Shown here: piece after piece, positions 1 to 64,000 of the stretch
Numbering within the stretch: the stretch's first letter is position 1
How the letters are laid out: every line of letters starts with the position of its first letter
Origin: Candidatus Eiseniibacteriota bacterium
GTDB lineage: Bacteria; Eisenbacteria; RBG-16-71-46; JAFGJU01
Length of the DNA stretch: 64,000 bases
Reading direction: 5' to 3'
Assembly (NCBI GenBank): GCA_026388185.1
Contig: JAPLKG010000014.1
Location: forward strand, 276,319-340,318
Position numbers and translations under genes: made by a program
The notes under the pieces: model-generated
Seen by the model: the letters and a program-made list of their open reading frames with translations, nothing else
Database searches by the model: none
What the model was told of the DNA's origin: nothing

Positions 1-3000
1 CTATTGTCTTCTCCTCTCCCGTCCCAACTCACCGTATGCACCCCTTGAAGCTCGCGGCCTTCTACCAATGTCTTCACAAGACGCCCTGATACGTCAAAAA
101 CCCGCACAAGCACGTGCGTGCCGTCCTCAGGCACCCCGTACTCTATCGTCGTCACCGGATTCATCGGGTTCGGATAGTTCTGAACGGCGTAGCCGGCGGC
201 CGGTGTGGCAAGAGTTCGCCCCGGCATTCTCAACGCAAACGGCATACCAGGATCCTGCGTGAGAAACGGTACCCAGTCCACCTTCCCGTAAAAGAGCATC
301 AGGAAATACGGATCGTCGGTCCCCCACCAGTTATACTCCGCCTTCACGCTGTCCGCCGTCCTGTTCATAACCCAGTAGCGACCCACAAGCTGACTGTCAG
401 TGAAGATCCGATTCACCCCAGAGTCAGGCTGCGCTCCCATGTCCGCATGCGCACTGTTCTTCACAACAACACCAAAATACGTGTAGTCGGTGATGCTGTT
501 CCTCTTAATCCCCACCTCCGCGCTTCCCTCTACGCTTATGCCAACTGTCCCGTTGTCCGCAAACACGTTCCGCTCCACTTGAAGATCGGAGCTACCGTAA
601 ACCTTCATCCCGGCAAGTACGTTCTCGATTCTGTTGTACGAAACCGATCCAGAAGTGATACCTGAGCTCTTGATCCCGTAGCGCAGACCCGAGGATGAGC
701 CGGTTATCACGTTGTGGTTCACGTCTACCACCAGGCAACTCAGTAGCTCAATGCCACTCACTCCGGTGCTACCAACGTCCAAAGTGTCGTAGCTGAGATA
801 CACGTCAGACTTGGAGATCTTGATCCCGTCGTTCGTGAAGTCCCTAAACACTCCGTGAGCCACCGTGAGACTTTCATACTCCGCCCGAAGCCCATTCTGG
901 AAGCCGGAAACGAAGACGTTCTCCACTGTGGTCCTACCCCTCACGGTCTCACTCACGCCGACCAGATCGATGCCGCACTCTCCGCCTCCCGCACTGCACC
1001 TAACACTGTCACCGACGAGCGTGTCAGCCAGGCAGTACTGCACGTAGATCCCGGTTGTTCCCGCGCCAGTCATGTCAAAACTCGACCCCTTCACCGAACA
1101 CGTGCACGCAAGAGCCCCAAAGAACTGAAGACCCGTGTTTGAGATATCCAGTAAGCGGCATCCATCGGCATACAGGTCCGTGTATGCACAGCGGAGCCCA
1201 TACTCGTGGTCCGACACGGTCACGCTGTCAAGACACAGCCCCACTGTCTCCATCACCCCGTAGCCCTTTATCCCGCACGTCAGACTATCTGCATCGCCGG
1301 AAATGGTCGTGGTACTGATGGAACCATGAGAACCCTGAGAAAGAAAAACCCCAACACTGTTCTTCCGAGAGACCCCGATGTCGCTACCCACGATCTCGAA
1401 TAATGAGCTTTCTCCGGATGCATTAAGACCATATTCCTCGCATCCCACCATTGAACAGTCGGTAAGATACGCGCTCGAAGCTTCGCCAGGCATATTGACA
1501 CCGCATCTCGGATGTCCTGCTATTGAGAAGTTATTGAGATGGGCGATCGCCCCTTGCCCCATCTCTACTCCCGCCTCTACGTTCTCGCCTTCGAGGCTAG
1601 TGTTAGTGACCTCGAGCACGCCGTCTACGCCAGTGAGGTCAATCCCGTAGTCTCCATCACCGCTTACCGTACAGTTCTCCAGTCTCACTTCCGCGTAGTC
1701 TCCCACGCGCACCCCGGTGTTGAGATCACAATTATCCAGAGTCAACGTCCCGTAGTCCGTTGCACGCACCCCGGTGTCGCTGTTGAAGCTTTCCAGAATG
1801 CTGTTCGAAGCCACTAACTCGCTCCCCACGCCTATGACGTCAATAACGTGCTCCGCACAACTAGTGATCCAACAACTGTCGAGTGCAACACTCCCGCTAT
1901 CGCTCACGATCACTCCCACGTCTCCATACTTGAGCGAACAGCACTTCATCTCCAGGTTCCCACTGCAATATATCCCTGCCCAGTCCCCAGGCTCTGGACT
2001 CTGCGCAGCCGGCACAAACCTGATAGGTTCGCCCGGGCTACCAACCGCATTCAGATCACCCGCCACTCGAAGGCTGCACGCCTCCGCAATGCTCACGTAC
2101 GTGCCGGGCTCAACAGCCAAGTCTGCACTCGCTTCAACTGTTACGTTTCCATTGACACGAATTGTGTCCATCCAGATAAAGTCGCCCGAAATAGAGCCAT
2201 GAGTCCAATACGGCACCACCTCGTAGGCATATCTGTAGTCCCACTCACTGTAATCATCCCCGCTCGGGTCGGGATCCCGGCCCGTTAGGCCCAGGATCAC
2301 CAAGGCAGCCTTCACCGAGTCGCCGAACTCTTCCACCGCAATGTTCACCTGCCCGCTACCAGCAGGCACATCAAGCTTCTTGACGTCAATCACGTCCTCC
2401 CCAGACTGAAACACGTGCTCCGCCGAGGAATAGGTGATGACAGATACCTGAAGCCTCTGCCCATACGGACCAAGCGGGAGCACGTCGTCCTGGCCTTCGG
2501 GTTGCCGCACAAAAACCTTGAGACTACAGGGACCGTCTGATCCGCTCTGAAAGTTGTACGTCGACTTAAACAGAATATAGTCGGCGCCCCAGGCACGTAG
2601 TGTGATGCTCGTATCAGCCGCTGGTGGCCCCGTCCATAGCGAATCGCTAGGATGACGGTATTGCGTAACCCATGCCCCACGATTAACCCACGTGCTGTCC
2701 AGCACATGCTCGTTCGGCAGAACCCCCGAGTTCGGAGCTCCAAGATCGATGTCTCTGAATAGACCCAGATCCTGGTAGGGACTAAAACCACGACCAAAAC
2801 CAAGCGTAACCGAATCGCCGGGAGCAATTCTTGTCGTGTCATCCAGTGCCTTAGCTATGGACCAATCCTGGAACAGAGCACAGAGTTTGCCCATACGCGT
2901 GCTATCCCCAGGAGCCAGCTTCGTGTGCCACGGCTTTGTAGGATCAATCAAGACTTCGCCGAGCTGGTACATACCCCGATCCGCAGTGTAAGACTGAGTA

Positions 3001-3976
3001 ACTGCTCTCAACCACTGATAGAGAAGATCGTCCTCATAACTCGACTCGTCAGTGTTGAATTGCTGCAATAGATAGACTGCAAACAACCTCCACATCCCGT
3101 ACGGATTAAGGGCATCGTAGCCCTGCCCAAGAAGGCTTTGGCCACACGGAAGGTCGTACTGGAGCTGCCACAAGTAGCTGCTGTCCGGCGCCACGCCAGA
3201 AAGATACTCCGCTGCCGTTGAGAAGAACTCGTTCGGCCAGCCTGTGCTCTGCATGCCTGTATTTGAGCGAAAACACATGTGCTGGTACTCATGATTAAAC
3301 CTCAGATTGCAGGCCCTGCCTGACTTGTACCAATTGGGATTCCCCGCGTCTAACCCGTAGGGGCCATCGTAACCCTGAAGGCTGTTAAAGTGGTAGGCTG
3401 TGATCGTGCTTGTACTGTCCTCGTCCCAGTCCCAGAAACCTGATGGATACAGTCCAACACACGTGGTCCAATCACCCGGCAACTCGGCCTCGTTACCGGC
3501 AAGATAAAAGTCAACGTGGTTCTCCTCTGATGAGTCGGGATAGCCGAGATTGAAAAGGACGTTCGACGGATCCTCCCCGGGCCGCTGGCCATACGGATAA
3601 TCCGGCCGCGCAAAATAGTTGTAGATGAGTGCAAAATCGTGATAGGGTAGACCGAATTCATTATCCCACAGTCCGTCAAGCTCCCAGAGTAAATCATCCA
3701 CTGCCTGCTCCGTGTCTCCCACTACTGCTCCGATCCTCGACAGAACCACAGGTGAAAGCAGAAGATTGAAGTCATACTGGATCCGTTCCTCGCTCGAATG
3801 GTGATACGGAGCGAAGTTGAATGTCGTATCTATTGTTGCTTCGCTAGACTGAGGACCCGCCGGGAAGGTGATCCCGGTACCGTGTCCTCCAATAGCCAGG
3901 AGACTCGGAGGAAAAAGAAGGAAAATCGCGACAACAAGCAGAAACAAAGCAAATATCAGTGCACCTCGCCTGTACA
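1..3976 (-). CDS. Giant secreted multidomain protein, 3' end beyond window start. Has a signal peptide (MYRRGALIFALFLLVVAIFLLF), an HEXXH metalloprotease-like N-domain (NHEYQHM, M36/M6-like), long parallel beta-helix repeat region and a T9SS C-terminal sorting domain (...THVLVRVFDVSGRLVKTLVEGRELQGVHTVSWDGRGEDN...). An apparent -1 frameshift near 3895 separates the signal peptide from the body.
   Basis: Hand translation of the minus strand. ATG at 3976 gives a canonical signal peptide, then hits TAG after about 48 codons. A different frame stays open from about 3905 to position 1 and reads as a coherent protein, including the HEYQH motif near 3270 and a CTD motif in the first 120 nt. The ORF track does not list it because there is no stop inside the window. 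Confidence 0.6.
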
Positions 3977-4036
3977 TGACTGCCCCCTCCTGTCAGCGCG
4001 CGACCTGTCAGCTATAACAATCGATGTGAAAACCTG

Positions 4037-5950
4037 TCAGCGCAATACAACTAACTTCTGGACGCCACCTCTGGCACGCCCTCCTGCCAAGAAACGAGCA
4101 AAGTAGACCCCGGGTCTCACCTCCTTACCCTTCTCGTCCCTTCCGTCCCACAATACCTCTCCCTCTCCCCCAGGACACTCTATGCGCCTCACTAACCTCC
4201 CGGATATATCCATAACCTCGAACTCCGCCTCTCTCCTGGCCCCCGCGTAATAACCCAACATGAAACCCACACCTGACGGATTGGGCCTCACTCCAATAAA
4301 ACCTGCTCTCGTACCTCCCTCACACGGCTTCACCAACACCGGTCCCGCTTCCTCGCACAACTCCACAAAAGGCGACTCTACGTCCAACCAGTATCGATAC
4401 CTCCTGCCCAACTCCACCGTGCTGTCTACAAAACTCTCAACGTCCACCAATGGCTCTACCGTGTACACCAGCTCCCTCTCCCCCTCTGCATCAGGCTCTC
4501 CACAACCACCTGCGTCTGCACGATACACCTCGAACCTCACCTGCCCCCGACAGCTCCACTCAACCACCACCCGCTCTCCCTCTACACGAGCGCTGAAACC
4601 CTTGACCCACGGCTCGTACAGAAAATCATCAGAATACCGAGCCCAAATGTCATAGTCGCTCCCACTGGGACCACCGCTCCGCCTCCACACTACCCACACC
4701 CTACCTCCTCCTACACCCACGTCCGGCCACCCATCTAGTGCCACAAGCTCGCTGTCAGGCTCCGTCACCAACTCCTCCCCCTTCCACCAGCAACCCGACC
4801 AACGGCTTATGTACACGTCCCCACGATACACGTTGTTATGATCTTCCCTCGGCCACACTACTACAGGCCCACCGTCCACAGTGCCGCTCATCATGGGCTT
4901 GTAGTCCCACTCACTCGGAACTGCGTGAGGTAACGGTATGGGACCGCTGATACTCCAGCCCTCACCATCCCAAAAAGCTCCACGAATATCGGAAGTGCTG
5001 TCAAGGTACACTATCCAGGGGCCCTCACCGCCGCTGAAACATATCGAAGGACCACGGCCCTTAATGGAGAGAAGGGACTCCGACCAACCTGTGTCACCCC
5101 GATAGATGCAGTGAAGCGTATCTATATAGTCCATCGCTTGCCATACAACCCAAGGTACACCTGCGTCAAACACCGCTATGTCTGGATACCCGTCCTGAAT
5201 CTCCGGATGATCTATGTGCTCCAATGATGACCATATCCCATCCACACGACTGCGGAAGAAGAGATCGTAGTCATACTTCGTCCCCCTCTTCACAGGGGTG
5301 CTTATCACCCCCCAAACCAACATCGTGTCCACGCACGCCATCTCATAGATCTGTCCTTCCCCGCCTCCCGCATACAGCGTCTCGGGCTCACACCAGCCTG
5401 CACCGGCCCAGTGCGTCGTCAACACGTCACAGTAAGGCGACGTCCCTCCTCGATACCGCTCCCAAATCACCCACGGAATGCCATCTCCCCCAATCGACGC
5501 TCCCCCCAACCATGCATCCTTCTGCACATTGTCCGGGTGCACCCTCTCCTCGGGCGTCCAACCATCCCCTGTCCAACGAGAGTACATAATCTCAAAATCA
5601 CCCTGACTAGCGTCAATACCCATCCAAAACACCCAAGCCGTCCCCACACTGTCAACTACCACCCTTACGCTCAAGTCGTCAGAGGTATCCTCCACATTAA
5701 CCTGCATCTCAGGACTCCACATGGCTGCAAAAACGGAAGATGCTGTTGAAAGGAGAAAAGCGCAAGACAGAACAGAGGTTGTCAAGAGCAGTACTGTGCG
5801 GTCGAGCAGATGTGTGCGGCTAACACCGCGGCCAAGCCAGCGGTCACGCCCACGGCCGTGATCGCCTCTGGAACCCAGCCTCCCGCCTTGCCTGCGTGAA
5901 ATAGCCCCCTCACGAGCGGACCACATGTCACAAACCTCGAGTGAAACCAA
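4037..5950 (-). CDS. Secreted Trp/Gly-rich repeat protein (beta-propeller-like, with 'W-x-G-x-G-W' repeats spaced about 50 aa) carrying a T9SS C-terminal sorting domain (..GVYFARFLAGGRARGGVQKLVVLR). The true start is probably internal (TTG/ATG near 5790) giving signal peptide TTSVLSCAFLLSTASSVFA.
   Basis: 637-aa ORF. The C-terminal 80 aa match the Por/T9SS CTD pattern. Periodic motifs RWTGDGW, HWAGAGW, RGDTGWS, WDGEGWS, RWSGCWW. Confidence 0.6.
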   Translation of the reverse strand: MVSLEVCDMWSAREGAISRRQGGRLGSRGDHGRGRDRWLGRGVSRTHLLDRTVLLLTTSVLSCAFLLSTASSVFAAMWSPEMQVNVEDTSDDLSVRVVVDSVGTAWVFWMGIDASQGDFEIMYSRWTGDGWTPEERVHPDNVQKDAWLGGASIGGDGIPWVIWERYRGGTSPYCDVLTTHWAGAGWCEPETLYAGGGEGQIYEMACVDTMLVWGVISTPVKRGTKYDYDLFFRSRVDGIWSSLEHIDHPEIQDGYPDIAVFDAGVPWVVWQAMDYIDTLHCIYRGDTGWSESLLSIKGRGPSICFSGGEGPWIVYLDSTSDIRGAFWDGEGWSISGPIPLPHAVPSEWDYKPMMSGTVDGGPVVVWPREDHNNVYRGDVYISRWSGCWWKGEELVTEPDSELVALDGWPDVGVGGGRVWVVWRRSGGPSGSDYDIWARYSDDFLYEPWVKGFSARVEGERVVVEWSCRGQVRFEVYRADAGGCGEPDAEGERELVYTVEPLVDVESFVDSTVELGRRYRYWLDVESPFVELCEEAGPVLVKPCEGGTRAGFIGVRPNPSGVGFMLGYYAGARREAEFEVMDISGRLVRRIECPGGEGEVLWDGRDEKGKEVRPGVYFARFLAGGRARGGVQKLVVLR

Positions 5951-6201
5951 TGCACACTCCGCCGTAAATCAAACTTCTGCCGCAGCACAAAGCTAGCGCT
6001 CCCACCGCTCTCTGTCAACACATTTCTGAGAGTACAGGATGACCCCGCATTGACCGTGCTGTGCCTTGCGAACGCATAACGCGGGCGGCCAATTGGGATG
6101 TCTTACCACACGCCGATGTGCGTTGACACGACAGCGGTAGCGTTGGATAATCGCTTGAGGCCGGCGAAAACAGAGGCCGCGACGGAGACTGAACCCGAAA
6201 A

Positions 6202-7128
6202 ATGGACCCGATGCCGACAATGTCACAATCGCGCAGGGAACTTCTCAAAGAGAAGCTCGGCGAGCTCTATCTGAGCTACGATGCAGGTTATGTAGACTCG
6301 GACCCTATCCAATTTCCACACAGGTACGGCGACGCTCGTGACAAGGAGGTAGCCGGCTTCATTGCTTCCGCACTTGCGTACGGAAGTGTCGCGACGATCA
6401 AGAAAGACTTGGAGATAGTATTCACAGTCCTGGGGGCCGATCCATACGATGCAGTGCTCACGGCAAGACCCAACGAATTGCTCTCTGCTCTCGGGGGATT
6501 CAAGCATCGCTTCACCACCGCCAGGCACCTGGCCTGGTTTCTTCTCGCTACAAAGGAAATCCTGTCCAAGCACGGGAGTCTCAAAGCGTTCTTTCTCGAG
6601 GGATACTCGAAAGACGCGCCGACTATCAGGGATTCCTTGGGTTCTTTCGCGGGAAGGTTCCTTCGATACGGAGGCCGGACGATTTATCGCAGCGTTGAGG
6701 ATGCGCGAGACGACGGGGCGCTCTTTCTTGTCCCCTCGCCACTGACCGGCAGCGCCTGCAAGCGGCTCAACCTTTTCCTCCGGTGGATGGTTAGGACCGC
6801 CGACAAAATCGATTTTGGCCTCTGGCCGGAGGTAAGTCCTTCGCAGCTTGTGATTCCTCTCGATACTCATGTGGCTCGTCTTTCTCATTACTTGGGACTT
6901 ACGAGGCGCAAAACGAGCGATTGGAAGACGGCGGAGGAGATCACGCAAGCCCTCAAGACGCTTGACCCGCGGGATCCTTTGAAATATGATTTCTCTCTTA
7001 CGAGACTCGGTATTCTGCGGGACTGCGTGGTCAGGAAGAATGACACAAAATGCAGAGAATGTCTGCTTGTCGGGATTTGTGAAAGAGGAGCCGCAGTCGC
7101 GAGAGGAAGGGCGCAGGGAGCGAGCTGA
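6202..7128 (+). CDS. Conserved hypothetical protein, TIGR02757/DUF2400-like
   Basis: 308-aa ORF. Motifs (..IPLDTHVARL.., ..FLRWMVR..) recalled as DUF2400-family. Assigned from memory only. Confidence 0.45.
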   Translation: MDPMPTMSQSRRELLKEKLGELYLSYDAGYVDSDPIQFPHRYGDARDKEVAGFIASALAYGSVATIKKDLEIVFTVLGADPYDAVLTARPNELLSALGGFKHRFTTARHLAWFLLATKEILSKHGSLKAFFLEGYSKDAPTIRDSLGSFAGRFLRYGGRTIYRSVEDARDDGALFLVPSPLTGSACKRLNLFLRWMVRTADKIDFGLWPEVSPSQLVIPLDTHVARLSHYLGLTRRKTSDWKTAEEITQALKTLDPRDPLKYDFSLTRLGILRDCVVRKNDTKCRECLLVGICERGAAVARGRAQGAS

Positions 7129-7165
7129 GGGACGTTCGGGCAGCTAATCGGGAGAAAAACCTCGT

Positions 7166-7819
7166 ATGAATTCTCTTGCAAGGTTCTTGAGACACAGTTT
7201 CCTCGCGGGGATCCTCGTGATAGTCCCTCTGGGCGTGACCTATCTCATCCTGAAACTGGTGTTCAATGCCGTTGACAACATCCTGGCCCCATACATCGAA
7301 CGGCTTATCGGACTTGACATTCCAGGGCTCGGCGTTGCCGCTACGATAGTGCTGGTGTTTCTGGCGGGGCTGGTTGCGACAAACGTTCTTGGGAAGACGC
7401 TGCTCAACTATTTTCACAGGGGTGTGTCAAAGATTCCCGTGGTGGGTAGTGTGTACGTTTCCGCAAAGCAGGTGATAGAGGCTCTCGGCACGGCCGACAC
7501 ACAGTCTTTCAAGAGGGTAGTGTTCATTGAGTATCCTAGGAATGGACTTCTAATGATGGGTTTTGTTACCAGGGAGCACTACGCGGTCATTGACAAACAA
7601 GGAAACAAAACCGAGGTAATAAACGTCTTTCTTCCGACCACCCCAAACCCAACAACGGGCTTTCTCGTTGTATGTAGGTCGTCGGACGCCATAAGGGCAG
7701 GCATCACCGTGGAGCAGGGAATAAAGCTGGTCGTTTCCGGGGGTATAGTTGCGCCCCCAGAGCCACTCATGGTCGAGAGCACCGAAGCGCTGCTGAGAGA
7801 GAACGAAACGTCCGCGTGA
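7166..7819 (+). CDS. DUF502 family membrane protein
   Basis: N-terminal TM helices. Motifs IPVVGSVYVSAKQV, RVVFIEYPRNG, GFVT, PTTPNPTTGFL typical of DUF502/COG2928. Confidence 0.7.
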   Translation: MNSLARFLRHSFLAGILVIVPLGVTYLILKLVFNAVDNILAPYIERLIGLDIPGLGVAATIVLVFLAGLVATNVLGKTLLNYFHRGVSKIPVVGSVYVSAKQVIEALGTADTQSFKRVVFIEYPRNGLLMMGFVTREHYAVIDKQGNKTEVINVFLPTTPNPTTGFLVVCRSSDAIRAGITVEQGIKLVVSGGIVAPPEPLMVESTEALLRENETSA

Positions 7820-7915
7820 CGCTACGACCACGTTCCCGCTGATAGCCGCCGCTGATTGGGTCGCGCGACGCCGCACCGCGCTTCCCTGCGACCCGCCCCC
7901 AAGCTTTGAATCGCC

Positions 7916-8956
7916 CTACTTTTTTTCTGCCGGCCGCTCTGCCGCCAGTTCCGAAAGTATCTTCTCGTATCTCGGGTCAGACCTCACGTTGTTGAGGTCT
8001 GAGTCCGTGCGAGCCAAAGAACCCAATTTGGGGCTGAGTCTCAAAGCTATTTCCAGTTCCTTGAGGCTATTGTCAGCGTCACCGGCCAGCGACAAGAAGC
8101 AGGCGAGGTCGTAGTGCGCGTCGCCGTAGTCTGGTCTATATTCTACTGCTTTCCTGGCTGCTTCCACTGCTTCCTTGTACTTGCCTTGACCGTAAAGAGC
8201 GCTAGCTTCGTTCAGTCTTGACATGGCATGTTGAATCTTGAGAAGCCTGCCCAGTTCCTTAATCGGTTCGGAGTTATCGTCTACTCTCAGGTCAATATAG
8301 CGGTCGTTGAATCCTGCATATCCGCCGCTATCTCTGACCACAAAGAGCGCGGCAGATTGCTGACCCCTTGAGTCTCCACCGGCGGACTGTCCGGCTTCGA
8401 GCGCGGCCAGGAGTCTGTCGGCCAGCTCACCTTTCGCTTTCTCGAATGCCTCGCCCATTGCCGCCACAACCTGCTCGCTGACAAGTATGTTTCCCTGCGC
8501 CGAGTAGTGCGTACCGGTTTTCCCGCCGGCCCAGGGATTGCAGCCCTTTCCGGTGTACGTGGCCGCGTTTCCCTCTGCGTCCACAATACCAACCTGACGC
8601 CTGTCTCTTCCTTCGTCCGCGGACGTGAGTGCTTCAATGACTTCGGCCGGAGTTTTTCCGCTTGCCAGGAGCTCAAGGCCTTTCGGACCGTAAGTGGTGT
8701 TACCAAACGCCTGCGTGGCGATTGCACCGACACCGGCCTTGGCCCACGGCACAACGGAGCCGACCGCGAAAAACTTGGACTCTACCGCCACGCCCAGGTC
8801 CTTCGTCTCCGGGTCGTAGGCTACGATGGAAAACGTAGCCACGGGTACCTGATGAAAGGGAGGCGCAGGCAGAATGGCCGGCGCCATCGCAGGAGCCAGA
8901 ACGGCCACAATTGCAGAGACCAAGACCAAGAGTGTGAAAAGTGAACAGCGTGACAT
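7916..8956 (-). CDS. Secreted DUF1028 (Ntn-hydrolase-like) protein with C-terminal TPR repeats
   Basis: ATFSIVAYDPETKDLGVAVESKFFAVGSVVPWAKAGVGAIATQA is the DUF1028 signature. AGGAGG RBS sits 7 nt before ATG at 8956 (MSRCSLFTLLVLV signal peptide). TPR-like C-terminus. Confidence 0.7.
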   Translation of the reverse strand: MSRCSLFTLLVLVSAIVAVLAPAMAPAILPAPPFHQVPVATFSIVAYDPETKDLGVAVESKFFAVGSVVPWAKAGVGAIATQAFGNTTYGPKGLELLASGKTPAEVIEALTSADEGRDRRQVGIVDAEGNAATYTGKGCNPWAGGKTGTHYSAQGNILVSEQVVAAMGEAFEKAKGELADRLLAALEAGQSAGGDSRGQQSAALFVVRDSGGYAGFNDRYIDLRVDDNSEPIKELGRLLKIQHAMSRLNEASALYGQGKYKEAVEAARKAVEYRPDYGDAHYDLACFLSLAGDADNSLKELEIALRLSPKLGSLARTDSDLNNVRSDPRYEKILSELAAERPAEKK

Positions 8957-9116
8957 TTTGCCTCCCTCCTCGAACGGGGCCATGAATCGACGGTGGCGGC
9001 GAGTCTGTCTGGAACCTGCCGAAAAAGTTAACAAACAGCGGGAGCCGGGTCAACATGCTTTTGCCGGTCGGAGCGAAAGTCGCTGCGTCTCTGCGCGTGT
9101 ACTCAGGCATGCATCT

Positions 9117-11066
9117 TCAGTTGCGGTAGCGTTCCTGTGTGGGGAGGAAGGCGGCTTTGGTGACCACCTTGGAGAGCATTCTGGCGTGTGTTTCCTCGAG
9201 TCCTGCAATCTCTCTCTCGAGTTGTCTTGCCGACAACTTTTTCTTTCTATTCTGAATCGAGCGCAGAAGTTCGCGGAATTCCTTACCCGTTAGGGCCTCT
9301 CTCTTCACAAGAATGTCCTTCAATTTGAACAATTCATAATAGTGCGACGTGAGCACGTCGAGCGCTCGCTTTTCTGCTTCGAGCACCATGAAGTCGATCT
9401 GTCGTCTCAGAGCTTCTCTGTCGTGTTCTTTGTCGGGCAGCACGTAGCCGTTTCCGAACCCTATCTCCGTTACTGCGTAGTCCAGGAGATCCCTGAGCAC
9501 CTGAAGATCGCTCGAGGCGCCGTCGGTCTTTTCGTTCTCGGGGTACATCAGTTCCTCCGCAACCCGGCCGCCGATGAGCGTGGCGATTCCGTCGAGGAGC
9601 ATGTCCTTGCTCATCAGGTATCTGCCCTCTCTTTGATAGGGCCTCGTGTAACCGAGTTGCTCCCCCTTGCCCACGATTGATATCTTGGCCACCGGGCTTG
9701 CGTTGGGCAGAAACTGGGAGACCAACGCGTGACCCAGCTCGTGGACCGCGACTATTTCTTTTTCCTTGTCCGTCAACCTGTGAGTGCTTCCGGCTCCTTC
9801 AACGATTCTGTCGAACGCCTCCCGCATCTTGTCTCCGTCGATTCCGCAGCGACAGCGTGCGGCGACCGCGAGTATTGCCGCGTCGTTGAGAAGATTCTCT
9901 ATTTTTTCGGGCGTGAACCCCGCGGTGTCGCGCGCCCATCTGTCCAGATCAAGGGTTCTCTCGATGAGTTTTTTTCTTGGGTTTTGAGCGAGTACCTTTC
10001 TGCTCGTGGTAGTGTAGATTCGGAAAATTTCGAGTCTTGCCTTGAAATCCGGTTTGTCAATGGGCAAGACTCTGCCGAATCTCTCGTGTCTCAGAAGCGA
10101 GGGGTCCGGTGCCTCCGGGTTACTCGTGGCTCCTATGATCAGCACGTCGTCGGCGCCGGCGAAACCTTCGAACAGCGCGCGGAGGGCAAAGGTGGCGTAA
10201 TCCTGCCCCGCAGCAGGAGCGGGCAGTACTTCGTCCACCAAGATGACGAGAGGAGAGTTTTCCTTGAGCGCCGCAATCGCCTGTGCCATGCCTTCCGAGC
10301 CGAGCTCGCCGTACATTGCCACGAGATCCGTTGCATCTATCTTGAGCATGGGCACACCGGCTTCGCCGGCCATTGCGATTGCAAGGGAGGGCTTGCCGGC
10401 ACCGTGGGGTCCCTTGAGTAGCACACCCTTCGGCAGTCTCGCCCCGATTTCTCTGAATCTGGAAGGAGTCCTGAAGAATGCGACGAATCTCATCAGCTCC
10501 CTCTTTGCGTCAATGTTTCCTCCGACGTCCTTGAACCTGAGAGAGGGCCTGAACTTCTTGAGCGTGAACTTGGGGCTTGAGGTCTTTTGCTCGGACACCA
10601 CCCCGTCCCCGAGGGTTCTTTCCTGCCGCAGATCAGACTCGGGAACGTCGACTGAAACCGTCGTGGCTATTTCGTACGCTCTTTTCATGAATTCCGAGAA
10701 GAATTTCTTGGAGAAACTCGAGGCCATTTTCTTCATTTCTGGTTCGGCATGGAGCCCGAACGTACCCTTCTTCTGTCCGATCTGAAGCCGCGAGTACATT
10801 CTGCCCAGATACTCAGCCAGCGCCTTGACGGGATTGTGAAGCTGACTTAGGTCCATCATGTTTTGTGCGATCGATTCACCGATGAGTTTTTCCAGTTGCC
10901 GGCGCTGGATCTGCGGGAGGTCTTTCTGCCCCGGCTTGCTCTGAACAACAAGGGAAGCAAGAGACTTCGCCATTTTCCTGGCCTCATCTCTTGTCAGGCC
11001 GGTGCGTGACGCGCCGCTCTGTTTCTTGGTGGCGGATTTATTGAGAGCTCTCTTGTTGGCGTTCAT
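9117..11066 (-). CDS. Soluble FtsH-like protein with degenerate AAA module and intact HEXXH peptidase M41 motif (pseudo-ATPase protease paralog)
   Basis: Aligns by eye with the canonical FtsH at 45580-47733. Walker A GPHGAGKPS (Thr to Pro), Walker B VDEV, arginine-finger region RHERFGR in place of RPGRFDR, sensor-1 ATSNPE. Peptidase part keeps HELGHAL. No TM segments. Basic 200-aa N-domain. Confidence 0.7.
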   Translation of the reverse strand: MNANKRALNKSATKKQSGASRTGLTRDEARKMAKSLASLVVQSKPGQKDLPQIQRRQLEKLIGESIAQNMMDLSQLHNPVKALAEYLGRMYSRLQIGQKKGTFGLHAEPEMKKMASSFSKKFFSEFMKRAYEIATTVSVDVPESDLRQERTLGDGVVSEQKTSSPKFTLKKFRPSLRFKDVGGNIDAKRELMRFVAFFRTPSRFREIGARLPKGVLLKGPHGAGKPSLAIAMAGEAGVPMLKIDATDLVAMYGELGSEGMAQAIAALKENSPLVILVDEVLPAPAAGQDYATFALRALFEGFAGADDVLIIGATSNPEAPDPSLLRHERFGRVLPIDKPDFKARLEIFRIYTTTSRKVLAQNPRKKLIERTLDLDRWARDTAGFTPEKIENLLNDAAILAVAARCRCGIDGDKMREAFDRIVEGAGSTHRLTDKEKEIVAVHELGHALVSQFLPNASPVAKISIVGKGEQLGYTRPYQREGRYLMSKDMLLDGIATLIGGRVAEELMYPENEKTDGASSDLQVLRDLLDYAVTEIGFGNGYVLPDKEHDREALRRQIDFMVLEAEKRALDVLTSHYYELFKLKDILVKREALTGKEFRELLRSIQNRKKKLSARQLEREIAGLEETHARMLSKVVTKAAFLPTQERYRN

Positions 11067-11218
11067 TTCTATGCCGTCTCCTCCAACGCGCTCATGAAGC
11101 TTCCCGCGCTCAAATCGTTCGACCGGCTCGAGACCCTTGGTTCGCCCAACTATACTATCGGCATTTTCCGGGACGGAGTTCGCCGGTTACTTCTTCCTGC
11201 CGGTTGCTCTTTCACCAG

Positions 11219-11446
11219 CTATTTTTTCCTGACGTAGGCCTTGTAAACCTCCCCGTCCTCCTCGACGCCCAGAAACTCGTTCTTCGTGGCCCTGCACCAG
11301 GCCGGCATGTCTTCCTTTATTCCCTCGTCAGTTGATATTACTTCCAGTACTTGGCCCGGCTGCATTTCCTTGATTTTCTCGGCGGTTCTCACAATGGGCA
11401 TCGGACAGAGAAGACCGAACGCATCGAGTGTAAAGTCAGCCTTCAT
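11219..11446 (-). CDS. tusA: TusA-like sulfurtransferase (CPxP motif LLCPMP)
   Basis: 75 aa, motif GLLCPMPIV with conserved catalytic Cys. Confidence 0.8.
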   Translation of the reverse strand: MKADFTLDAFGLLCPMPIVRTAEKIKEMQPGQVLEVISTDEGIKEDMPAWCRATKNEFLGVEEDGEVYKAYVRKK

Positions 11447-11522
11447 GGTGCCTCCAACAATGCGAGGGAGCGACGTCGAAGCCGTCGTTCCCCTGCGGTC
11501 CCGGTAGAACGAACGTAGTGTC

Positions 11523-11993
11523 TCAAACGAATAGGTTGATTCCTGATTCAGACGCCTCCGAAAGGTAAGTTGCGACGCCGGCCACGCGATCCACTTGTTC
11601 GACTAACTGGTCCTTGCTGATTCCCATCAGCTCCATCGTGGTTGTGCACGCGATCAGTTTGACACCGCTTTGCTCGGCGAGCGAAATCATCTCCTGAACG
11701 CCAGGCATTCTATATTGCTTCATTAACTTTTTCATCATGAACGGGCCTATTCCGAGCATGTTCAGTTTGGAAAGAGGGAGCTTGCGGGCGTCTGGAGGAC
11801 TCATCATGGAGAGCATCCTTCTGATAAGACCTTTGGCCCTCGACGGGGTGTTCGGACGTTTAAGGATATGGATACCCCAGAACGTGAAGAACATCGAGAC
11901 TTCCATGCCCATTGATCCCGCTCCGATGGCGATATTGAAAGCAGCCATCGCTTTGTCCATGTCGCCGCTGAAAACGACAAGTGTGACTTTCAT
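11523..11993 (-). CDS. DsrE/DsrF-like sulfur relay family protein
   Basis: Probable start MKVTLVVFSGDMDKA with AGGAGG RBS. Fold-family motifs. Sits between iscS and tusA. Confidence 0.6.
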   Translation of the reverse strand: MKVTLVVFSGDMDKAMAAFNIAIGAGSMGMEVSMFFTFWGIHILKRPNTPSRAKGLIRRMLSMMSPPDARKLPLSKLNMLGIGPFMMKKLMKQYRMPGVQEMISLAEQSGVKLIACTTTMELMGISKDQLVEQVDRVAGVATYLSEASESGINLFV

Positions 11994-12048
11994 CGAACCG
12001 CCTCCTTGAGCCTGAACTTGCGAACCGTCTCGTTGGCCTACCTGCCCG

Positions 12049-13242
12049 TCACGCCCCTGGGTCATTGCCCCTTTTCTTCTTCATGTCGCTGTAAAGCGGA
12101 CTCATCTCACGAAGCCTCTCGACTATTGGAGGGAAGACCTTCAAGAAATGCTCTACGTCCTCCGCGGTGTTTTCCCTGCCGAGCGAGAAGAGGAGAGAGC
12201 CCTGAGCCACGTCGGGCGGTACTCCCATGGCCGTCAAGACGTGAGACGCCTTCAATGCCTTCGAGCTACACGTGGAACCGCTCGACGCGGCAATTCCCTC
12301 CATGTTGAGAAATAGAACCATGGATTCGCCCTCTATGTACTGGGCGCAGATGCTCAAATGCCCGGGTAAGCGCCTTTCGGGGTGACCGTTCACGCGGACG
12401 AACTGGATGCGTTCTTTGATTCCAGCCTCCATCGTGTCGCGTAGTTTCTTGCAACGTTCCGCCGCCGGCCCCATTTCCTGCTCCGCCACTTCCACTGCCT
12501 TTCCCAGCCCGACAATCGCAGGCACGTTCTCGGTGCCGGCTCTCTTGCCGTCCTCCTGAACCCCGCCGTCAATGAACGGCGCAATCCTTACACCTTGCCT
12601 CACGTAAAGGGCCCCGACCCCCTTGGGTCCGTAACACTGGTGGCCCGCAAGGCTGAGAAGGTCTACACCCAGTTTGTTGACATTGACGGGAATGTTGCCG
12701 AAGCTTGCCACGGCGTCGGTGTGAAAAACGATGCCCCTCTCCCTTGCGATCTTTGAGATTTCTTCCGTGGGTTGTATGGTGCCCACTTCGTGGTTGGCGT
12801 GCATGACGGATATGAGGACGGTGGACGGCATGACGGCTCTTGCGACATCGTCGGGATTCACCAGCCCGTGGCCGTCTGTGGGTACGTAAGTAACCTGGAA
12901 GCCTTGTTTCTCGAGTTTTTTACAGGAGTGCAGAACCGCGTGGTGCTCGATGCTGCTTGTGACTATGTGGTTTCCCTTCTTTTGAGCCGCCGCTACCAGC
13001 CCCTTGATTGCAAAGTTGTCGGCTTCCGTCCCCGTTGACGTAAAGACAATTTCGTCCGGCCGTGCGCCGATGAAATCGGCCACACGCTTTCTGGCAGCCT
13101 CCACGGCCGCTCGCGCCTCTTGCCCGAAATCGTGCACACTGGAAGGGTTCCCGAACGTTTCACCCAAGAATGGAAGCATCGCCTCAACCACTCGAGGGTC
13201 GGTCTTTGTCGTTGCCGCGTGATCAAAATAGATCCGTTTCAT
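12049..13242 (-). CDS. iscS: Cysteine desulfurase (IscS/NifS family, PLP-dependent)
   Basis: MKRIYFDHAATT.., SSIEHHAV, SLAGHQCYGPKGVGALYV, SSGSTCSS active-site Cys region. Confidence 0.85.
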   Translation of the reverse strand: MKRIYFDHAATTKTDPRVVEAMLPFLGETFGNPSSVHDFGQEARAAVEAARKRVADFIGARPDEIVFTSTGTEADNFAIKGLVAAAQKKGNHIVTSSIEHHAVLHSCKKLEKQGFQVTYVPTDGHGLVNPDDVARAVMPSTVLISVMHANHEVGTIQPTEEISKIARERGIVFHTDAVASFGNIPVNVNKLGVDLLSLAGHQCYGPKGVGALYVRQGVRIAPFIDGGVQEDGKRAGTENVPAIVGLGKAVEVAEQEMGPAAERCKKLRDTMEAGIKERIQFVRVNGHPERRLPGHLSICAQYIEGESMVLFLNMEGIAASSGSTCSSKALKASHVLTAMGVPPDVAQGSLLFSLGRENTAEDVEHFLKVFPPIVERLREMSPLYSDMKKKRGNDPGA

Positions 13243-13465
13243 CTACTCTCACCTCCGCCTGGTCTTCTTGTGATTCTTACGGAGTCTACCAAAAACCGTG
13301 GACGTGTCAAGCGAGGGCTTGCGATCCAGGCGCCGGAAGACGCCCGCGCCGGGGGAAAATGTCGGCGAGGCGTCAACAAAGTTCTTGACCGTTCCAGAAT
13401 TAGTGTTATGTTTTTGAGAAACGTATGCACACCGGCAACGGCGGCTCGCAATTGTGGGGTCAGCT

Positions 13466-13891
13466 ATGAAGAAACCGTCTCATCTCATCAGGTTTGGCGT
13501 CTCGCTCGAAAGGGAGCTTCTCGCGCGGCTCGACTCGTTCGTCAGAGACAATGAGTTTCCGACGAGATCGGAGGCAATACGTGCCCTGATAAGAGAGAGG
13601 CTCGTCAGAAAAGAGTGGTTGTGCGGTAGGCAGGTGGTGGGTGCGATAGTGCTTGTGTATGACCACGGAAGACGCGAGATTCTCAACAAGATTACCCACG
13701 TTCAGCATGAGTTTCACGACAATGTGATCTCGACGCAGCACGTGCATCTTGATCGCGACAACTGCCTTGAGGTAGTCGTCGTGAAGGGCAGACCCAGAGA
13801 CGTGGACAGTCTCTACAAGGGGCTACAGTCGATTAAAGGTATCAAGCACATCAGTCTGAATACGGGGACCACGGGTCGCGGAATTCCATGA
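13466..13891 (+). CDS. nikR: Nickel-responsive regulator NikR (ribbon-helix-helix plus C-terminal metal-binding domain)
   Basis: LIRFGVSLERELLARLD..EFPTRSEAIRALIRE (RHH) and HVHLDRDNCLEVVVVKG (nickel-binding ACT-like domain). Directly precedes cbiMNQO. Confidence 0.8.
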   Translation: MKKPSHLIRFGVSLERELLARLDSFVRDNEFPTRSEAIRALIRERLVRKEWLCGRQVVGAIVLVYDHGRREILNKITHVQHEFHDNVISTQHVHLDRDNCLEVVVVKGRPRDVDSLYKGLQSIKGIKHISLNTGTTGRGIP

Positions 13892-13986
13892 TTGTGCAGT
13901 GTAGGTCTCGCGCGAGCGGGGACGGCGGCTGATAGATAGCCGGTCATGCGCCGGCGAGGACGGTGGAATTCCCGGAGGACTTCTTC

Positions 13987-14631
13987 GTGCACATTCCAGA
14001 CGGTTTTCTTGAAGCGAAGGTGTGGGTGCCTGCTTGGGTGCTGGCGGCCGGGGCAATGGGACTCTGCTCCAGAAAGGCCGGCCGGGCTCTTGGCGACAAA
14101 AAGATTCCTGTCATGGGAGTCACGGCGGCGTTCATCTTTGCCGCGCAGATGCTCAATTTTCCGATAGCCGGGGGTACTTCCGGTCATCTTCTTGGCGGCG
14201 CAATAGCCGCAACACTATTAGGACCGTACGCAGGATTCATGGTCATCACGGTCGTGCTCACGGTTCAATGCCTCGTATTTCAGGATGGAGGTCTCACCAC
14301 GCTCGGCGCGAACATCATGAACATGGCATTTGTAGGTACCACGTGCGTCTACCCGATCATAAGGGTGAGTAGCTCCGTGATGCGCAGGAGAGCGGGAGTT
14401 GTTCTCGGGGCTTCGCTGGCAGCGTGGGTCTCTGTCGTGGCAGCTTCCTTTGGCTGCTCTCTTGAGCTTGCGCTGTCTGGAAGGGCTCCGATCGCCGTGG
14501 TCGTGCCTGCCATGGTGGGTGTCCATTCCGTGATAGGGATCGGAGAGGCCCTGATAACGGGATTCTTTGTCGGATTCCTGCTCAAGACAAGGCCCGATCT
14601 TGTGATGAGCGGGACAACGGCAAATCGCTAG
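13987..14631 (+). CDS. cbiM: ECF transporter substrate-specific component CbiM/NikM (probable GTG start giving MHIPDG)
   Basis: VHIPDGFL N-terminus and 7-TM profile. GGAGG lies 10 nt upstream of GTG 13987. Confidence 0.8.
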   Translation: MHIPDGFLEAKVWVPAWVLAAGAMGLCSRKAGRALGDKKIPVMGVTAAFIFAAQMLNFPIAGGTSGHLLGGAIAATLLGPYAGFMVITVVLTVQCLVFQDGGLTTLGANIMNMAFVGTTCVYPIIRVSSSVMRRRAGVVLGASLAAWVSVVAASFGCSLELALSGRAPIAVVVPAMVGVHSVIGIGEALITGFFVGFLLKTRPDLVMSGTTANR

Positions 14632-14651
14632 CGCGCTTCAGGGGGAGAGCG

Positions 14652-14954
14652 ATGTCGGAACGAAAGGTTCTAGTTTTGTCGTTCGTCGTTTCGCTGGTCC
14701 TTGCCGGTCTTGTGTCTCCTTACGCTTCACGGTTGCCCGACGGACTGGAGAGGATTGCCGGTGACCTGGGATTCATCGACAGAGAGCGCGCGCTCCTTCG
14801 CTCGCCCGCTCCCGATTACTCTTGGCAAGGTTTACTTCTTGGAAAACTACCCGCGTCTCTCGCCGGAATAGCGGGTGCAGCACTCGTGTTTGCGGCCGCC
14901 GCTCTACTCGGAAAGGTCCTGACCGCGGCGGAGTTGAAACACGAGACGCGTTGA
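14652..14954 (+). CDS. PDGLE-domain small membrane protein (CbiN/NikL-like accessory component)
   Basis: 100 aa, two TM segments, PDGLER motif. Confidence 0.6.
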   Translation: MSERKVLVLSFVVSLVLAGLVSPYASRLPDGLERIAGDLGFIDRERALLRSPAPDYSWQGLLLGKLPASLAGIAGAALVFAAAALLGKVLTAAELKHETR

Positions 14955-14984
14955 TCGCTAACAACGATTGTCAGCAAGAGACGT

Positions 14985-15761
14985 ATGGATCTTTTCGCGA
15001 TCGACAGATACTGCGGCTTGACGAGTCCGATCCACAGGCTGAATCCAGTCGTTACCCTGGTCTCATTCCTGACCTTTGTGGTTGTCGTAGTTCTTGTACC
15101 GGTGCGCGAATTCGCCCCGTTACTGGCGGCCCTGTTCAGCCTGTCGTGTATCGCGCTTGTTTCGAAAGTTCCTCTTCGCTTCATCCTCAGGAGGAGTCTT
15201 GCGATAGTTCCCTTTGCGATTGCAATCGGTGCATTCAATCTGCTCGGGAGGGGTGTGGACCTCATGATTCATCACTCCGCCTCGGGTTCTTCTGCCCTTG
15301 ATTCCGCCGGGGTTCCCGCGTTCCTGAACGTGGTGCTGAAGTCGTTTGTCTGCGTTCTGGGCATGACTATTCTCGTCAGCACGACGGGCAGTGCCAATCT
15401 ACTGAATGCCATGCGCAAGATAGGTGTCCCGGAAGGATTGACGGCGGGAACCTGTTTTCTCTCCAGGTACGCTTACGTTGTTGCGGACGAGCTATTCAGA
15501 ATGAAGAGATCGAGAGACTCTCGACGGGCGGGCAGCTTACCGTGGATTGCGGAATTGCGTTTCGTGGGCTCGCTGGTCGGCGTGCTGTTCATTCGGTCTT
15601 ACGAGCGAGCCGAGCGTGTCCACGTGGCCATGTGTTCACGCGGGTTCGATGGAACCGCCGTCGTTTCGACTCAATTCAGGACTTCGAGAAGAGACGTCTT
15701 GTTTCCTCTGTTTCTTCTAGGGCCCCTTCTACTGATACTTCTGATTTCGAATCTGATCTGA
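14985..15761 (+). CDS. cbiQ: ECF transporter transmembrane (T) component CbiQ
   Basis: 258-aa multi-TM protein in the canonical position between CbiM/N and CbiO. Confidence 0.7.
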   Translation: MDLFAIDRYCGLTSPIHRLNPVVTLVSFLTFVVVVVLVPVREFAPLLAALFSLSCIALVSKVPLRFILRRSLAIVPFAIAIGAFNLLGRGVDLMIHHSASGSSALDSAGVPAFLNVVLKSFVCVLGMTILVSTTGSANLLNAMRKIGVPEGLTAGTCFLSRYAYVVADELFRMKRSRDSRRAGSLPWIAELRFVGSLVGVLFIRSYERAERVHVAMCSRGFDGTAVVSTQFRTSRRDVLFPLFLLGPLLLILLISNLI

Positions 15762-15831
15762 CGGGCTGGTTTCGGAGTGATCACGCCGGCCACGGAGTTA
15801 GCACAAGGAATCAGCAGACGAGAGTCACATA

Positions 15832-16587
15832 ATGCGCCCCATCATACAAATATCCTCGCTCTCTTTCGCCTATCCTGACGGAACCAGCGCTCTCGACGGC
15901 GTTTCTCTTGACATATTCGAGGACGAGTGTCTGGGTCTTGTTGGGCCGAACGGCGCCGGGAAGACAACGCTCTTGCTTCACCTCAACGGCATTCTGTCTG
16001 GAAGCGGTAAAGTCACGATCGATGGTCTGGAGGTGTGTGACAAGAACTTGCGTGAAGTCAGGCAGAGAGTCGGAATTGTGTTCCAGGATCCCGACGATCA
16101 GCTTTTCAGTCCCACTGTTTTCGACGACGTGGCGTTCGGGCCGCTCACAATGAGGCTCGCCAATCCGGAGGTTCTTTCGCGCGTGAACTGGGCCTTGAAC
16201 GAAGCCGGCCTTGCCGGGCTCGAGAAGAAGGCGCCACATCATCTGAGCTTCGGCCAGAAGAAAAAGGCTTCGTTAGCTTCTGTTCTTTCCATGCGACCAA
16301 GAATCATTGCCCTCGACGAACCTACGAGCAATATGGACCCGCGCAGCAGGAGGAGGTTTCTCCAGCTCATAAAGGCGCTGAAGGCTACGAAGGTTCTCTC
16401 GACTCACGACATGGAGAGCGTGAGTGAATTGTGCAGTAGAGTCGTTGTGCTCGATTCCGGCAGGGTGGTCGCCGACGGGAACACGCAATCCGTTCTCTCG
16501 AATAGAGAACTCATGGAATCTCACGGCCTGGAAGTCCCGCGCAGCCTCTGGTGCCCGCCACGACATTCACCTGACGTGCCACACTAG
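15832..16587 (+). CDS. cbiO: ECF transporter ATPase CbiO
   Basis: Walker A GPNGAGKTT, ABC signature LSFGQKKKASLA, Walker B IALDEPTSNMD. Confidence 0.85.
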   Translation: MRPIIQISSLSFAYPDGTSALDGVSLDIFEDECLGLVGPNGAGKTTLLLHLNGILSGSGKVTIDGLEVCDKNLREVRQRVGIVFQDPDDQLFSPTVFDDVAFGPLTMRLANPEVLSRVNWALNEAGLAGLEKKAPHHLSFGQKKKASLASVLSMRPRIIALDEPTSNMDPRSRRRFLQLIKALKATKVLSTHDMESVSELCSRVVVLDSGRVVADGNTQSVLSNRELMESHGLEVPRSLWCPPRHSPDVPH

Positions 16588-18158
16588 TATTCAGGGCTCT
16601 CGAACGGGTCGTTGATGTACGGATGACGCCTAAAATTGGGAGGAATTTCCTTGCCCGTAGGATCCAGCGGGGGGGCTCCTCCTCGCCAGAATGCTTCTGC
16701 GCCCTCACGCAAAATTTTTCTGGGAGTGCCCATCCCGCTGTAGTTGAAGCAATTCCACAAGGCGACAGTCATGCCCAGGAATCGGCCGTCCTTGTCCGCA
16801 ACATACTTGCCGAAGTTGTTTGTCGCTTGAAGGTCGTTGTACGTGCAACCAACCACGCGGAAACCCTTTGAGAGCAAATAGTCAACCGTGGGGAAATCCG
16901 GCTTCCGCTGCTTGTAATGCGCGTCCACGAGGATTATGTCTTTTGGCAGAGAATCTATCAGGGCATACGTATTACCGAGGAGTCCGTTGCAGTTGTCTTG
17001 CCCCTGAAACTGGGTAGAGCTAAGCAGCATGCCTGCCCACATCATCGTCTGCACATTCTTCTGCTCGAGGTACGCGTGGATCTCTCGGATGTCGCTCAAG
17101 AATAGCTTGGCTGCCTTCTCCTTCGGCATGTTCGAGAACGCCCGAATCTCGTCGTGCCCGATATGCATGTATTTGGGCTCGAATATCTCCAAGATCTCGT
17201 CGATGATTCCGAAGAGTCTCGCGTACACCTTCGGATTGGACGGGTCGTACGTGTTCTTGTCCAAACACAGATCCGGATAGGCTGGACAGAGCAGGACGTC
17301 CTGGTGACTGAAGGTATCTATCAGGGGGATCACTTCGAACCCCGCCGCACGTGCGTATTCTACGAGGGCTCTGAGCGTGTCCCTTGCGAGAGCATCGGTT
17401 CTTCCCACTCCCGGGGCTGAATTGAATTTGATTGCGTCGTCCACCTGGACAATCATGGTGTTCATGTGCAGCATCTCTGCCATGTCGATGACCGCTCTTG
17501 CATCCCACACTTGCTCACGAAATCTGTAGCCGCGAAGCGGGAGCAAGAACGCTCGCATGCTTGCGGACGGGAAATCAACGATCTCGATCGGAGGAACTAC
17601 AGATGTTGCGGTGTAAGCGTCTATCGAAATAACCTGAAGCAGAGTCTGCGCGCCGCACTTGAGTCCTTGGATGCCATTTCCTATCAGACACGTCCTGCCG
17701 GGGCTCACCGAGAGAACGTAACTCTGCTCCGGAGAGCTACCGAAGTCCGCAGTCGAGAGTGACGGAACAAGACCTTTCAACGCTGCGTTACTAGCGAGGC
17801 CGACCACGATCGCGTTTTTCTCCGGGATCAGATCTGTCACCATCATTTCGGGGTTGACTCCGTGCAACTTGTAGAGGCCTTGCTTGAGCCAGGCTGCGAT
17901 GTTGCGCTCTTCCTGCGAGGAAGTGGTCGGGAGGATGATGACTGTCGTGGCGGTGAGCGTAAACGCCTCGCTAATCTTCCATTTCAGCTGGATAGGTTCC
18001 GGCACGGCGAGCGCCCGCATGGAACTCGAGGCGGGAAGCCACCTTTGGGCGAATCCGTTGCCGGCACACGCAGCCACGAGTATCGAAGTCAAGAGCACGA
18101 TCGCGGTTCCGGAAGCGACTCTGGTTCCAGTTTTCAAGGCCATCCTCCTCGTTGCCAT
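16584..18158 (-). CDS. Secreted glycoside hydrolase, GH20 (beta-N-acetylhexosaminidase)-like
   Basis: Signal peptide. TIM-barrel-like region with YMHIGHDEI resembling the GH20 H-x-G-G-D-E catalytic motif. Confidence 0.45.
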   Translation of the reverse strand: MATRRMALKTGTRVASGTAIVLLTSILVAACAGNGFAQRWLPASSSMRALAVPEPIQLKWKISEAFTLTATTVIILPTTSSQEERNIAAWLKQGLYKLHGVNPEMMVTDLIPEKNAIVVGLASNAALKGLVPSLSTADFGSSPEQSYVLSVSPGRTCLIGNGIQGLKCGAQTLLQVISIDAYTATSVVPPIEIVDFPSASMRAFLLPLRGYRFREQVWDARAVIDMAEMLHMNTMIVQVDDAIKFNSAPGVGRTDALARDTLRALVEYARAAGFEVIPLIDTFSHQDVLLCPAYPDLCLDKNTYDPSNPKVYARLFGIIDEILEIFEPKYMHIGHDEIRAFSNMPKEKAAKLFLSDIREIHAYLEQKNVQTMMWAGMLLSSTQFQGQDNCNGLLGNTYALIDSLPKDIILVDAHYKQRKPDFPTVDYLLSKGFRVVGCTYNDLQATNNFGKYVADKDGRFLGMTVALWNCFNYSGMGTPRKILREGAEAFWRGGAPPLDPTGKEIPPNFRRHPYINDPFESPEY

Positions 18159-18499
18159 GTCTTGATTGCGATGTCATCGTCGTCGAAGTGCCCGTGCGAT
18201 TGCCACGGCCTGGTCGGCCCGGCGTCCCCGCAACAAACGCGTTTGCCGGAGTGCATGTGGGACGATTTCATCAAAGAGTGTATAGGTGCTCCGATCGGAA
18301 GTCAATCAGCTCGTCACAGTAGAATGGGACGTCTCCTAACTGCGTCGACATGATTCGTCACCTCTGTTGACGCATGGCGCCTTTGCTGTTATCATGGCGC
18401 TTCACTTAGTGGAAACGCCGAGAAGAGCGGGTGGTGACACATAAACTTGACAGATTGTTTCAGATACGGGTCACGACCTGTCGAAAGGAGGGAGGACAA

Positions 18500-19027
18500 A
18501 TGCGTGTGCTCGTTATCGCTATTGTGGTTGCTTCTTTGACCAGTCTCGCTGCTGTGTGTTCGGCTCAGGACTATTCTGATTGGAGCGTAACCGGCAGTGG
18601 TGGGGACAAGAATTACAGCATAGGGTTTCAGCTCGGACTTCCCCTCGTGGCCGGAGTGGACATTTCCGGGCAGCTCAACCAGCGGTTCAGCGTGAGCCTG
18701 GGTTTTGGATTTGTGCCCGATCTCATTGCCCTGGGCGGCCAACTGCGAATGAACGTCCTTGAGCCCGGTCCAGACAAGATAGTTCCCATTGTCGGCGTCG
18801 GACTCAACCAGTACTGGCTCGAAGACGACGGAGAAAATACCGATGCCGTGGCGGCTCATCTTCTTGTCGGAGGCCAGCGCATGTTTGGTTCGAATTACGC
18901 TTTAGGTCTGCACCTGGGTTACATTGCAACCCTCAGCGAGAGCACTGCGTCTCATGTTAGCGTGTGGGGAGTGAACGACGACATGTCTAAGCTCTTCTTG
19001 GGAGTTGAGGGACGCTACTTCTTCTAA
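18500..19027 (+). CDS. Small outer-membrane beta-barrel protein
   Basis: GGAGG RBS, signal peptide MRVLVIAIVVASLTSLAAVCSA, alternating amphipathic strands, C-terminal GVEGRYFF. Confidence 0.6.
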   Translation: MRVLVIAIVVASLTSLAAVCSAQDYSDWSVTGSGGDKNYSIGFQLGLPLVAGVDISGQLNQRFSVSLGFGFVPDLIALGGQLRMNVLEPGPDKIVPIVGVGLNQYWLEDDGENTDAVAAHLLVGGQRMFGSNYALGLHLGYIATLSESTASHVSVWGVNDDMSKLFLGVEGRYFF

Positions 19028-19075
19028 TGGGAAACAGTGCGGTGACACTTTCTTGACAAACGAAAGGAGACGAAG

Positions 19076-19525
19076 ATGAAAGGGACAAGGGCTGTAATCA
19101 TCATGATAATCGTGTTCGTCGTGGCCCTTTTTCTTGGCTTCATGATGGGTTCAAAGCGCGTGTCCGACGTCACGAAGGAACTCAATGCTCTCAAGACAGA
19201 GTTCAAGACCAAAGTCGCCACGCTCGAAGAGAACCTCGCAACGGCCAAGGCACAGAAGGAACTCTCCGTCTGCAAGTGGGAGCTTGTGCAAGTCAGAACC
19301 AACGCATCAGCGCGGAATTTCGGCAAGGCCACAGAATCTCTTTCTGTCGCGAAGGGAGCGTTAGACAAGGCCGTTTCCATATCATCTCCCAAGTTTTTTG
19401 CCAGGCTTGCCCCTCTTCAGCCGGCACTTGAAGAGATCAAAGTCGATCTTGATAAGAACGACGTGAAGGTTGTCGGGAAGGTGGAGGGAGTGATAGCCCA
19501 GCTCGATACGATCATATCCGAATGA
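19076..19525 (+). CDS. Membrane-anchored coiled-coil hypothetical protein
   Basis: N-terminal TM helix, Lys/Glu-rich heptad-like remainder. RBS present. Confidence 0.4.
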   Translation: MKGTRAVIIMIIVFVVALFLGFMMGSKRVSDVTKELNALKTEFKTKVATLEENLATAKAQKELSVCKWELVQVRTNASARNFGKATESLSVAKGALDKAVSISSPKFFARLAPLQPALEEIKVDLDKNDVKVVGKVEGVIAQLDTIISE

Positions 19526-19554
19526 AATTCGCTCGGGTTACCGGGGGAGGCGCT

Positions 19555-20595
19555 CTAGGCCAGCGGAGAGACGAATAGCATGAGCCACTCTTTGAGGCTC
19601 AGTCCGAATGCCTCTTTTCCATAGCGTGTGGCGCAGACTGTCTTTATGTTGCTGAACTGTCTGCCTGTACTCACGGCGTGTTTCTTTAGCCTCAACGCAA
19701 ATTCAATCGCCTCCCCCGAGAACATCGTTTCTCTAAAACCCCCCAGTCTGCGAAAGGCGCTTTTTCTTACGAACATCACCCCCAGGCTGACGCCGTTGAG
19801 CCTCAGCGGAAGGCGGGAGATCATCGCCGCGAGTCTTGAACTCAGGCTCCCATCCTCTGACGCCACATTTGTCCCGCCTCCAAGTGACTTTCTGTTGGCA
19901 GTTGCCTGAAGAATACGACAGAGAGACCCTTTCTTGGGCATCAGGTTCGGTCTGAGAAGAACCAGAATCTTTCCCCTGGCAACGCTTGCTGCGGCGTTGA
20001 TTGCCGCCGCGCAATTCGGGAGGTTTCTGGACACAATTTTGGCATCGAATTCCTCCGCCGAGGCAAAGTAGGTAAGTGAGGCGGAGCGAGTGATCCGGTC
20101 CGAGCCTTTGATTGAGGTCGACGTGGCAACGAGGGCGGCCCCGGCCGCTAGAGTGGAATCGCCGGCCCCAATGGAGTCCGTGGACTCGGAGCCGTATGCA
20201 GCCACGATTATCTCTGCCTTTCTTCCAAGCGTTCGAGAGAGTTCCTCTCCTGCTTCAGCGAGCAGTTCCAGCGTCCGCAGCAACTCCCTTGAGCAACTAG
20301 TCGCAGCCACGATGACAGACAGGGCTGGCCTGGACTCTGGCAGTGCATTCTGCAATGGACGTCGCGGTTTGGGCTGAAGGGCCACCGACTCGGTGTCGAG
20401 GTCTTCGAGCAATGCTTCAATCGTATCGTTAAGAATGGCAGCCAATAGCGCAGACCTCCTTAGCAATGCGACAACCGGGCCCCGCGCACTAGGCAGAGCA
20501 GGGCCGACATGTATTTTGGATTGCAATAGACGTGCCAGAGGCAAAGCCGGGGTTAAGCGATCGTCCGGGCATGGTGCAGCGGGGCGATTATCCAT
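19555..20595 (-). CDS. Hypothetical protein, weakly GT-A glycosyltransferase-like. Start uncertain.
   Basis: ORF only. SVIVAA.. segment reminiscent of GT2 N-terminus. No firm motif. Confidence 0.3.
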   Translation of the reverse strand: MDNRPAAPCPDDRLTPALPLARLLQSKIHVGPALPSARGPVVALLRRSALLAAILNDTIEALLEDLDTESVALQPKPRRPLQNALPESRPALSVIVAATSCSRELLRTLELLAEAGEELSRTLGRKAEIIVAAYGSESTDSIGAGDSTLAAGAALVATSTSIKGSDRITRSASLTYFASAEEFDAKIVSRNLPNCAAAINAAASVARGKILVLLRPNLMPKKGSLCRILQATANRKSLGGGTNVASEDGSLSSRLAAMISRLPLRLNGVSLGVMFVRKSAFRRLGGFRETMFSGEAIEFALRLKKHAVSTGRQFSNIKTVCATRYGKEAFGLSLKEWLMLFVSPLA

Positions 20596-20744
20596 TCGCG
20601 TCGCGACGAGGAATCTCTGGGGAGCGATTCGACAGTCCGGTCAGAGCAGAGAATATCACGAGGGGGATTCGGCAATCGTGTTAAGATGAGAACTACGCGG
20701 CGGGCAATTCGTCGACTCCGGAGCCATCTTGACAGGAGGGGGGC

Positions 20745-21200
20745 ATGACAATTCAAGAGCCGTTCGAACACATCGAGAATGCGAGAATCTTGCTTCTTCA
20801 AGCCGCCCAGGAGGTTGACAGAGAATGCTTCTTGAACAGGCAGAAGGGCATGAGTTCGATACGAGATCTTCTCGTTCATCTCATGGATGCGGAAGACTAC
20901 TGGATCGGCTCCGTAGTCTGTGGCGAAAAACGACAGAAGTTCCTCCCCGAGAAATATGAAGACGTTGCTGCGCTCCAGGCAAATTGGGACAGAATTCACG
21001 GCCGCACCCAAAAACTCGTCTCTGACATCGCGAGCGGACTCCTCTCAGAACAAACGACCGTGCGGTGGGAAGGGGAGAGGGTGCTCGACTTGGGCACGGT
21101 CTTTCTGCACGTGTTTACCCACGAGCTTCACCATCGCGGCCAGATCTGCCTCTTGATGAGGCAGCAAGGATACGAGCCGCCCTACGTGGACTTGCTTTAA
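20745..21200 (+). CDS. DinB/YfiT-family (DinB_2) metal-dependent hydrolase-like protein
   Basis: Four-helix-bundle His motifs LVHLMDAEDYW and HVFTHELHHRGQI. Confidence 0.6.
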   Translation: MTIQEPFEHIENARILLLQAAQEVDRECFLNRQKGMSSIRDLLVHLMDAEDYWIGSVVCGEKRQKFLPEKYEDVAALQANWDRIHGRTQKLVSDIASGLLSEQTTVRWEGERVLDLGTVFLHVFTHELHHRGQICLLMRQQGYEPPYVDLL

Positions 21201-21576
21201 GAAAGTTGTTGACTTTGTGACCTCGGTGTGCTATCTTACGAAGGCAAGAGCAAGGAAACGAGCTGACGAGGTTACCGAAAGGCCCTGTTCTTCTTGTTAC
21301 AGCAGCTTTAGCGCGGCCGAATAGCTTTCCGGCCTCCCGCCAGTTTGATTACAGTTCATGAAGTGAGACGAACATGACTCCAGCTGAGATTCCGAGCCGA
21401 GACTCGATGCCCGGAGTTTGGGGATTCTCCGTCCGTCGTTGCTTGCTGTACGTGTTCTTCCAGCCCCCTCGCCGGATTGCATCATGTTAGCCTTTCATGG
21501 CGGGTCCCTTGCCGCTGATATCTTAGGGCCGAACTTACTGACATTCGGGTGATTCAGAGGAAAGCCCTGAAGGCAG

Positions 21577-23283
21577 GTGATTCTCGTGGGCACGGTGGCA
21601 AGATCGGTCGACGCGAGACAACCCTCTCGGAGGCATCGCGTTGCATCTATCGTTCACTACGAACAGGCCTTTTTCATCCGGCAGATTATCGCCGCATCCG
21701 TTCCGGCAGTCAGCCTTGTCGTGAGGCATTCTTTCCCCAACTTGATGTTTGCCTTCTACGTCGTCATTGCCGTCACGTGTCTCAATCTCTTCTACTACTG
21801 GCTCACCGTGACCGGGAGATTCCGTTCTTCCTTCAAATGGGTTCAGATCGGCATCGACATGTTTCTTTGGACGCTCCTCATACACGTTACCGGCGGGAAA
21901 GACAGCGTTTTCTTCTTTCTCTATCCGCTCGAGATACTGGTGGCGGCTTTCACGCTCTCCGCGTCAGGCTGCGCGTACGGCGCCACGCTTGCGGGTGTTT
22001 TCTACACTATCGATGTAGGTTTTCTCGGCTCACATGCGGACCTGGGAGGCACCCACATCGTCAGACTCTTTTTCCTCTCGGCAATCGCAGCCATATCCGT
22101 CCTCGTAGTCAGAAAACTCGAAAAGAAGACGGTCGAGGTGGAAAGGCTCAGCGAGATGTTGCGCGAGCGGGCCGAAAGCGCAGAGACAAGCCTGGGTGCA
22201 GTTCTCGACACCGTGGGCGACGGCCTCCTGATACTGGATGAAAAAGGTGGGTTGCTCTCCGTAAACGGCCCGTTCGCGAGAATGTGTGAAATTGCAGACG
22301 GAAGGCTGCCTGGAGAAGCGGCGCGCGGAACACCATTCTACAACGTCAAGGCTCGATTGCTGGAATTGCTGAGCGGGGGAGCCGAAGATGAGACGGTAGA
22401 GATTACTTTTCCACAGGAATCCGGGCGCCCACGAGGGTTCCACCTTAAAACCAAGGTGTTCAAGCGGCACGGTGAAAGATGCATCATGGCGATCGCTTCG
22501 GATGGCGTTCTCGAAAGCGAGAGGAACGACGCGCTATTTCACAACGGTGATGCCGGCGAGACGGATTCGCTTCCGGGCGTTGGCGAGACAGCCCTCGTCA
22601 TAGCTCACGAAGTCAGAAATTCCTTGACCTGCATCATGGGGTTGCTGTCGCTGCTCAACGAGGATTTGTCAGGGAAAGCGGAATCCGTTGGATTGCTCAG
22701 GAAGGCCGTGGGTGCGGCCGAAGACTTGAACTTATTCGTGTCCGATCTCCTTGTCTACTCACAACGCGTCGAACCGCGATTAGAGAAAACAGATCTTGTG
22801 AGCCTCCTGAATTCGGTGATCGAGTTGGTCTCAGGCAAGCTCGATGGCACTAAGAACGTGAGACTTACAAGAGAGTTTTCTGTGAGTCGGCTTGAAGCTG
22901 AAGTGGACCCCAGATACATGCAACGCGTGATCATAAATCTATTTCTCAATGCATATCAGGCGGTGAACGAGGAAGGCAGTGTGTGCATTCTCTTGCGCGA
23001 GGAGGATGGGAACGCCGTGATAGAGGTGAAAGATGACGGATGCGGGATATCGAGCGAACACATCGACAAGATATTTGAACCATTTTTCACCGCGAAGGGT
23101 AAGGGTAGCGGACTCGGACTCGCGATTGCGAAAAGGCTCGTCGAGGCGCATCGAGGCAACATTAGCGCGATCAGTAACCCGGAGGTGGGAAGCACGTTGA
23201 CCGTTCGGGTTCCGGCCGCGCGACATGATGCCGAGGTACGCGAGAGAACGAACGAACTCTTGTGCGAGACAACCAAGGTCTGA
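21577..23283 (+). CDS. Sensor histidine kinase with multi-TM N-domain, PAS-like region, HisKA and HATPase_c
   Basis: 6 predicted TM helices. H-box IAHEVRNSLTCIMG. N, G1 and G2 boxes (NLFLNAYQA, DDGCGI, GKGSGLGLAI). Confidence 0.8.
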   Translation: MILVGTVARSVDARQPSRRHRVASIVHYEQAFFIRQIIAASVPAVSLVVRHSFPNLMFAFYVVIAVTCLNLFYYWLTVTGRFRSSFKWVQIGIDMFLWTLLIHVTGGKDSVFFFLYPLEILVAAFTLSASGCAYGATLAGVFYTIDVGFLGSHADLGGTHIVRLFFLSAIAAISVLVVRKLEKKTVEVERLSEMLRERAESAETSLGAVLDTVGDGLLILDEKGGLLSVNGPFARMCEIADGRLPGEAARGTPFYNVKARLLELLSGGAEDETVEITFPQESGRPRGFHLKTKVFKRHGERCIMAIASDGVLESERNDALFHNGDAGETDSLPGVGETALVIAHEVRNSLTCIMGLLSLLNEDLSGKAESVGLLRKAVGAAEDLNLFVSDLLVYSQRVEPRLEKTDLVSLLNSVIELVSGKLDGTKNVRLTREFSVSRLEAEVDPRYMQRVIINLFLNAYQAVNEEGSVCILLREEDGNAVIEVKDDGCGISSEHIDKIFEPFFTAKGKGSGLGLAIAKRLVEAHRGNISAISNPEVGSTLTVRVPAARHDAEVRERTNELLCETTKV

Positions 23284-23312
23284 AGCTTTTCGTTTGGAGT
23301 GGCCGACAGAGG

Positions 23313-24698
23313 ATGAAAGATGTTCTTCTCGTAGATGACGATCGCCGCATTCTCGAGACGATTGGTGAGATCTTAGAACGTAAAGCGCTCAGCTTTGAGG
23401 CCGCAACGAGCGTAGAGGAGGCGTTGTCTACACTCGGCGGCGAGACTTTCCGGGTCGTGCTCACAGACGTGAAAATGCCGGGTCAGGATGGGCATTCGCT
23501 CCTCCGCGAGATCAAATCGCTCTATCCCGACACGGAGGTGGTACTTCTCACCGGTTTCGGCAGCGTCGAAGGTGCCGTCAGTGCCTTGAAGGAGGGAGCG
23601 TACGACTACATTCTCAAGCCTTTTGAGCGGGAGGCGCTTGAAGGTCTCGTTGGGCGTGCGCTTGAGAAGTCTCGCCTCGTGAGCGAAACGAGGGAGCTGC
23701 GTAAGCTTCTTTCGGAGAGGTATCGGTTTCACAACGTAATCACGAGGGACGAGCGCTTGCTGAAAGCACTTGACCTTCTGGAGACGGTTTCGGATTTCAA
23801 TGCCACAATCATGATTACGGGCGAGACCGGGACGGGCAAAGAACTCATTGCGAAATCGGCTCATTTCAACGGCAACCGCAAGAACAGACCCTTTGTGAAA
23901 GTCAATTGCTCTGCAATCCCAGAGGGGCTGCTTGAAAGCGAGCTCTTCGGGCACGAGAAGGGAGCGTTCACTCACGCAACCGCACGCAGGATCGGCAAGT
24001 TCGAGCACGCAGACGGAGGAACCATCTTCCTTGATGAATGCGCCGACATCCCGAGGGCGATCCAGGTCAAGCTGTTGAGGGTCCTAGAACAGAAAGAGTT
24101 CGAGAGAGTCGGCAGCAACGAGACCGTTCACGTTGACGTGCGAGTCATTGCCGCGACGAATTCCGATCCCTGCCTGGCCATGGCCGAAGGGAGAATTCGA
24201 GAGGACCTTTTCCACAGACTCAACGTGATTCCGATCAGCATTCCCCCTCTGCGCGAGAGAAAGTGTGACATCCCCTTGCTGGTCGAGCACTTTCTTGATA
24301 AGTTCGGTGGTTCCAGACAAAGGACTCTTCGAGTGTCCCCGGAGGCGATGCGGACTCTCGTCGAGCATGATTGGCCGGGCAACGTTCGAGAGCTGGAGAA
24401 CCTGATCGAGAGGCTCTCCATCATCGTGAAGGGCCCGCTTGTGAGGCCTTCCGATCTGCCGGAACAAGGCAGAAGCCAAAAATGCGTATCCGGCGGCAGT
24501 GCTCCAGGTGGATCGCGTCCTCTCCGGGACGTCGAGAAAGAACACATTCTTAAGACCCTCCAACAATGCCGCGGCAACGTCGCCAAGACCGCAAGATTGC
24601 TCGGCATTGACCGCACCACCCTTGCCCGTCGCTTGAAGAAATATGGCGTCGGTGAAAAATCCAGCCGCAAGACGCACCCGCAACAATTTCACGAATGA
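23313..24698 (+). CDS. Sigma54-dependent response regulator (NtrC family: REC + AAA sigma54-interaction + Fis HTH) with variant GAFTHA loop
   Basis: LLVDDD..D..MPG REC. Walker A GETGTGKE, ESELFGHEKGAFTHA, C-terminal HTH LGIDRTTLARRLKKYG. Confidence 0.85.
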   Translation: MKDVLLVDDDRRILETIGEILERKALSFEAATSVEEALSTLGGETFRVVLTDVKMPGQDGHSLLREIKSLYPDTEVVLLTGFGSVEGAVSALKEGAYDYILKPFEREALEGLVGRALEKSRLVSETRELRKLLSERYRFHNVITRDERLLKALDLLETVSDFNATIMITGETGTGKELIAKSAHFNGNRKNRPFVKVNCSAIPEGLLESELFGHEKGAFTHATARRIGKFEHADGGTIFLDECADIPRAIQVKLLRVLEQKEFERVGSNETVHVDVRVIAATNSDPCLAMAEGRIREDLFHRLNVIPISIPPLRERKCDIPLLVEHFLDKFGGSRQRTLRVSPEAMRTLVEHDWPGNVRELENLIERLSIIVKGPLVRPSDLPEQGRSQKCVSGGSAPGGSRPLRDVEKEHILKTLQQCRGNVAKTARLLGIDRTTLARRLKKYGVGEKSSRKTHPQQFHE

Positions 24699-24935
24699 AA
24701 GAGGCGTGAGACCTCCGTGGACCGCGCAAGGACCCGCCTTGCATTGAGGCAGGTTGCACATGTGCGGCCTAATGCATCACGTGCCCCAGTCCGTCGTTTC
24801 CCGCCATGTTCCGCTCACAAGTTCCTGAAGACTGATGTGAAGTGCCTCAGTGTCTGTAGGGAGGATCACGTCTTTAGGACATCCACACATGCCGCAATCG
24901 CTTGTCTGGCAAGCAAATGAGGCCTTTCACGTGAG

Positions 24936-24952
24936 GCGGCACGCATCTTGCC
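24936..24952 (+). promoter_or_regulatory. Candidate sigma54 (-24/-12) promoter cGGCACGcatcTTGCc
   Basis: GG and GC elements at the consensus 10-nt spacing (TGGCACG-N4-TTGC), 1 mismatch. About 280 nt upstream of the IPTL-CTERM-like gene and downstream of the sigma54 activator. Confidence 0.35.
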
Positions 24953-25231
24953 CTGCTTCTAAGTGCTAGTTCATTCACGGGTAATGTCGCTTGATGGTCT
25001 GTTGTGGGCGGCGATGGTGCCCGAAGTGACGCGAGGGGCGCTTTTGCGTCTGTGTGAGAAGCCGGAGTTCTTGGGGGGGTGATGCCCGGAAGCGTGGGAT
25101 TGAGGATTGGGTGGTCGTGACGAGGGGTTGAGGCGGTGCCGCAATGGTTTCTAATTTCGCGTGTTGTGTCGGATGGCGCGTCATGACTTGCGCGTGACGT
25201 CGTGAGCTCGTCCGAGGGAAGGAGGCAGGAA

Positions 25232-25738
25232 ATGAAGAAGGTTCTCGCTCTATTTTTGTTGGGAAGCGTACTGTTGTTGGTTCAGGTCTATGCAGTCAGT
25301 GCCGGGACAGCCTTGTCGGACAGGACGATTTCCATTGAATGCAGCCCAACTTTCAGTGTCCCTCAGTCGCCGATCACGTTCGGCGATGACACGAATGTTA
25401 CGTGGGAGGTCAGCGCCGACTGCACGACAACCGCAGACAGCGTCAGGATCGTCTTTGGGGTCGATAACCCGTGGTCTGCGACTCAGGCTGAGACGTTTAC
25501 AACATTCCCGGACACCCTTGTCACCTCTCCTCCTACCACAAGGGAGGGTGACTTCTTATACAAGGTCATCCGGTACAAGAACGGCAGTCCCGTTGACACA
25601 CTTACAGCCAGGGTGATATGCGCAGGTCGAGGTCCAGGCTTGCCTTCGCTGAGCACCTGGGCTGTACTCATTCTGGTCCTTGCAGTGATTGCAGTGTCAA
25701 TTGCCTTCTTGAGGCGGCGAAAGATAGTCGTTACGTAG
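25232..25738 (+). CDS. Small secreted protein with IPTL-CTERM-like C-terminal sorting signal (LPSLSTW + TM helix + RRRK)
   Basis: GGAGG RBS, signal peptide MKKVLALFLLGSVLLLVQVYA. C-terminus GPGLPSLSTWAVLILVLAVIAVSIAFLRRRKIVVT has the tripartite motif/TM/basic architecture. Confidence 0.5.
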   Translation: MKKVLALFLLGSVLLLVQVYAVSAGTALSDRTISIECSPTFSVPQSPITFGDDTNVTWEVSADCTTTADSVRIVFGVDNPWSATQAETFTTFPDTLVTSPPTTREGDFLYKVIRYKNGSPVDTLTARVICAGRGPGLPSLSTWAVLILVLAVIAVSIAFLRRRKIVVT

Positions 25739-25808
25739 CACCTCGGTGTTGGATTGGGCCGGCAACATCACTGTGCCGGCCCACAATACGCGGTCAATCT
25801 TGATAAGA

Positions 25809-25852
25809 ACCGCCCCTGCCTCCATGCGAGGCCGGGGCGGCTTCTTTGTTTC
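25809..25852 (+). terminator. Rho-independent terminator (GC stem CCGCCCCUGCC...GGCCGGGGCGG followed by CUUCUUUGUUU)
   Basis: Perfect GC-rich inverted repeat followed by a T-tract, 70 nt after the stop of the 25232-25738 gene. Confidence 0.6.
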
Positions 25853-25983
25853 AACTCCTCTCTTCTTGTTGACCACCGCGGGGCGAAGTGTTATAGTCGA
25901 CCGTTATCCTTCTGTGCGAACTGAAGTTAGACGGCGGAATCCCCCAGTTCCTTTTCCGAGTGTCTCACCGAAAGGAGTCTCTC

Positions 25984-26946
25984 ATGAAGCTCAAGGAGTT
26001 CTACAACAAGTGCGTTGAGGCTGGAATTGCGGGGGACCGGAGAGGGAAGGCTTTCATAACAAGCCTTCTCAAGGAAGAGAAGAAGAGATACGACAAGCTC
26101 GAGGGTTTTGACAAAGAGTGCTACGACGTCGAGCGGCTTCACAATCCCTACACGGACTGCCGAATTCTCTACGGCGATCTAAACACACAAATCAAGTGCA
26201 TGATGGTCGGCATAGATGCTCACGCGGACGAGCTGCTTCTGGCCAACGAACTGCGCAGACGCGGGAAGCAGATCGATGCCGTCTTGACGCATCATCCTGC
26301 CGGATTTGCAGTGAAGCGTCTTCCCGAGGTGATGGACATACAAACCGAGCAGTGGATTGCCTTTGGCGTACCGACGCATCTTGCCGAGGCCATGATCGAA
26401 GAGAAAAAAACGTGGGCCGTCAGACAGTTCCACGTCAGGAACACGGACGCACCGGTAGACATCGCTCGTATTCTTGACATTCCGTTCATGGCCACACATA
26501 CTCCGGCCGACAACTGGGCCGCGGGCTATCTGCAGAAGAAAGTTGACAAGGCAAAGCCCAGGACCGTCGGCGATCTCATCGATCTGCTTCGTGAAGTTTC
26601 CGAATATCGCTACCATGCCAGCCTACAGGCAGGGCCGACGCTGAGTTGCGGTGGCAAGGAGAGTCGCGCCGGGAAAGTGTATGTTGATATGACTGGCGGG
26701 ATCATGGCCGGCAAGGGCTATCTTCCCGAATTGTCCAAGCGCGGCATCAGCACGTTGGTTGTCATGCACATCCCGGATGACGCGCTCGACAAGGCCAAGG
26801 AAGAGAAACTGAACATCATCGTGGCCGGTCACATAGCGAGCGACACGCTCGGTATGAACCTTCTTCTCGACCGCGCGCTGTCGAAAGGTGTCGAGATCGT
26901 AGAATGCGCAGGGTTCAAGAGATTTCCGCGAGCCGTGGAGAAATAA
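25984..26946 (+). CDS. Nif3-family (YqfO/YbgI-like) dinuclear metal centre protein
   Basis: DAVLTHHP, MATHTPADN, IVAGHIASD conserved His motifs. RBS AAAGGAG 7 nt before ATG 25984. Confidence 0.55.
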   Translation: MKLKEFYNKCVEAGIAGDRRGKAFITSLLKEEKKRYDKLEGFDKECYDVERLHNPYTDCRILYGDLNTQIKCMMVGIDAHADELLLANELRRRGKQIDAVLTHHPAGFAVKRLPEVMDIQTEQWIAFGVPTHLAEAMIEEKKTWAVRQFHVRNTDAPVDIARILDIPFMATHTPADNWAAGYLQKKVDKAKPRTVGDLIDLLREVSEYRYHASLQAGPTLSCGGKESRAGKVYVDMTGGIMAGKGYLPELSKRGISTLVVMHIPDDALDKAKEEKLNIIVAGHIASDTLGMNLLLDRALSKGVEIVECAGFKRFPRAVEK

Positions 26947-27022
26947 CGGATCACCGGACCTACTAGGCCCTAAGGTCGGCAGTCGGAATCGGCGCGGGAG
27001 CCGAGGAGGGTGGAAAGAACCC

Positions 27023-28792
27023 ATGTTCAGGGTTGCGCTGGCTCAGGTCAATCTCTGTGTCGGTGATCTCGAAGGGAACAAGCGCAAAATCATAGAGTAC
27101 ATTCACAGGGCCAGAGACGGGCAATCCGACCTCGTTGCCTTCCCCGAGCTCTCCATCACCGGTTATCCGCCCGAAGACCTTCTCCTGCAGCCCAGCTTTG
27201 TGAGAGACAGTCAAGAGGCGCTTGCGGCAATCGTACGCGAGACAAAAGGAATAATCGCCGTCGTAGGCTTTCCGTACGCAGAGGCGCACGACGGAAGTAC
27301 ACTCTACAACGCAGCAGTAATCGCGAGAGACGGGAGTCTCGTTTCTGTCTACAGGAAGATGCTGCTGCCGAACTATGGCGTGTTTGATGAGAAGCGCTAT
27401 TTCACCGCGGGTCATTCGCCCACCACTTACGAAATAGGCAGACTTCGCTTTGCCGTTAACATCTGCGAAGACATCTGGAGACCGGAGGTCTCGAGCGAAC
27501 AAGCCACTCGAGGCGGTGCGCATGTTATCGTCAACATTTCCTCGTCTCCGTACCGTGTCGGCAAGGGAGTGGAGCGACAGAGCATGCTCTCAGACCGCGC
27601 CCGCGAGAACAACGCGGCAGTCTGCCTGGTGAACCTCGTCGGCGGGCAGGACGAACTTGTCTTCGACGGTGAGAGTCTTGTTTTCTCGTCCGGCGGGAAT
27701 CTTCTCGCTCGTGCTCCGCAGTTCGAAGAGGCCCTGCTGGTGGCGGACATCGACGTCGACGAAATCGCTCGGACGCGCCAAGCCGGAAGAGGCGGCGCTA
27801 CCCGCGACAGTACTCGCGAAACGACCGGGCAAGAGGCCGAGGCCCTTACGGCTGCAACAGTCAAGTTGGGTGACTGGAAAGAGCCCGTCCCGCGAGAGCC
27901 CATCAAGTCAACAATCACGCGCAGGCTCAATCACGTCGAGGAAATACACCGCGCACTCGTCCTCGGCACACGCGACTACGTCAGGAAGAACGGGTTCGAG
28001 AAAGTCGCCATCGGGTTGAGCGGTGGAATCGATTCCGCCCTCGTTGCGGTCATAGCCGCAGACGCACTTGGTCGCGAGAATGTGATCGGAGTCATGATGC
28101 CGTCGGGCTTCACTTCGGCGCAGAGCGTGAACGACGCCGAAGACTTGGCGCGAAGGCTCGGCATCAAGACCGTTACGATCCCAATTGAGGAAATCTTCTG
28201 CGCGTATCTGAGCACGCTCAAGACTGCTTTTGAGGGCAGGAGCCAGGACATTACGGAAGAAAACGTGCAGGCGAGAATCCGGGGCAACGTCTTGATGGCC
28301 CTTTCCAACAAGTTCGGTTGGCTCGTGCTCACCACGGGTAACAAGAGCGAGATAGCGGTGGGCTATTCGACTCTCTACGGGGACACGGCCGGAGGTTTTG
28401 CCGTCGTCAAGGACGTACCAAAAACTCTCATCTACGAGCTTGCGAGATTCAGGAACTCACTGCCCGCAGGTCCGGTGATACCGGAGTCGATTCTGACCAA
28501 GGCGCCGTCCGCAGAGTTGAGGACCGATCAGAAGGACACGGACTCGCTCCCGGCTTACAGCGTCCTGGACCCAATCATAGAGGCATACGTCGAGCAGGAC
28601 AAAAGCCGAGACGAAATCGTCAATCAAGGGTTTGACGAGAACGTGGTTGACCGGGTGATATCAATGGTGGAGAAAAGCGAGTACAAACGTAGACAGGCGC
28701 CACCTGGAGTCAAGATCACGCCGAAGGCGTTCGGCAGAGACAGGCGAATGCCGATCACAAATTTCTACAACATGACACGAAAGAAACGCTGA
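27023..28792 (+). CDS. nadE: Glutamine-dependent NAD+ synthetase (CN-hydrolase + NAD synthetase domains)
   Basis: N-terminal nitrilase fold (FPELSITGYPPEDL, NICEDIW) and PP-loop GLSGGIDSALVAVIA. Confidence 0.9.
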   Translation: MFRVALAQVNLCVGDLEGNKRKIIEYIHRARDGQSDLVAFPELSITGYPPEDLLLQPSFVRDSQEALAAIVRETKGIIAVVGFPYAEAHDGSTLYNAAVIARDGSLVSVYRKMLLPNYGVFDEKRYFTAGHSPTTYEIGRLRFAVNICEDIWRPEVSSEQATRGGAHVIVNISSSPYRVGKGVERQSMLSDRARENNAAVCLVNLVGGQDELVFDGESLVFSSGGNLLARAPQFEEALLVADIDVDEIARTRQAGRGGATRDSTRETTGQEAEALTAATVKLGDWKEPVPREPIKSTITRRLNHVEEIHRALVLGTRDYVRKNGFEKVAIGLSGGIDSALVAVIAADALGRENVIGVMMPSGFTSAQSVNDAEDLARRLGIKTVTIPIEEIFCAYLSTLKTAFEGRSQDITEENVQARIRGNVLMALSNKFGWLVLTTGNKSEIAVGYSTLYGDTAGGFAVVKDVPKTLIYELARFRNSLPAGPVIPESILTKAPSAELRTDQKDTDSLPAYSVLDPIIEAYVEQDKSRDEIVNQGFDENVVDRVISMVEKSEYKRRQAPPGVKITPKAFGRDRRMPITNFYNMTRKKR

Positions 28793-28841
28793 AAGCCGAC
28801 CGGCTCTGCGGCTTGGGTGAGACGCTGCGCGGCGACTTCTC

Positions 28842-29411
28842 TCAGAGAGACGTCGGCTCGCCGGCTTCTGTTTGCGGACCTGAATGACCGGTACGACCCA
28901 GTTGTTTCCTTATCTTGGCTTCGTTGCGCGAATATCTCTCGTACAACTCGGTCGGTAGAAAACGGGCGATTACGCGTGACACGTTCATGATACGCGGCGT
29001 GAGTTTCGACGCGATCATTGGTTCGGTGGGTTTGTCCGTGCAGACTATAAACAGCGCAAACAGGACAGCTATCAGAAGCACAAACCTCGCCAGACCGAAT
29101 ACGCCTCCGACCAACCTGTCGAACCATCCCACGTGTATCGCAGAGATGGCAGCCCTGGAAGCGAGGCCTATCAGCTTGAACAGCAGGATCACGATGGCAA
29201 GAATGACAACAAAAGAGATCACCGTGAGAGCCACGGGGTGCTGAATCCACTTGCTAAGATATCTGGCTAGCAGCTCGTGATACCTAAAGGCTATGATGAT
29301 GGCCAGGACGAGACCCATGAGAGAAAACGCCTGTCGCACGAATCCCTTGACGAGACCCTGGATCATGCCGGCGATGAGGATAACTAGTATGGTGATATCA
29401 AGCCAGTTCAT
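28842..29411 (-). CDS. cvpA: CvpA family (colicin V production) membrane protein
   Basis: MNWLDITILVILIAGMIQGLVKGFVRQAFSLMGLVLAI 4-TM profile typical of CvpA. Confidence 0.7.
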   Translation of the reverse strand: MNWLDITILVILIAGMIQGLVKGFVRQAFSLMGLVLAIIIAFRYHELLARYLSKWIQHPVALTVISFVVILAIVILLFKLIGLASRAAISAIHVGWFDRLVGGVFGLARFVLLIAVLFALFIVCTDKPTEPMIASKLTPRIMNVSRVIARFLPTELYERYSRNEAKIRKQLGRTGHSGPQTEAGEPTSL

Positions 29412-29621
29412 GACGAGAGTATTGCCCAACGAATCAGAACATGTCAAATGTTTTTTGCCGAAGAACCTGGCCCTGGGGTGCAGTCTGGTTGCGCTCGGAC
29501 GCCTGACTAGGGTCTTCACCGGGATGAGCAAGCCGACTAGTGCATTCTGACGGTCGTTGGCGCATACGGTCCTTCTTATTTGTTACTTCCCATGCTGTTG
29601 TCGTTCCTAATAATTTTTTTC

Positions 29622-29651
29622 TTGACACCTGCACAAATGTGCAGTAAAATG
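29622..29651 (+). promoter_or_regulatory. lexA promoter (TTGACA-18-TAAAAT) with embedded LexA box TGCACAAATGTGCA (Fibrobacteres-type TGCNC-N4-GTGCA palindrome) at 29630-29643
   Basis: Perfect 16-nt palindrome CTGCACAAATGTGCAG lies between consensus -35 and -10 hexamers, 100 nt upstream of lexA. Confidence 0.55.
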
Positions 29652-29750
29652 TCTGCGGAATGTTTGATGTAGGCAAAATCCGAGATACCGATTGAATGTT
29701 CAGTGCAGAAACGAAGGTAGCTAACCGATTGAAAATAAAAGAGGTAGCGT

Positions 29751-30584
29751 ATGGGAATGAAAGATCGAGATCGAGTCAAACTTGAGAGACCAAGAGGCGG
29801 TAGGAAGCTCGGCAAGGGACAAGGTGCGGGTAAAAGAGCGCAGGCTGGCCAAAGAGCAACGGGTTGTCTCGGAGCGAGGGCCGGGAAGATCCTCGATTTT
29901 ATAGTGAATTCTATTCTTGAAAAGGGTTCGCCACCGACGATACGCGAGATAGGAAAAGAGTTCAGGATTTCCTCTACTAATGGAGTGAGATATTACCTCG
30001 GAGTTCTTGAAAAGGCCGGATGCATTAAACGTAAAGGGAAGATATCGAGGGGCATAGAAGTGAAGAGAGAGTGGATTGATTCCGCGAGAGGGGAGTCTTG
30101 GAGATTCGTCCTCGGCCGGGTTCAAGGCGGAAGGATTGACAAGGCGAGGGAAATCAGCCCAAGCAGCCCACTAGGATTACTCAGACCACTAGGATTACCA
30201 GGGCTTGTTGAGGTTCCCCTCGTCGGTAGGGTGGCTGCCGGCACTCCTGTTCTTGCCGAGGAGAACATAGAAGATGTTATAACGGTCGATGGGAGCATCG
30301 CGAAACCCGGGAAACTTTTCGCGCTGAGAGTGCGCGGAGACAGCATGAAGAACGCGGGCCTTCTTGATGGAGACATAGCCATCGTAAGGCAACAACCCCG
30401 CGCCGATTCAGGCGATATTGTAGTCGCGCTTCTTGGAGAAGAGGCCACGGTGAAAAAATACGTCCTCAAAGAAAACGAAGTGATACTTGAGCCGGAGAAC
30501 GAAAGCTATGAACCCATAGTTGTAACGGAAGAAAGTCAATTCAGTTTGGTGGGTAAGGTGATCGGATCGTTGAGAAGGTATTGA
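29751..30584 (+). CDS. lexA: LexA repressor (S24 peptidase) with unusual about 45-aa Lys/Arg/Gly-rich N-terminal extension
   Basis: AAGAGG RBS then ATG. wHTH region PPTIREIGKEFRISSTNGVRYYLGVLEKAG. Cleavage-site region VAAGTPVLAEE. S24 catalytic Ser in RGDSM and Lys in VGKVIGSLRRY. Confidence 0.85.
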   Translation: MGMKDRDRVKLERPRGGRKLGKGQGAGKRAQAGQRATGCLGARAGKILDFIVNSILEKGSPPTIREIGKEFRISSTNGVRYYLGVLEKAGCIKRKGKISRGIEVKREWIDSARGESWRFVLGRVQGGRIDKAREISPSSPLGLLRPLGLPGLVEVPLVGRVAAGTPVLAEENIEDVITVDGSIAKPGKLFALRVRGDSMKNAGLLDGDIAIVRQQPRADSGDIVVALLGEEATVKKYVLKENEVILEPENESYEPIVVTEESQFSLVGKVIGSLRRY

Positions 30585-30597
30585 GCTAAACAAAGTC

Positions 30598-30849
30598 ATG
30601 ATCGAGACAATCAATGAAGCCATAGAGGTTGTGTCTGTTTGTACAAACGGCAAGATGCATCCCCTTCGTTTAAGGTGGAAAGGCAAAGTAGTCAAGGTGA
30701 AGAGAATCACGGGCGAGTGGAGAAAAAACGAGGGAGAAGCAAGGGTCTATTACTATTCGATCCTTGGTGAGAATTCCGACTACTTCGAGATTTGCTACGA
30801 TTCGCGCACGCTAATCTGGACTCTGTGCAGAGTATGGCTTGAGGGATAG
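30598..30849 (+). CDS. Small hypothetical protein (83 aa) between lexA and dinB. Candidate Y-family polymerase accessory factor.
   Basis: ORF with weak RBS. Sits inside an apparently SOS-controlled operon. No motif recognised. Confidence 0.3.
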   Translation: MIETINEAIEVVSVCTNGKMHPLRLRWKGKVVKVKRITGEWRKNEGEARVYYYSILGENSDYFEICYDSRTLIWTLCRVWLEG

Positions 30850-30877
30850 GCGCGTGAAAGAAAGCAGTGGAGAGCGG

Positions 30878-32038
30878 ATGCGAACAATAGCCCACATAGA
30901 CATGGATGCATTCTTTGCGTCGGTTGAGCAGGTATTTAATCCGCACTATAAAGGCAAACCTCTTGTAGTGTGTGGTGACCCGAACAGAAGAGGGGTTGTG
31001 TCAACGGCTTCTTACGAAGCCCGCAAGTACGGAGTAAGAGCCGGAATGCCGCTTCAGGAAGCGCGCTACCTGTGTCCTAACGGGATTTATGTAGAGGGAA
31101 ATTCCGAGAAATACGTGCATGTTTCTCTCAAACTCCTTGAGATTTACAAAGACTTCACGCCGATGGTGGAACCCTTCAGCATTGACGAGGCCTTTCTGGA
31201 TTTGACGGGGACTATTTATGAATGGGAAGTGGCGAGAAAGGGAGCCATTCTTATAAAGAAGAGGATTCGCGAGGAGTTTAACCTTACGGCCTCAATAGGG
31301 ATAGCTCCGAACAAGTACATGGCCAAGATGGCGTCGGGCCTAGAAAAACCGGACGGCCTGGTCCAGATTGACAGTGAAGACTACAGGAAGATTTTCTGGA
31401 AGCGAAAGGTGGAAGAATTGTGGGGCGTGGGAGCCAAAACCGCTGTAGCATTGAGAAGGTTGGGTATAGACACCGTCGACGACCTGGCCAGATTTCCGGT
31501 CACTATTTTGAGAGCAGAATTTGGAATCAACGGAGAGAAGCTTTCTGATATGGCGAACGGGAAGGACGATTCTCCTGTCACTCCTTACTACGAAGGCGTG
31601 CCGGTAAAATCAATGGGTCACGAATATACCTTGAGGGAGGATACGGACAGTCTCGACAAATTGGAAAGGACGCTCTTAAGGCTTTCGGATCAGGTCGGGC
31701 GACGCCTCAGACAAGAAGGGTATCTCGGTGACACCGTGACGCTGAAACTGAGAAGCAGTACGTTTGCAACAATAACAAGACAGAAAAAACTCACGGGTTA
31801 CACCGATGAAGATAGAATGATATTCGGCGTGGGGAGAGGCCTCCTGAAAGAAAACTGGAAGGGAGAAAAAGTAAGACTGGTGGGTGTGAGTATTTCGGGA
31901 CTCGTGAGAAGAGGCCACAGCTTAAGCGAATCTCTTTTCGAGAAGGACGAAAAAGAGCGAAGAGTGCTTGAGGCAATCGATAACCTCAGGGACAAGTTCG
32001 GCGAGAACGCGATAGTAAGAGCGGGTGCCATGCGATAA
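30878..32038 (+). CDS. dinB: DNA polymerase IV (Y-family, DinB/DinP)
   Basis: MRTIAHIDMDAFFASVEQ, palm/fingers motifs, GIGIAPNKYMAKMAS. GGAGAG RBS before ATG 30878. Confidence 0.9.
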   Translation: MRTIAHIDMDAFFASVEQVFNPHYKGKPLVVCGDPNRRGVVSTASYEARKYGVRAGMPLQEARYLCPNGIYVEGNSEKYVHVSLKLLEIYKDFTPMVEPFSIDEAFLDLTGTIYEWEVARKGAILIKKRIREEFNLTASIGIAPNKYMAKMASGLEKPDGLVQIDSEDYRKIFWKRKVEELWGVGAKTAVALRRLGIDTVDDLARFPVTILRAEFGINGEKLSDMANGKDDSPVTPYYEGVPVKSMGHEYTLREDTDSLDKLERTLLRLSDQVGRRLRQEGYLGDTVTLKLRSSTFATITRQKKLTGYTDEDRMIFGVGRGLLKENWKGEKVRLVGVSISGLVRRGHSLSESLFEKDEKERRVLEAIDNLRDKFGENAIVRAGAMR

Positions 32039-32082
32039 TGTTGTACGAGTCATGCCATGATTTCAAGTGAGAGAACGTACTG

Positions 32083-33186
32083 ATGACAGAAGACTTTCAT
32101 AAGAAACCCTTCGACGAGGGGACCATGGTGAAGCTCCGTCTTTTTGAGAACTACGTCGCGGAGTGGCTTCCGGTGTTCATATCCTCCGCCCAGGGAAAAC
32201 GAATCAATATAGTTGATTTCTTCGCGGGGCCGGGAAGAGATGTCAAGGGAGTAGACGGGAGTCCACTTATTGCGCTTAAACAGATTCGCAAATTCACCTT
32301 CCGCATTCGACAAAGCTCCAGTTTGTTGTACTTGCTTCTCAATGAGAAAGCCACACAGAAAGCGGCTACACTTCGCAGCATAATGGAAAGTCAGACAGTT
32401 GATGAGAAGTTGTGTAAGTGTGAAATTGAGGCACTGGATTTCGGGAAGGCCTTCGAGAAGTATTACCCACACCTTCTAGGGAATGCAAACCTGCTCTTCT
32501 TAGATCAAACCGGAGTGAAGTCCATATCGGACGACGTGTTTGTCAGAATCCTAGAGCTTCCGACGACAGACTTCATTTTCTTTATTGCATCCTCGTCGCT
32601 CCGTCGATTTGCCGATCATCCCTATTTCCATAGACACCTGAAGATTCCTAAGGGGACTATTTCAGCTCGGAGTTTCAATGAGACGCACCGCGTAGTTACG
32701 GACTACTATCGCAGTCTGGTCCCGCCTGGGAGGGAGTTCTACTTGGGCTCTTTTTCGATTAAGAAGGGCAGCAATCTGTACGGGATCATATTTGGATCGG
32801 GACATCCACTTGGAATGGAGAAATTCCTCAGGGTATGTTGGAAACTGCATTCAATTCGCGGTGAGGCGAACTTCGATATTGATTCGGAAGACATCAATGC
32901 CCGTTCACCACACCTGTGGAAAGAAATGGATAGACCTAAGAAGCTCGATCTCTTCGAACGGGAATTGCGGCAACGTGTACTGAAAAAAGAACTGAGAACC
33001 GATGGTGATTTATATCTATTTGCCCTCCGACGAGGATTTCGGCCATCCCATGCGCGCCACGTATTGAACCGAATGTTGAAGAAAAGCGAGGTAGCTATGG
33101 CTGAGCCGAGGGTTAGACCTAGGATCTCTCTGGATGGCTACAAGGCACCCCGGACCCTTGAGGTATTACAGAATGGCAATCTCTAG
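32083..33186 (+). CDS. Three-Cys-motif partner protein (TcmP-like). N-terminal SAM-methyltransferase-like motif I (NIVDFFAGPGRD).
   Basis: 367-aa ORF, 45 nt after dinB with no terminator. D-x-F-A-G-x-G motif. Overlaps the DUF5131 gene by 14 nt. Family assignment is by recollection of the TIGR04474 pairing with DUF5131. Confidence 0.5.
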   Translation: MTEDFHKKPFDEGTMVKLRLFENYVAEWLPVFISSAQGKRINIVDFFAGPGRDVKGVDGSPLIALKQIRKFTFRIRQSSSLLYLLLNEKATQKAATLRSIMESQTVDEKLCKCEIEALDFGKAFEKYYPHLLGNANLLFLDQTGVKSISDDVFVRILELPTTDFIFFIASSSLRRFADHPYFHRHLKIPKGTISARSFNETHRVVTDYYRSLVPPGREFYLGSFSIKKGSNLYGIIFGSGHPLGMEKFLRVCWKLHSIRGEANFDIDSEDINARSPHLWKEMDRPKKLDLFERELRQRVLKKELRTDGDLYLFALRRGFRPSHARHVLNRMLKKSEVAMAEPRVRPRISLDGYKAPRTLEVLQNGNL

Positions 33187-33907
33187 GATCGAATGGACAG
33201 AGATGTCATGGAACCCGGTCACGGGATGTTCCAAGCTGTCCGCGGGATGCAAGAACTGCTACGCCGAAGTCTTGGCCAAGAGACTGTGCTCTATGGGTTC
33301 AGAGAAGTACGTGAACGGCTTTGAGGTAGCGACGCATCCCGAGGCGCTCCCGGTTCCGTTCAAGTGGAAGACCCCCCGCATGGTTTTTGTGAACTCAATG
33401 AGCGACTTGTTTCACGACGCAGTACCCTTGAGCTTCATACTGGAAGTGTTCAAGGTCATGAACCAGTGCAGGCGGCACCAGTTTCAGGTATTGACCAAAA
33501 GGCCTAAGCGTCTGGTGTCGCTGGATCAAGTGCTTCCATGGAGTGCTAATATCTGGATGGGAGTCTCCGTTGAGAATGAGGAGGTGCTGGGTCGAGTAGA
33601 TTGGCTTAGGAAATGCAGTGCGAAGGTCAAGTTCTTATCGCTGGAGCCCTTGCTGGGTCCCCTCAACCATCTTTCCTTGGCTCACATTGATTGGGTGATT
33701 GTCGGGGGAGAGTCTGGCTCCCGTGCAAGACCGACTCGGGAGGAGTGGGTCTTGGAGATCCGCAACAAGTGTGCAGACACTGGGGTACCCTTCTTTTTCA
33801 AGCAATGGGGTGGGGCAAATAGGAAGAAGGCCGGGCGTCTATTGTGTGGGCGGACGTATGAGCAGATGCCACCCTTTGCCGCCGAAGAAAGCCTATTGCT
33901 GGCTTAG
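33173..33907 (+). CDS. DUF5131 (phage Gp37/Gp68 family) three-Cys-motif protein
   Basis: MAISRIEWTEMSWNPVTGCSKLSAGCKNCYAE signature N-terminus (CX6CX2C here). ATG 33173 overlaps the tcmP stop. Confidence 0.7.
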   Translation: MAISRIEWTEMSWNPVTGCSKLSAGCKNCYAEVLAKRLCSMGSEKYVNGFEVATHPEALPVPFKWKTPRMVFVNSMSDLFHDAVPLSFILEVFKVMNQCRRHQFQVLTKRPKRLVSLDQVLPWSANIWMGVSVENEEVLGRVDWLRKCSAKVKFLSLEPLLGPLNHLSLAHIDWVIVGGESGSRARPTREEWVLEIRNKCADTGVPFFFKQWGGANRKKAGRLLCGRTYEQMPPFAAEESLLLA

Positions 33908-34026
33908 AGTTTCTTCGTAATCTATGTCCCAAGCGGACGCTGCAGCAGCAGCGTCGCAAGGCCTCGCCAGTGATTACTGCCGCTATGCAGAGCTTAGGAT
34001 GGATTTGGTCTCTTTTCTTTGAGTGA

Positions 34027-34689
34027 GTGTCCTGCATGAAGAATGATTGCTGGGAGATTGTCCTTGCAGAGGACAAATTCAATCAATTGAGAAATGATAA
34101 GGCCTTTCTGGCGATCTTGACGCTTGCGCGCTGTGTCAACGCGCTCAGATTTTGCCAGACCCCTTTGATCGAGTCCGAGCGCAAGAGTACTCCTGCTGTG
34201 AGTAGACAACGTCTCAATTCGGTCTTGCTTGCGAGTTCGGTCTTGTACGAAGGGTTGAAGGTTGCTGATTCGCTGGGACGTGATTTCAAGAGCCTAGTTT
34301 CCTTCCGGGAAGGGTTTGGGAAGCTGCTCAAGAAGCCAGAGACGAAGAAACTTAGGAGCGGGATCCTTTGGAAGATGAGGAATAAATTCGTGTTCCACTT
34401 CGATCAAGACGTAGCAGCCATGGCATTGACTCACTTCGAATTGCCTTCATACAAGTTCGCCGTGGGACAGGGAACAGCCCGGGGTCACGTTTACTATGCC
34501 CTAGCAGATGAGATCAGCCTTCATTATTTGCTGGACCCCGAGGGTGAGAAATCGAATGACCAACTGGAAAAAATATACATACAGTTCGCTCAGGAAATAG
34601 CAGATCTCATGGTTGAGTTTGACAATGCGGCAGAGGAGCTGATTGCCGAAACCTTACTACAGCAGGGCTGGTCATTAGGTGACGATTAG
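34027..34689 (+). CDS. Hypothetical protein (220 aa), no recognisable domain
   Basis: ORF with coding-like composition, follows the tcmP/DUF5131 pair. Confidence 0.4.
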   Translation: MSCMKNDCWEIVLAEDKFNQLRNDKAFLAILTLARCVNALRFCQTPLIESERKSTPAVSRQRLNSVLLASSVLYEGLKVADSLGRDFKSLVSFREGFGKLLKKPETKKLRSGILWKMRNKFVFHFDQDVAAMALTHFELPSYKFAVGQGTARGHVYYALADEISLHYLLDPEGEKSNDQLEKIYIQFAQEIADLMVEFDNAAEELIAETLLQQGWSLGDD

Positions 34690-34915
34690 CGGGGAAGAAG
34701 ACGAACCTGACGAAGGCACAGCCCAATGTAGATCCGTCATCAGCGCCTCATGTACCTGCCAGGGGCTTCTACGGGTGCAGGCGATGCGTAGCGTAAAGTT
34801 GCCCGAGTTGCAGCCGTTTGAGACTCGCTCAGACTGGAAGAGAACGGCAACAGTCGGCGCTGTGAGCTTAGCTTCATCTTGACGCTGAGGGATTCGCAGC
34901 ACAGAGAGAAGGGCC

Positions 34916-35692
34916 ATGATAAGAATAGGTACGAGCGGCTACAGTTTTGATGACTGGGTGGGGACTTTCTATCCGCCCGACATTCGGAAGGGCGACATGC
35001 TTTCTTACTACGCCAAGCACTTCAACGTGGTGGAGATAAATTCCAGCTACTATAGGATTCCCCATCCGGCAGTATTTCACCAGATGGAGAAGAAGACCGC
35101 CCCCGGCTTTGAATTCTTCGTCAAGGCGAACAAGGCAATGACGCACGAGTGGAGCACGGAACGGGCTCTGTACCAGCAGTTTCTGGATTCGTGCCGCCCG
35201 CTCGTGGAGGCGGGCAAGTTCTGTGGTGTTCTGGCCCAGTTTCCCTGGGGGTTCAAACAGAACGAAAAAAACTCCGAGTTCCTCAAGAAAATGCGCGAGA
35301 ACTTTGGGGACACCCCTCTGGTCGTTGAGTTCAGGAACGATTCCTGGGTCAAGGACGAAGTGTTCTCTCTCCTCGAGAAGGAGAGCATCTCCTTCTGCGC
35401 CGTGGATGAACCGCCGTTGAGGGGGTTGGTGCCGCCGATTGTGAAGTACACCGCCGAACCTGGTTACGTGAGGTTTCATGGGAGAAACGCGAGGAACTGG
35501 TGGGCGAGCGGCGGAGGCGATCGGTACGACTATGACTACACCGAACAAGAACTGACGGAGTGGTTAGGAAAGATAAAGGAGCTGGCCGCAACCGCGCGGA
35601 AGACGTACATTTTCTTCAACAACTGTCATGCGGGGCAGGCGGCGAGAAGTGCGAAACTCATGGAGAGGCTACTGTCGCTTGAGATTCAATAG
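34916..35692 (+). CDS. DUF72 (UPF0759) family protein
   Basis: MIRIGTSGYSFDDWVGTFYPPD..YYAKHFNVVEINSSYYRIP signature. Stop abuts the mrfA ATG (TAGATG). Confidence 0.8.
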   Translation: MIRIGTSGYSFDDWVGTFYPPDIRKGDMLSYYAKHFNVVEINSSYYRIPHPAVFHQMEKKTAPGFEFFVKANKAMTHEWSTERALYQQFLDSCRPLVEAGKFCGVLAQFPWGFKQNEKNSEFLKKMRENFGDTPLVVEFRNDSWVKDEVFSLLEKESISFCAVDEPPLRGLVPPIVKYTAEPGYVRFHGRNARNWWASGGGDRYDYDYTEQELTEWLGKIKELAATARKTYIFFNNCHAGQAARSAKLMERLLSLEIQ

Positions 35693-38071
35693 ATGAGACA
35701 GGTTTGTGATAGAAAGACCGGAGCCGAGGTGACGATCAAGGAAGCGCTGAAAGACTTACTTTCTTCGCCGGGCTTCAAAGAAAGAGTGAAGTACATAAAG
35801 AATCTGGAAGCACGAGAGGCAGTCTACGGTGAACTCTCGTCGCCGCTACGGGCCGAGCTCTCAGGCGCGCTTGCAGGGGTGGGAATTGAGCGGCTCTATT
35901 CCCATCAAGTGAGGGCCGTGGAGCTTGCGAGAGAGGGAAAGCACTTCGTAGTTGTTACCGGGACGGCAAGCGGAAAGACTCTCTGCTATAACATCCCGGT
36001 GCTTGAGACGTTGCTTTCGAGAGAGAACGCGAACGCTTTCTACGTCTTTCCGACAAAGGCGCTGGCCCAGGATCAGTTGAAGGGGCTCCTCAGGTTGGCC
36101 TCCCAGGACGAGAGAATATCGTCCCGTCTTCACCTCGGCACGTACGACGGAGACACCACGCCTCACGCGAGGCGAAAGCTTCGCGAAGCCGCTAACGTGA
36201 TTCTCACCAATCCTGACATGTTGCACCAGGGAATCCTGCCTTACCACACGCGCTGGAGCAAATTTTTCTCGAATCTTGAGTACGTGGTTATCGATGAGAT
36301 CCATTCTTACAGAGGCATTTTCGGTTCCAACGTGGCTAACGTAATAAGAAGGTTGCGCAGAGTCTGCAGTCACTACGGTTCGAACCCGAAATTCGTTCTT
36401 TGCTCGGCAACTATCAGGAACCCCCAGGATTTGGCCTCGCAACTCATCGGCCTCGACGTAGAGATCGTCTCCGAAGATGGGTCGCCACGCGGTTCGAAGA
36501 TGTTTATTTTCTGGAATCCCCCTTTTCTTGACGAAGCAAAGATGGAACGAAGAAGCTCAAACGTTGAGGCGAAAGAGCTTCTGGTTGAGCTTGTCAAGAA
36601 TGGAATACAAACAATCGCGTTCACCAAGGCAAGGGTCGTCGCGGAATTGATATACCGGTACGCCTTGGACGATCTTTTGAAACACAGGGCGACGTTGAAG
36701 GATTCCATAAGGCCCTACAGAGCGGGATATCTTCCGGAGGATAGAAGAGAAATCGAGCGACAGCTTTTCTCCGGCGAACTCATGGGCGTTGTCAGCACGA
36801 ACGCGCTTGAACTCGGAATTGATGTCGGCGGGCTCGACGCATCAATCACTGTAGGATTTCCCGGTACTATCGCGAGCACGTGGCAGCAGGCAGGTAGGGC
36901 TGGTAGGGGCACAAGAGAAGCCTTGAGCGTGCTCGTTGCGTACAACGACCCGATTGACCAATACCTCATGCGTCACCCGGAGTATTTCTTTAGACAGTCG
37001 CCCGAGAGCGCGGTCGTTGCTCCCGACAATCCATATGTTCTTGCGGGCCACCTCTGCGCCGCGGCCTTCGAGCTTCCGATATCGGAGTCCGACAGGGAGC
37101 TCTTTGGTCCGCTGACCGAGGAGATCACGCGCGTGCTCGAAGACGAAGGCAAGATGAAGGGGATAGACAAGAAATGGTACTGGTCCAGCACCGATTTCCC
37201 CGCCGCCTCGGTGAATTTGAGAACCATTTCCGATGACACCTACACTATCGTGGACGCGAAACACGGCAACACGGTGATAGGAACGGTTGATGCCATAAGC
37301 GCACCGGAGCTTGTTTACCCCGAGGCCATCTATTTGCATGAAGGGGAGACCTTCTTCACGAAAAAGCTCGACATGGAGCAGAAGGTTGCATACGTGGAAC
37401 GAGCTGAGGTGGACTATTACACGCAGCCCGTCCTCGACACCAGTCTGAGGGTATTGAGACAACGAAAAGAAAAGAAATTGGCGGGACAGAGAGTCGTTCT
37501 TGGCGACGCGGACGTGACCTGGGCGACGATCGCGTTTAAGAAAATAAAGTTCTACAGCCTGGACAGCATCGGATACAAGACGCTCGATCTTCCAGCGCAA
37601 CACCTTGAGACGGCCAGTATGTGGTTCGTACCCGCGACGACCCTCCTGAAGCAGGTTCGAGTGGCGGGCAAGAATCCCGTCGAAGGGCTCGCGGGCATAC
37701 GCAACATGATGATAAACGTAGTTCCTCTTTTTGCCATGTGCGACAGGCAAGATATCGGAGGAGTCATAGACAGCAGTAATACGGGCACGCCCACCATCTT
37801 CATTTACGACAGATTCCAGGGGGGTCTCGGATTCGCCGAGAGAACGTACGAACTCATCCAGGAAGTGCTTCAAGCCTGTCTTTCTCTGGTCAAAGAATGC
37901 GAGTGTTCCGAGGGATGTCCTTCCTGCGTCGGTCTCCCGATACTCAGACCTGCGCAGCACCAGGACCCCGACGTCTATCACGGTTGGGCGATTCCTAGTA
38001 AGGAGATCGCGCGAGCAATGTTGGAGGCTCTCGTCATGAAGAGTGGGCCGATCTTGGGCGAACGACGCTGA
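35693..38071 (+). CDS. mrfA: MrfA/YprA-like DEXH helicase with C-terminal DUF1998 four-Cys domain
   Basis: Helicase motifs (TGTASGKT, DEIH, SATI, QQAGRAGR) and C-terminal CECSEGCPSCV zinc cluster. Confidence 0.75.
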   Translation: MRQVCDRKTGAEVTIKEALKDLLSSPGFKERVKYIKNLEAREAVYGELSSPLRAELSGALAGVGIERLYSHQVRAVELAREGKHFVVVTGTASGKTLCYNIPVLETLLSRENANAFYVFPTKALAQDQLKGLLRLASQDERISSRLHLGTYDGDTTPHARRKLREAANVILTNPDMLHQGILPYHTRWSKFFSNLEYVVIDEIHSYRGIFGSNVANVIRRLRRVCSHYGSNPKFVLCSATIRNPQDLASQLIGLDVEIVSEDGSPRGSKMFIFWNPPFLDEAKMERRSSNVEAKELLVELVKNGIQTIAFTKARVVAELIYRYALDDLLKHRATLKDSIRPYRAGYLPEDRREIERQLFSGELMGVVSTNALELGIDVGGLDASITVGFPGTIASTWQQAGRAGRGTREALSVLVAYNDPIDQYLMRHPEYFFRQSPESAVVAPDNPYVLAGHLCAAAFELPISESDRELFGPLTEEITRVLEDEGKMKGIDKKWYWSSTDFPAASVNLRTISDDTYTIVDAKHGNTVIGTVDAISAPELVYPEAIYLHEGETFFTKKLDMEQKVAYVERAEVDYYTQPVLDTSLRVLRQRKEKKLAGQRVVLGDADVTWATIAFKKIKFYSLDSIGYKTLDLPAQHLETASMWFVPATTLLKQVRVAGKNPVEGLAGIRNMMINVVPLFAMCDRQDIGGVIDSSNTGTPTIFIYDRFQGGLGFAERTYELIQEVLQACLSLVKECECSEGCPSCVGLPILRPAQHQDPDVYHGWAIPSKEIARAMLEALVMKSGPILGERR

Positions 38072-38072
38072 C

Positions 38073-38921
38073 ATGAAGCTGAGTAGCAAGAGCAGAGAAT
38101 CTCTGTGTAATTTGATCTCCGCCCACCGGACCTCACGTGAGGAGAAAGAGACTCGTCACAGGACACCCGTCTCCGTGGAAGAACTCCTGCCGGGTGGGGT
38201 GCTGAAGGGCAAGCACGGCCAGATATTCGTTCACGAAAGGCTCAGGTCCGAGATAGAGAGGAACACGCAGCGGATCGTCTCGCTTTATCGTCAGGCAGAG
38301 CTAAACGCCTTTTCTGCCACGCTGGAGGGCAAGGCGGGCGAATTTTCGGAATTGGGAAAGACGGGATTCTCGCGGGCCGTCTTTCTCGATATCGAAAGCA
38401 CGGGGCTTTTCAATTGCCCGACCTTTCTTGCCGGTGCGATGTTTCTTTCGGGGGACGATTTCGTCATAAGGCAATTCTTCGCCCGCGACTACTCTGAAGA
38501 GAAATGTCTCATAGAAATCCTCTCAAAATTTCTTCGTCAGTTTGAGGCCGTGATTACTTTCAACGGAAAATCGTACGACATTCCGTTTATTGCAGACCGA
38601 GCCATATATCACGGCGTCAAATTTGCGACGCGCCACTCGCACGTTGATCTTCTCCATCACTCGAGACGGCACTGGAAGGGGACTCTCCCCAACTGCAAAC
38701 TTCAGACGCTGGAGCTTCACGTGTGTCGAAGAAGAAGGGTCGGAGACATTCCGAGCTCTGAGATCCCGCAGCTCTACCACGATTTTGTGCGGACGGGCGA
38801 TCCTTACCTTCTGATCCACGTGTTTCATCACAACATGCTTGACCTGATAACGATGAGTGAGTTACTGGTGGAACTGATGCGCAGGGAGGGGCTGATTCGC
38901 GCACGCCGTGCATTGCAGTAG
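38073..38921 (+). CDS. mrfB: MrfB/YprB-like RNase-H-fold (DEDDh) exonuclease
   Basis: VFLDIESTGL, FNGKSYDIPFI, HHNMLDLITM exonuclease motifs. Immediately downstream of mrfA. Confidence 0.65.
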   Translation: MKLSSKSRESLCNLISAHRTSREEKETRHRTPVSVEELLPGGVLKGKHGQIFVHERLRSEIERNTQRIVSLYRQAELNAFSATLEGKAGEFSELGKTGFSRAVFLDIESTGLFNCPTFLAGAMFLSGDDFVIRQFFARDYSEEKCLIEILSKFLRQFEAVITFNGKSYDIPFIADRAIYHGVKFATRHSHVDLLHHSRRHWKGTLPNCKLQTLELHVCRRRRVGDIPSSEIPQLYHDFVRTGDPYLLIHVFHHNMLDLITMSELLVELMRREGLIRARRALQ

Positions 38922-38963
38922 AGGTCTTGACGGAAGGTGGCCTCGATCACGAGGGAATCCTGA

Positions 38964-40094
38964 ATGAAGCCTTTGAGAAAATCAGAACGGGAGCTTGTCG
39001 CCGGGGATCTTGGAGAAATGGGACTCATCGAGAGGATTTTGTCAAAGACCGGCCGGTCGTTGGGACTCTCGAAGTCGGACGTAGGGCGCGTGATCGTCGG
39101 CCCCGGAGATGACGCCGCGGTAATAGAGTTCGGCGGGAGGACGCGCGTCGTTGTGACGACGGACGTCCTCGTGGAAGGCGTGCACTTCCGACTCGATTGG
39201 TCATATCCTGAGGCTCTTGGATTCAAGTCCGTGGCAGCGAACCTGAGTGACGTCGCTGCGATGGGAGGCCGTGCTGTAGGAATCGTGATTTCTCTTGGAA
39301 TACCGCCGGCGGTTCCAGTGAAAGCCGTTGACAGGATGTATCGCGGCATATCCAAAGCGCTGTCGTTGTTCGGAGGAAATCTGCTTGGGGGAGACACGGT
39401 GCGCTCGAGTGCCATAATCGTCTCGATATCTGCCATCGGCGTGCTTGTTGGCGAGAGGCCGCTACTCCGTTCTGGAGCGAGGCCTGGAGACAAGATATGT
39501 GTCACAGGTTCGCTGGGTCGTTCCGAGTTGGGGCTGATGTTGCTGAAGAGATACTTCAGACCGACTCGTCGGCCGAGAAAAATCTTGCTCGAGGCGTGGG
39601 CGGAGAGAACAGAACAGTACTTCAGGAAAGGACTTCCTCCATCACTGCGGGAGGCGGGATGTGCATGCATCGCCAAACACCTCATGCCTTCTCCGCGGGT
39701 GAAGGAAGTGCGAGTGCTCTCAACTTTGGGTCCCTCTGCGATGATCGACATCAGCGATGGGCTGTCGGCAGATCTGATGCGGGTGGCAAGGGCGAGCGGG
39801 GTAGGACTGGTGCTGAACGAAGCAGACATTCCCGTTGACAAAGACGCGATGGCCGTGGCGCAGGCTCTCAACGTTGCGCCATACAAGATAGCGCTTTCGA
39901 GCGGCGAGGAATACGAAGTTCTGTTCACCATTCCGCAAGCTAGAGTCGAACGGGCGGCAAGTGTTCTGGCGAGAAGGTGTGGAACTGCAATCGGAGTAAT
40001 AGGAGAAATCACGGGATACAGAGAGTCGATTCTTGTGGTCGGGAGTCGCGCTAGAAAGAGGGCCTTGGCAGAGACAGGCTTCAGACATTTCTAG
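38964..40094 (+). CDS. thiL: Thiamine-monophosphate kinase (AIR-synthase-related, ThiL-like)
   Basis: GEMGLIERI, GPGDDAAVI, VVTTDVLVEGVHF motifs of the PurM-like ThiL family. 376 aa is longer than typical. Confidence 0.55.
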   Translation: MKPLRKSERELVAGDLGEMGLIERILSKTGRSLGLSKSDVGRVIVGPGDDAAVIEFGGRTRVVVTTDVLVEGVHFRLDWSYPEALGFKSVAANLSDVAAMGGRAVGIVISLGIPPAVPVKAVDRMYRGISKALSLFGGNLLGGDTVRSSAIIVSISAIGVLVGERPLLRSGARPGDKICVTGSLGRSELGLMLLKRYFRPTRRPRKILLEAWAERTEQYFRKGLPPSLREAGCACIAKHLMPSPRVKEVRVLSTLGPSAMIDISDGLSADLMRVARASGVGLVLNEADIPVDKDAMAVAQALNVAPYKIALSSGEEYEVLFTIPQARVERAASVLARRCGTAIGVIGEITGYRESILVVGSRARKRALAETGFRHF

Positions 40095-40500
40095 CTCGCT
40101 TTTCTCTGCGGCCCGATGCCTGGCGTTGTGGTGACTCCTGGTCGCTGATGCACTTCCAAGAAGTGTGTCGCCCTTGGAATCGGCCTCGACATCCCATCTA
40201 ACCCAATTATATCGCAACGAGTTGGGTTATCACGCGCACTTTTCTATTGATTACGTTCTCACAGTGCTGTATAATTAGTACAAAGTTAAGTGTGAGATGG
40301 CACGTTAGGGTACGGTCGAAAACCTTCGGAAGTCTCTCTTTCGGAAGTCCCTGAGGTCTCGTACCTCATCCGCTCCGCTGGGGAGTTAATATGACCGAAG
40401 TGTCGTTTTCGACCTTTTTGTTTGCCCTTTTTTGACGCCGAGAAGGCCATGAAGTGACCGGGAAGAGGGGCCATGACAAGAAGGTGGAGGTGTTCAATTC

Positions 40501-41214
40501 ATGTTCAGATCATCGGTAATGGTAATCGTTGGCGTTTGTCTGCTTTTCGGACAAGCTCTTGGCTGCGGGACTCAGCTTTGCTGGAACACGGTCGTGCCGC
40601 GGAACATGGTAGGTTTCGATTTGAACGTAATCTCTACTGTCGACGGGCCTGACAAGTCGGGGCTGTATACCTACACGTACACGATTTACAGGCTCGACAA
40701 CGGGTTGAAGCTCGACAACGGAGCGTGGGTCCTTTACCGAGAGATCAGTCACATCTCTTTCTGGTTTCCCTGTGGGCCGGCCGCAGAGAGGAGCATAGTG
40801 AACGGCAAGTACGGCATCTCTGTTAGTTGCACGGACGCGGGGCAGTGTCCGACAATTGAAATGGGTGGAAGTCGTGGCATGGTTGAGCCCGTTATGAGCA
40901 GATCGTGCAGCGTGTTCTGGGGGTTCAAGCTTGACGCATGTGTCTGCCCCGACGACAGAATCTTCCTTCTTCCCAATCTCAATAAGATTTCTTTCCCCAC
41001 CGACCCCGAGGATCCCCACTGCACCATCACGTTCAAGAGTGGTAGCGCACCCGAGTGGGGCAAGTGGCTCGCGAAAGGCGGTGCCACACGGGGTGGGCTA
41101 CACGATGGAATGGGTTGGGTCTACGATGCTGGCGACATCAAGGTTCCGACCTGCGTTCCCGCTGTTGACGTCGGAGACATGACGTGGGGTGCAATCAAGG
41201 CAACCTACCGCTAG
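40501..41214 (+). CDS. Secreted Cys-rich hypothetical protein (possible lipoprotein)
   Basis: Signal peptide MFRSSVMVIVGVCLLFGQALGCG, about 14 Cys, no known domain. Confidence 0.4.
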   Translation: MFRSSVMVIVGVCLLFGQALGCGTQLCWNTVVPRNMVGFDLNVISTVDGPDKSGLYTYTYTIYRLDNGLKLDNGAWVLYREISHISFWFPCGPAAERSIVNGKYGISVSCTDAGQCPTIEMGGSRGMVEPVMSRSCSVFWGFKLDACVCPDDRIFLLPNLNKISFPTDPEDPHCTITFKSGSAPEWGKWLAKGGATRGGLHDGMGWVYDAGDIKVPTCVPAVDVGDMTWGAIKATYR

Positions 41215-41337
41215 CGCCGGCCACGAACACATAGCCCGTCGTATACCCTCACGCGTTCAATTCCGTTTGACACAACTAGAATAGCGGATTAGCATCTCAC
41301 CGCACGTTCTGTTCTGAACCTTTCGCAGGAGGAGGAC

Positions 41338-42993
41338 ATGGAAGGAGAGCAAAGCCTAAGGGCCTTGTCTGACGAGTATTTTGACTTCTACGTTGAATCC
41401 TACCCCGAAATGGCCACGGTCGTGGGGCTTCACACCTTCGATGACAGGCTGACTCGCTACGATCGGGCCTCCATCGACAAGCAAGTGCGAGCATTCCGCG
41501 GATTCAAGAGGCGCGCCGAAGAGCTCTTGTCCGCCGGAGGGCTCTCCACAACCGCTTCGATAGATGCGAGACTCATCGCCAGCAACTGTGAGATTCAGGT
41601 CCTCGAGATCGAAAAGATGATGAAACCCTGGGTCGATCCCACCCTCTACATCGAAATGAGCCTGTATGGGTTGTTCCTTCTCGTTTCCAGGGAAGTCGTC
41701 CCCGTCGAGAAGCGTGCCAACTCGGTGGCCGGAAGATTGAGAGAGTTCGCTCGCGTGCTGGTCGAAGCTAAGCAAAACCTGGAAAACCCGCCGTCCATTT
41801 TTACGAGGACGGCCCTCGGCATGCTCAAGGGCGCAGACGCTTTCGTGAAGGAAACCGTTCGTCACTTCGGCGACAGCTTGGCCGGAGCAAGAAGCGAGTT
41901 GGAATCAAGTTCAACAATCTGCATCGAGGCCATGAGGGATTTCGAGACCTACCTGGAAAACGATCTCCTGCCAAGATCAAACGGGGATTTCGCCATAGGA
42001 CGCGATCTCTTCGAGACCAAGCTAAGGGTGCAGCACATGTTGGACGTGGACACGAAGACACTCGAAAAGATGGGCCGCGCGCTCTTACTGGAGACCAAGG
42101 AGCAGATAGAACACCTCAGTAACGAGTTGCACCCCGGCAAGAACTGGAGAGACGTGATCGAGGCCCTCAAGGAGCACCATCCCGACGCCTCGATGCTGAG
42201 AAGTGAATACGAGGAGCACATGAGGAAGGCAAGAGAGTTTGTTCTTGCCAAGGATCTTGTTCCTATCCCGGCTGGCGAAGAACTCACGGTCATTGACACT
42301 CCCTCTTTTGAACGAGGGACCATCCCTTACGCTGCATACGTCAGCCCGGGGCCCTTCGATGAAAAGCAGGAAGGCCTCTTCTTTGTCACGCCCGTGGATA
42401 CGAGCGCGCCGATTGAGGTACAGCGGGAACAGCTCAAGGGACACAGCTATGCTTCAATGGTGTTAACGGCCCTGCACGAAGGTTATCCGGGTCATCACTT
42501 GCAGTTCATTCATTCTAACCGCGTCCCCACCAAGCTTCGGCATTTATGCGGGAATACTGTTTTTGCGGAAGGATGGGCGCTATATTGCGAAGAGCTCATG
42601 AAGGAAGCCGGCTTCTACAGGAGCAGGGAGGTTGAGCTGTTTCAGTTGAAGGACATGCTTTGGAGGGCAGCGCGCGTGGTCGTAGATGTGGGGTTGCACA
42701 CGAAAAGCATGAGCTTTGATGAAGCGGTCGAGTTTCTGATCTCCGAAGCGTTGATAGAACGCCCCAATGCCGTTGCCGAAGTCAGGAGATATACCAACTC
42801 GCCATCTCAACCCTCGAGCTACGCCGTAGGAAAGGCCGAGGTTCTGGCTCTTCGAGACGGCGAGAAACAACGGCTCGGCCCTAACTTCAACTTATCCAGA
42901 TTCCACGAAAAGCTTCTGAGCTCAGGCACCATTCCATTCAAGCTGGTCAAGGAGGAACTGGGAGCGAAAGACGAGAGCTCGCGAGAAAAGTGA
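41338..42993 (+). CDS. DUF885 family protein (putative metallopeptidase-like, HEGYPGHH motif)
   Basis: 551 aa with HEGYPGHHLQ, EGWALYCE. Confidence 0.6.
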   Translation: MEGEQSLRALSDEYFDFYVESYPEMATVVGLHTFDDRLTRYDRASIDKQVRAFRGFKRRAEELLSAGGLSTTASIDARLIASNCEIQVLEIEKMMKPWVDPTLYIEMSLYGLFLLVSREVVPVEKRANSVAGRLREFARVLVEAKQNLENPPSIFTRTALGMLKGADAFVKETVRHFGDSLAGARSELESSSTICIEAMRDFETYLENDLLPRSNGDFAIGRDLFETKLRVQHMLDVDTKTLEKMGRALLLETKEQIEHLSNELHPGKNWRDVIEALKEHHPDASMLRSEYEEHMRKAREFVLAKDLVPIPAGEELTVIDTPSFERGTIPYAAYVSPGPFDEKQEGLFFVTPVDTSAPIEVQREQLKGHSYASMVLTALHEGYPGHHLQFIHSNRVPTKLRHLCGNTVFAEGWALYCEELMKEAGFYRSREVELFQLKDMLWRAARVVVDVGLHTKSMSFDEAVEFLISEALIERPNAVAEVRRYTNSPSQPSSYAVGKAEVLALRDGEKQRLGPNFNLSRFHEKLLSSGTIPFKLVKEELGAKDESSREK

Positions 42994-43008
42994 AGGCGCT
43001 CTATTGTT

Positions 43009-43789
43009 CTATGCCAGAGCGGTTCCGGCCTTGGCGTGTTCGCGGGTTTTTCTCACAAGCAGTCTGCTCAGTTCGCTTCTGAGAGAGCCCTTGTCGAGAC
43101 GTCTCTTGAGAACGCCGCGGGAGGCTATGGAGATCGCCCCCGTCTCGCCCGAGACGACGATGACAACCGAATCGGTTTCCTCGCTAAGCCCTATGGCGGC
43201 CCTGTGTCTCGTGCCGAGATCGGCGGCCAGACGAGGATTCTCGCTCAAGGGAAGGAGACAACCTGCAGCCACCGCCTCGTCTCCACTTATGATCACGGCA
43301 CCGTCGTGCAGCGGAGAAAGCGGTGTGAAGAGTGTGAGAAGAAGCTCGGAAGTGACCTTCGCGTTCAGGGGGGTGCCGGTTTCTTCATAATTACGCAGCC
43401 CGACGTCTCTTTCTATTGCTATCAGGCCGCCTTTTTTCTCCTCTGACATTTCTTCCACTGCCTTCAGGATCTCGCCGAGCATACCGAACTCCTGAACCCT
43501 TATGAAGGAACCGAACAGTCTGTTTTGACCAATGAGGGCCAGGCCCTTTCTCAATTCCGGCTGGAATATTATTACGAATGCGATAACCCAGACCGTCTTG
43601 AGACTGGTAATGATCCAGTTTAGCGCGTTGAGCTGAAACCACTGCGCCACCAGCGAGGTTACAACCAGTACGACGAGACCGGCGAACATCTGCGAAGCGC
43701 GTGTGCCCTTTACAAGCATGAAGAGCTTGTAAAAAAGAAATGCCACGATGGCGATATCAATCAGATCAAGATACAGGTGCTGACCAAAA
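43009..43789 (-). CDS. cdaA: Diadenylate cyclase CdaA (DisA_N) with N-terminal TM helices
   Basis: DGA (PLHDGAVII), GTRHRAAIGLSEETD and SGETGAISIA motifs. Start ATG 43789 with GAGGGG RBS. Confidence 0.85.
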
Positions 43790-44085
43790 ATCCCCATCAC
43801 ATGGTTCCCCTCAGCCTTTCGCTCGAATAGCCGCTCAAGGCATTGGCATCGCCGCGGCAACCGAAGTCGATGCAGCGCTTGCCGTGGACTCTCTCCGGGC
43901 AGATTACGATGACTCGTTGCCGATTCTTACCACATCTCCCCGAGAGTTGCATCATTTTTCAGGCGGAGCCGCCATTTTCAGGTCAGGTACACGCGTCTAT
44001 CCCCCGGCCGACTTCGGAATCGTCCAGGATTCCCAGAGGCGCCGGGCCGCAACGGTCGAATCCCCCGGCCCTCCTGCTGCCGACT

Positions 44086-44979
44086 TCATGCTTTTGCCAC
44101 CGCGTCGGCGATGGCGGCAGCTTCTCGTGCCTCTCTCACGTCGTGGACTCTCACCATCGAGGCGCCGGACAGAATGCTGACGACGACCGCGGCCAAAGTC
44201 CCAGGGAGCCTTTGGTCGACCGGAAGATCGAGGAGCTGACCGATAAAGGCTTTTCTCGACGGTCCGACCATGATCGGTCTCTGCATCGATTTCAGTTGAG
44301 ACAGGTTCTTCAGGATTGTCAGATTGTGCGAGAGTTCTTTCCCAAATCCGATACCCGGATCGACCATCATCGATTCGAATTTGACTCCAGCCGTTCTGGC
44401 TCGCTCCATCGCTTTCCTGAGAAAGTCGGCTATCTCAACCATAACGTCGTCGTATTCCGGATCGTTCTGCATCGTGGCGGGAGTGCCCTTCATGTGCATC
44501 AGTATGAGACCGGCTCCATACTTGGAAGCCACGCACGCGAGTTCGGGGTCGAATCGAAGCGCGCTCACGTCATTGATTATGTGCGCACCGGCGTCCAGGG
44601 CAGCTTCGGCAACCGAAGACTTGTAAGTGTCCACCGATATGATCACATCAAAGCGTCGTGCGAGCTCCGAGATGACAGGCACGACCCTGGTTTTCTCTTC
44701 GGATTCGTTGACTGGCGTGGAATTCGGTCTCGTGCTTTCTCCGCCGACGTCAATTACGTCTGCCCCCTCCTCTATCATTCTTTCGGCGTGTCTCAGGGCC
44801 GTCTCGGGCCTGAGGAACGTTCCTCCGTCCGAGAAAGAGTCGGGGGTTACGTTCAGTATGCCTGCGACGTGAGTTCTCTTGGATAGGTCGAATTGTCCTC
44901 CGCGGAACACGAACGTCGCGTCGCTCGTCTCACATGCGTGCATCGTTTTCTCTGCGGTACCTGGTTGCGGCCGGTTCAC
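44086..44979 (-). CDS. folP: Dihydropteroate synthase
   Basis: GILNVTPDSFSDGG, DVIDVGGESTRP, pterin-binding TIM-barrel motifs. Confidence 0.9.
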   Translation of the reverse strand: MNRPQPGTAEKTMHACETSDATFVFRGGQFDLSKRTHVAGILNVTPDSFSDGGTFLRPETALRHAERMIEEGADVIDVGGESTRPNSTPVNESEEKTRVVPVISELARRFDVIISVDTYKSSVAEAALDAGAHIINDVSALRFDPELACVASKYGAGLILMHMKGTPATMQNDPEYDDVMVEIADFLRKAMERARTAGVKFESMMVDPGIGFGKELSHNLTILKNLSQLKSMQRPIMVGPSRKAFIGQLLDLPVDQRLPGTLAAVVVSILSGASMVRVHDVREAREAAAIADAVAKA

Positions 44980-45635
44980 TATTTCGAGGTGCGGCGCGTT
45001 CCGGCGCGCTTGTGCGGCGCCTTTTTCCTGGCTCTCGAGTCGGCTTGGCTGCCTATCAAGGAGAGAGCTTCAGCTCTTGTTCGTTCTTCAAGCATCGCGC
45101 CTCTCGCGGCGGTCGAGATCGTCTTTGCGCCGGGTTTGTGGGTGTTATTCATGGCCATGCACAAATGCTCGGCTTCGATGATAACAAGCAGCCCTCTTGG
45201 ATCGAGAGCCTTCGTCAGTTCGTCCGCAATCTCATTAGCCAGGCGTTCCTGTAATTGGAGCCTCCGGGACAGAACCTCGACGGTCTTCGTGAGACTGCTC
45301 AGTCCTGTGACGCGATTCTTACTTGGCAAGTAGGCGAGGTGTATCTTTCCGAAAAAGGGAAGCAGATGGTGCTCGCACATCGAATGAAAAGAGATGTCTC
45401 TCACCAGAATCATGCCGTCCTGATTGTCGACACGATATAGTTTGAGGCCTCCCGCAGGCTTCTGGCCGATTCCGCTGAAGATTCTTTCGTAAAGCCGGGC
45501 GACACGGCGAGGAGTATTCTTGATTCCTTTCCTCTCCGGATCCTCTCCTATCGCCTCGAGGATGGAGCGGACGGCTTTCTCAATCTTCGCGAGCCTCACC
45601 AGTCGCTGCGTCCTGTGTTTGCGCACCTCCCTCAC
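44979..45635 (-). CDS. folE: GTP cyclohydrolase I (FolE) with basic C-terminal tail. Start may be internal (overlaps ftsH 3' end).
   Basis: [54 protein letters not shown] (Cys-His zinc site). Confidence 0.85.
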
Positions 45636-47733
45636 GGGGTTCAGTCCTTTCCGTTCCAGAAGGGGATTCCGTCTGATTGATCTTGGGGATTTCTTGCTGG
45701 CCCTGCGCTGGAGTGCGTGGAGTTCGCGTCTTACTGACGGGCTCCAGCTTCTCCCCTCGGAGCACTCTGTCTATTTCCTCGCTGTCCAGAATTTCTCTTT
45801 CCAGAAGCGCGATGGCAAGGTCGTTGAGTTTTTCCCTGTTCTCAAGAAGAAGCTTCCTGGCTTTCTCGTGCGATCCTTCCACTATGGCCTTTATTTCTTC
45901 ATCTATGGAGACGGCCGTCTTCTCGCTGTAGTTCTTCTGCTGGGAAATCTCGCGCCCCAGGAAGATGAGCTCCTCTCTCTTGCCGAGAGTCACCGGACCG
46001 AGTCTCTCGCTCATGCCCCACTCGCACACCATCTTTCGTGCTATCTCGGTAGCAGTCTCGATGTCGTTTGCGGCGCCGTTGGTGATTTGATTGAGTACCA
46101 GCTCCTCCGCCGCTCGTCCTCCCATAAGCGTGGTGAGGGTCATGAGAAGGTAATCCCGCGTCCTCGTGTATCTTTCGTCGATCGGAAGCAAGTGGGTGAG
46201 CCCGAGGGCTCTTCCCCTGGGGATGATTGTAACTTTGTGAATTGGGTCCGAGCCGGGCTGTAGCCTGGCTATTAGAGTGTGGCCGGCTTCGTGGTAGGAA
46301 GTCGTGCGCTTCTCTTCGTCGCTTATGATGAGACTTCTTCTTTCCGTGCCCATCATGACCTTGTCTTTCGCCTCCTCGAAGTCCTCCATGAGGACTTTCT
46401 TTCTGTTCCTTCTTGCGGCGAGGAGAGCGGCCTCGTTGACGAGATTCGCAAGGTCTGCGCCGGCAAGCCCGGGCGTCGCTCTGGCGAGCACTTTGAGATC
46501 CACGTCTTCTGACAGCGGGATGCCTCTCGTGTGTACGCGGAAAATGCCTTCGCGACCGCGGACGTCGGGCCTGTCAATCACGATCTGTCTGTCGAAACGG
46601 CCGGGTCTCAAGAGCGCGGGATCGAGAACATCCGGCCTGTTGGTGGCAGCCAGGAGTATGACTCCTTCGTTTGAATCGAAGCCGTCCATCTCGACCAGGA
46701 GTTGATTGAGGGTCTGTTCCCGTTCGTCGTGTCCTCCTCCGAGGCCCGCGCCGCGCTGCCTCCCGACGGCGTCTATTTCATCGATGAAAATTATGCATGG
46801 GGCGTTCTTCTTCCCCTGATCGAACAGGTCTCGGACCCTCGAGGCCCCAACACCTACGAACATCTCGACGAAGTCGGAGCCACTCATGCTGTAGAATGGT
46901 ACGTTGGCTTCTCCGGCCACGGCCTTTGCGAGCAGCGTCTTCCCGGTCCCGGGAGGACCGAGAAGAAGCGCGCCTTTTGGAATTCTGCCACCGAGGCGTT
47001 GAAACTTCTTCGGTTCCTTTAGAAACTCTATTATTTCCTCGAGCTCTTGCTTTGCTTCGTCGGCCCCGGCCACGTCTCTGAACGTGACCTTGGGTCTGTC
47101 TTCGAGAATCACTTTGGCCTTGCTTCTTCCAAACTTGAGGGCGGCGCTCCCACCGGCCTGCATCTGACGCATTATGAAGAGCCAGAATGCGACTATGAGA
47201 ACGATAGGAAGCCAGGAGACGAGCATTCCAATCCAGTTCATGCCTTCCGGCTGGGACGTGATCTCGGCGCCCGGGAACTTCTTCCATATTTTGTCGGGAA
47301 GGTCGGCGTCCTCCGTGGGGAGCCATACCTTGAAGTTTTTGAACGTGAGCTTCCTGCCGCGATAGTCCGTCTCGGCCTGGGCTTTAAGTTCTCCCGTCAC
47401 TTGCTTACCGGACAATGTCAGCGACGCAATGTTGCCCGCGTTGATTTCCTTGAAGAATCTCGAATAAGAGATCTCCACATCTTTAGGTTTCGCGGAGAAA
47501 TAGAATTCAAAGAGGAGGACAGTGAGAAGAATCAGCATGATCCAGAACGCCATCGTTTTGAACGGTTTTACCGGCGACAGGGGTATGCCCCTTCGGGGGC
47601 CTCTAATTCTTCCACGAGGAGGAAGAGGAGGCTTGTCGTCTTGTTTCTGGAGCTTGTCTCCTCCGGGTCGAGATCTATCTTCGGGTGGAAGCTTTTCTTC
47701 AGGAGATTTCTTCTCGGGTTTTGTCAAATGCAT
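45580..47733 (-). CDS. ftsH: ATP-dependent zinc metalloprotease FtsH (canonical)
   Basis: Two N-terminal TM helices, [49 protein letters not shown]. Confidence 0.95.
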
Positions 47734-49286
47734 TTCACCTCAACGCTAAGGATTAGTTCCGTTGTCTCGTTTACAGAAGCCGCGTTGCTCCTTCGTATAC
47801 CGACCACCCAGAGTACTTGACTCTGGTCGCAGAAGGCGGCCAGTCTCTTTCTCCTTGACCTTGGTACTTTCAGATCGACCAGAAGGTCCTGGATCTTCCT
47901 CGTGCCGTCCATGCCGAACGGGGTCATCCTGTCCCCGGGCTCGAGACTGCGCAGGACGAGGGGTGGCGTGAGCTTTTCAAGATCAAAGATCACTCTGTCG
48001 GGTCCGCTCTTGAGCAAATCGCCCCCGCCAGGCTCCTTTGCGCCGGGCTTCCCTGTCGTGGGTCCATCGGCCGACAGCTTTTCGCTCCGCGCATCCTTAC
48101 CCAGTACCCTGCTGTCGATCTCAAGCCCTATGAGCGGTAGCGACACCGCGTTGCCGGGCTCGAGTCGGACAGCGAATTTCGGCGCAACAGCTCGCTCGGA
48201 ACGCAGCGTTGAGGTGCGTCCGATCCAGAGCCTCCGTCCATCCAGCCATGCGCTTTTGCCCAACGCGATGTCAACCGAGTCACCTGATTGCCCCGAGGAA
48301 ATCAGACCGATCAGGGATGCGACGTGAGTGAAGCTAAGATCCCTGAGGCTGCCGCAAAGTCTACGATACGCCTCTCTAAGGATGTAGCTCTGTACAAAAG
48401 TATGATAGGACAGGAGGGAGGTTAGTTCAAGTTGAATGTGCTCACGCGTTTCCTCGCGGACACAGTTGCGGTATGCTTCTGAAGCCACTTTGCTCAGGTA
48501 GTCTTCCGCTTCTGCGACCAGAGACGCATGAGAGCTCAGTACCTCGACGATTCGCGGATTGTATTTCTCTCTTAGGATCTCCACAAGCTCGTGACGGACT
48601 CTGTTCCGCATGAAAGCCGCGTCAACATTGGAGGCGTCCTCCCGGTATGCGATCTGCCTCGAAGCAATGAATTCATTGACTTCAGCTCTACTCGTGGCGA
48701 GAAACGGCCTGATGAAGAAGAGTCCTGAATCCGGCCGACTCTCTCCATCTGACACGCCCGGCATCGCACTTGTGCAGGTCTCGGAGATTGTCTTTGTCCC
48801 AACCTTCGAGATCGGTTTCATTCCCGAGACGCCCAGAATGCCCGCGCCCCTGATGATATGCATGAGGACGGTCTCGGCCTGGTCGTTCATGGTGTGGCCG
48901 AGAGCGATTTTGTTGTGGCCGTGCGCGGCTGCTCTGTCTTTCAGAAAGCCATGTCTGAGCTCGCGCGCAGCTTCCTCCGTCGAGAGCTTGGCACTTTTGG
49001 CGAACGACGGTGCATCGGCTCTTCCAACGTGGCAGGCAATCCCGAGTCCCAGGCACATTTTTTCGACGAAGTCTGCGTCCTCGTCCGCGGCGTTTCCCCT
49101 GATTCCGTGATTGAGATGCGCGGCCTCGAGAGTGAAACCCATGTCCCTGTGCAAGTCGAACAAGACTTGGAGCAAAGCCACGGAGTCTGCTCCTCCGGAC
49201 ACGGCCACCAGAACAGAGTCACGCGAGACGATGAGCCCCTTCGTCTCAATGAACTCTCCGACTTTTTTCGCTAACATCCCCGACAT
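47724..49286 (-). CDS. tilS: tRNA(Ile)-lysidine synthetase TilS
   Basis: PP-loop [14 protein letters not shown]. Classic tilS-ftsH linkage. Confidence 0.85.
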
Positions 49287-49461
49287 ACTCCAGCCTTCTT
49301 CAGGAAAACGGTTTGTGCTCTGCTCCGATTTCCTACATTTCCTACGAAGGTGTCACGCCTGAAGTTATCACAAAAAACACCCCTCTGTGCCCAATTTTCT
49401 TGCCGGACGCGAGTCGCTTTCTGCCTGATTGTCGTCCCGGGGACTTGGTACATGAGGAGGG

Positions 49462-49538
49462 TGGTGGCGGTGCAGGGATTCGAACCCCGGACACAAGGAT
49501 TATGATTCCTCTGCTCTGACCAACTGAGCTACACCGCC
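49462..49538 (-). tRNA. tRNA with CAT anticodon (elongator Met or Ile2/lysidine substrate), CCA encoded
   Basis: Reverse complement GGCGGTGTAGCTCAGTTGGTCAGAGCAGAGGAATCATAATCCTTGTGTCCGGGGTTCGAATCCCTGCACCGCCACCA folds as a cloverleaf: 7-bp acceptor, D-arm GCTC/GAGC, anticodon loop AUCAUAA, T-arm CCGGG/CCCTG... . Confidence 0.8.
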
Positions 49539-49851
49539 AGAGAGTCATAGGGAGCAATCAAATTCTGAAGCTAGGCACCGGCTTGCGCCCTGTCGAGGCG
49601 GAAGCCCCAGGTAATTCTCCAAAAGAGAATACTGGAGGGTGCGCCGCTCGTCAACTGCAAAGAAGGCGGGATGTCGTGGATAGACGGGGGGAGCTCGCCT
49701 GTCACGGCAGTGGGGCGACCCGTGTTCATCTGTACAACTACCCTCATTACCGGTATTGACAGTTTTGACCGTGCCCGTATATACTGGACTAACCTTCTTG
49801 GTGCATCCGCTTCTCACCGGGGCATGGTTCGTCTGAAAGGAGTTCCATCGT

Positions 49852-50511
49852 ATGAAACTCGTCCGGTTTGTTGTCATTGCAGGCCTTCTGCTTTCTATAC
49901 TCTGTGGGACGTCCTTTTCTGCTGACGTAACCGGGCGCGCCTTCATGGGTAGCTCAGTCGGAACAATGCTCTTCATCTCTGACGACCAAATGAACGGGTC
50001 CAAGATCTGGGTGGGCGGCTACAAGATGAGTAGCGGCGTCAAGCCGAGGCCTTACGGAGACGTGAGTTTCGGTTACGTCTTCAAGCCCTATCTCTCCGCC
50101 CTGGTGAGCGTCGGTTACGGCTGGGAGGCATACAAGTTCGATGACCTGCGAGTCACGACTGCCAGGCCCATCACCGTGGGGGTTGAGTACAGGTACGGGA
50201 CCCGGAAGTATGTGCCCAAGGCAGGGATCGGCGTAGGTTACTACGTGTGGTCCGTGCTCGAAGACAGGAAGGTCATGAAAGATCCGATCACGAGGGAAGA
50301 ACTCAAGCGCGGCAACCCCGGCGGGTATGTGATGGCAGGTGTTGAGTATTTCATGAGACCCGATCTGACCATCGGCGGTGACGTGGTAGGCCATCACGTA
50401 TTCTCCGAAGACATCGAGGCTTTCCCGTCAGGATATGCGTACAACAAAGATATACTCTCCATGAAACTGGGCTTGAAGTACTACTTCGTGTCCAAGAAAA
50501 AGGGGTCCTAG
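49852..50511 (+). CDS. Outer-membrane beta-barrel protein (OMP_b-brl-like)
   Basis: Signal peptide, alternating beta-strand pattern, C-terminal LGLKYYF. Confidence 0.6.
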   Translation: MKLVRFVVIAGLLLSILCGTSFSADVTGRAFMGSSVGTMLFISDDQMNGSKIWVGGYKMSSGVKPRPYGDVSFGYVFKPYLSALVSVGYGWEAYKFDDLRVTTARPITVGVEYRYGTRKYVPKAGIGVGYYVWSVLEDRKVMKDPITREELKRGNPGGYVMAGVEYFMRPDLTIGGDVVGHHVFSEDIEAFPSGYAYNKDILSMKLGLKYYFVSKKKGS

Positions 50512-50521
50512 GCCCCGACTG

Positions 50522-51337
50522 ATGCTTCTCACTGGTCTCGTTGACTATCACTTACACACTAAACTCTGCGGCCACGCCCGAGGCGAGGTCGAAGAGTATA
50601 TTGACGCGGCCCGGGCTGCGGGTCTTGTCGAAGTAGGATTCGCAGATCATTTTCCGCTCTTGGGACGCGACAGAACGGGGCTCACGATGTCCCTGGAGGA
50701 GCTGCCGCTCTACTATGAGCGGGTGGCGGGCCTGAGGGAGAGCCACTCCGAAATTCGCGTGAAAGTGGGGATAGAGGCTGACTACATCCCCGGACAGGAA
50801 GCGCTCATAGAGAAACTGCTCAGTCTGTACGAGTTCGACTACGTGCTTGGGTCCGTACATCACATCGGGGACCTGGATGTCAGCAGTTCGCGGAATCTTG
50901 CCCGAGTCAATGCAATGGACTTCGACTCGCTTTACACCCAGTACTTCACCCTGGTAACGGAGTGCGCCGGAACGGGCTTGTTCGATATTCTGGCCCATCC
51001 CGACATTATCAAGAAGCACGGACATACCACCTCGCTTGACCCGAGACCTTTCTGGGAAGCGACCGTTGAAGCGACTGCGCGTGCCGGAATGTGCGTCGAG
51101 GTGAACGCCTCGGGTTTGCGGCGGCCGGTGAAGGAGATCTATCCCTGTGCAGAGTTTCTGGGAATGTGCCGGGAGGCCCGGATACCCATTACGCTTGGCT
51201 CGGACGCGCACGCGCCGTCCGAGGTGGGCTCCGGCATGGAGGATGCGGTCAGGCTGGCTCTTCAATGCGGGTACACTGAGAGCGTTCTCTTCTCGAGGAG
51301 AAAGGTCGAGGGGAGAGTGAAGCTAGGGGTGTCATAG
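50522..51337 (+). CDS. PHP-family histidinol-phosphatase
   Basis: VDYHLHT N-terminal His cluster, FADHFP, and further PHP His/Asp motifs. Confidence 0.7.
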   Translation: MLLTGLVDYHLHTKLCGHARGEVEEYIDAARAAGLVEVGFADHFPLLGRDRTGLTMSLEELPLYYERVAGLRESHSEIRVKVGIEADYIPGQEALIEKLLSLYEFDYVLGSVHHIGDLDVSSSRNLARVNAMDFDSLYTQYFTLVTECAGTGLFDILAHPDIIKKHGHTTSLDPRPFWEATVEATARAGMCVEVNASGLRRPVKEIYPCAEFLGMCREARIPITLGSDAHAPSEVGSGMEDAVRLALQCGYTESVLFSRRKVEGRVKLGVS

Positions 51338-51415
51338 CCTCATATACGTATATCTGTATATAAGACTATGACGCTTACCTCCTACTGTAGAGCGGCGAAA
51401 CACGGGGCCTTGAAA

Positions 51416-52882
51416 ATGCATGACAGATTTGTTGACGCGGACGGAATCACCTTCGACGACGTCCTAATCCTGCCTGCGCGTTCGACCGTGGTTCCTGCGC
51501 AGGTGGACGGCAGGACGCGCCTCACGCGAAACATCGAGCTCGGGATTCCGCTCGTGAGCGCTGCTATGGACACGGTGACCGAGGCGGCGCTGGCCATCGC
51601 AATCGCCAGGGAGGGCGGAATAGGCTGCATCCACAAGAACATGGGGATCGGAGAGCAGGCGGCGGAGGTCGACAGGGTAAAGAGAAGTGAGAGCGGGATG
51701 ATTGCCGATCCCATCACGCTTTCTCCCGAAGCTCCCGTCAGAGCGGCCCTGGAGCTCATGGATAAATTCAAGATCTCCGGCGTGCCGATTACCCAGGGCA
51801 AGAAGCTGGTGGGTATTCTCACAAACCGGGATCTGCGGTTTGTCGAAGACGTGAATTCGCCCGTGGGAAAAGTGATGACTCGCGAAGGCCTGGTAACCGC
51901 ACCTGAGGGGACGACGCTCGAGCAGGCGACGAAGATACTTCACAAGCACAAAATCGAAAAACTGCCGGTGGTGGACGCAGACTACAACCTTGTAGGATTG
52001 ATAACCGTCAAAGACATCATGAAGCGCATCAAGTATCCCCAGGCGTGCAAGGATTCGCAGGGGAGACTGAGGGTCGGTGCCGCCGTCGGCGTATCCGGGG
52101 ACCTCGAGGAAAGGGTGCTGGAACTCGTCAGGGCCGAGGTTGATGTGCTTGTTCTGGACAGCTCGCACGGGCATTCGGAGAATGTCATCAAGGCTGCAGA
52201 GAGCATCAAGAAACTGGCTGCCGGGATTGAGCTTGTGCTCGGCAACGTCGGGAGGGCAGAGGGCGCCGAGGAATTGATATCTGCCGGGGCCGATGCCATC
52301 AAGGTCGGGATGGGGCCGGGAGCCACGTGCACGACGAGAGTGATTGCCGGGGTCGGCGTGCCGCAGATTACTGCCATAATGGACTGCGTGCGCGTTGCCG
52401 ACAAAAAGGGTGTGCCGGTCATAGCGGATGGCGGGATAAGGCATTCGGGCGACATCGTCAAGGCCATTGCCGCCGGAGCAAGCTCGGTCATGATAGGGAA
52501 TCTCTTCGCGGGCACGGAAGAAAGCCCTGGCGAGACCATTCTCTACGAGGGCAGGAGTTACAAGCTCTACCGCGGGATGGGAGCGCCGGGTGCCATGAGG
52601 AGGGGGAGCGCCGACAGGTATGGCCAGGAGGCCGCCACCGCAGAGGCCAAGCTGGTTGCCGAGGGAATAGAGGGAAGAGTGCCGTACAAGGGTCCGCTTG
52701 GTCGGACTGTTTACCAGCTTGTCGGAGGCTTGAGAGCGGGGATGGGATACTGTGGTGCAAGAACGATACAGGAGCTGAGAACTACGGCCAAGTTTATCCG
52801 CATCAGCCCTGCGGCCCTCCGGGAAAGTCATCCTCACGACATAACCATTACACGCGAAGCGCCCAACTACGGGCTGCGTTGA
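51416..52882 (+). CDS. guaB: IMP dehydrogenase with CBS pair
   Basis: [20 protein letters not shown], catalytic-Cys loop [38 protein letters not shown]. Confidence 0.9.
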
Positions 52883-52950
52883 GGTGCGGCAAGCGCAACG
52901 CGCAGCTATAGGACAGCGGATCAAGATAAACGCCGCGGCAAGACGACGAG

Positions 52951-53751
52951 ATGGAAAAGCAGGGCAAAGCAAGAGAATTCACTGAAACACTCAGGGGAAC
53001 TGCCAATTCTTGTGGCGTGACCCTTTTCGGGACGGCCTCTTTCCACGGACGAGAGAACGAGGCTCCGAGCACGTTACCCTTTTCCTTGAGTGATCTCCCC
53101 TATGCCGTATCCATAGGGTTCAAGCTCAGCGACGTTGTCGTGGATGGTTTGGTGGACAGGCCGACCCGCACGTACCAGTATCACTACCGTCAGGTGAACC
53201 TGTTCATCGACCAAGCCCTGTTGCGACTTCTCGGGAAAGTGCATGAGCTGGGATACGAAGGCTTCCCGGTTCCCTCGTCACAAATAGTCAACTGGGAATC
53301 GAACACCGGCCATCTCACGCACAAGGTCGTCGCGAAGGAGGCGGGCCTCGGATGGATAGGTCGGAGCAACCTGCTGGTTTCTCCCGTGTACGGCGCCAGA
53401 GTGAGATACGGGAGTCTGTTCACAACCATGCCGCTTCAGACGCCGAGTATGCAAGGGGCAAAAGCCGGTATTCAAGGGGCTCAGGTGAGCGCTCAGGGAA
53501 CTCAGGCGGGCATTCAGGGAGCTCAAGACGGCATCCAAGCGGCTCAGGACTGCGGCGACTGTTTCAGATGTCTCAGGGCGTGCCCGGCCTCGGCAATCGG
53601 AAAGACCCGCGAAGAGTTCGATCTCGGAAAATGCACCGAGATGCTCAAGCTTTTCAGCAAGGAAGAAAACATCGGCTCCATGATTTGCGGGCTTTGCGTC
53701 AGGGCGTGCAAGGGACACGACAGACCGCGGAAGACGCCAGCTGCGGGCTAG
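52951..53751 (+). CDS. QueG-like 4Fe-4S protein (epoxyqueuosine-reductase-related, short form) containing an internal heptad tandem repeat
   Basis: AGLGWIGRSNLLVSPVYGARV matches the QueG core motif. CGDCFRCLRACP and CGLCVRAC ferredoxin-type cysteine motifs. Confidence 0.5.
   Translation: MEKQGKAREFTETLRGTANSCGVTLFGTASFHGRENEAPSTLPFSLSDLPYAVSIGFKLSDVVVDGLVDRPTRTYQYHYRQVNLFIDQALLRLLGKVHELGYEGFPVPSSQIVNWESNTGHLTHKVVAKEAGLGWIGRSNLLVSPVYGARVRYGSLFTTMPLQTPSMQGAKAGIQGAQVSAQGTQAGIQGAQDGIQAAQDCGDCFRCLRACPASAIGKTREEFDLGKCTEMLKLFSKEENIGSMICGLCVRACKGHDRPRKTPAAG
53464..53547 (+). repeat. 4 x 21-bp imperfect tandem repeat encoding (A/V/D)(G/S)(I/A)Q(G/A)(A/T)Q heptads inside the QueG-like gene
   Basis: Units gccggtattcaaggggctcag / gtgagcgctcagggaactcag / gcgggcattcagggagctcaa / gacggcatccaagcggctcag. 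Confidence 0.8.
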
Positions 53752-53883
53752 CGGAAGTTGTGGCGGCATCCCCGGCCAGCAAGCCGCATGGAGCGTATGT
53801 CGCGTCTGCGCACGATCCTCGGCTGGCCGACCGCACAAATCACTTGTCGCCGCCCCGCCACTTAAGTATTGGAGGGAGCTAGA

Positions 53884-54411
53884 ATGCCCATCCTTACTGG
53901 AAAGCCTGCCAAAGCCAAGCTGGTCGCGGCGCTCATGGCTCCACGTGAGGGGTTGATCCAGAAAGCCCTTTCTGCTCTCGAGCCAACCTACGGGTCAGTA
54001 GAGCTTGCTAGTAGCGTTTTTCCCTTCACCTACTCCGATTACTACAAAAACGAGATGGGGGACGGTCTGTGCAAGATGTTCTGCTCGTTTGGCAGGCTCA
54101 TCGAACCTGATGAAATCGTGAGCTTGAAACTCGAGGCAATCGAATGCGAGAAGAAGTTTCTGAGAGACGAGGCCCCTCAAACGTCATTCAAAAGGTCGGT
54201 CAACATAGACCCCGGCTATTTGGACAGAACGAAGCTTGTCCTCGCTACGACAAAAGACTGCTCCCACCGAATCTACCTCGCCAAAGGAATCTACGGTGAC
54301 GTCGAGCTCGTGTATAGATCGGGAAGTTTTGTCTGCCTGGAGTGGACGTATCTCGACTATAGAGAGGCGTTCGCCATAGAATTCTTCAACAAGGTGAGGA
54401 GCGCAACCTGA
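53884..54411 (+). CDS. DUF4416-like hypothetical protein
   Basis: GGAGGG RBS, MPILTGKPAKAKLVAAL..YGSVELASSVFPFTYSDYYKNEMG..NIDPGYLDRTKLVLATTKDCSHRIYL pattern recalled as DUF4416. Confidence 0.45.
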   Translation: MPILTGKPAKAKLVAALMAPREGLIQKALSALEPTYGSVELASSVFPFTYSDYYKNEMGDGLCKMFCSFGRLIEPDEIVSLKLEAIECEKKFLRDEAPQTSFKRSVNIDPGYLDRTKLVLATTKDCSHRIYLAKGIYGDVELVYRSGSFVCLEWTYLDYREAFAIEFFNKVRSAT

Positions 54412-54489
54412 CCTCGCAGCGTGTCTTCTTAACGCCTGTGCGCGCTCGGGCAGAGGGAGGCGATAGTGCCGCATGACGTTTTTCCAAAT

Positions 54490-54640
54490 GGCCAGGTTTA
54501 TTTGCTAGTCGCACTTCCAAATAACACGGCTAATATCGGAAGCCAGGTACAAGTGCTGAGGGATGGGTGGGCTTGTGTCCCGGGTGAGGTAAGACACTGG
54601 GTACCGCAGGTTCGAGTCCTAGCTGGGGAGCCACAACTCT
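54490..54640. repeat. About 150-bp element, copy 1. The 5' 55 nt are nearly identical to copy 2. The 3' 90 nt are divergent and end in a tRNA-T-arm-like GGTTCGAGTCC...CTGGGGAGCCA motif.
   Basis: Direct comparison with 57450-57600. Contains hairpin GTGTC-N13-GACAC. Confidence 0.6.
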
Positions 54641-54707
54641 TCCGTATTCCGCAGCCCAAACGCCTAAACCTCAAGTACCCGTCGTTGGACCCGGCCGTAC
54701 AGCAAGT

Positions 54708-55190
54708 CTACTCTTCTAGCAGATTCCCGAATCTCAACTGTCTTTGAGGGGCTTTCGCCTTGATAAGGCTGGAGACTTTCTCAACGAACTTCTCGGCCAC
54801 CGCGATAGAATGAGTCGCTTCTTTCAGCGAACAAGGTATGCCGGGTTCATAGATGAACCTGTGACGTTTTCGCCTCATGAAATCATAATCGTTCACAAGT
54901 TTCCTAAACTCATCTCCTAAAACCGAACCCGCAAATCTCACTATTGTCAAGTGCTTGTTCTTGATTTCCGGTCTGAACCCCTCGCTGAACATCAAACCCA
55001 ATCCCATTCTCAACATGGCATTGTAAGCATAGTTGTAGGCACATTCCGGATCCTCTCGTAGGTTTCTCTTCGCAGTTCTCAGATCAGTGCGGGCGCGCTT
55101 GATCAGCTTGGCTACCGCCCTTTGGTCTACAGGACACCTCTTGATCAATCCGTCCTTTTCAAGGGGTTTCTCGGAATGTCTAGAGCTCAT
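54708..55190 (-). CDS. HEPN-domain toxin (HepT-like), copy A
   Basis: 160 aa, R-x4-H region RRKRHRF. 11-nt overlap with the upstream MNT gene. Confidence 0.7.
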   Translation of the reverse strand: MSSRHSEKPLEKDGLIKRCPVDQRAVAKLIKRARTDLRTAKRNLREDPECAYNYAYNAMLRMGLGLMFSEGFRPEIKNKHLTIVRFAGSVLGDEFRKLVNDYDFMRRKRHRFIYEPGIPCSLKEATHSIAVAEKFVEKVSSLIKAKAPQRQLRFGNLLEE

Positions 55191-55755
55191 CCTCTTTTCC
55201 CACCAACATTATCTTTGGAGCCGTCAAGACCTCTTCGATGAAACCGCTCGCGACTCTTTTCTTCGCCCGGTATTCTTGCAGAGAGTAGATCGTCGGGTTG
55301 ATTTCTCTCCGGAGTTTTTTCTCCAATCCCGCAATCTTCTCGTTCAACACGGAGATGTCGGGACGCCCGATTATCATTAGATCGATGTCGCTGGTCGCTT
55401 TTTCTCGACCCGAAGCGAATGATCCATAAATGAAGGCCAGCCTTATGTCCTTGAAAGACGATAACGTTTTTCTTACTGCCCCTTCAACACCAACAGTCTT
55501 AGAGACTATGGCCTTCAGTTCCTTGAATAGGGGATGTCCAGTATTCAGAGAGTAGTAGAGCAGGTTTCCGACTCTGTGAGTGACGAATAGGTTATCCCTC
55601 TGAAATCTTAAGAGCTCTCTTCTTATGCTGCCCGCGGAGTAACCCAGGATGCGCTCAAGTTGTCGCAGATAGTATTTCTGGGATGGATTGCTGAAGAAAA
55701 GGGACAGCAAGCCCTGTCTGATTCTTGACTTCGTTACATATAGCGCTTCCAACAT
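55180..55755 (-). CDS. Nucleotidyltransferase (MNT/MntA-like) antitoxin with N-terminal wHTH, copy A
   Basis: GSFASGREKATSDIDLMII NTase motif. N-terminal HTH. AGGAG RBS before ATG 55755. Confidence 0.7.
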   Translation of the reverse strand: MLEALYVTKSRIRQGLLSLFFSNPSQKYYLRQLERILGYSAGSIRRELLRFQRDNLFVTHRVGNLLYYSLNTGHPLFKELKAIVSKTVGVEGAVRKTLSSFKDIRLAFIYGSFASGREKATSDIDLMIIGRPDISVLNEKIAGLEKKLRREINPTIYSLQEYRAKKRVASGFIEEVLTAPKIMLVGKEDEL

Positions 55756-55770
55756 CGTTGAACTCCTTCT

Positions 55771-55788
55771 TGAGTACAATTGTACTCA
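55771..55788. promoter_or_regulatory. Perfect palindrome TGAGTACAATTGTACTCA, putative autoregulatory operator of the HTH-MNT/HEPN operon (copy A). Identical site at 62764-62781 for copy B.
   Basis: 18-nt perfect inverted repeat 16 nt upstream of the MNT start, conserved in both copies. Confidence 0.55.
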
Positions 55789-56146
55789 GTATTGGATACA
55801 GCGGCAAGTCTTATCTGAACCCAACCTTTGTACCGAAGTGGACTGTGCGACGAGCGTCTGAGGGTGGCATTCCAGATTGCACCACTGCCTGGTACTCGGA
55901 AGCTGCGGTGAGCCCTTCTGGCAATCAAGGCTGGACGACAGTTCTGGCACGATCCGGCCAGGAAGACAGTCTGAAGGTGAACCTATCCAGTCGTCACACA
56001 CTCTCGCTGGCGTTCGTTGTGCCCGCGCTTAGTGCTCCAGTCCGTGTAGACAACCCGGAAGTGAAGGGCGACTTCAAGGCTCTCTTCTAGGGTTCGAATA
56101 CTGGCACATTTGGGGAGGCACACCCTCCTGCTGTGCTGCACAATGC

Positions 56147-57286
56147 TCACCGCTGCAGAGCCGTCACAAGACCGGAAAGGCTGACGAACCGAACCTCCAT
56201 GTCACCATACTTCCTGTGGTAGCTGCGGGTCACGTCGTTAGCCACGACATAGTTTGAACCGGTCGGATATTGTCTCCGAAATGCCTGAAGATTCTTGGGG
56301 TCGAACGCGCCTGCCGACCATTTGCATTCGATGGCCACCGGAGCCCTTCCTCGCACCGAGTGTACGAAATCCACCTCGTGTCCTCGTTTGTCACGCCAGT
56401 ACCGAACTGTCCTCACCTGAAGAATGCTCTGAATCTCGTTCAGCACGTAGTGCTCCCAGAGCTGTCCCATGTCCTCTTCACGCAATTCTGTCCACCCGCG
56501 GTGGTAACATACGAAGCCAGTGTCGAAGCCGTAGACCTTCGGGGCCGCCACGATTTCGGTAGACTTGTGTCTTGTGAAGGGGCGAACTACGTGGGTGATA
56601 AACGTGGCTTCAAGCACGGCGAGATAATTGGAAATCGTCGTCCGGCTGATCTCGCAGGAGCGTGCGAACCTCGTCGCCTCGAATATGCTCCCACTTTGCG
56701 CGAGAAGAAGCTCCACAAATCGCTGAAACGAGGCTCTCCTCTCTAAGCGAAACAACTCCTGAATGTCCTTCGCCCAGTATGCATCAATCCATTCCTGGAA
56801 ATCTCGATCCGGAGTATTCGTGGCAAGAAAGAACGGGGGGAGTCCGCCGTAGAGGAAGCGGTGGCTGAGATCCACGTTCTTGAAGTCCACGAGATCGTGG
56901 CTGTTCATCGGCGTAAGCCAAAGATCCCTTTTCCGACCCGCCAGTGTGTCCTTGAACCTTGCCGACGCCCCGAGCGTGGATGACCCCGTGGCAAGGACTC
57001 GAGTCTTCAGGAAGTGGTCTGCCGCGATCTTGAGCAACTCGGAAGGATTCGAAAGGCGGTGAATCTCATCGAGCACAATTCTCCGGCCTACGAGGTCTTT
57101 CAGGAAACCTTCAGGATCCTCCATCAGACGCCGCGTACGGGGAAGCTCACAGTCGAAGTACTCGACTTTGTCCAATGACTTACTCAGGAAGGTCTTGCCT
57201 ACACGTCTAGCTCCAGAAAGCCAGACTACCGGCTTTTCCTTCCAGGCAGATTCAACCAAATCTATCCAGAAAGACCTTCGTACCAT
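56147..57286 (-). CDS. AAA+ ATPase (AAA_14 N-domain + DUF4143 C-domain)
   Basis: Walker A LSGARRVGKTF, Walker B IVLDEIH, DUF4143-like C-terminal region. Confidence 0.65.
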   Translation of the reverse strand: MVRRSFWIDLVESAWKEKPVVWLSGARRVGKTFLSKSLDKVEYFDCELPRTRRLMEDPEGFLKDLVGRRIVLDEIHRLSNPSELLKIAADHFLKTRVLATGSSTLGASARFKDTLAGRKRDLWLTPMNSHDLVDFKNVDLSHRFLYGGLPPFFLATNTPDRDFQEWIDAYWAKDIQELFRLERRASFQRFVELLLAQSGSIFEATRFARSCEISRTTISNYLAVLEATFITHVVRPFTRHKSTEIVAAPKVYGFDTGFVCYHRGWTELREEDMGQLWEHYVLNEIQSILQVRTVRYWRDKRGHEVDFVHSVRGRAPVAIECKWSAGAFDPKNLQAFRRQYPTGSNYVVANDVTRSYHRKYGDMEVRFVSLSGLVTALQR

Positions 57287-57449
57287 ACGCAACCATTGTT
57301 GCACATGGTGCTACCAAATGCAAGATCAAAAGCACAGTCGAAGGCACGCCTTATTGAGTGGTGGCTAAGATACTCGGGCAGGAGTGTGAAAATGACCTGC
57401 TTGCCCACGTTCCGGGCGGGTCCAGACAGCACTCCGTTCAGACGTCGAT

Positions 57450-57600
57450 TTTCCAAATAACCAGGTTTATTTGCTAGTCGTGCTTCCAAATAACACGGCT
57501 AATATCGGAAATCAGACACAAATGTTGAGGAATGGGTGGGCTTGTGTCGCGGGTGAAGCAAGACACTGGGTACCGTCGGTTCGAGTCCTATCTGGGGAGG
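57450..57600. repeat. About 150-bp element, copy 2 (see 54490-54640)
   Basis: ttttccaaata..ccaggtttatttgctagtcg..cttccaaataacacggctaatatcgga.. identical. 3' part has about 20 substitutions without indels. Confidence 0.6.
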
Positions 57601-57896
57601 CACTCGGTGCTCCAAGGTTGCCCTACTTCCTGCGCAGAGGATTTTGGCGTTCTCCAGCGAGAGCGCCTGTTCTCTTTTGGCAGGACTAAGACGAGCCGAT
57701 GGACAGAGACCGGGTATTGCTCTGGTTTAGTATCAAGGGCTGAGTTTTTTCTCTTGGCCTCTACGTGCGGTCGTGCTCACTGCATCCTTGCCCTACCCCT
57801 CGGGCTCCGGAATTTGATGGCAATGGCACGAAACTCAATGGGATGCTGCCGCTGATCGCACGCATTGATACTCGTCACAATGATCTTTAGGCTGGG

Positions 57897-58316
57897 CTAG
57901 TCCGCATCTACCAGATGGTCTCGAATGAACTTCTCCGCAGCCGCAACGACGTGATCTTTGACTCCCGATGGACTCTGTGCCAGCCAGACTGTGAAATTGT
58001 AAAGTTCTTGGGTATCCGCCTTCAGCCACTTACCATTACCAGCTAGAAATGTGAGCAAGGTGGTTACTGCGATCCTCTTGTTGCCGTTCTGGAAGGGGTG
58101 GTTCTTGATCATCAGATAGAAAAGAACACTAGCCTTGCCCACTAGTGTTGGGTACAGGGCCTTGCCTGAAAAACTCTGAAACGGAGTCACAACGCAGCTT
58201 TCAAGTCTGTTTGCAAATCGCGTAGAGAAATCAGGTATTGGCTCGTCGAAGGAGAGGTGTTCTTTAGCGAGTCGAAAGGCAAGGTATTCCACGTCGGCTA
58301 TAGTTATGATTCTCAC
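57897..58316 (-). CDS. doc: Doc/Fic-family toxin (HPFQNGNKR Fic motif)
   Basis: 139 aa, canonical Doc motif HPFxxGNKR. Confidence 0.8.
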   Translation of the reverse strand: MRIITIADVEYLAFRLAKEHLSFDEPIPDFSTRFANRLESCVVTPFQSFSGKALYPTLVGKASVLFYLMIKNHPFQNGNKRIAVTTLLTFLAGNGKWLKADTQELYNFTVWLAQSPSGVKDHVVAAAEKFIRDHLVDAD

Positions 58317-58573
58317 TATTCCCTGCTTAAGTTCTTCAGGACTTCGCCATATTCCAGAACTGTTCTACGAACAGCTGCATCTATTCGCTTCTTTCCCTTT
58401 CCTGATGTCTTCTTGCCGAGGACATCTGTGAGAGTACGGTCTGTAATGACGTACGTTTTGCCGATCTTCATAGCACGGATCTGCCCTTTTCTGACCCGGT
58501 TGTAAATGGCAATGCGACTGACTCCGATAAGCTTGGCAAGTTCGGGTATAGTGAAGTATTTTTCCTTAGCCAT
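58316..58573 (-). CDS. HTH (MerR/excisionase-like) DNA-binding antitoxin partner of Doc
   Basis: 85 aa, IPELAKLIGVSRIAIYNRVRKGQI HTH. 1-nt overlap with doc. Confidence 0.6.
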   Translation of the reverse strand: MAKEKYFTIPELAKLIGVSRIAIYNRVRKGQIRAMKIGKTYVITDRTLTDVLGKKTSGKGKKRIDAAVRRTVLEYGEVLKNLSRE

Positions 58574-58863
58574 GGTTCCTCACCTGAAGTTAGAAGGTTA
58601 ACTTGACATCCACAGGTTAACATAAGTTAATCAAGCGAACAACAGTTAACATGAGTTAACGTGAGCAAATTGATCAGTAACAAACAGATATCCTAACGTC
58701 TTGTCAAATAGTCAAGTTAGTGGATAATCCTGGAAAAGCCTTACTTTAGGAAGCTGGCGAGTATATCTCTCCCGGAAGCGACTCCTTTGTGGTACAATTC
58801 TCTTTCCAGTGAGGCCTTCGTTTTCTCAGAAAGGTATTTTATCCACAGATCAGATACCAATAG

Positions 58864-59790
58864 ATGGTATATATACCATCTATTGGTAGACAAATGGGCT
58901 CTATGAAGATGCTAACCAAGAAACATCATCTCGAAATCAAGACCTACTTCGATAGCGTGGATGCAAGAATATACACCCAGAAAGACATCCGACAAATCCT
59001 CGCAAGCAAACGGATTCTATGGCAACTGCCTGGAAAAATAGGCGTGGCTGAATTCCTGGACCATCTCATTAAGAATTCGGAACTCAAGAAAATCGTTCTC
59101 AATTCTCCAGATTATGATAAGAAATACATCCGCTATGCATGGAGGGAGATATCTGCATATCAGCTAAGTCTCTCTTTGAGACCACATTCCTATTTATCTC
59201 ACCGCTCCGCAATGTACTTGAATAATCTGACTGAACTGCCTTCCAGGATCATATACGTTAACTCCGAACAAACCCCAAAACCTCGACATGAAACCAGCCT
59301 TGAACAGAGATTGATCGACTTAGCCTTCAAATCTGAGCCCAGAACCTCAAAGTATGTTTTCAAGCATAAGAATTGGCGGATATGCTGTTTGAGCGGATTG
59401 AATACAGATAATTTGGGAGTAGTGGAAATCCAGGCACCCACTCAGGGCAGATTGCAGGTCACTGGCATTGAGAGAACCTTGATCGATATAGCCGTCAGAC
59501 CTTTTTATTCTGGCGGGACAGGTGAAGTCCTCAAGGCTTATATGAAGGCAATAGGGAAAATTGACACTGACCGACTGATTTCAATTCTGAGGAAGATCGA
59601 ATACATTTATCCGTACCATCAGGTAATAGGTTTCTATTTGCAGGGGGCAGGTTTTCAGAATTCTTCCTTGAATTCGTTTAAAGAAATGGGACTCAAACAT
59701 GATTTCTATCTTGACTATGGTATGCAGGAAAAAGACTACTCCAAAGAGTGGAGAGTTTACTTTCCCAAAGATCTTATGACTGCGCGTTAG
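58864..59790 (+). CDS. AbiEi-like (type IV TA antitoxin family) domain protein in AT-rich segment. Assignment tentative.
   Basis: SYLSHRSAMYLNNLTE resembles the AbiEi_4 S-x-x-SAL-x-x-hGL motif. Local GC clearly lower than flanks. Confidence 0.35.
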   Translation: MVYIPSIGRQMGSMKMLTKKHHLEIKTYFDSVDARIYTQKDIRQILASKRILWQLPGKIGVAEFLDHLIKNSELKKIVLNSPDYDKKYIRYAWREISAYQLSLSLRPHSYLSHRSAMYLNNLTELPSRIIYVNSEQTPKPRHETSLEQRLIDLAFKSEPRTSKYVFKHKNWRICCLSGLNTDNLGVVEIQAPTQGRLQVTGIERTLIDIAVRPFYSGGTGEVLKAYMKAIGKIDTDRLISILRKIEYIYPYHQVIGFYLQGAGFQNSSLNSFKEMGLKHDFYLDYGMQEKDYSKEWRVYFPKDLMTAR

Positions 59791-60219
59791 TTCATTGTCC
59801 GGATATCCACCAAGCCCGAGCTGATCCAATATGATAATAAGGTTCTAATCAAGCGCGAGGCACTTCTCTTCCATCAGTTAGCAAGGCGCCTTCTTGGTAG
59901 GTGACAAACTTAGGCGTCAGGACACGGTCTCATCATCTCTTGGTCGAGGGGCACTTGCTTCTGTCTGAACCGTGGTCTGTGAGAAGGTCGGTTGCATGCG
60001 CCTGTTGCGCCGACTAACGACTGTCAATGGCGATTTAATCTTACCCAGAAGTGGCGAAGTAAAAGTGTACCACCTATACGGCGTGCGCTGATCAGGCGAG
60101 TACGGATCTTGCCTCCTGTCTTGGGTCATAGGTGTAGTTCTTAACCAAACCTATAGTAGACCTCTCACAGGAGGTTTTTCATAAGTATCTAACATCGTCC
60201 AGCGAGGGGAGGCAACGAG

Positions 60220-61374
60220 CTATCTGAAAAGCGCCTTGATCTTGCCCCAGGTGGTGGGCAGTACAGATGTGGGACCGCAGCCGACACCCAAGGCGCCTAC
60301 CTGTCCACAACCAGGATGATTTGCGCAGGGCGAGGTACAGTTGATGTGGTAGTCCCCAGCAGCAGGATCACAAAAGAGAGGGTTTGCCGAGAAATCTTCA
60401 GACACCGACGTGCACGTATAGTAGTTTCCACGGCTGTTGTTCCATACGTCATTGCAGTGCAGTGTGGGTGACGATGAATGGGGCTGGGCGCAATCTATCC
60501 CGTACCATTCACTGCCAATCACGATATTGTTCTCCAGAAGTGGCGAGGCAGAATCAAGGGCAATGCCGACCTGGTTGTTGACTATCGTGTTACTATGCAC
60601 AGTTGGCGATGAATAGCTTATGTAGACACCATAACCCGTTCCGTCTACGATCAGATTCTCGTAGACTTCTGCCTGTGATGAAGCCCTGCACGAAACGCCG
60701 CCTGAACCATCCCTCATGATATTCCTGCGTACAACCGGAGAGCTACCTTGACAGGCAACCGCCATATCCTCGTTCCCGATGAACTCGTTGTTCTCAATGA
60801 CAGCCTGCGAAGTCAGACAATAAATCCCAGATCCATCAACGCTGCCGTACTCTGGCCATCCGCCCGTGTTGTTGCTTATTGTATTGCCGGAAACATATAG
60901 AACCGAAGCAGCATCAGCGGCTATGCCGCCCCCGGAGTTGTCCGTAATGACGTTGTCAATGATCTGAACATCTGAAGATTCACAGAAGATCCCACTCCCG
61001 GCATTGTTGGGCCAGTAATACCCAGAATACTGACCGTTGGTTATCGTAAGCCCTCGTATTACACCCGTGGCCGGAACATTGGTGCAATGGATAGCTCTGT
61101 GAAAGTCCCCGCCATGAATGCTGGTAACCGCGGTACCTTGTTCGCTAATTAGGGCGATGTTCTTTCCAGATATGGTCAAGGGCCCATAGTAATAGGGCTC
61201 ATAGTAATCACCCGGACCGACAAGGACTGTGTCGCCTGCAGCAGCAGAATCGATGCACGCCTGAATGGTCGTGCAATCCCCACTTCCATCCTGCCTCACA
61301 AGCCACGTGCGGGCGTCAGAGGCAACGGGGATGAGCAAGAGAAGAGAGAACAGAAGGAGGATGATAGCTCTCAT
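60220..61374 (-). CDS. Secreted right-handed parallel beta-helix repeat protein (pectate-lyase/NosD-like fold)
   Basis: Signal peptide MRAIILLLFSLLLLIPVASDA. Repeated (I/V)xxNx(I/V)xxNxxxG(I/V) turns. Confidence 0.6.
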   Translation of the reverse strand: MRAIILLLFSLLLLIPVASDARTWLVRQDGSGDCTTIQACIDSAAAGDTVLVGPGDYYEPYYYGPLTISGKNIALISEQGTAVTSIHGGDFHRAIHCTNVPATGVIRGLTITNGQYSGYYWPNNAGSGIFCESSDVQIIDNVITDNSGGGIAADAASVLYVSGNTISNNTGGWPEYGSVDGSGIYCLTSQAVIENNEFIGNEDMAVACQGSSPVVRRNIMRDGSGGVSCRASSQAEVYENLIVDGTGYGVYISYSSPTVHSNTIVNNQVGIALDSASPLLENNIVIGSEWYGIDCAQPHSSSPTLHCNDVWNNSRGNYYTCTSVSEDFSANPLFCDPAAGDYHINCTSPCANHPGCGQVGALGVGCGPTSVLPTTWGKIKALFR

Positions 61375-61700
61375 ATCGCTTTCGACCTCGCTTTCTGCCT
61401 GTCACAGACGAGCTCAGGGAAAACAAGAGGAAAGAGATCTTGTAAGCTAATCAATACGAGGAACTGTCTAAGGTTAGACTATCACATCTTGCCGCTTCGC
61501 GCAATCCCTTTCGATAACCCACCGAGAGCATGCAACCTGTTCTCAGTATGTGGGAAGGGAACACCTCGGGACCAGACGGCTCACATCCACTCTAATGGTT
61601 CGCAAATCGTACAACTTGAGGAGCCACAACTCTTCTGTATTCCGCAGCCCAAACGCCTCAACCTCAAGTCCCCGTCGTTGGACCCGGCCGTACAGCAAAT

Positions 61701-62183
61701 TCACTCTTCCAGCAGATTCCCGAATCTCGACTGTCTCTGAGGGGCTTTCGCTCTGATGAGGCTTGAGACTTTCTCAACGAACTCCTCGGCCACCGCGATA
61801 GAATGAGTCGCTTCTTTCAGCGAACAAGGTATGCCGGGTTCATAGATGAACCTGTGACGTTTTCGCCTCATGAAATCATAATCGTTCACAAGTTTCCTAG
61901 ACTCGTCTCCTAGAATCGAACCCGCAAATCTCACTATTGTCAAGTGCTTGTCCTTGATTTCCGGTCTAAACCCGTCGCTGAACATCAGACCCAGTCCCAT
62001 TCTCAACATGGCATTGTAAGCATAGTTGTAAGCACATTCCGGATCCTCTCGCAGGTTTCTCTTAGCAGTTCTCAGATCAGTGCGGGCGCGCTTCATTAGC
62101 TTGGCTACTGTCCTTTGGTCTACAGGACACCTCTTGATCAATCCGTCCTTTTCAAGGGGTTTCTCAGAATGTCTAGAGCTCAT
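61701..62183 (-). CDS. HEPN-domain toxin, copy B
   Basis: Near-identical to 54708-55190. Confidence 0.7.
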   Translation of the reverse strand: MSSRHSEKPLEKDGLIKRCPVDQRTVAKLMKRARTDLRTAKRNLREDPECAYNYAYNAMLRMGLGLMFSDGFRPEIKDKHLTIVRFAGSILGDESRKLVNDYDFMRRKRHRFIYEPGIPCSLKEATHSIAVAEEFVEKVSSLIRAKAPQRQSRFGNLLEE

Positions 62184-62748
62184 CCTCTTTCCCCACCAAC
62201 ATTATCTTTGGAGCGGTCAAGACCTCTTCGATGAAACCGCTCGCGACTCTTTTCTTCGCCCGGTATTCTTGCAGAGAGTAGATTGTTGGGTTGATTTCTC
62301 TCCGGAGTTTTTTCTCCAATTCCGCAATCTTCTCGTTCAACACGGAGATGTTGGGATTCCCGATTATCATCAAATCGATGTCGCTGGTCGCTTTTTCTCG
62401 ACCCGAAGCGAATGATCCATAAATGAAGGCCAGCCTTATGTTCTTGAAAGATGATAACGTTTTTCTTGCTGCCCCTTCAACACCAACAGTCTTAGAGACT
62501 ATGGCCTTCAGTTCCTTGAATAGGGGATGTCTAGTATCGAGAGAGTAGTAAAGCAGGCTTCCGACTCTGTGGGTGACGAATAAGTTATCCCTCTGAAATC
62601 TTAAGAGCTCTCTTCTTATGTTGCCCGCAGAGTAACCCAGGATGCGCTCAAGCTGTCGCAGATAGTATCTCTGGGACGGATTGCTGAAGAAAATGGACAG
62701 CAAGTCTTGTCTAATTCTTGACTTCGTTATATATAGCGTTTCTAACAT
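62173..62748 (-). CDS. HTH-MNT nucleotidyltransferase antitoxin, copy B
   Basis: Near-identical to 55180-55755. Palindromic operator at 62764-62781. Confidence 0.7.
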   Translation of the reverse strand: MLETLYITKSRIRQDLLSIFFSNPSQRYYLRQLERILGYSAGNIRRELLRFQRDNLFVTHRVGSLLYYSLDTRHPLFKELKAIVSKTVGVEGAARKTLSSFKNIRLAFIYGSFASGREKATSDIDLMIIGNPNISVLNEKIAELEKKLRREINPTIYSLQEYRAKKRVASGFIEEVLTAPKIMLVGKEDEL

Positions 62749-63288
62749 CGTCGAACTCCTTTTTGAGTACAATTGTACTCAGTATTGGATACAGCGGCAA
62801 GTCTTATCTAACCCCAGCCTTTGTACCGAAGTGGACTGTGCGACGAGCGTCCAAGGGCGGCATTCCAGATTGCACCACTGTCTGGTATTCGGAAGCCGCG
62901 GTGAGCCCTTCTGGCAATCAAGGCTGGACGACATCTGGCACGATCCGGCCAGGAAGACAGTTTGGAGGCGAGTTTATCCAAGCAGCACACACTTTCGCTG
63001 GTACTCGATCCGGTGACGCCTGATGTCCCAGTTCGCATAGACGACTCGGAAGCACGGGGCAGATTCGCGAGTCTCTTCTGCAGTTCGAATACTGGCACAT
63101 CTGGGGAGCCTGCCGCGGCGACGGGGCCTGTTGCATCCACGCTCGCTCCTGTGACTACCGCCTCGGGCCACCAAAGCAAGAGGAGCCAGCGCTTGGCCAG
63201 TCCATCGGTTGTGCTTAGTCTCTTGCCCAATCAGCAAGAGCCTCTATCTTCGCACACAAAAATACACTTGGTTTGTGCGGTATCTCTA

Positions 63289-64000
63289 TCAGCGCGTCAG
63301 CACTATCTTCCGCGCTTCCTTATGACCCCCGAAGTTGAGCTGAACGAAATACACTCCCGCCGGAAGCTTCGTCCCACGCGCACCCTTTCCATCCCAGTTC
63401 ACCATGTGCTGGCCAGCATCCTCCTCACCATCTCTGAGAACCGCTACCTGCCTACCTGCCACGTCATAAACGACTAACCGCACATGCCCACGCTCTGGCA
63501 ACGTGTACCCCAGGTGCGTCAATGCCTCAAACGGATTCGGCGCACCGCGACCGAGCAACAAGGCACCAGGAACTGCCCCTCCGCCTTCAACACCGACCAC
63601 GGTTCCAGTCCGCACATCCGCCTCCGTCACACAGTTGTACGGCAACGAAAACCACGGGGAACGCGGGAAAAACGGCGAATCCGTCAACGTGCGAAGCCGC
63701 CAGTGATACATTATGTTTGACGTAAGACCAGTCACCACCTTGGAGAGACCCACCACGCTGCCGCCACCTCCAGGAATTCCCGTGTTGTACGCCGAACCCG
63801 TAACGAGCCCGCTACCGTTGAACGGCGTCCCCAGCGGCTTCACCTCGCACTGGAGCCGCACATTGCCACGACCTAAGGGGGTGCGACCCACGGCTTTCAA
63901 GAGGAAACCATCAGCCGAGCCGGACAGACCCAGTAGCGCGATAGGCGCCGAGTCGTCGGTTCGCGCCTGGCGGGCGATGCGATGGAGCCCATCACCTTCG
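63289..64000 (-). CDS. C-terminal part (T9SS sorting domain) of a secreted protein whose start lies beyond the window end
   Basis: NPFEALTHLGYTLPERGHVRLVVYDVAGRQVAVLRDGEEDAGQHMVNWDGKGARGTKLPAGVYFVQLNFGGHKEARKIVLTR is a textbook T9SS CTD. The reading frame stays open to position 64000. Confidence 0.65.
   Translation of the reverse strand, partial: EGDGLHRIARQARTDDSAPIALLGLSGSADGFLLKAVGRTPLGRGNVRLQCEVKPLGTPFNGSGLVTGSAYNTGIPGGGGSVVGLSKVVTGLTSNIMYHWRLRTLTDSPFFPRSPWFSLPYNCVTEADVRTGTVVGVEGGGAVPGALLLGRGAPNPFEALTHLGYTLPERGHVRLVVYDVAGRQVAVLRDGEEDAGQHMVNWDGKGARGTKLPAGVYFVQLNFGGHKEARKIVLTR

Follow-up and report, generated by a model that had tools for sequence, protein, structure and literature searches.

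The window analysed here, a stretch of 64,000 nucleotides from a Candidatus Eiseniibacteriota bacterium, carries four genes on the minus strand between positions 9117 and 13242, each of which was assigned to a family with Pfam and NCBIfam profiles. These are, in reading order, a nifS-like gene (12049..13242; Aminotran_5 and the TIGR03402 NifS profile), a DsrE_2-family gene (11523..11993; PF13686), a gene for a TusA-family sulfur carrier of 75 aa (11219..11446; PF01206) and a gene for a soluble FtsH-like paralog of 649 aa (9117..11066; Pfam AAA and Peptidase_M41). The co-directional arrangement with short gaps described in a first-pass annotation of this DNA is confirmed, the intervals being approximately 55, 76 and 152 bp if the DsrE start is taken as ATG 11993. 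The mechanical DsrE open reading frame begins at 12065, the ribosome binding site AAGGAGG precedes ATG 11993, and the 156 aa read from this codon match the orthologs, which are 156-167 aa long. The DsrE protein scores 172.6 bits on PF13686 (DrsE_2) and falls below the NF047629 DsrE2 equivalog cutoff (67.5 versus 210 bits), fitting the broader family only; TusA scores 89.2 bits against a cutoff of 28.6 and carries the CPMP cysteine motif within GLLCPMPIV. Upstream of the nifS-like gene, a consensus scan alone identified a candidate sigma-70-like promoter (TTGACA-16-TAGACT, with TG; 13283..13310, minus strand) that agrees with the consensus at 10 of 12 positions. A separate canonical membrane FtsH, as had been noted, is encoded in the same genome (45580..47733, minus strand); it exceeds the TIGR01241 cutoff of 600 with 859.7 bits, has TM segments and served as the reference copy.

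The FtsH-like protein consists of a family-specific N-domain, a degenerate AAA module (Pfam AAA, residues 215-336), an intact M41 protease (Peptidase_M41, residues 431-600) and a conserved C-terminal helix, and its TIGR01241 score of 286.1 bits lies below the equivalog cutoff of 600. An AF2 monomer model (pLDDT 81) has FtsH, AFG3L2 and YME1 as its top PDB matches, and the structural match to the Ycf2-FtsHi motor (PDB 8xku) is comparable. The AAA and M41 folds and their order are shared with bacterial FtsH (MEROPS M41, TIGR01241; T. maritima, Aquifex and E. coli, PDB 3kds, 7tdo, 2ce7), as are the HEXXH with its Asp third ligand, the Walker A Lys, the Walker B DE and the first SRH Arg. The absence of TM helices, an earlier observation, holds: over 19 residues the Kyte-Doolittle mean does not exceed 1.28, compared with 2.54 in the canonical FtsH of the window and 2.54-2.94 across canonical FtsH, no PF06480 match was obtained, and none of the 19 family clusters contains a TM segment. 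Given that a stop codon bounds the open reading frame, no upstream extension is possible. Unlike bacterial FtsH, with its TM helices and periplasmic domain, the protein begins with a 140-residue helical N-domain, modelled by AF2 as four helices with pLDDT 70-94 (residues ~22-140; 10647..11003, minus strand). This domain matches nothing in Pfam at E<=1 and no fold in the PDB (best E 0.56), and its profile returned essentially nothing beyond its own cluster from 1.84 billion representatives. The family comprises only the 19 sequence clusters, all in Eisenbacteria-type MAGs; the 17 orthologs are 66-86% identical to the protein, and its identity to the canonical FtsH of the window is 28%. Judged from its sequence, the protein is a new soluble, TM-less variant of FtsH.

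The first-pass annotation had proposed alignment against the FtsH and FtsHi families, and the comparison of family and canonical motifs bears out a degenerate AAA module joined to an intact M41 domain. The zinc site HELGH (residues 442-446; 9729..9743, minus strand) is kept as had been stated, the third ligand being the Asp of GASSDL (residues 516-521), and H442, E443, H446 and D520 are invariant across 55 sequences. The reported Walker A substitution is likewise present, GPHGAGKPS (residues 219-227; 10386..10412, minus strand) being read from the sequence with its Lys kept and Thr changed to Pro226. Since GKPS is identical in all 17 orthologs, it is not a sequencing error; family member P0019 has GVGKHY and 37 canonical FtsH have GPPGTGKT. 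P-loop NTPases use the hydroxyl residue that follows the P-loop Lys to coordinate Mg2+. At this position 17 members of the family have Pro and P0019 has His, and the Ser that comes next also varies, being Tyr in P0019. The supposed weakening of Walker B was not borne out: in the aligned motif ILVDEV (residues 275-280; 10227..10244, minus strand) the catalytic residues are intact, LVILVDE fits hhhhDE, and all 55 sequences share D278 and E279. Three changes had been overlooked. After Walker B a gap of 10-11 alignment columns (a deletion of ~10 residues) removes the pore-2 loop region, the sensor-1 Asn is replaced by Ser (ATN to ATS), and the canonical pore-1 sequence M-F-V-G-V-G becomes M-Y-[GNST]-E-L-G in the family, with YGE in place of FVG here and Tyr252 retaining the aromatic residue. 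The arginine-finger region is altered only in part, in that flanking residues differ but R326 and R329 are both present; across the family R326 does not vary, and 5 of 18 members have Met or Ile in place of R329. In addition, the lid has gained an 11-residue insertion and M41 has an 18-residue deletion.

Nevertheless, the AAA module is maintained and not decaying, given its low dN/dS (0.04-0.05, strong purifying selection) and the high within-family identity of the AAA large subdomain (80%) and of M41 (84%); the dN/dS of M41 is ~0.02 in three of four pairs and 0.085 in the most divergent pair. The loss of the Mg-binding Thr and the sensor-1 Asn, together with the change from FVG to Y[GNS]E and the deletion of the pore-2 loop, sets the family apart from bacterial FtsH and suggests that the soluble variant is probably non-translocating. 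Like the plastid FtsHi (Arabidopsis FtsHi1-5), it is a degenerate FtsH paralog retained beside a canonical copy. In FtsHi, however, it is HEXXH that is lost and the ATPase that is kept (PMC9020784, PMC8197885), and that pattern was not seen here; the FtsH-like protein, with HEXXH intact and both ATPase and pore motifs degenerate, is their mirror image, and it is soluble whereas FtsHi are membrane-bound. No description of such a protein was found in the literature, in agreement with the earlier statement that the arrangement is undescribed.

The designation of the first gene as a cysteine desulfurase (iscS) could not be upheld, given that its product has Q202 where the PLP Schiff-base lysine would be and L351 instead of the substrate arginine. 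Aligned with E. coli IscS and PDB 9wep, Q202 (codon 12637-12639, within GHQCYGPKG) corresponds to K206 and L351 occupies the position of the substrate-carboxylate arginine R354; the catalytic cysteine loop, SSGSTC325, is kept (C328 in E. coli IscS). The protein has a NifS/MisS-like class-V fold and its TIGR03402 score of 550.2 bits exceeds the cutoff of 530.75, which is why the annotation-pipeline name hides the missing lysine. It is predicted to be inactive as a desulfurase. The Lys-less (Gln) variant is widespread: the 120 nearest homologs have Gln at K206 in 103 cases, Leu at R354 in 114 and the Cys in all 120. In metagenome loci whose downstream flank spans 1.3 kb or more, the Gln variant occurs with DsrE and TusA at 6 of 6 and the Lys form at 0 of 35 (Fisher p=2e-7, for loci that are not phylogenetically independent), and it also stands beside DsrE and TusA in L008 and L010. 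An IscU-type gene adjoins the Lys-less gene in these two loci and in L032, L035 and L047; no IscU homolog was found in the window or at Eisenbacteria loci.

An inactive IscS without the lysine has precedent (PMC8918507, PMC7585200), and the NifS-like protein shares with A. fulgidus IscS (PDB 4hvk/4eb5) and M. acetivorans IscS1 the type-I fold, the absence of the PLP lysine and the retained cysteine loop. In contrast to the Archaeoglobus fulgidus protein, the residue at the lysine position is Gln rather than Asp, and the loss extends to the substrate Arg. A further comparison for a Lys-less desulfurase fold is the minimal Fe-S system MIS (MisS/MisU; PMC13066941), and as in that system the relatives in other phyla adjoin an IscU/NifU_N gene; the Eisenbacteria cluster differs from both inactive IscS and MIS in having none. 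A link between the Lys-less variant and DsrE_2 and TusA genes is not described in the papers cited here on inactive IscS and MIS. TusA and a DsrE-family carrier are encoded side by side in the relays of sulfur oxidisers (PMC11094781), and the adjacent genes at this locus resemble those of the TusA-DsrE2/DsrE3 relays (rDsr, sHdr). Unlike in rDsr and sHdr, the partner is a NifS-like protein, and no dsr, shdr or rhodanese genes are present at the cluster.

The earlier proposal of a sulfur-relay operon ending in the ftsH-like gene holds as regards adjacency and is weakened by the upstream region and by other loci. The ATG of the ftsH-like gene is preceded, at a distance of 82 nt, by a conserved 16-nt element, TGCCGATAGTATAGTT (11148..11163, minus strand), a candidate promoter or operator. 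In L001/2, L003/L014, L005 and L006, each locus has one exact copy of TGCCGATASTATARYT, located 54-82 nt upstream of its ortholog, and no close ortholog tested lacks the element, even where the upstream neighbour is on the opposite strand. It has no Rfam match and no conserved RNA fold, and it could not be fitted to sigma-70 -35/-10 geometry. It is the conservation of the 16-mer that suggests a promoter belonging to the ftsH-like gene, which probably has its own control region. The co-occurrence with tusA and dsrE proposed as a check is likewise incomplete: of 10 Eisenbacteria-type loci, 9 have the ftsH-like gene adjoining tusA, with no gene between the two in 6 of these, but no sulfur genes lie within 7-8 kb of it in L006 and L004. 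In L003 an opposite-strand gene of 660 aa separates it from tusA, and in L002 and L022 the two are ~0.9 kb apart, with an opposite-strand ORF called in L002. The evidence thus comes close to an independently transcribed unit, the finding named in advance as contradicting the operon. However, no terminator-like site was found between tusA and the ftsH-like gene in the window, so read-through from tusA is possible, and this together with the common adjacency leaves room for co-transcription and a functional link. The ftsH-like gene is linked to the sulfur-carrier module by position, not demonstrably by function.

Taken together, we consider it somewhat probable that this lineage carries two neighbouring units with no demonstrated operon, a sulfur module with an inactive desulfurase and a non-translocating soluble FtsH paralog with its own control element. 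The first unit (nifS-like, dsrE_2 and tusA) would be a sulfur-carrier module built on an inactive desulfurase paralog, resembling the A. fulgidus IscS that acts as a cluster ligand or scaffold. Sulfane sulfur may reach Cys325 through TusA and DsrE and not by PLP chemistry on cysteine, though the direction is speculative, and could then feed Fe-S or thio-cofactor assembly. The second unit would be a lineage-specific cytoplasmic paralog under its conserved upstream element. That the FtsH-like protease is instead dedicated to the sulfur module and co-transcribed with it, for example in turnover or quality control of NifS-like, DsrE, TusA or persulfidated clients, would accord with the shared strand, the short gaps, the lack of a terminator-like site after tusA and the adjacency in nine of ten loci. 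This is unlikely, given the opposite-strand genes and spacers of L003, L002 and L022, the missing sulfur genes of L006 and L004 and the separate upstream element; moreover, the nifS-dsrE-tusA module is found in other phyla with no FtsH-like partner beside it, and a downstream SAM methyltransferase is the tighter neighbour (14-bp gap in L005), while in L007 a downstream ORF, cut by the contig end and without a domain call, overlaps the ftsH-like gene. Very unlikely is the stronger proposition of a nucleotide-gated, non-threading protease dedicated in Eisenbacteria to the Lys-less NifS/DsrE/TusA module; if true, such a protease could, for example, remove carrier proteins that are damaged or over-persulfidated and would tie proteolysis to cysteine-independent sulfur entry into Fe-S or thio-cofactor synthesis.

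For the second of the two units, analogy with solved FtsH structures suggests ring assembly through the M41 and AAA domains. The protein would bind nucleotide without efficient ATP hydrolysis or substrate threading, because the Lys and DE are kept and the Mg-binding Thr, the sensor-1 Asn, the aromatic-hydrophobic-Gly motif of pore-1 and the pore-2 loop are lost. The intact HEXXH/Asp site may act as a zinc endopeptidase on peptides, unfolded proteins or a specific partner, with the N-terminal helical domain, in the position of the membrane anchor, selecting the substrate. An active ATPase with an unusual P-loop would fit the invariance of the P-loop Lys, the Walker B DE and R326 equally well. 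A working ATP-dependent unfoldase-protease that tolerates GKPS and shortened pore loops would also explain the conserved GxxGxGK, the retained Tyr252 and the purifying selection on the AAA module, yet it is distinctly unlikely considering that Pro or His replaces the Mg2+-coordinating residue, that the sensor-1 Asn and the hydrophobic-Gly pair of pore-1 are lost and that the pore-2 loop is deleted. To the same degree we doubt that the protein enters mixed hexamers with canonical FtsH, by analogy with FtsH/FtsHi or Yta10/Yta12. The equally doubtful division of labour would have the FtsH-like subunits giving arginine fingers, the protease site and a recruiting N-domain, and canonical subunits giving ATP hydrolysis and the membrane anchor. 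FtsH-family proteins are well known to form heterocomplexes (PMC9020784), and a canonical partner is encoded in the same genome. R326, which acts in trans, never varies in the family and R329 is retained by most members, despite the degeneration of the ATPase motifs that act in cis. Against this stand the replacement of R329 in some members, the low identity to the window's own FtsH, and the 10- and 18-residue deletions and the lid insertion that alter the ring surfaces. Nor is the ftsH-like gene genomically linked to ftsH, the canonical gene being flanked by tilS and folE.

The FtsH-like protein of the window (649 aa; 11066-9117, minus strand; AAA at residues 215-336, Peptidase_M41 at 431-600) fails several FtsH-defining features: the membrane anchor, the GK[T/S] signature, the pore loops and the equivalog score. 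The first-pass annotation described a homolog without transmembrane helices, which agrees with a maximal 19-residue Kyte-Doolittle mean of 1.28; the corresponding values are 2.54 in the canonical FtsH of the window and 2.94 in a Chloroflexi FtsH. A stop codon closes the open reading frame on its upstream side, so that an overlooked membrane anchor is excluded. The reported replacement of the Walker A threonine by proline was confirmed: the motif reads GPHGAGKPS, against GPPGTGKT or a near variant of it in 37 aligned canonical FtsH sequences. The zinc site is indeed kept, with HELGH and the aspartate of GASSDL invariant in the alignment. The Walker B motif had been called weakened; its catalytic residues are intact (LVILVDE, with invariant Asp278 and Glu279). 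The arginine-finger region, also described as altered, differs in its flanks (LLRHERFGR vs LLRPGRFDR in canonical FtsH) but retains both R326 and R329. That annotation was silent on the pore-1 loop, which reads M-Y-G-E-L-G (M-F-V-G-V-G in canonical FtsH), on a deletion of approximately 10 residues directly after Walker B that takes out the pore-2 loop region, and on the change of sensor-1 from ATN to ATS. Against the 600 bits required by the FtsH equivalog model, the protein scores 286 bits, and the canonical membrane FtsH, correctly recorded as a separate copy (45580-47733, minus strand) and flanked by tilS and folE, scores 860 bits. An AlphaFold2 model of the FtsH-like protein (pLDDT 81) has an FtsH fold, with FtsH, AFG3L2 and YME1 as best PDB matches.

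This degeneracy is real and maintained. GKPS is identical in 17/17 orthologs (66-86% identity) and P0019, the sole distant family member (43% identity), has GKHY (GVGKHY) at Walker A, so that no hydroxyl residue directly follows the lysine anywhere in the family; the second residue after the P-loop lysine is not conserved across the family, and in 5 of the 18 members Met or Ile takes the place of R329. Mean within-family identity is 80% for the AAA large subdomain, 84% for M41 and 61% for the N-terminal domain. In three of the four pairs compared, pairwise dN/dS, a rough figure given that dS is close to saturation, lies at 0.04-0.05 (AAA) and approximately 0.02 (M41); the most divergent pair gives 0.085 for M41. 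The low dN/dS and high domain identity indicate that the AAA module is strongly constrained despite its missing hydrolysis and threading motifs.

The family comprises 19 clusters among 5.8 billion clustered proteins and is confined to an uncultured phylum. Beyond it, bit scores fall from more than 500 to approximately 270, and the matches are membrane FtsH of the ordinary kind; among the best 120 matches, minus two truncated fragments, only family members are free of transmembrane helices and only family members have a true Walker A without T or S. No additional relatives were found with P0019 as query, and strict peptide patterns, run against 185,579 species genomes, returned three loci, all in Eisenbacteria MAGs. 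The best non-family matches, P0020 / P0021 (891 aa), are membrane FtsH homologs in which a tandem pair of AAA modules (GPPGCGKT, GPPGTGKT) precedes a single M41 domain. The N-terminal domain (residues ~22-140), with four predicted helices, matched nothing in Pfam or among PDB folds, and its profile retrieved essentially its own cluster alone from 1.84 billion representatives. A literature search found no paper on a soluble or TM-less FtsH or on an FtsH with a dead ATPase, and in literature on Eisenbacteria FtsH neither the FtsH-like protein nor a Lys-less NifS/DsrE/TusA cluster was found described.

In P-loop NTPases the residue after the lysine provides a Mg-coordinating hydroxyl, and the sensor-1 Asn also serves hydrolysis. 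Given that both are missing, the FtsH-like protein probably hydrolyses ATP poorly. It probably binds nucleotide via the retained Lys225 and Asp-Glu, and is probably unable to grip and thread substrates. A ring would form via the M41 and AAA domains, as expected by likeness to soluble FtsH fragments, which form rings (PMC9020784). The intact zinc site would cut peptides, unfolded proteins or a partner, and the unique N-domain would select the partner. FtsH is presented in reviews as membrane-anchored, and described as universally so and ATP-driven, and in FtsHi, the degenerate paralogs known so far, HEXXH and the protease are lost and the motor is kept. The FtsH-like protein is the opposite, having kept the zinc site and dropped the translocation motifs and the membrane anchor. 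A maintained paralog of this kind (dN/dS ~0.05) would show what an M41 chamber and an AAA ring are capable of without threading, and would offer a natural test case for telling nucleotide binding apart from ring assembly and from proteolysis.

The FtsH-like protein is encoded by the last of four genes which, as originally described, are co-directional (9117-13242, all minus strand). Upstream lie genes for a NifS-like protein (397 aa; 13242-12049; Aminotran_5; TIGR03402 at 550 bits, slightly over its cutoff of 531 bits), a DsrE_2-family protein (156 aa; orthologs have 156-167 aa) and TusA (75 aa; 11446-11219; CPMP cysteine motif). The start of the dsrE_2 gene is taken as ATG 11993, which has an AAGGAGG ribosome-binding site, the mechanical ORF start at 12065 lying 5' of this codon. 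Approximately 55, 76 and 152 bp separate the genes in turn. There is a sigma-70-like match 5' of the nifS-like gene (13310-13283, minus strand), no terminator-like sites were found on the minus strand within the cluster, and the RNA structure of the tusA/ftsH-like spacer is nothing unusual (z = +0.93). The FtsH-like and NifS-like proteins, both searched, have 100% identity to a Candidatus Eisenbacteria (Eiseniibacteriota) MAG. Directly 3' of the ftsH-like gene is a gene for a DUF1028 (Ntn-hydrolase-like) protein with fused TPR repeats and a signal-peptide-like N-terminus (7916-9034, minus strand), which is also retained, farther downstream, in the ortholog-bearing loci L001/2 and L005. Divergent from the nifS-like gene are nikR and a cbiM / small ORF / cbiQ-like / ABC-ATPase transporter (13454-16587, plus strand). 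L005 also has nikR-cbi transporter genes, and a small YHS-domain gene, immediately 5' of nifS in L005 and L007 and not present in the window, sits there between nikR and nifS.

Among ten distinct Eisenbacteria-type loci, tusA lies directly 5' of the ftsH-like gene on the same strand in six (the window, L005, L007, L018, L019 and L021). A spacer of ~0.9 kb separates the two genes in L002, where an opposite-strand ORF is called in it, and in L022; a DinB gene and an opposite-strand gene of 660 aa lie between them in L003, from a complete chromosome; and in L006 sulfur genes are absent within 7 kb of the ftsH-like gene. In L004 (stretch 7522-11247) the P0019 gene, with no sulfur genes near it, is preceded by a HARE-HTH gene, with a 4-nt overlap at the P0019 start, and followed by a (double-)PDZ gene. 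The tighter neighbour in orthologs is a downstream gene, for a generic SAM methyltransferase (L005 8989-9786, separated by a 14-bp gap; L006 9039-9935; L002 10489-11259; L003 10444-11250) that is UbiE/Methyltransf_11-like and under every NCBIfam cutoff. The L007 ORF at 8983-9381, truncated where the contig ends and lacking any domain assignment, runs over the stop codon of the ftsH-like gene. A tblastn search of the window for homologs of the methyltransferase, IscU, YHS and DinB found none.

Aligned upstream regions of the ftsH-like genes share an exact 16-nt element, TGCCGATA[GC]TATA[GA][CT]T, located 54-82 nt 5' of the ATG. The window, L001/2, L003, L005 and L006 have one copy each (window 11148-11163, minus strand; L002 7932-7947; L003 7932-7947; L005 6916-6931; L006 6930-6945) and show no conservation of the flanking sequence; in L007 only a diverged version is seen. 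Given the opposite-strand neighbour in three of the element-bearing loci, the gene's own promoter must lie in the spacer there, and the element is read as a candidate gene-specific promoter or operator. Neither the element nor the 5' region matched Rfam or shows a conserved RNA fold, and no fit of the element to sigma-70 geometry was obtained. A sigma-54 reading of an upstream TGGC...TGC was rejected for its wrong spacing and a NikR-operator reading of the element for lack of resemblance, each by comparison with the consensus.

The description of all four genes as one sulfur operon is favoured by the adjacency in six of the ten loci, but opposed by the intervening genes, by the element and by the fact that the nifS-dsrE-tusA module of other phyla has no FtsH-like gene with it. 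Given this, and the varied neighbourhoods, the link is one of conserved synteny in one lineage. Read-through from tusA into the ftsH-like gene is possible in the window, an obligatory operon is not supported, and the proposed coupling of the FtsH-like protein to sulfur trafficking is the weakest part of the finding.

The product of the supposed iscS is not a normal cysteine desulfurase, as the PLP Schiff-base lysine is gone. K206 of E. coli IscS (motif SGHKxYGPKG) is replaced by Gln202 (GHQCYGPKG; codon 12637-12639) and the substrate-binding Arg354 by Leu351, and the cysteine loop SSGSTC325 is retained. The best 120 homologs (60-100% identity), with annotated sources that include Chloroflexi, Schekmanbacteria and Nitrospirae, have Gln in 103, Leu in 114 and Cys in all 120; given that Gln and Leu are common to most of these, the substitution is no error. 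Since the protein passes the curated NifS cutoff, it is likely that the Lys-less clade, a large one, is mis-annotated as 'cysteine desulfurase NifS' on a large scale, which flags a systematic annotation error. A further 80 metagenome loci served as an independent set, in which loci with 1.3 kb or more of flank on the downstream side were counted: the Gln/Leu form is followed by DsrE_2 and TusA genes in 6/6 loci and the Lys/Arg form in 0/35, of which 22 have IscU instead (Fisher p = 2e-7, for loci that are phylogenetically non-independent, four being Eisenbacteria). These counts support a specific linkage of the Gln/Leu form to DsrE_2 and TusA genes. Non-Eisenbacteria clusters add IscU/NifU_N (L008, L010, L032, L035 and L047), and L011, a locus with the Lys form, has IscU and TusA and no DsrE.

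A documented precedent for a lysine-less NifS-like protein is the IscS of A. fulgidus, which has Asp at this position (Gln in the window), shows no desulfurase activity and provides the IscU-bound cluster with a cysteine ligand; IscS1 of M. acetivorans is likewise without the lysine (PMC8918507, PMC7585200). In current nomenclature the MIS system covers NifS-like proteins of non-diazotrophs and is little studied (PMC13066941), and no Lys-less form linked to DsrE and TusA was found described in the literature on TusA+DsrE2+desulfurase clusters. The linkage of the Lys-less clade to DsrE and TusA suggests that anaerobe Fe-S assembly is fed by a sulfur supply not starting from cysteine, and this side result possibly has a wider reach than the FtsH-like finding.

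Taken together, a non-threading FtsH-like protease beside a sulfur module on an inactive desulfurase is the reading given slightly better than even chances, and it partly overlaps with its rivals. Via TusA and DsrE, the module would hand sulfane sulfur to Cys325 on the inactive desulfurase, from where it would go on to cofactor synthesis. The FtsH-like protein could be the dedicated protease of this module, as the frequent proximity of tusA would allow, but loci such as L006 make this unlikely. It is improbable that the protein is a still-active ATPase, its retained lysine and Asp-Glu being set against the lost hydroxyl and sensor-1 Asn, and just as improbable that it is a subunit of mixed hexamers with the canonical FtsH, which is encoded in the same window. 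An anti-phage reading was rejected, since the PADLOC matches were limited to generic similarity to AAA (IetA) and to DndA/SspA and stood in no defence context.

Elsewhere in the window, a direct repeat of ~1.5 kb (54477-56117 and 61617-63108; 74-94% identity, copies 7 kb apart) carries in each copy a toxin-antitoxin-like pair of HEPN and nucleotidyltransferase (MNT) genes. Between the copies are an AAA_14/DUF4143 ATPase, a NosD/beta-helix protein and, in a low-GC stretch (GC 0.44, 58-60 kb), a 308-aa ORF with no Pfam match.

Follow-up and report, generated by a model that had tools for sequence, protein, structure and literature searches.

A conserved sigma-54 two-component locus of Candidatus Eisenbacteria encodes a secreted protein with a divergent IPTL-CTERM tail

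The locus raises the question of whether a small secreted protein with a C-terminal tail belongs to a known protein-sorting system, and whether the two-component pair encoded next to it controls its expression. The window, the whole 64-kb stretch of DNA that was analysed, originates from a metagenome-assembled genome of the uncultured organism Candidatus Eisenbacteria. All the elements that a sequence-only reading had described are present where it had placed them, and its core claim, that a two-component pair acting through sigma-54 drives a secreted protein whose sorting tail is IPTL-CTERM-like, is supported and has been strengthened by comparative data. The locus is probably a sigma-54-dependent two-component expression module for a cell-envelope protein with an IPTL-CTERM-class sorting signal. 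The system is of a known type, which it extends by a divergent IPTL-CTERM tail. Each locus-wide statement about expression, DNA binding, and cleavage is a sequence-based prediction.

The tailed gene (25232-25738, plus strand) encodes 168 residues and is preceded by the Shine-Dalgarno sequence AGGAGG (25220-25225, plus strand), 6 nt before the ATG. The protein begins with a Sec-type signal peptide, MKKVLALFLLGSVLLLVQVYAVSA (25232..25303), which ends in ..AVSA with a putative cleavage site before the following Gly, in line with the proposal of a secreted protein. The signal peptide is followed by a beta-rich, fast-evolving ectodomain (25304..25642), in which an NPW motif is invariant. Relative to the related locus L015, the tail and signal peptide are 75–78% identical (signal peptide 75%), the body of the protein 34%, and neighbouring housekeeping genes 79–90%. 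An ectodomain that diverges this fast would fit a component exposed at the surface, for instance an adhesin, a coat protein, or a receptor. The AlphaFold2 model of the ectodomain, built on nine sequences, has a pLDDT of 56, which was too poor for a fold search, and a sequence search of the PDB returned nothing meaningful for this domain. A precedent for a surface destination is the S-layer protein mela_00855 of Methylomirabilis lanthanidiphila, which is about twice as long as the window protein. Two GC-rich hairpins (25755..25852, plus strand; folding z = -5.4) follow the gene. The second (25805-25846), with the U-tract CUUCUUUGUUUC behind it, is the intrinsic terminator that had been noted, and the tailed gene is monocistronic. 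An Rfam match to Pxr over the terminator is at chance level.

The tripartite tail (25643..25738, plus strand) consists of a PSLSTW motif (25643-25660; VPSLSTW with the preceding residue), a 17-residue hydrophobic helix AVLILVLAVIAVSIAFL (25661-25711), and the basic cluster RRRK (25712-25723), after which four residues, IVVT, lead to the stop codon. Its location at the extreme C-terminus of a protein with an N-terminal signal peptide, the order of motif, helix, and Arg cluster, and the pattern [IVL]P[ST]LS.W[GA] are shared with IPTL-CTERM (TIGR04174 / PF18203). The motif differs from that of IPTL-CTERM in having PSLSTW instead of PTLSEW (Ser for Thr and Thr for Glu), and the window copy has Ala in place of Gly. 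The helix of window-type tails is almost invariant (IAVSI) and, unlike the IPTL-CTERM helix, lacks the central Gly. Profile–profile alignment with hhalign of the tail profile (A7) to genuine IPTL tails (A9) gave a probability of 97%, E = 8e-11, and 44% identity over 34 columns. For every tail tested, IPTL_CTERM ranks first or second among the NCBIfam matches, and there is a further match of the tail to the internal signal segment in the model of midcut-by-XrtH proteins. None of the tails tested reaches the curated IPTL-CTERM cut-offs, with scores of 14.2–20.1 bits against 20.5 for the NCBIfam model (TIGR04174) and 13.7–13.8 against 20.8 for the Pfam model (PF18203). The window tail scores 15.7 bits with TIGR04174, just under the cut-off, and genuine IPTL-CTERM members in the Zixibacteria locus L026 score 28–32 bits. 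Judged by these profile comparisons, the tail is homologous to IPTL-CTERM as a divergent form, which bears out the proposed IPTL-CTERM likeness.

The sub-threshold scores are also consistent with the tail being a permanent C-terminal anchor, in which case the protein would stay in the inner membrane, bitopic and facing the periplasm, with neither cleavage nor any later sorting step. A plain stop-transfer anchor, too, looks like a helix with basic residues behind it, and neither the window nor the sequences of related loci contain a sorting enzyme. However, a plain anchor seldom keeps every residue when its ectodomain has fallen to 34% identity, as is the case here, and the tail has profile homology to IPTL-CTERM. 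The motif and helix moreover recur on three unrelated ectodomains. In close relatives, the same tail is carried by two other, unrelated secreted families, a 313-residue family and a DUF7901 protein, just as genuine IPTL-CTERM tails occur on unrelated secreted proteins, including DUF7901 cargo. Among the best 120 DUF7901 homologues, 72 have a PEP-CTERM pattern, 14 an IPTL-like pattern, and three T9SS domains; a few more tails of the VPSLSx or TPSLSx type were seen by eye. All of these tails begin directly after the same ..LDLAFVIT domain end, and they include the graded series IPTLSEWG, VPSLSEWG, and TPSLSTWG. The window-type tail thus replaces PEP-CTERM, IPTL-CTERM, and T9SS signals at one and the same junction, which argues against a plain anchor. 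We therefore consider the anchor unlikely and prefer the sorting signal.

The protein family is rare. Among 1.84 billion representative proteins there are 12 matches, five of which belong to the family of the window protein. A tail-profile search of a 5.8-billion-protein set added only four tiny new matches; at that database size, E-values exclude tail-only matches, and a local test showed that the profile itself works. A scan of GTDB species genomes gave only two matches, archaeal GlmS proteins with LALALIAVSIA, which are false; by the patterns used, the window family has no relative among the GTDB species representatives.

Upstream of the tailed gene lies the sigma-54 (-24/-12) promoter element cGGCACGcatcTTGCc (24937..24952, plus strand), which had been described as near-consensus. 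It reads GGCACG-N4-TTGC, and most relatives have TGGCACGCAAGTTGC, in agreement with TGGCAC-N5-TTGC with GG and GC 10 nt apart. A promoter match in a single sequence is weak evidence: the 16-mer with two mismatches occurs four times in the window against 9.2 expected, which is not above chance, and the exact core GGCAC-N5-TTGC has two copies in the 64 kb where 0.44 would be expected. What gives the promoter call its weight is conservation: all related loci have the core unchanged, with a constant spacing of ~295–300 nt to the ATG. The dyad TGCACATGTGCGGCCTAATGCA (TGCACAT..AATGCA, 24755..24776), a candidate enhancer site for binding of the activator, is located ~180 nt upstream of the promoter. 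Within the window it is unique, and 11 loci, that of the DUF7901 tailed gene among them, have one copy at the corresponding position.

Between the promoter and the gene is a putative 5' leader of ~280 nt (24953..25231, plus strand). Its sequence is conserved across loci, with a mean identity of 80% over 10 loci and the invariant blocks AGCCGGA, GGGRGGTGAT, and GGAAAG. A search of the leader against Rfam gave no match, and a conserved structure is not supported by either the folding energy (MFE z = +0.84) or covariation, which is weak. A GTG upstream ORF behind a Shine-Dalgarno-like block was rejected as a conserved peptide, as its frame is not kept in the alignment.

The regulator encoded upstream (23313..24698, plus strand) has an ORF open from 23262, with the ATG at 23313 as the likely start according to the gene call and orthologues. 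It contains the Pfam domains REC (1e-25), Sigma54_activat (2.9e-65), an AAA lid, and HTH_8 (8e-18). Together with the GAFTGA-type loop, the REC, Sigma54_activat AAA+, and HTH_8 domains identify it as an NtrC-family response regulator and sigma-54 activator. The loop that contacts sigma-54 reads GAFTHA instead of GAFTGA (23961..23978, plus strand), as had been pointed out, and the variant is kept in five of the five loci that cover the loop, among them L014, L015, L016, and L021. GAFTHA is a natural variant that was already known and is considered active (DVU2894; PMC4641369).

The order of regulator, sigma-54 element, and tailed gene is kept in nine distinct related metagenomic loci, and the tailed gene has been inherited together with the kinase and activator genes. 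The slot immediately downstream is variable and is filled, in close relatives, by other tailed genes with a sigma-54 element apiece. L005, L007, L014, L015, L017, and L021 have two tailed genes per locus, and the clade has three tailed protein families; one tailed gene was seen in the 64 kb of this genome. Where a DUF7901 tailed gene has been added, a duplicate of the cassette of dyad and promoter precedes it within the same locus. Such duplication, and the preservation of the order of regulator, dyad, promoter, and tailed gene in nine loci while the downstream cargo varies, make it very unlikely that the adjacency is incidental, with the kinase and regulator controlling other genes and a different activator serving the sigma-54 promoter of the tailed gene. 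What speaks for incidental adjacency is that the minus strand has a second sigma-54 promoter, a perfect one, at a distance of 4.4 kb (20522-20537). As this second promoter has no dyad, at least two sigma-54 inputs may exist. Neither the locus of P0022, a tail-bearing protein that is more distant, nor the Zixibacteria XrtH cluster has a sigma-54 element, and therefore the regulatory link is specific to this clade. Such tails are not in general tied to sigma-54 control: window-type genes have dedicated two-component and sigma-54 control, whereas the Zixibacteria XrtH locus does not.

The sensor histidine kinase (ORF 21577..23283, plus strand) has 568 residues from the first GTG; its probable start is at 21586, as in public gene calls. 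Six hydrophobic segments at residues 31–182 are connected by loops of at most 10 residues and leave no periplasmic domain. PAS, HisKA, and HATPase_c (3e-25) domains follow C-terminal to this membrane block. The membrane block is the best-conserved part of the kinase, with 87% identity to the L015 orthologue against 61–77% for the other domains. This strong conservation points to sensing within the membrane. The arrangement of six membrane segments with short loops before PAS, HisKA, and HATPase domains is that of PilS, although the kinase does not match the Pfam model 6TM_PilS (PF25323; 10 bits against 27). In the PilS–PilR–sigma-54/pilA system of Pseudomonas aeruginosa, too, the kinase has six segments and lacks a periplasmic domain, the regulator is of the NtrC type, and a sigma-54 promoter serves the adjacent gene, which encodes a small protein anchored in the membrane by a single helix. 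The target differs: PilA has an N-terminal prepilin helix, whereas the window cargo has a Sec signal peptide, no prepilin leader, and a C-terminal helix, and is not a type IV pilin.

The sequence-only reading had likened the pair to PrsK/PrsR, and a generic likeness does hold. In both systems, a kinase and an NtrC-type activator are tied to genes for proteins with an exosortase-type signal, which is tripartite and C-terminal, and cargo genes share an upstream DNA box. PrsR is also the third-best model for the regulator. Nevertheless, membership was rejected, as both HMM cut-offs are missed: PrsK (TIGR02916) scores 85.4 bits on the kinase against a cut-off of 300, in a match confined to the ATPase domain and surpassed by AtoS, and PrsR (TIGR02915) scores 372.5 bits on the regulator against 502.6, below AtoC and NtrC. 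The six-segment membrane domain of the kinase is of another kind, the cargo has no PEP motif and no match to PEP-CTERM models at E <= 1, and the 64-kb window contains no XrtA, other exosortase, or EPS cluster. Membership of the locus in the PrsK/PrsR, XrtA, PEP-CTERM system is thus exceedingly improbable.

The processing enzyme of IPTL-CTERM had been called unknown, which is out of date as far as curated assignment goes: at that level, the enzyme class is exosortase H. In the Zixibacteria locus L026, three proteins above the IPTL-CTERM cut-off adjoin an exosortase H gene (XrtH, TIGR04177; 118.7 bits against 86), and the model of the XrtH-associated membrane protein, NF041730, has a weak match beside them, just below its threshold (32.4 bits against 35). 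No exosortase, rhombosortase, or XrtH homologues were found in the 64-kb window or the Eisenbacteria loci, and a search of all related-locus DNA for XrtH homologues and proteins with many membrane segments found none. The expectation of other tailed proteins together with a sortase-like enzyme is consequently borne out for the tailed proteins, in close relatives, and not for the enzyme, in the window and related loci. Our literature search found no experiment on the cleavage, destination, or regulation of IPTL-CTERM and exosortase H proteins.

In the preferred reading of a sorting module, the phosphorylated activator would bind the dyad and open the sigma-54 promoter. Sec would export the 168-residue protein, and its tail would keep it in the inner membrane until an XrtH-type exosortase, with its gene in another part of the genome, cleaves the protein at PSLSTW or close by and passes it on to the cell surface. 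The ligand sensed by PilS is the membrane helix of the pilin PilA (PMC6058289). By analogy, the six-segment kinase might read the load of uncleaved IPTL-type tails in the membrane and feed back on sigma-54 transcription of the variable set of tailed proteins; sensing of tails is pure conjecture here, and we regard this extension as quite doubtful. If true, exosortase H cargo would for the first time have a regulatory circuit dedicated to it, with a sorting signal doubling as a signalling ligand.

IPTL-CTERM and exosortase H are defined by curated models only, and the clade offers a divergent subclass of tails; as these fall below current cut-offs, the proteins that carry them are annotated as hypothetical. 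With an uncultured organism and a rare family, practical impact is limited. The compact conserved cassette of kinase, activator, dyad, sigma-54 promoter, and long leader marks cargo genes and could help to find the regulon, and the variable cargo slot shows the swapping of tailed surface proteins between close relatives. Through this clade, intramembrane sensing can be linked to a sorting pathway in a concrete and testable way.

The sequence-only reading had described a sigma-54 two-component pair followed by a secreted protein with an IPTL-CTERM-like sorting signal, and the kinase, regulator, promoter, tailed gene, and terminator are all present at positions 21577–25852 of the window. The gene of the histidine kinase (21577/21586–23283, forward strand) is followed by that of the response regulator (23313–24698, forward strand), an intergenic region of 534 nt, and the gene of the tailed 168-aa protein (25232–25738, forward strand). 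Two hairpins (25755–25852, forward strand, folding z = −5.4) end in the clean intrinsic terminator. The next gene, NIF3-like, starts at 25984 under a sigma-70-like promoter of its own, and the 168-aa gene is thus monocistronic. MCX5801471.1 (NTX17_08805), from a Candidatus Eisenbacteria MAG, has the same sequence as the 168-aa protein.

The kinase has six hydrophobic segments within residues 31–182, connected by loops of at most ten residues, and lacks a periplasmic domain. PAS, HisKA, and HATPase_c domains are located C-terminal to the membrane segments. The regulator is composed of REC, sigma-54 AAA+, AAA lid, and Fis-type HTH domains. The pair had been likened to PrsK and PrsR; however, the kinase reaches 85 bits against PrsK (cut-off 300), with the ATPase domain alone matched, and the regulator 372 bits against PrsR (cut-off 502.6). 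The NCBIfam models that score best for the two proteins are AtoS and AtoC, and none of these matches reaches its cut-off. By these scores, the pair is a generic system of the NtrC class rather than PrsK/PrsR. Membership in the PrsK/PrsR–XrtA system was rejected on the tested features. The GAFTHA loop of the regulator, which had been noted as a departure from the canonical GAFTGA, is present, and identical in each of the five related loci whose sequence spans it. The variant is not remarkable. The natural variants reported from Desulfovibrio vulgaris activators include it (DVU2894), and it is regarded as compatible with activity (PMC4641369).

The proposed near-consensus sigma-54 promoter of the tailed gene is supported by the comparison of loci: all homologous loci whose upstream sequence is available share an unchanged core, at a distance of ~295–300 nt 5' of the ATG, and TGGCACGCAAGTTGC is the element of most relatives. 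When searched as a 16-mer with two mismatches, cGGCACGcatcTTGCc occurs four times in the window versus 9.2 expected, which is not above chance; for the exact core GGCAC-N5-TTGC, there are two occurrences in the 64 kb, with 0.44 expected. The weight of the predicted promoter comes from conservation, not from the single-sequence match. An inverted repeat, the dyad TGCACATnTGCnGnnnAAnGCA (24755–24776), lies ~180 nt further upstream of the sigma-54 element. It is unique in the window, each locus has a single copy in the corresponding position, and it is a plausible candidate enhancer for the adjacent activator. The inferred leader of ~280 nt (24953–25231) has 80% identity across ten loci. The blocks AGCCGGA, GGGRGGTGAT, and GGAAAG are invariant in alignment A8, which includes the leaders, and in the middle of the leader, GGGRGGTGAT matches an extended Shine-Dalgarno sequence perfectly. 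The many GGA motifs of the leader might indicate CsrA-type control. An Rfam search of the leader returned no match, and a leader structure is not supported by its folding energy, which is ordinary (z = +0.84), or by covariation, which is weak.

Elsewhere in the window, a weakly GT2-like gene (19555–20445, reverse strand) probably starts at a TTG with the RBS AAGGAGG, and a perfect sigma-54 consensus, TGGCACGTCTATTGCA (20522–20537, reverse strand), is located ~75 nt upstream of that start. The start of the long open reading frame as called, at 20595, is probably too far upstream. The orthologue in L015, the longest related Eisenbacteria locus, matches TIGR04283 with E = 8e-15, under the cut-off, and the sigma-54 element is conserved there (L015 3392–3407, reverse strand). 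The element is not accompanied by the dyad of the tailed genes, so there may be a second sigma-54 input besides that at the tailed genes.

Only eight homologues of the 168-aa protein, all metagenomic and with 43–62% identity, were found among 5.8 billion proteins, and a scan of GTDB species genomes found none. The comparative set consisted of the contigs of the homologues and a metagenome scan. The order of regulator, dyad, sigma-54 element, and tailed gene is kept in nine distinct loci, and L015 shares the wider order of the window: small membrane proteins, GT-like gene, DinB, kinase, regulator, tailed gene, NIF3, NadE, CvpA, and LexA. The content of the slot that separates the tailed gene from NIF3 differs among loci. 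The window, L008, and L016 have nothing in this slot; in L005, L007, L014, L015, and L017, it contains the gene of a 313-aa secreted protein with the C-terminus ..TPAIGTWGVVLLVVLLAATSVWLIRRRR; and in L020 and L021, that of a 282-aa DUF7901 protein with the C-terminus ..TPSLSTWGVLILVLALIAVSIALLRKRIRVGA. Each added slot gene has its own sigma-54 core 230–280 nt upstream, and a copy of the dyad is also present at the DUF7901 gene. The conserved gene order and the duplication of the dyad–promoter cassette make it very unlikely that the two-component pair lies next to the tailed gene by incidental adjacency. The usual order is inverted in locus L003, where the 168-aa-type gene follows the 313-aa-type gene, and an extra TGGCAT-N5-TTGC is located downstream of the tailed gene (2577–2591, forward strand), with no forward-strand gene called beyond it.

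All members of the 168-aa family have an unchanged PSLSTW motif and basic cluster, and their helix is invariant over much of its length (IAVSI). The identity to L015 is 75% in the signal peptide, 34% in the ectodomain, and 78% in the tail, with 90% and 79% for the neighbours NIF3 and NadE. The likeness to IPTL-CTERM holds in that this model is among the top two NCBIfam matches for every tail, but the scores of 14.2–20.1 bits are under the cut-off of 20.5. The other model matched recurrently is midcut-by-XrtH, in its internal signal segment. When compared with genuine IPTL-CTERM tails, the tail profile reached a match probability of 97% (E = 8e-11). Among 1.84 billion representative proteins, an exhaustive HMMER scan (E ≤ 0.001) returned 12 matches: five members of the 168-aa family itself, two other small secreted proteins with similar tails, three IPTL-type fragments (IPTLST.., VPTLSTWG..), and two junk repeats.

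The strongest functional argument that the tail may be a sorting signal comes from the DUF7901 proteins. Among the best 120 homologues, with tails typed by regular expression and a few by eye, the tail starts directly after the same ..LDLAFVIT domain end. The regular expressions assigned a PEP-CTERM pattern to 72 of the 120 and an IPTL-like pattern to 14. A few more have VPSLSx- or TPSLSx-type tails by eye; several of these carry the PF18203 flag, and the name IPTL-CTERM protein is given to one. Three have a T9SS C-terminal domain. The PSLSTW tail thus occupies a junction at which different sorting signals replace one another, and it grades into IPTL-CTERM. That the tail is a plain, uncleaved membrane anchor is unlikely, given its invariance at the residue level and its reuse as a module. 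In seven DUF7901 homologues (P0036, P0039, P0041, P0044, P0045, P0060, and P0125), a recurrent end ..FPILR.LLGL replaces the PEP-CTERM, IPTL, or T9SS tail.

The processing enzyme, which had been called unknown, can be assigned an expected class. In the Zixibacteria locus L026 (CP070742.1), three proteins over the IPTL-CTERM cut-off (28–32 bits) surround two genes, one of which encodes exosortase H (XrtH; TIGR04177, 118.7 bits, cut-off 86), so XrtH is the class expected for the tail. The other gene is a weak, just sub-threshold match to the model of the exosortase H-associated membrane protein (32.4 versus 35). This compact XrtH cluster (L026 9274–18388) also holds a choice-of-anchor J protein, one of its IPTL-CTERM proteins is a DUF7901 protein, and the sigma-54 element is absent from it. 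Neither the window nor any fetched Eisenbacteria locus contains an XrtH homologue or another candidate with many membrane segments, which is consistent with a single housekeeping enzyme for many cargo genes.

The comparisons establish the parts of the system, their co-inheritance, the homology of the tail, and its modular use. In the proposed mechanism, the regulator would be phosphorylated by the kinase, bind the dyad, and activate the sigma-54 promoter. The 168-aa protein would be exported by Sec, retained via its tail, and cut by an XrtH-type exosortase for surface delivery. The S-layer of Methylomirabilis, formed by an IPTL-CTERM protein, is a precedent for a surface fate (PMC8671808). The layout of the locus is similar to that of the PilS–PilR–sigma-54 control of pilA, in which the ligand is the membrane helix of the pilin (PMC6058289), and the membrane block is the best-kept part of the kinase relative to L015 (87%, against 61–77%). 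It is therefore an attractive idea, though a distinctly unlikely one, that the kinase might sense uncleaved tails.

Two other secreted proteins of the window, one ending in ..TWGAIKATYR (40501–41214, forward strand) and one beta-helix/NosD-like, ending in ..TWGKIKALFR (60220–61374, reverse strand), have a common C-terminal motif that matches no Pfam or NCBIfam model, so this end may be a further sorting or anchoring signal of the lineage. Nearly identical copies of a toxin-antitoxin-type HEPN and nucleotidyltransferase (MNT) gene pair (54708–55779 and 61701–62772, reverse strand), 7 kb apart, flank a low-GC stretch (0.44 at 58–60 kb).

The window also encodes a T9SS type A C-terminal sorting domain (TIGR04183, 33.6 bits, cut-off 23) and a sub-threshold second copy (63289–63900 and 4037–5950, reverse strand), so no fewer than two types of C-terminal sorting signal are predicted for the organism. 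With three corrections, the interpretation as a sigma-54 pair with an IPTL-CTERM-like sorted protein is supported. The tail represents an Eisenbacteria subclass of IPTL-CTERM that scores under the threshold, and it is linked to a putative dedicated sigma-54 two-component cassette whose cargo slot varies.

Follow-up and report, generated by a model that had tools for sequence, protein, structure and literature searches.

A toxin-antitoxin and defence island in an uncultured Eisenbacteria genome, probably grown by repeated insertion at a tRNA-Asn-derived attachment site

How did ≈ 9 kb of the genome of an uncultured member of the Eisenbacteria come to consist of stacked small toxin-antitoxin and defence cassettes, with copies of the tRNA-Asn end (≈ 25 bases) at their bounds? 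A survey of the features of this region and its flanks, located in the 64-kb stretch of DNA analysed here (the window), is compiled in Table 1. The gene content of the toxin-antitoxin/defence island of ≈ 9 kb proposed in an earlier note was confirmed by Pfam and PADLOC calls; the cargo comprises two diverged wHTH-MNT/HEPN pairs, an AAA_14/DUF4143 ATPase, Doc with an HTH protein, an orphan AbiEi and a beta-helix protein. Repeated site-specific insertion is a known route to genomic islands, of which this locus is a compact form without an integrase. An accretion island of non-autonomous cassettes probably occupies the stretch that begins at ≈ 54.45 kb and reaches 63.11 kb or beyond; it would have grown through successive site-specific integrations, with an attachment site descended from a tRNA-Asn 3′ end as their target.

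Table 1. Features of the island and its flanks (positions in the window).
Feature	Position	Strand	Evidence and remarks
DUF4416 gene	53869-54411	+	Pfam DUF4416 2.6e-53; conserved left flank, last gene syntenic with L102
att unit I_a: arm1 + core1 (54609-54633, GGTTCGAGTCCTAGCTGGGGAGCCA)	54477-54634	+	88% identical to 57446-57603
HEPN toxin, copy A	54708-55190	-	Pfam HEPN 6.9e-07; PADLOC PDC-M05B
wHTH-MNT nucleotidyltransferase (antitoxin), copy A	55180-55755	-	Pfam Polbeta/NTP_transf_2; PADLOC PDC-M05A 1.7e-54
Perfect 18-bp palindrome TGAGTACAATTGTACTCA	55771-55788 (A), 62764-62781 (B)		Presumed operator
Non-coding leader specific to HEPN-MNT cassette	55789-55977		A vs B 92.6% identical
att unit II_a: distal arm + 28-nt core2 (56091-56120, GGTTCGAATACTGGCACATTTGGGGAGGCA)	55978-56120	+	core2 recurs in L023, L075
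AAA_14/DUF4143 ATPase	56147-57304	-	Pfam AAA_14 + DUF4143; PADLOC PDC-S01 5e-57
att unit I_b: arm1 + core1 (57578-57602, GGTTCGAGTCCTATCTGGGGAGGCA)	57446-57603	+	Self-comparison, motif match
Doc/Fic toxin	57897-58316	-	Pfam Fic 1.2e-10; HPFQNGNKR in translation
HTH_17 protein, presumed antitoxin upstream of Doc	58316-58573	-	Pfam HTH_17 8.2e-08
AbiEi-like gene	58864-59790	+	PADLOC AbiEi 2.5e-17; Pfam AbiEi_1 only 0.0035
Secreted NosD/beta-helix protein	60220-61374	-	Pfam NosD 1.5e-29, Beta_helix 1.1e-22
core3 (GGTTCGCAAATCGTACAACTTGAGGAGCCA)	61597-61626	+	Third variant, left boundary of cassette B; also in L023, L149-L151
HEPN toxin, copy B	61701-62183	-	94.4% amino-acid identity to A
wHTH-MNT, copy B	62173-62748	-	92.7% amino-acid identity to A; corresponds to P0002
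att unit II_b: distal arm + core2 (63083-63110)	62970-63110	+	Last recognisable core before window end
FlgD_ig/Por_Secre_tail protein	63289-63900	-	Right flank (Pfam)

The boundary motif GTTCGARTMCT..TGGGGAG has four exact matches in the window, at 54610, 56092, 57579 and 63083, all on the + strand, and none in 100 shuffles. The motif had been described before; two of its positions hold, and those given as ≈ 56070 and ≈ 57570 are corrected here. The half-motif suspected near 61600 is real, lies at 61598-61625 and constitutes a third core variant which recurs in other contigs. Core1 is the 3′ end of tRNA-Asn(GUU), with T-loop, T-stem, acceptor strand, G and CCA; the tRNA origin of the attachment core was thus recognized correctly, its extent being the full T-loop-to-CCA end and not the T-arm alone. 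When tRNA genes around matches to the core1 25-mer were called with ARAGORN, all three viral (IMG/VR) matches and 45 of the 120 metagenome matches were found inside tRNA genes; another 62 of these 120 are displaced tRNA-Asn 3′ fragments, 17 of which extend back to the anticodon loop. Cores 2 and 3 carry a 5-nt insertion and are 5 nt longer than the genuine tRNA end, which counts against the island reading; they are element-derived mimics (28 nt), not simple displaced fragments. The same holds for the absence of an intact tRNA-Asn from the 64-kb window, whose sole tRNA is a tRNA-Met (49462-49538) on the strand opposite to the cores.

The recombination-related unit is an arm plus a core, ≈ 140-160 nt in all. 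Unit I_a is an orphan remnant. Its 5′ half matches sequence lying upstream of the ATPase gene, where contig L148 also has the 5′ part of arm1. Units II_a and II_b are only 68.6% identical outside the core. They close the two cassettes with the wHTH-MNT/HEPN pair, a type VII toxin-antitoxin (PADLOC candidate PDC-M05), in which wHTH-MNT A, 100% identical to P0001 (191 aa), overlaps HEPN A by 11 nt. Both copies are intact, and non-synonymous codon differences do not outnumber synonymous ones (9 and 15 in HEPN, 14 and 16 in wHTH-MNT). The repeat of 1.49 kb (54625-56117 vs 61617-63108), reported earlier as ≈ 90% identical over ≈ 1.5 kb, is real, with its identity amounting to 94.3% over 54635-55977 (1.34 kb) and to 68.6% over the final 140 nt. 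The upstream region of 330 bp taken as one in the earlier note is composite, formed by a cassette leader of ≈ 190 nt and a separate unit of ≈ 140 nt ending in a core; the BLAST match to L019-L022 (≈ 93.6%) runs through the leader and ends at 55977. The palindrome is perfect in both copies, as had been stated, and contains the MNT promoter's -10-like TACAAT; of 18 loci in other phyla, 10 have it without a change. Pairwise identities are 94.3% for A and B, 93.7% for A and L019, and 94.0% for B and L019, the latter originating from another sample. The divergence between A and B thus equals that from the other-sample copy, which argues against an assembly artefact and against a recent duplication; judged by these identities, module B does not appear to be a recent local duplicate of A. 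Where insertion or duplication of modules had been suggested, insertion is supported and a recent local origin of B is not, all three copies being mutually ≈ 94% identical.

Cassette-wise insertion is borne out by other metagenome contigs, in which the HEPN-MNT and ATPase cassettes recur at 80-94% identity, ending at the same cores with different neighbours and core combinations (L023, L075, L148-L151). The HEPN-side boundary of the HEPN-MNT cassette is a core in six contexts: core1 in window A and in L023, core3 in window B, GGGGAGGCAC only in L019-L022, a 45-nt tRNA-Asn 3′ half in L148, and a core1-like sequence in L149-L151. The other end is formed by core2 (window A, window B, L023), degenerate core2 (L148) or core3 (L149-L151); the absence of core2 from the L019-L022 copy counts against the island reading. 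The ATPase cassette of the window has core2 on its left and arm1 plus core1 on its right, its copy in L075 (91% identical) has core1 on the left and an arm plus core2 on the right, and in L148 it is preceded by an intact tRNA-Asn and a core4-like site. Across 150 sites, right-flank sequence families follow 23-nt and 28-nt cores interchangeably. The array in L148, a 49-kb contig, opens with an intact tRNA-Asn gene. Comparison of the locus in related genomes, as proposed earlier, led to L102, which is syntenic for IMPDH, a Fer4 gene and DUF4416 and 70-77% identical across window positions 49882-54403; DUF4416 is followed there by a tRNA-Asn 3′-half relic only and then by phoU, i.e. by an empty site.

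Internal cores are absent from the 4-kb Doc/AbiEi/beta-helix segment, and this again speaks against the island reading. The AbiEi-like gene, which has no AbiEii partner, resides in a stretch with a GC content of 0.40-0.45 (flanks 0.55-0.60), and a perfect 34-bp palindrome (58855-58888) spans its start.

In the mechanism proposed, each module would be a small non-autonomous element with one or two cargo genes, their own promoter, and a + strand att unit (≈ 140-160 nt) at its end, the final 25-30 nt of which, the core, mimic the T-loop-to-CCA end of tRNA-Asn. The crossover may occur in or beside the common ..TGGGGAGCCA end of the cores; if so, the left part of the core would move with its arm, and the sequence after the core would be that of the next cassette. 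The cassettes may still be able to move. In agreement with the earlier note, neither BLAST nor a regular-expression heuristic detected a recombinase in the window, a negative result that counts against the island reading; the enzyme would have to be supplied in trans, now or in the past. The likeliest class would be that of large serine recombinases encoded by genes which themselves terminate within the tRNA-Asn 3′ end. Seven metagenome loci encode a protein of ≈ 520 aa with Resolvase, Recombinase and Zn_ribbon_recom domains, the final codons of which (W-L-P-R-stop) are reverse-complementary to the tRNA-Asn end; in L030, L128 and L138 only a 3′ stub of such a gene is left, beside a core. MNT-HEPN-recombinase units occur in two other phyla (L013, Planctomycetales; L003, Omnitrophota), and the one in L013 ends at a tRNA-like core. 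The absence of a recognisable recombinase stub from the window cassettes counts against the island reading. Suggested by gene adjacency only, the assignment is also unconventional, since according to the Islander paper (PMC4383910) serine integrases were not known to target tRNA genes.

It is unlikely that the cores merely date from one or a few old integrations, with no cassette-level site-specific mobility, and that the present layout, second HEPN-MNT copy included, came about through duplication together with exchange, unequal or homologous, among the repeats. The window without a detected recombinase, the degenerate state of some cores (core3 in the window, core2 and core1 in L148) and the mosaic implied by a distal arm of B strongly unlike that of A would fit such a history. 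It does not account for the same cassettes lying between different core types and neighbours in independent contigs, nor for right-flank families that occur in free combination with the core types; the distance between A and B is no smaller than that to the other-sample copy, and homologous exchange is inefficient over the common ≈ 10-25 nt.

Very improbable is a role of the arm-plus-core units as transcribed tRNA-like RNAs, for instance serving the MNT nucleotidyltransferase as decoys or substrates, or regulating the cassette genes in antisense. Rfam gave no match, folding energies were no better than those of shuffles on either strand (z ≈ -1.3 to +1.1), and covariation did not exceed shuffles; unrelated cargo is flanked by cores, and of 18 HEPN-MNT loci in other phyla, L013 alone has the motif, at the recombinase gene end. 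This outweighs a core that equals a tRNA 3′ end down to the CCA, the position of the units antisense to and upstream of cargo genes, and the ≈ 170-nt 'type 4' relatives, whose inverted-repeat segments show more G-T than A-C mismatches (+ strand). Even less credit can be given to mis-assembled strain variants as the source of the second HEPN-MNT copy or of the module order. The source is a metagenome-assembled genome, and repeats ≈ 94% identical are able to cause chimeric joins; yet differences at ≈ 6% of positions separate the two copies, whose flanks and left cores are also unlike, the cassette-plus-core anatomy is the same in the independent assemblies L023, L148 and L075, and P0001 and P0002 are both recorded on one 341.5-kb contig. 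A classical integron can practically be dismissed: its arrays share with the island small one- or two-gene cassettes rich in toxin-antitoxin cargo, mostly in a single gene orientation, and recurring recombination sites between them, whereas the sites here are direct repeats of tRNA-like sequence lacking attC structure with its inverted R''/R' boxes (..AAC / GTT..), the cassettes come with promoters or operators of their own, and neither IntI nor an intI-like box II motif was found in the window.

The accretion island can be set beside several known systems. As in HepT/MntA (HEPN/MNT) type VII toxin-antitoxins (PMC7641770, PMC11586414), the MNT and HEPN genes are adjacent and overlap, and MNT carries the GS..DxD nucleotidyltransferase motif (IYGSFASGREKATSDIDL); in contrast, the MNT of the island is extended by a winged helix at its N-terminus and has a conserved, presumed 18-bp palindromic operator, and the HEPN motif, which reads RRKRH, has no obvious fit to Rx4-6H. 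The island resembles CIMEs in being att-flanked, in lacking its own recombination genes, in its tandem arrangement with related elements and in the need for an integrase in trans, although it consists of much smaller units and lacks an identified helper element. CIMEs, or integrative mobilisable elements growing by accretion, have been described mainly in Firmicutes, beside conjugative elements. Staphylococcal composite islands include pseudo-SCC units without a recombinase, which are mobilised in trans. SCCmec and Enterococcus cassette chromosome islands (PMC6222049) likewise hold variable cargo at a conserved gene 3′ end, with att sites of ≈ 50 bp and large serine recombinases, but their target is rlmH rather than a tRNA, the elements span tens of kb, and the Ccr recombinases are unrelated in att sequence, while the window array has no linked recombinase. 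In the tycheposon islands of Prochlorococcus, successive integrations at a tRNA gene push older material inward (bioRxiv 10.1101/2020.12.28.424599); partial tRNAs and degenerate elements are left behind and the cargo comes as plug-in cassettes, as here. Tycheposons carry integrase and replication modules over several kb or more, whereas cargo and att units only, with toxin-antitoxin and defence genes, are found here, in a different host phylum and at a different target tRNA. With respect to tRNA-gene islands and tandem arrays (Islander, PMC4383910), the modules, only 1.3-4 kb long, are distinct in that none holds an integrase, the intact tRNA has been lost from the window, cores 2 and 3, out of three core types, are mimics of 28 nt carrying 5 inserted nt, and the candidate enzymes are large serine recombinases. 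Like those islands, the present one has displaced, tRNA-oriented 3′ fragments marking island and module ends, an intact tRNA-Asn at the 5′ end of the array in L148, and a presence/absence polymorphism in a relative.

The island that follows the DUF4416 gene (about 54.45 kb to at least 63.11 kb of the window) is punctuated by short, directional sequences, here called cores, that resemble the 3' end of a tRNA-Asn gene. The boundary motif that the earlier note had placed at the module ends, GTTCGARTMCT..TGGGGAG, is matched exactly four times (54610, 56092, 57579 and 63083), always on the plus strand and never in 100 shuffles, and the half-motif noted at about 61600 turned out to be a real third variant (core3, at 61598) that recurs in other contigs. 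In all, the window holds five cores, on the plus strand throughout. Core1, GGTTCGAGTCCTA(G/T)CTGGGGAG(C/G)CA, matches the 3' end of tRNA-Asn at 54609-54633 and 57578-57602, and comprises the T-loop, the 3' T-stem, the 3' acceptor strand, the discriminator G and CCA; both copies are displaced fragments in tRNA orientation, and an intact tRNA-Asn gene is absent from the window. The tRNA origin suggested for the attachment core is hence retained, while the description "T-arm-like" is too narrow for a core running from T-loop to CCA. Core2 (GTTCGAATACTGGCACATYTGGGGAGSC) and core3 (GTTCGCAAAYCGTACAACTTGRGGAGCC) share GTTCG on the left and ..TG(G/A)GGAGCCA on the right, and because of an insertion of 5 nt they are not simple pieces of a tRNA; we read them as putative element-borne mimics of the tRNA target.

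A scan of IMG/VR with the core1 25-mer matched three contigs, each at the 3' end of a tRNA-Asn(GUU) gene. The corresponding metagenome scan listed at least 120 matches; among those listed, 45 lie inside tRNA genes recognized by ARAGORN (43 Asn, and two with an Asn-like body and a GUC anticodon), 13 are truncated by contig ends, and 62 are displaced fragments, 17 of which reach the anticodon loop and the other 45 of which start at the T-arm. Displaced 3' fragments of tRNA genes are a classical mark of site-specific integration (PMC4383910). In the scan of viral contigs neither core2 nor core3 was matched, and core4, a fourth variant seen in metagenome loci, was found in four contigs; in one of them a large serine recombinase is encoded at a distance of about 1 kb, an association that does not decide the matter. 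A triplet of tRNA-Asn-end-like cores within 450 nt, separated by next to no other sequence, was observed in another contig (L105:18-472, reverse-complement coordinates); together with the core2 and core3 of metagenome locus L023, only 45 nt apart, it indicates that cores can pile up without cargo. A 21-nt inverted repeat (57684-57704 and 63200-63220, 81% complementary), about 80-90 nt to the right of the cores of att units I_b and II_b (an att unit being a core with the arm to its left), may be due to chance.

The cassette-like architecture proposed in the earlier note is borne out by other contigs, in which the HEPN-MNT and ATPase cassettes end at cores and have different neighbours. In L023 (JGI 3300056618, a 140-kb contig) a HEPN-MNT cassette of 80% identity is homologous exactly from core1 to core2, and is accompanied by a peptidase S9 gene and a beta-helix gene, neighbours that differ from those in the window. 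The HEPN-MNT cassette of L148 (ENA ERZ27247707, a 49-kb contig; 81-83% identity) is bounded by a 45-nt tRNA-Asn 3' half on the HEPN side and by a decayed core2 on the other. Three further loci (L149-L151) feature a core1-like site at the HEPN end and, some 140 nt upstream of MNT, core3. L019-L022 (93.6% identical) repeat the HEPN-side junction ..GGGGAGGCAC / AACTCTTC, with the far side replaced. The ATPase cassette, flanked in the window by core2 on one side and by arm1 plus core1 on the other, recurs with 91% identity in L075, where core1 lies on one side and an arm with core2 at its end on the other. A gene for an ATPase of this family is also found in L148, immediately after an intact tRNA-Asn gene (16009-16083, oriented as the cores) and a 28-nt core-like site. 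L148 thus displays the canonical layout, with an intact tRNA-Asn at the head, cassettes behind it and displaced tRNA-Asn fragments last. The L148 ATPase is preceded by a TTCCAAAT-containing upstream sequence that corresponds to the 5' half of the window arm1. This half, with two TTCCAAATAA boxes, is located at 54482-54545 and 57451-57522 in the window and at L148:14502-14573 upstream of the ATPase gene, and is probably the promoter/operator region of that gene. Window unit I_a (54477-54634) has no ATPase gene behind its arm1 copy and is the orphan remnant of an ATPase-type cassette. Across about 150 core sites from all loci retrieved, the right-flank sequence families follow 23-nt and 28-nt cores interchangeably, and the variable middle of the core is coupled to its left-hand arm; these observations locate the exchange point inside the shared TGGGGAGCCA or immediately behind it, with crossover presumably taking place at the ..CTGGGGAGCCA end of the core.

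The accessory nature claimed for the locus is supported by a single relative with an empty site, L102 (Ga0315291_10055041), which is 70-77% identical to the window over IMPDH, the Fer4 gene and DUF4416. Some 150 nt past DUF4416 it carries a solitary tRNA-Asn 3'-half relic, with phoU immediately next to it on the opposite strand, and the cassettes are missing. Since phoU is absent from the window, the right end of the island may lie beyond 64000.

The duplicated HEPN-MNT module (repeat pair 54625-56117 and 61617-63108) is real, with copies A and B 94.3% identical over 1.34 kb; the similarity reported earlier does not extend to the final 140 nt before core2, which are only 68.6% identical, as compared to 92.6% in the adjoining leader. 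The L019-type copy from another sample is 93.7% identical to A and 94.0% to B, so the three represent roughly equidistant lineages, and its homology ends where A/B identity falls, about 140 nt before core2, which marks this arm plus core as a separate exchangeable piece. The pattern agrees with two acquisitions, or with an old duplication and subsequent exchange. Assembly collapse or recent copying is a misfit with the near-equal divergence, the separate arm and the gene pairs, which are intact in both copies (synonymous versus non-synonymous codon differences: MNT 16 vs 14, HEPN 15 vs 9). One 341.5-kb contig of the source, a Candidatus Eisenbacteria metagenome-assembled genome, is recorded as encoding both MNT proteins.

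Positions of the island genes and, in the last two rows, comparison loci (L-numbers) carrying core4 units or core-associated recombinase genes
Feature	Position or locus	Strand	Basis or remark
HEPN, copy A	54708-55190	-	Pfam; PADLOC candidate PDC-M05 B 2.3e-09
wHTH-MNT nucleotidyltransferase, copy A	55180-55755	-	Pfam; PADLOC candidate PDC-M05 A 1.7e-54
AAA_14/DUF4143 ATPase	56147-57304	-	Pfam; PADLOC PDC-S01 5e-57
Doc/Fic toxin	57897-58316	-	Pfam Fic 1.2e-10
HTH_17 protein, upstream of Doc	58316-58573	-	Pfam; 1-nt overlap with Doc gene
AbiEi-like gene	58864-59790	+	PADLOC AbiEi
NosD/beta-helix protein	60220-61374	-	Pfam
HEPN-MNT pair, copy B	61701-62748	-	
~170-nt non-coding core4 unit	L045, L049, L050, L064, L069, L077, L091, L092, L096, L101, L103, L113, L137, L141, L146; IMG/VR L152-L155		
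Large serine recombinase genes at tRNA-Asn cores, examples	L084:9344-10906; L089:250-1776		

Every gene listed for the island in the earlier note was recovered with Pfam and PADLOC, as was the AT-rich stretch around the AbiEi-like gene (GC 0.40-0.45 vs 0.55-0.60 in the surroundings). As in HEPN/MNT type VII toxin-antitoxin systems, the MNT and HEPN genes are adjacent; they overlap by 11 nt and match their families in both databases. MNT carries GSx10DxD (GSFASGREKATSDID in the window translation; family pattern GSx(9-13)DxD), and the sole candidate for the Rx4-6H RNase motif of HEPN is MRRKRHRF, an atypical RRKRH with Rx3H spacing, the counterpart of which is kept as MRKKRHQF in the Planctomycetales locus L013. 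By homology, MNT would neutralise the putative HEPN RNase via AMPylation (PMC7641770, PMC11586414), the biochemistry being that of homologues only (PMC7641770). The Doc/Fic protein contains HPFQNGNKR, in agreement with HxFx(D/N)(A/G)NKR, and has the small HTH_17 gene upstream. AbiE systems pair AbiEi with AbiEii, whereas the AbiEi-like gene stands alone: no AbiEii partner was found, and there is no ORF >70 aa between 59790 and 60220. A perfect 34-bp palindrome (58855-58888; TACCAATAGATGGTATA / TATACCATCTATTGGTA) spans its start codon and may be an autoregulatory operator. The start of the DUF4416 gene is overlapped by a sub-threshold Rfam twister-sister match (53874-53945; 22.2 bits vs a gathering threshold of 34, E 0.66), probably by chance. 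The cargo modules may serve island stabilisation, or phage defence as PADLOC proposes.

The 18-bp palindrome described upstream of MNT, TGAGTACAATTGTACTCA, is indeed perfect in both copies (55771-55788 and 62764-62781) and includes the -10-like TACAAT of the predicted MNT promoter; the N-terminal winged helix of MNT probably binds it. The palindrome is exactly kept in 10 of the 18 HEPN-MNT loci of other phyla (see L001-L016), including a Bathyarchaeota genome (L016). The MNT protein is >65% identical across those phyla, distant as the lineages are, and this implies recent and wide horizontal spread.

A wider pattern emerged around core4, AAAAGTTCGAAACGTGTCC.....GGGGAGCCA, which ends a conserved unit with further GTTCGA boxes and an inverted repeat inside: there is an upstream core copy that continues into its own inverted repeat (..TGTCCAGACTGGG TG CCCAcccTGGACA), as well as a third GGTTCGATCA box. 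This unit closes cassettes with unrelated cargo, and in about 17 contigs it is found 1-3.6 kb after a displaced tRNA-Asn fragment on the same strand. One to three genes of diverse function, none of them a recombinase, lie between, such as those for a Kelch protein, CHAT-TPR plus TIR, HNH, alcohol dehydrogenase, S41 peptidase, an ankyrin-globin protein, a methyltransferase, Xre-RES and esterases. Soil and sediment metagenomes thus commonly contain compact cassette arrays with tRNA-Asn as their seed.

As the earlier note had stated, no integrase was detected in the window: blastp against large serine recombinases returned noise only (E~0.5), and the tyrosine-recombinase box II pattern was absent from the six-frame translations, both being heuristic checks rather than a Pfam scan of every ORF. 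In other loci (L035, L037, L043, L058, L084, L089 and L134) a protein of about 520 aa with Resolvase, Recombinase and Zn_ribbon_recom domains is encoded on the strand opposite the core, and the tRNA is intact in three of the seven. Its last codons, TGG CTC CCC AGG TAG (W-L-P-R-stop), correspond to the tRNA-Asn 3' end in reverse complement, which puts the att core inside the final codons of the recombinase gene. In L035 and L043 the adjoining tRNA has an Asn-like acceptor and T-arm with a GUC (Asp) anticodon according to ARAGORN, and ends in ..CCTATCTGGGGAGCCAC, as does window core I_b; the two contigs have a common left flank and diverge directly after the tRNA. L030, L128 and L138 keep just the last 57-207 recombinase codons beside the core, followed by unrelated cargo, so recombinase-less units can derive from recombinase-bearing ones; such a stub is absent from the window cassettes, where the frame is interrupted by stops no more than 15-25 codons upstream of the core. 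In L013 (114-2786) and the Omnitrophota locus L003 (4001-5836) a large serine recombinase gene comes directly after the same wHTH-MNT/HEPN pair; the two recombinases share 63% identity, and the ORF of L013 runs into a tRNA-3'-half-like core at 2564-2586. This arrangement looks like a minimal three-gene autonomous element; L002 has a truncated large serine recombinase after its HEPN-MNT module.

On the strength of this adjacency to cores and to HEPN-MNT, its sole basis, we favour a serine recombinase acting in trans on the cassettes. According to the Islander paper (PMC4383910), tRNA genes were not among the known targets of serine integrases, a statement with which this reading conflicts, and a P4-like tyrosine integrase is a possible alternative. 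It is a bolder and rather doubtful proposition that the window exemplifies a widespread, undescribed integron-like cassette system of uncultivated phyla operated by serine recombinases. In such a system att units of about 150 nt, consisting of stacked GTTCG..GGGGAGCCA sites mimicking the tRNA-Asn 3' end, would bound cassettes of 1-3 kb with one function each (TA, CHAT/TIR, HNH, esterases and others); large serine recombinases targeting tRNA-Asn would shuffle the cassettes in trans, and the HEPN-MNT pair would be the addiction module of a minimal autonomous element.

Other readings of the repeats were discarded. An integron proper with attC sites does not suit direct repeats without inverted R''/R' ..AAC/GTT.. 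boxes in a window without an intI-like motif, and on inspection the core lacks the dyad symmetry of attC or of a 28-bp Xer/dif-like site. A tRNA-like structured RNA or MNT decoy formed by arm plus core had no Rfam match (nothing relevant at E<=1 in 50000-64000 or E<=10 in 54430-54660, bar a 12-bit mascRNA-like chance match) and folded no better than shuffles; a 15-member alignment of the related core4 unit showed no covariation, and the motif is missing from 17 of 18 HEPN-MNT loci in other phyla. On the minus strand the cores read WLP(R/S).., core2 continuing ..CASIRT..., and a profile of these tails retrieved a single 52-aa protein among 5.8 billion sequences, which does not support the arm as an alternative recombinase C-terminal tail. 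Arms as coding sequence are not supported, 3-nt periodicity being absent and in-frame stops occurring on the plus strand.

The island illustrates the stockpiling and exchange of defence and TA genes in a candidate phylum without cultured members, the genes moving as very small att-bounded units rather than as whole prophages or conjugative elements, and the exact cassette boundaries could be used for mining such cargo from metagenomes. If the adjacent large serine recombinases do use the tRNA-Asn 3' end, the range of serine-integrase targets would widen, and new att/recombinase pairs would be at hand. Accretion at tRNA genes being an established principle, only a demonstration that the cassettes are mobilised in trans would make the advance more than incremental. 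Nearest to the locus among known systems are tandem tDNA islands, tycheposon islands, SCC-type cassette chromosomes and CIMEs. SCC-like cassette chromosomes carry a large serine recombinase inside the element, in contrast to the window, where the heuristic check found none. With tRNA-integrated islands the locus shares displaced tRNA 3' fragments and absence in one relative; those islands have an intact target tRNA and an onboard integrase, whereas neither was found in the window (an intact tRNA-Asn is present in the related L148). The interpretation of the earlier note is essentially right, and the island is best described as a compact, integrase-less variant of tRNA-seeded accretion.
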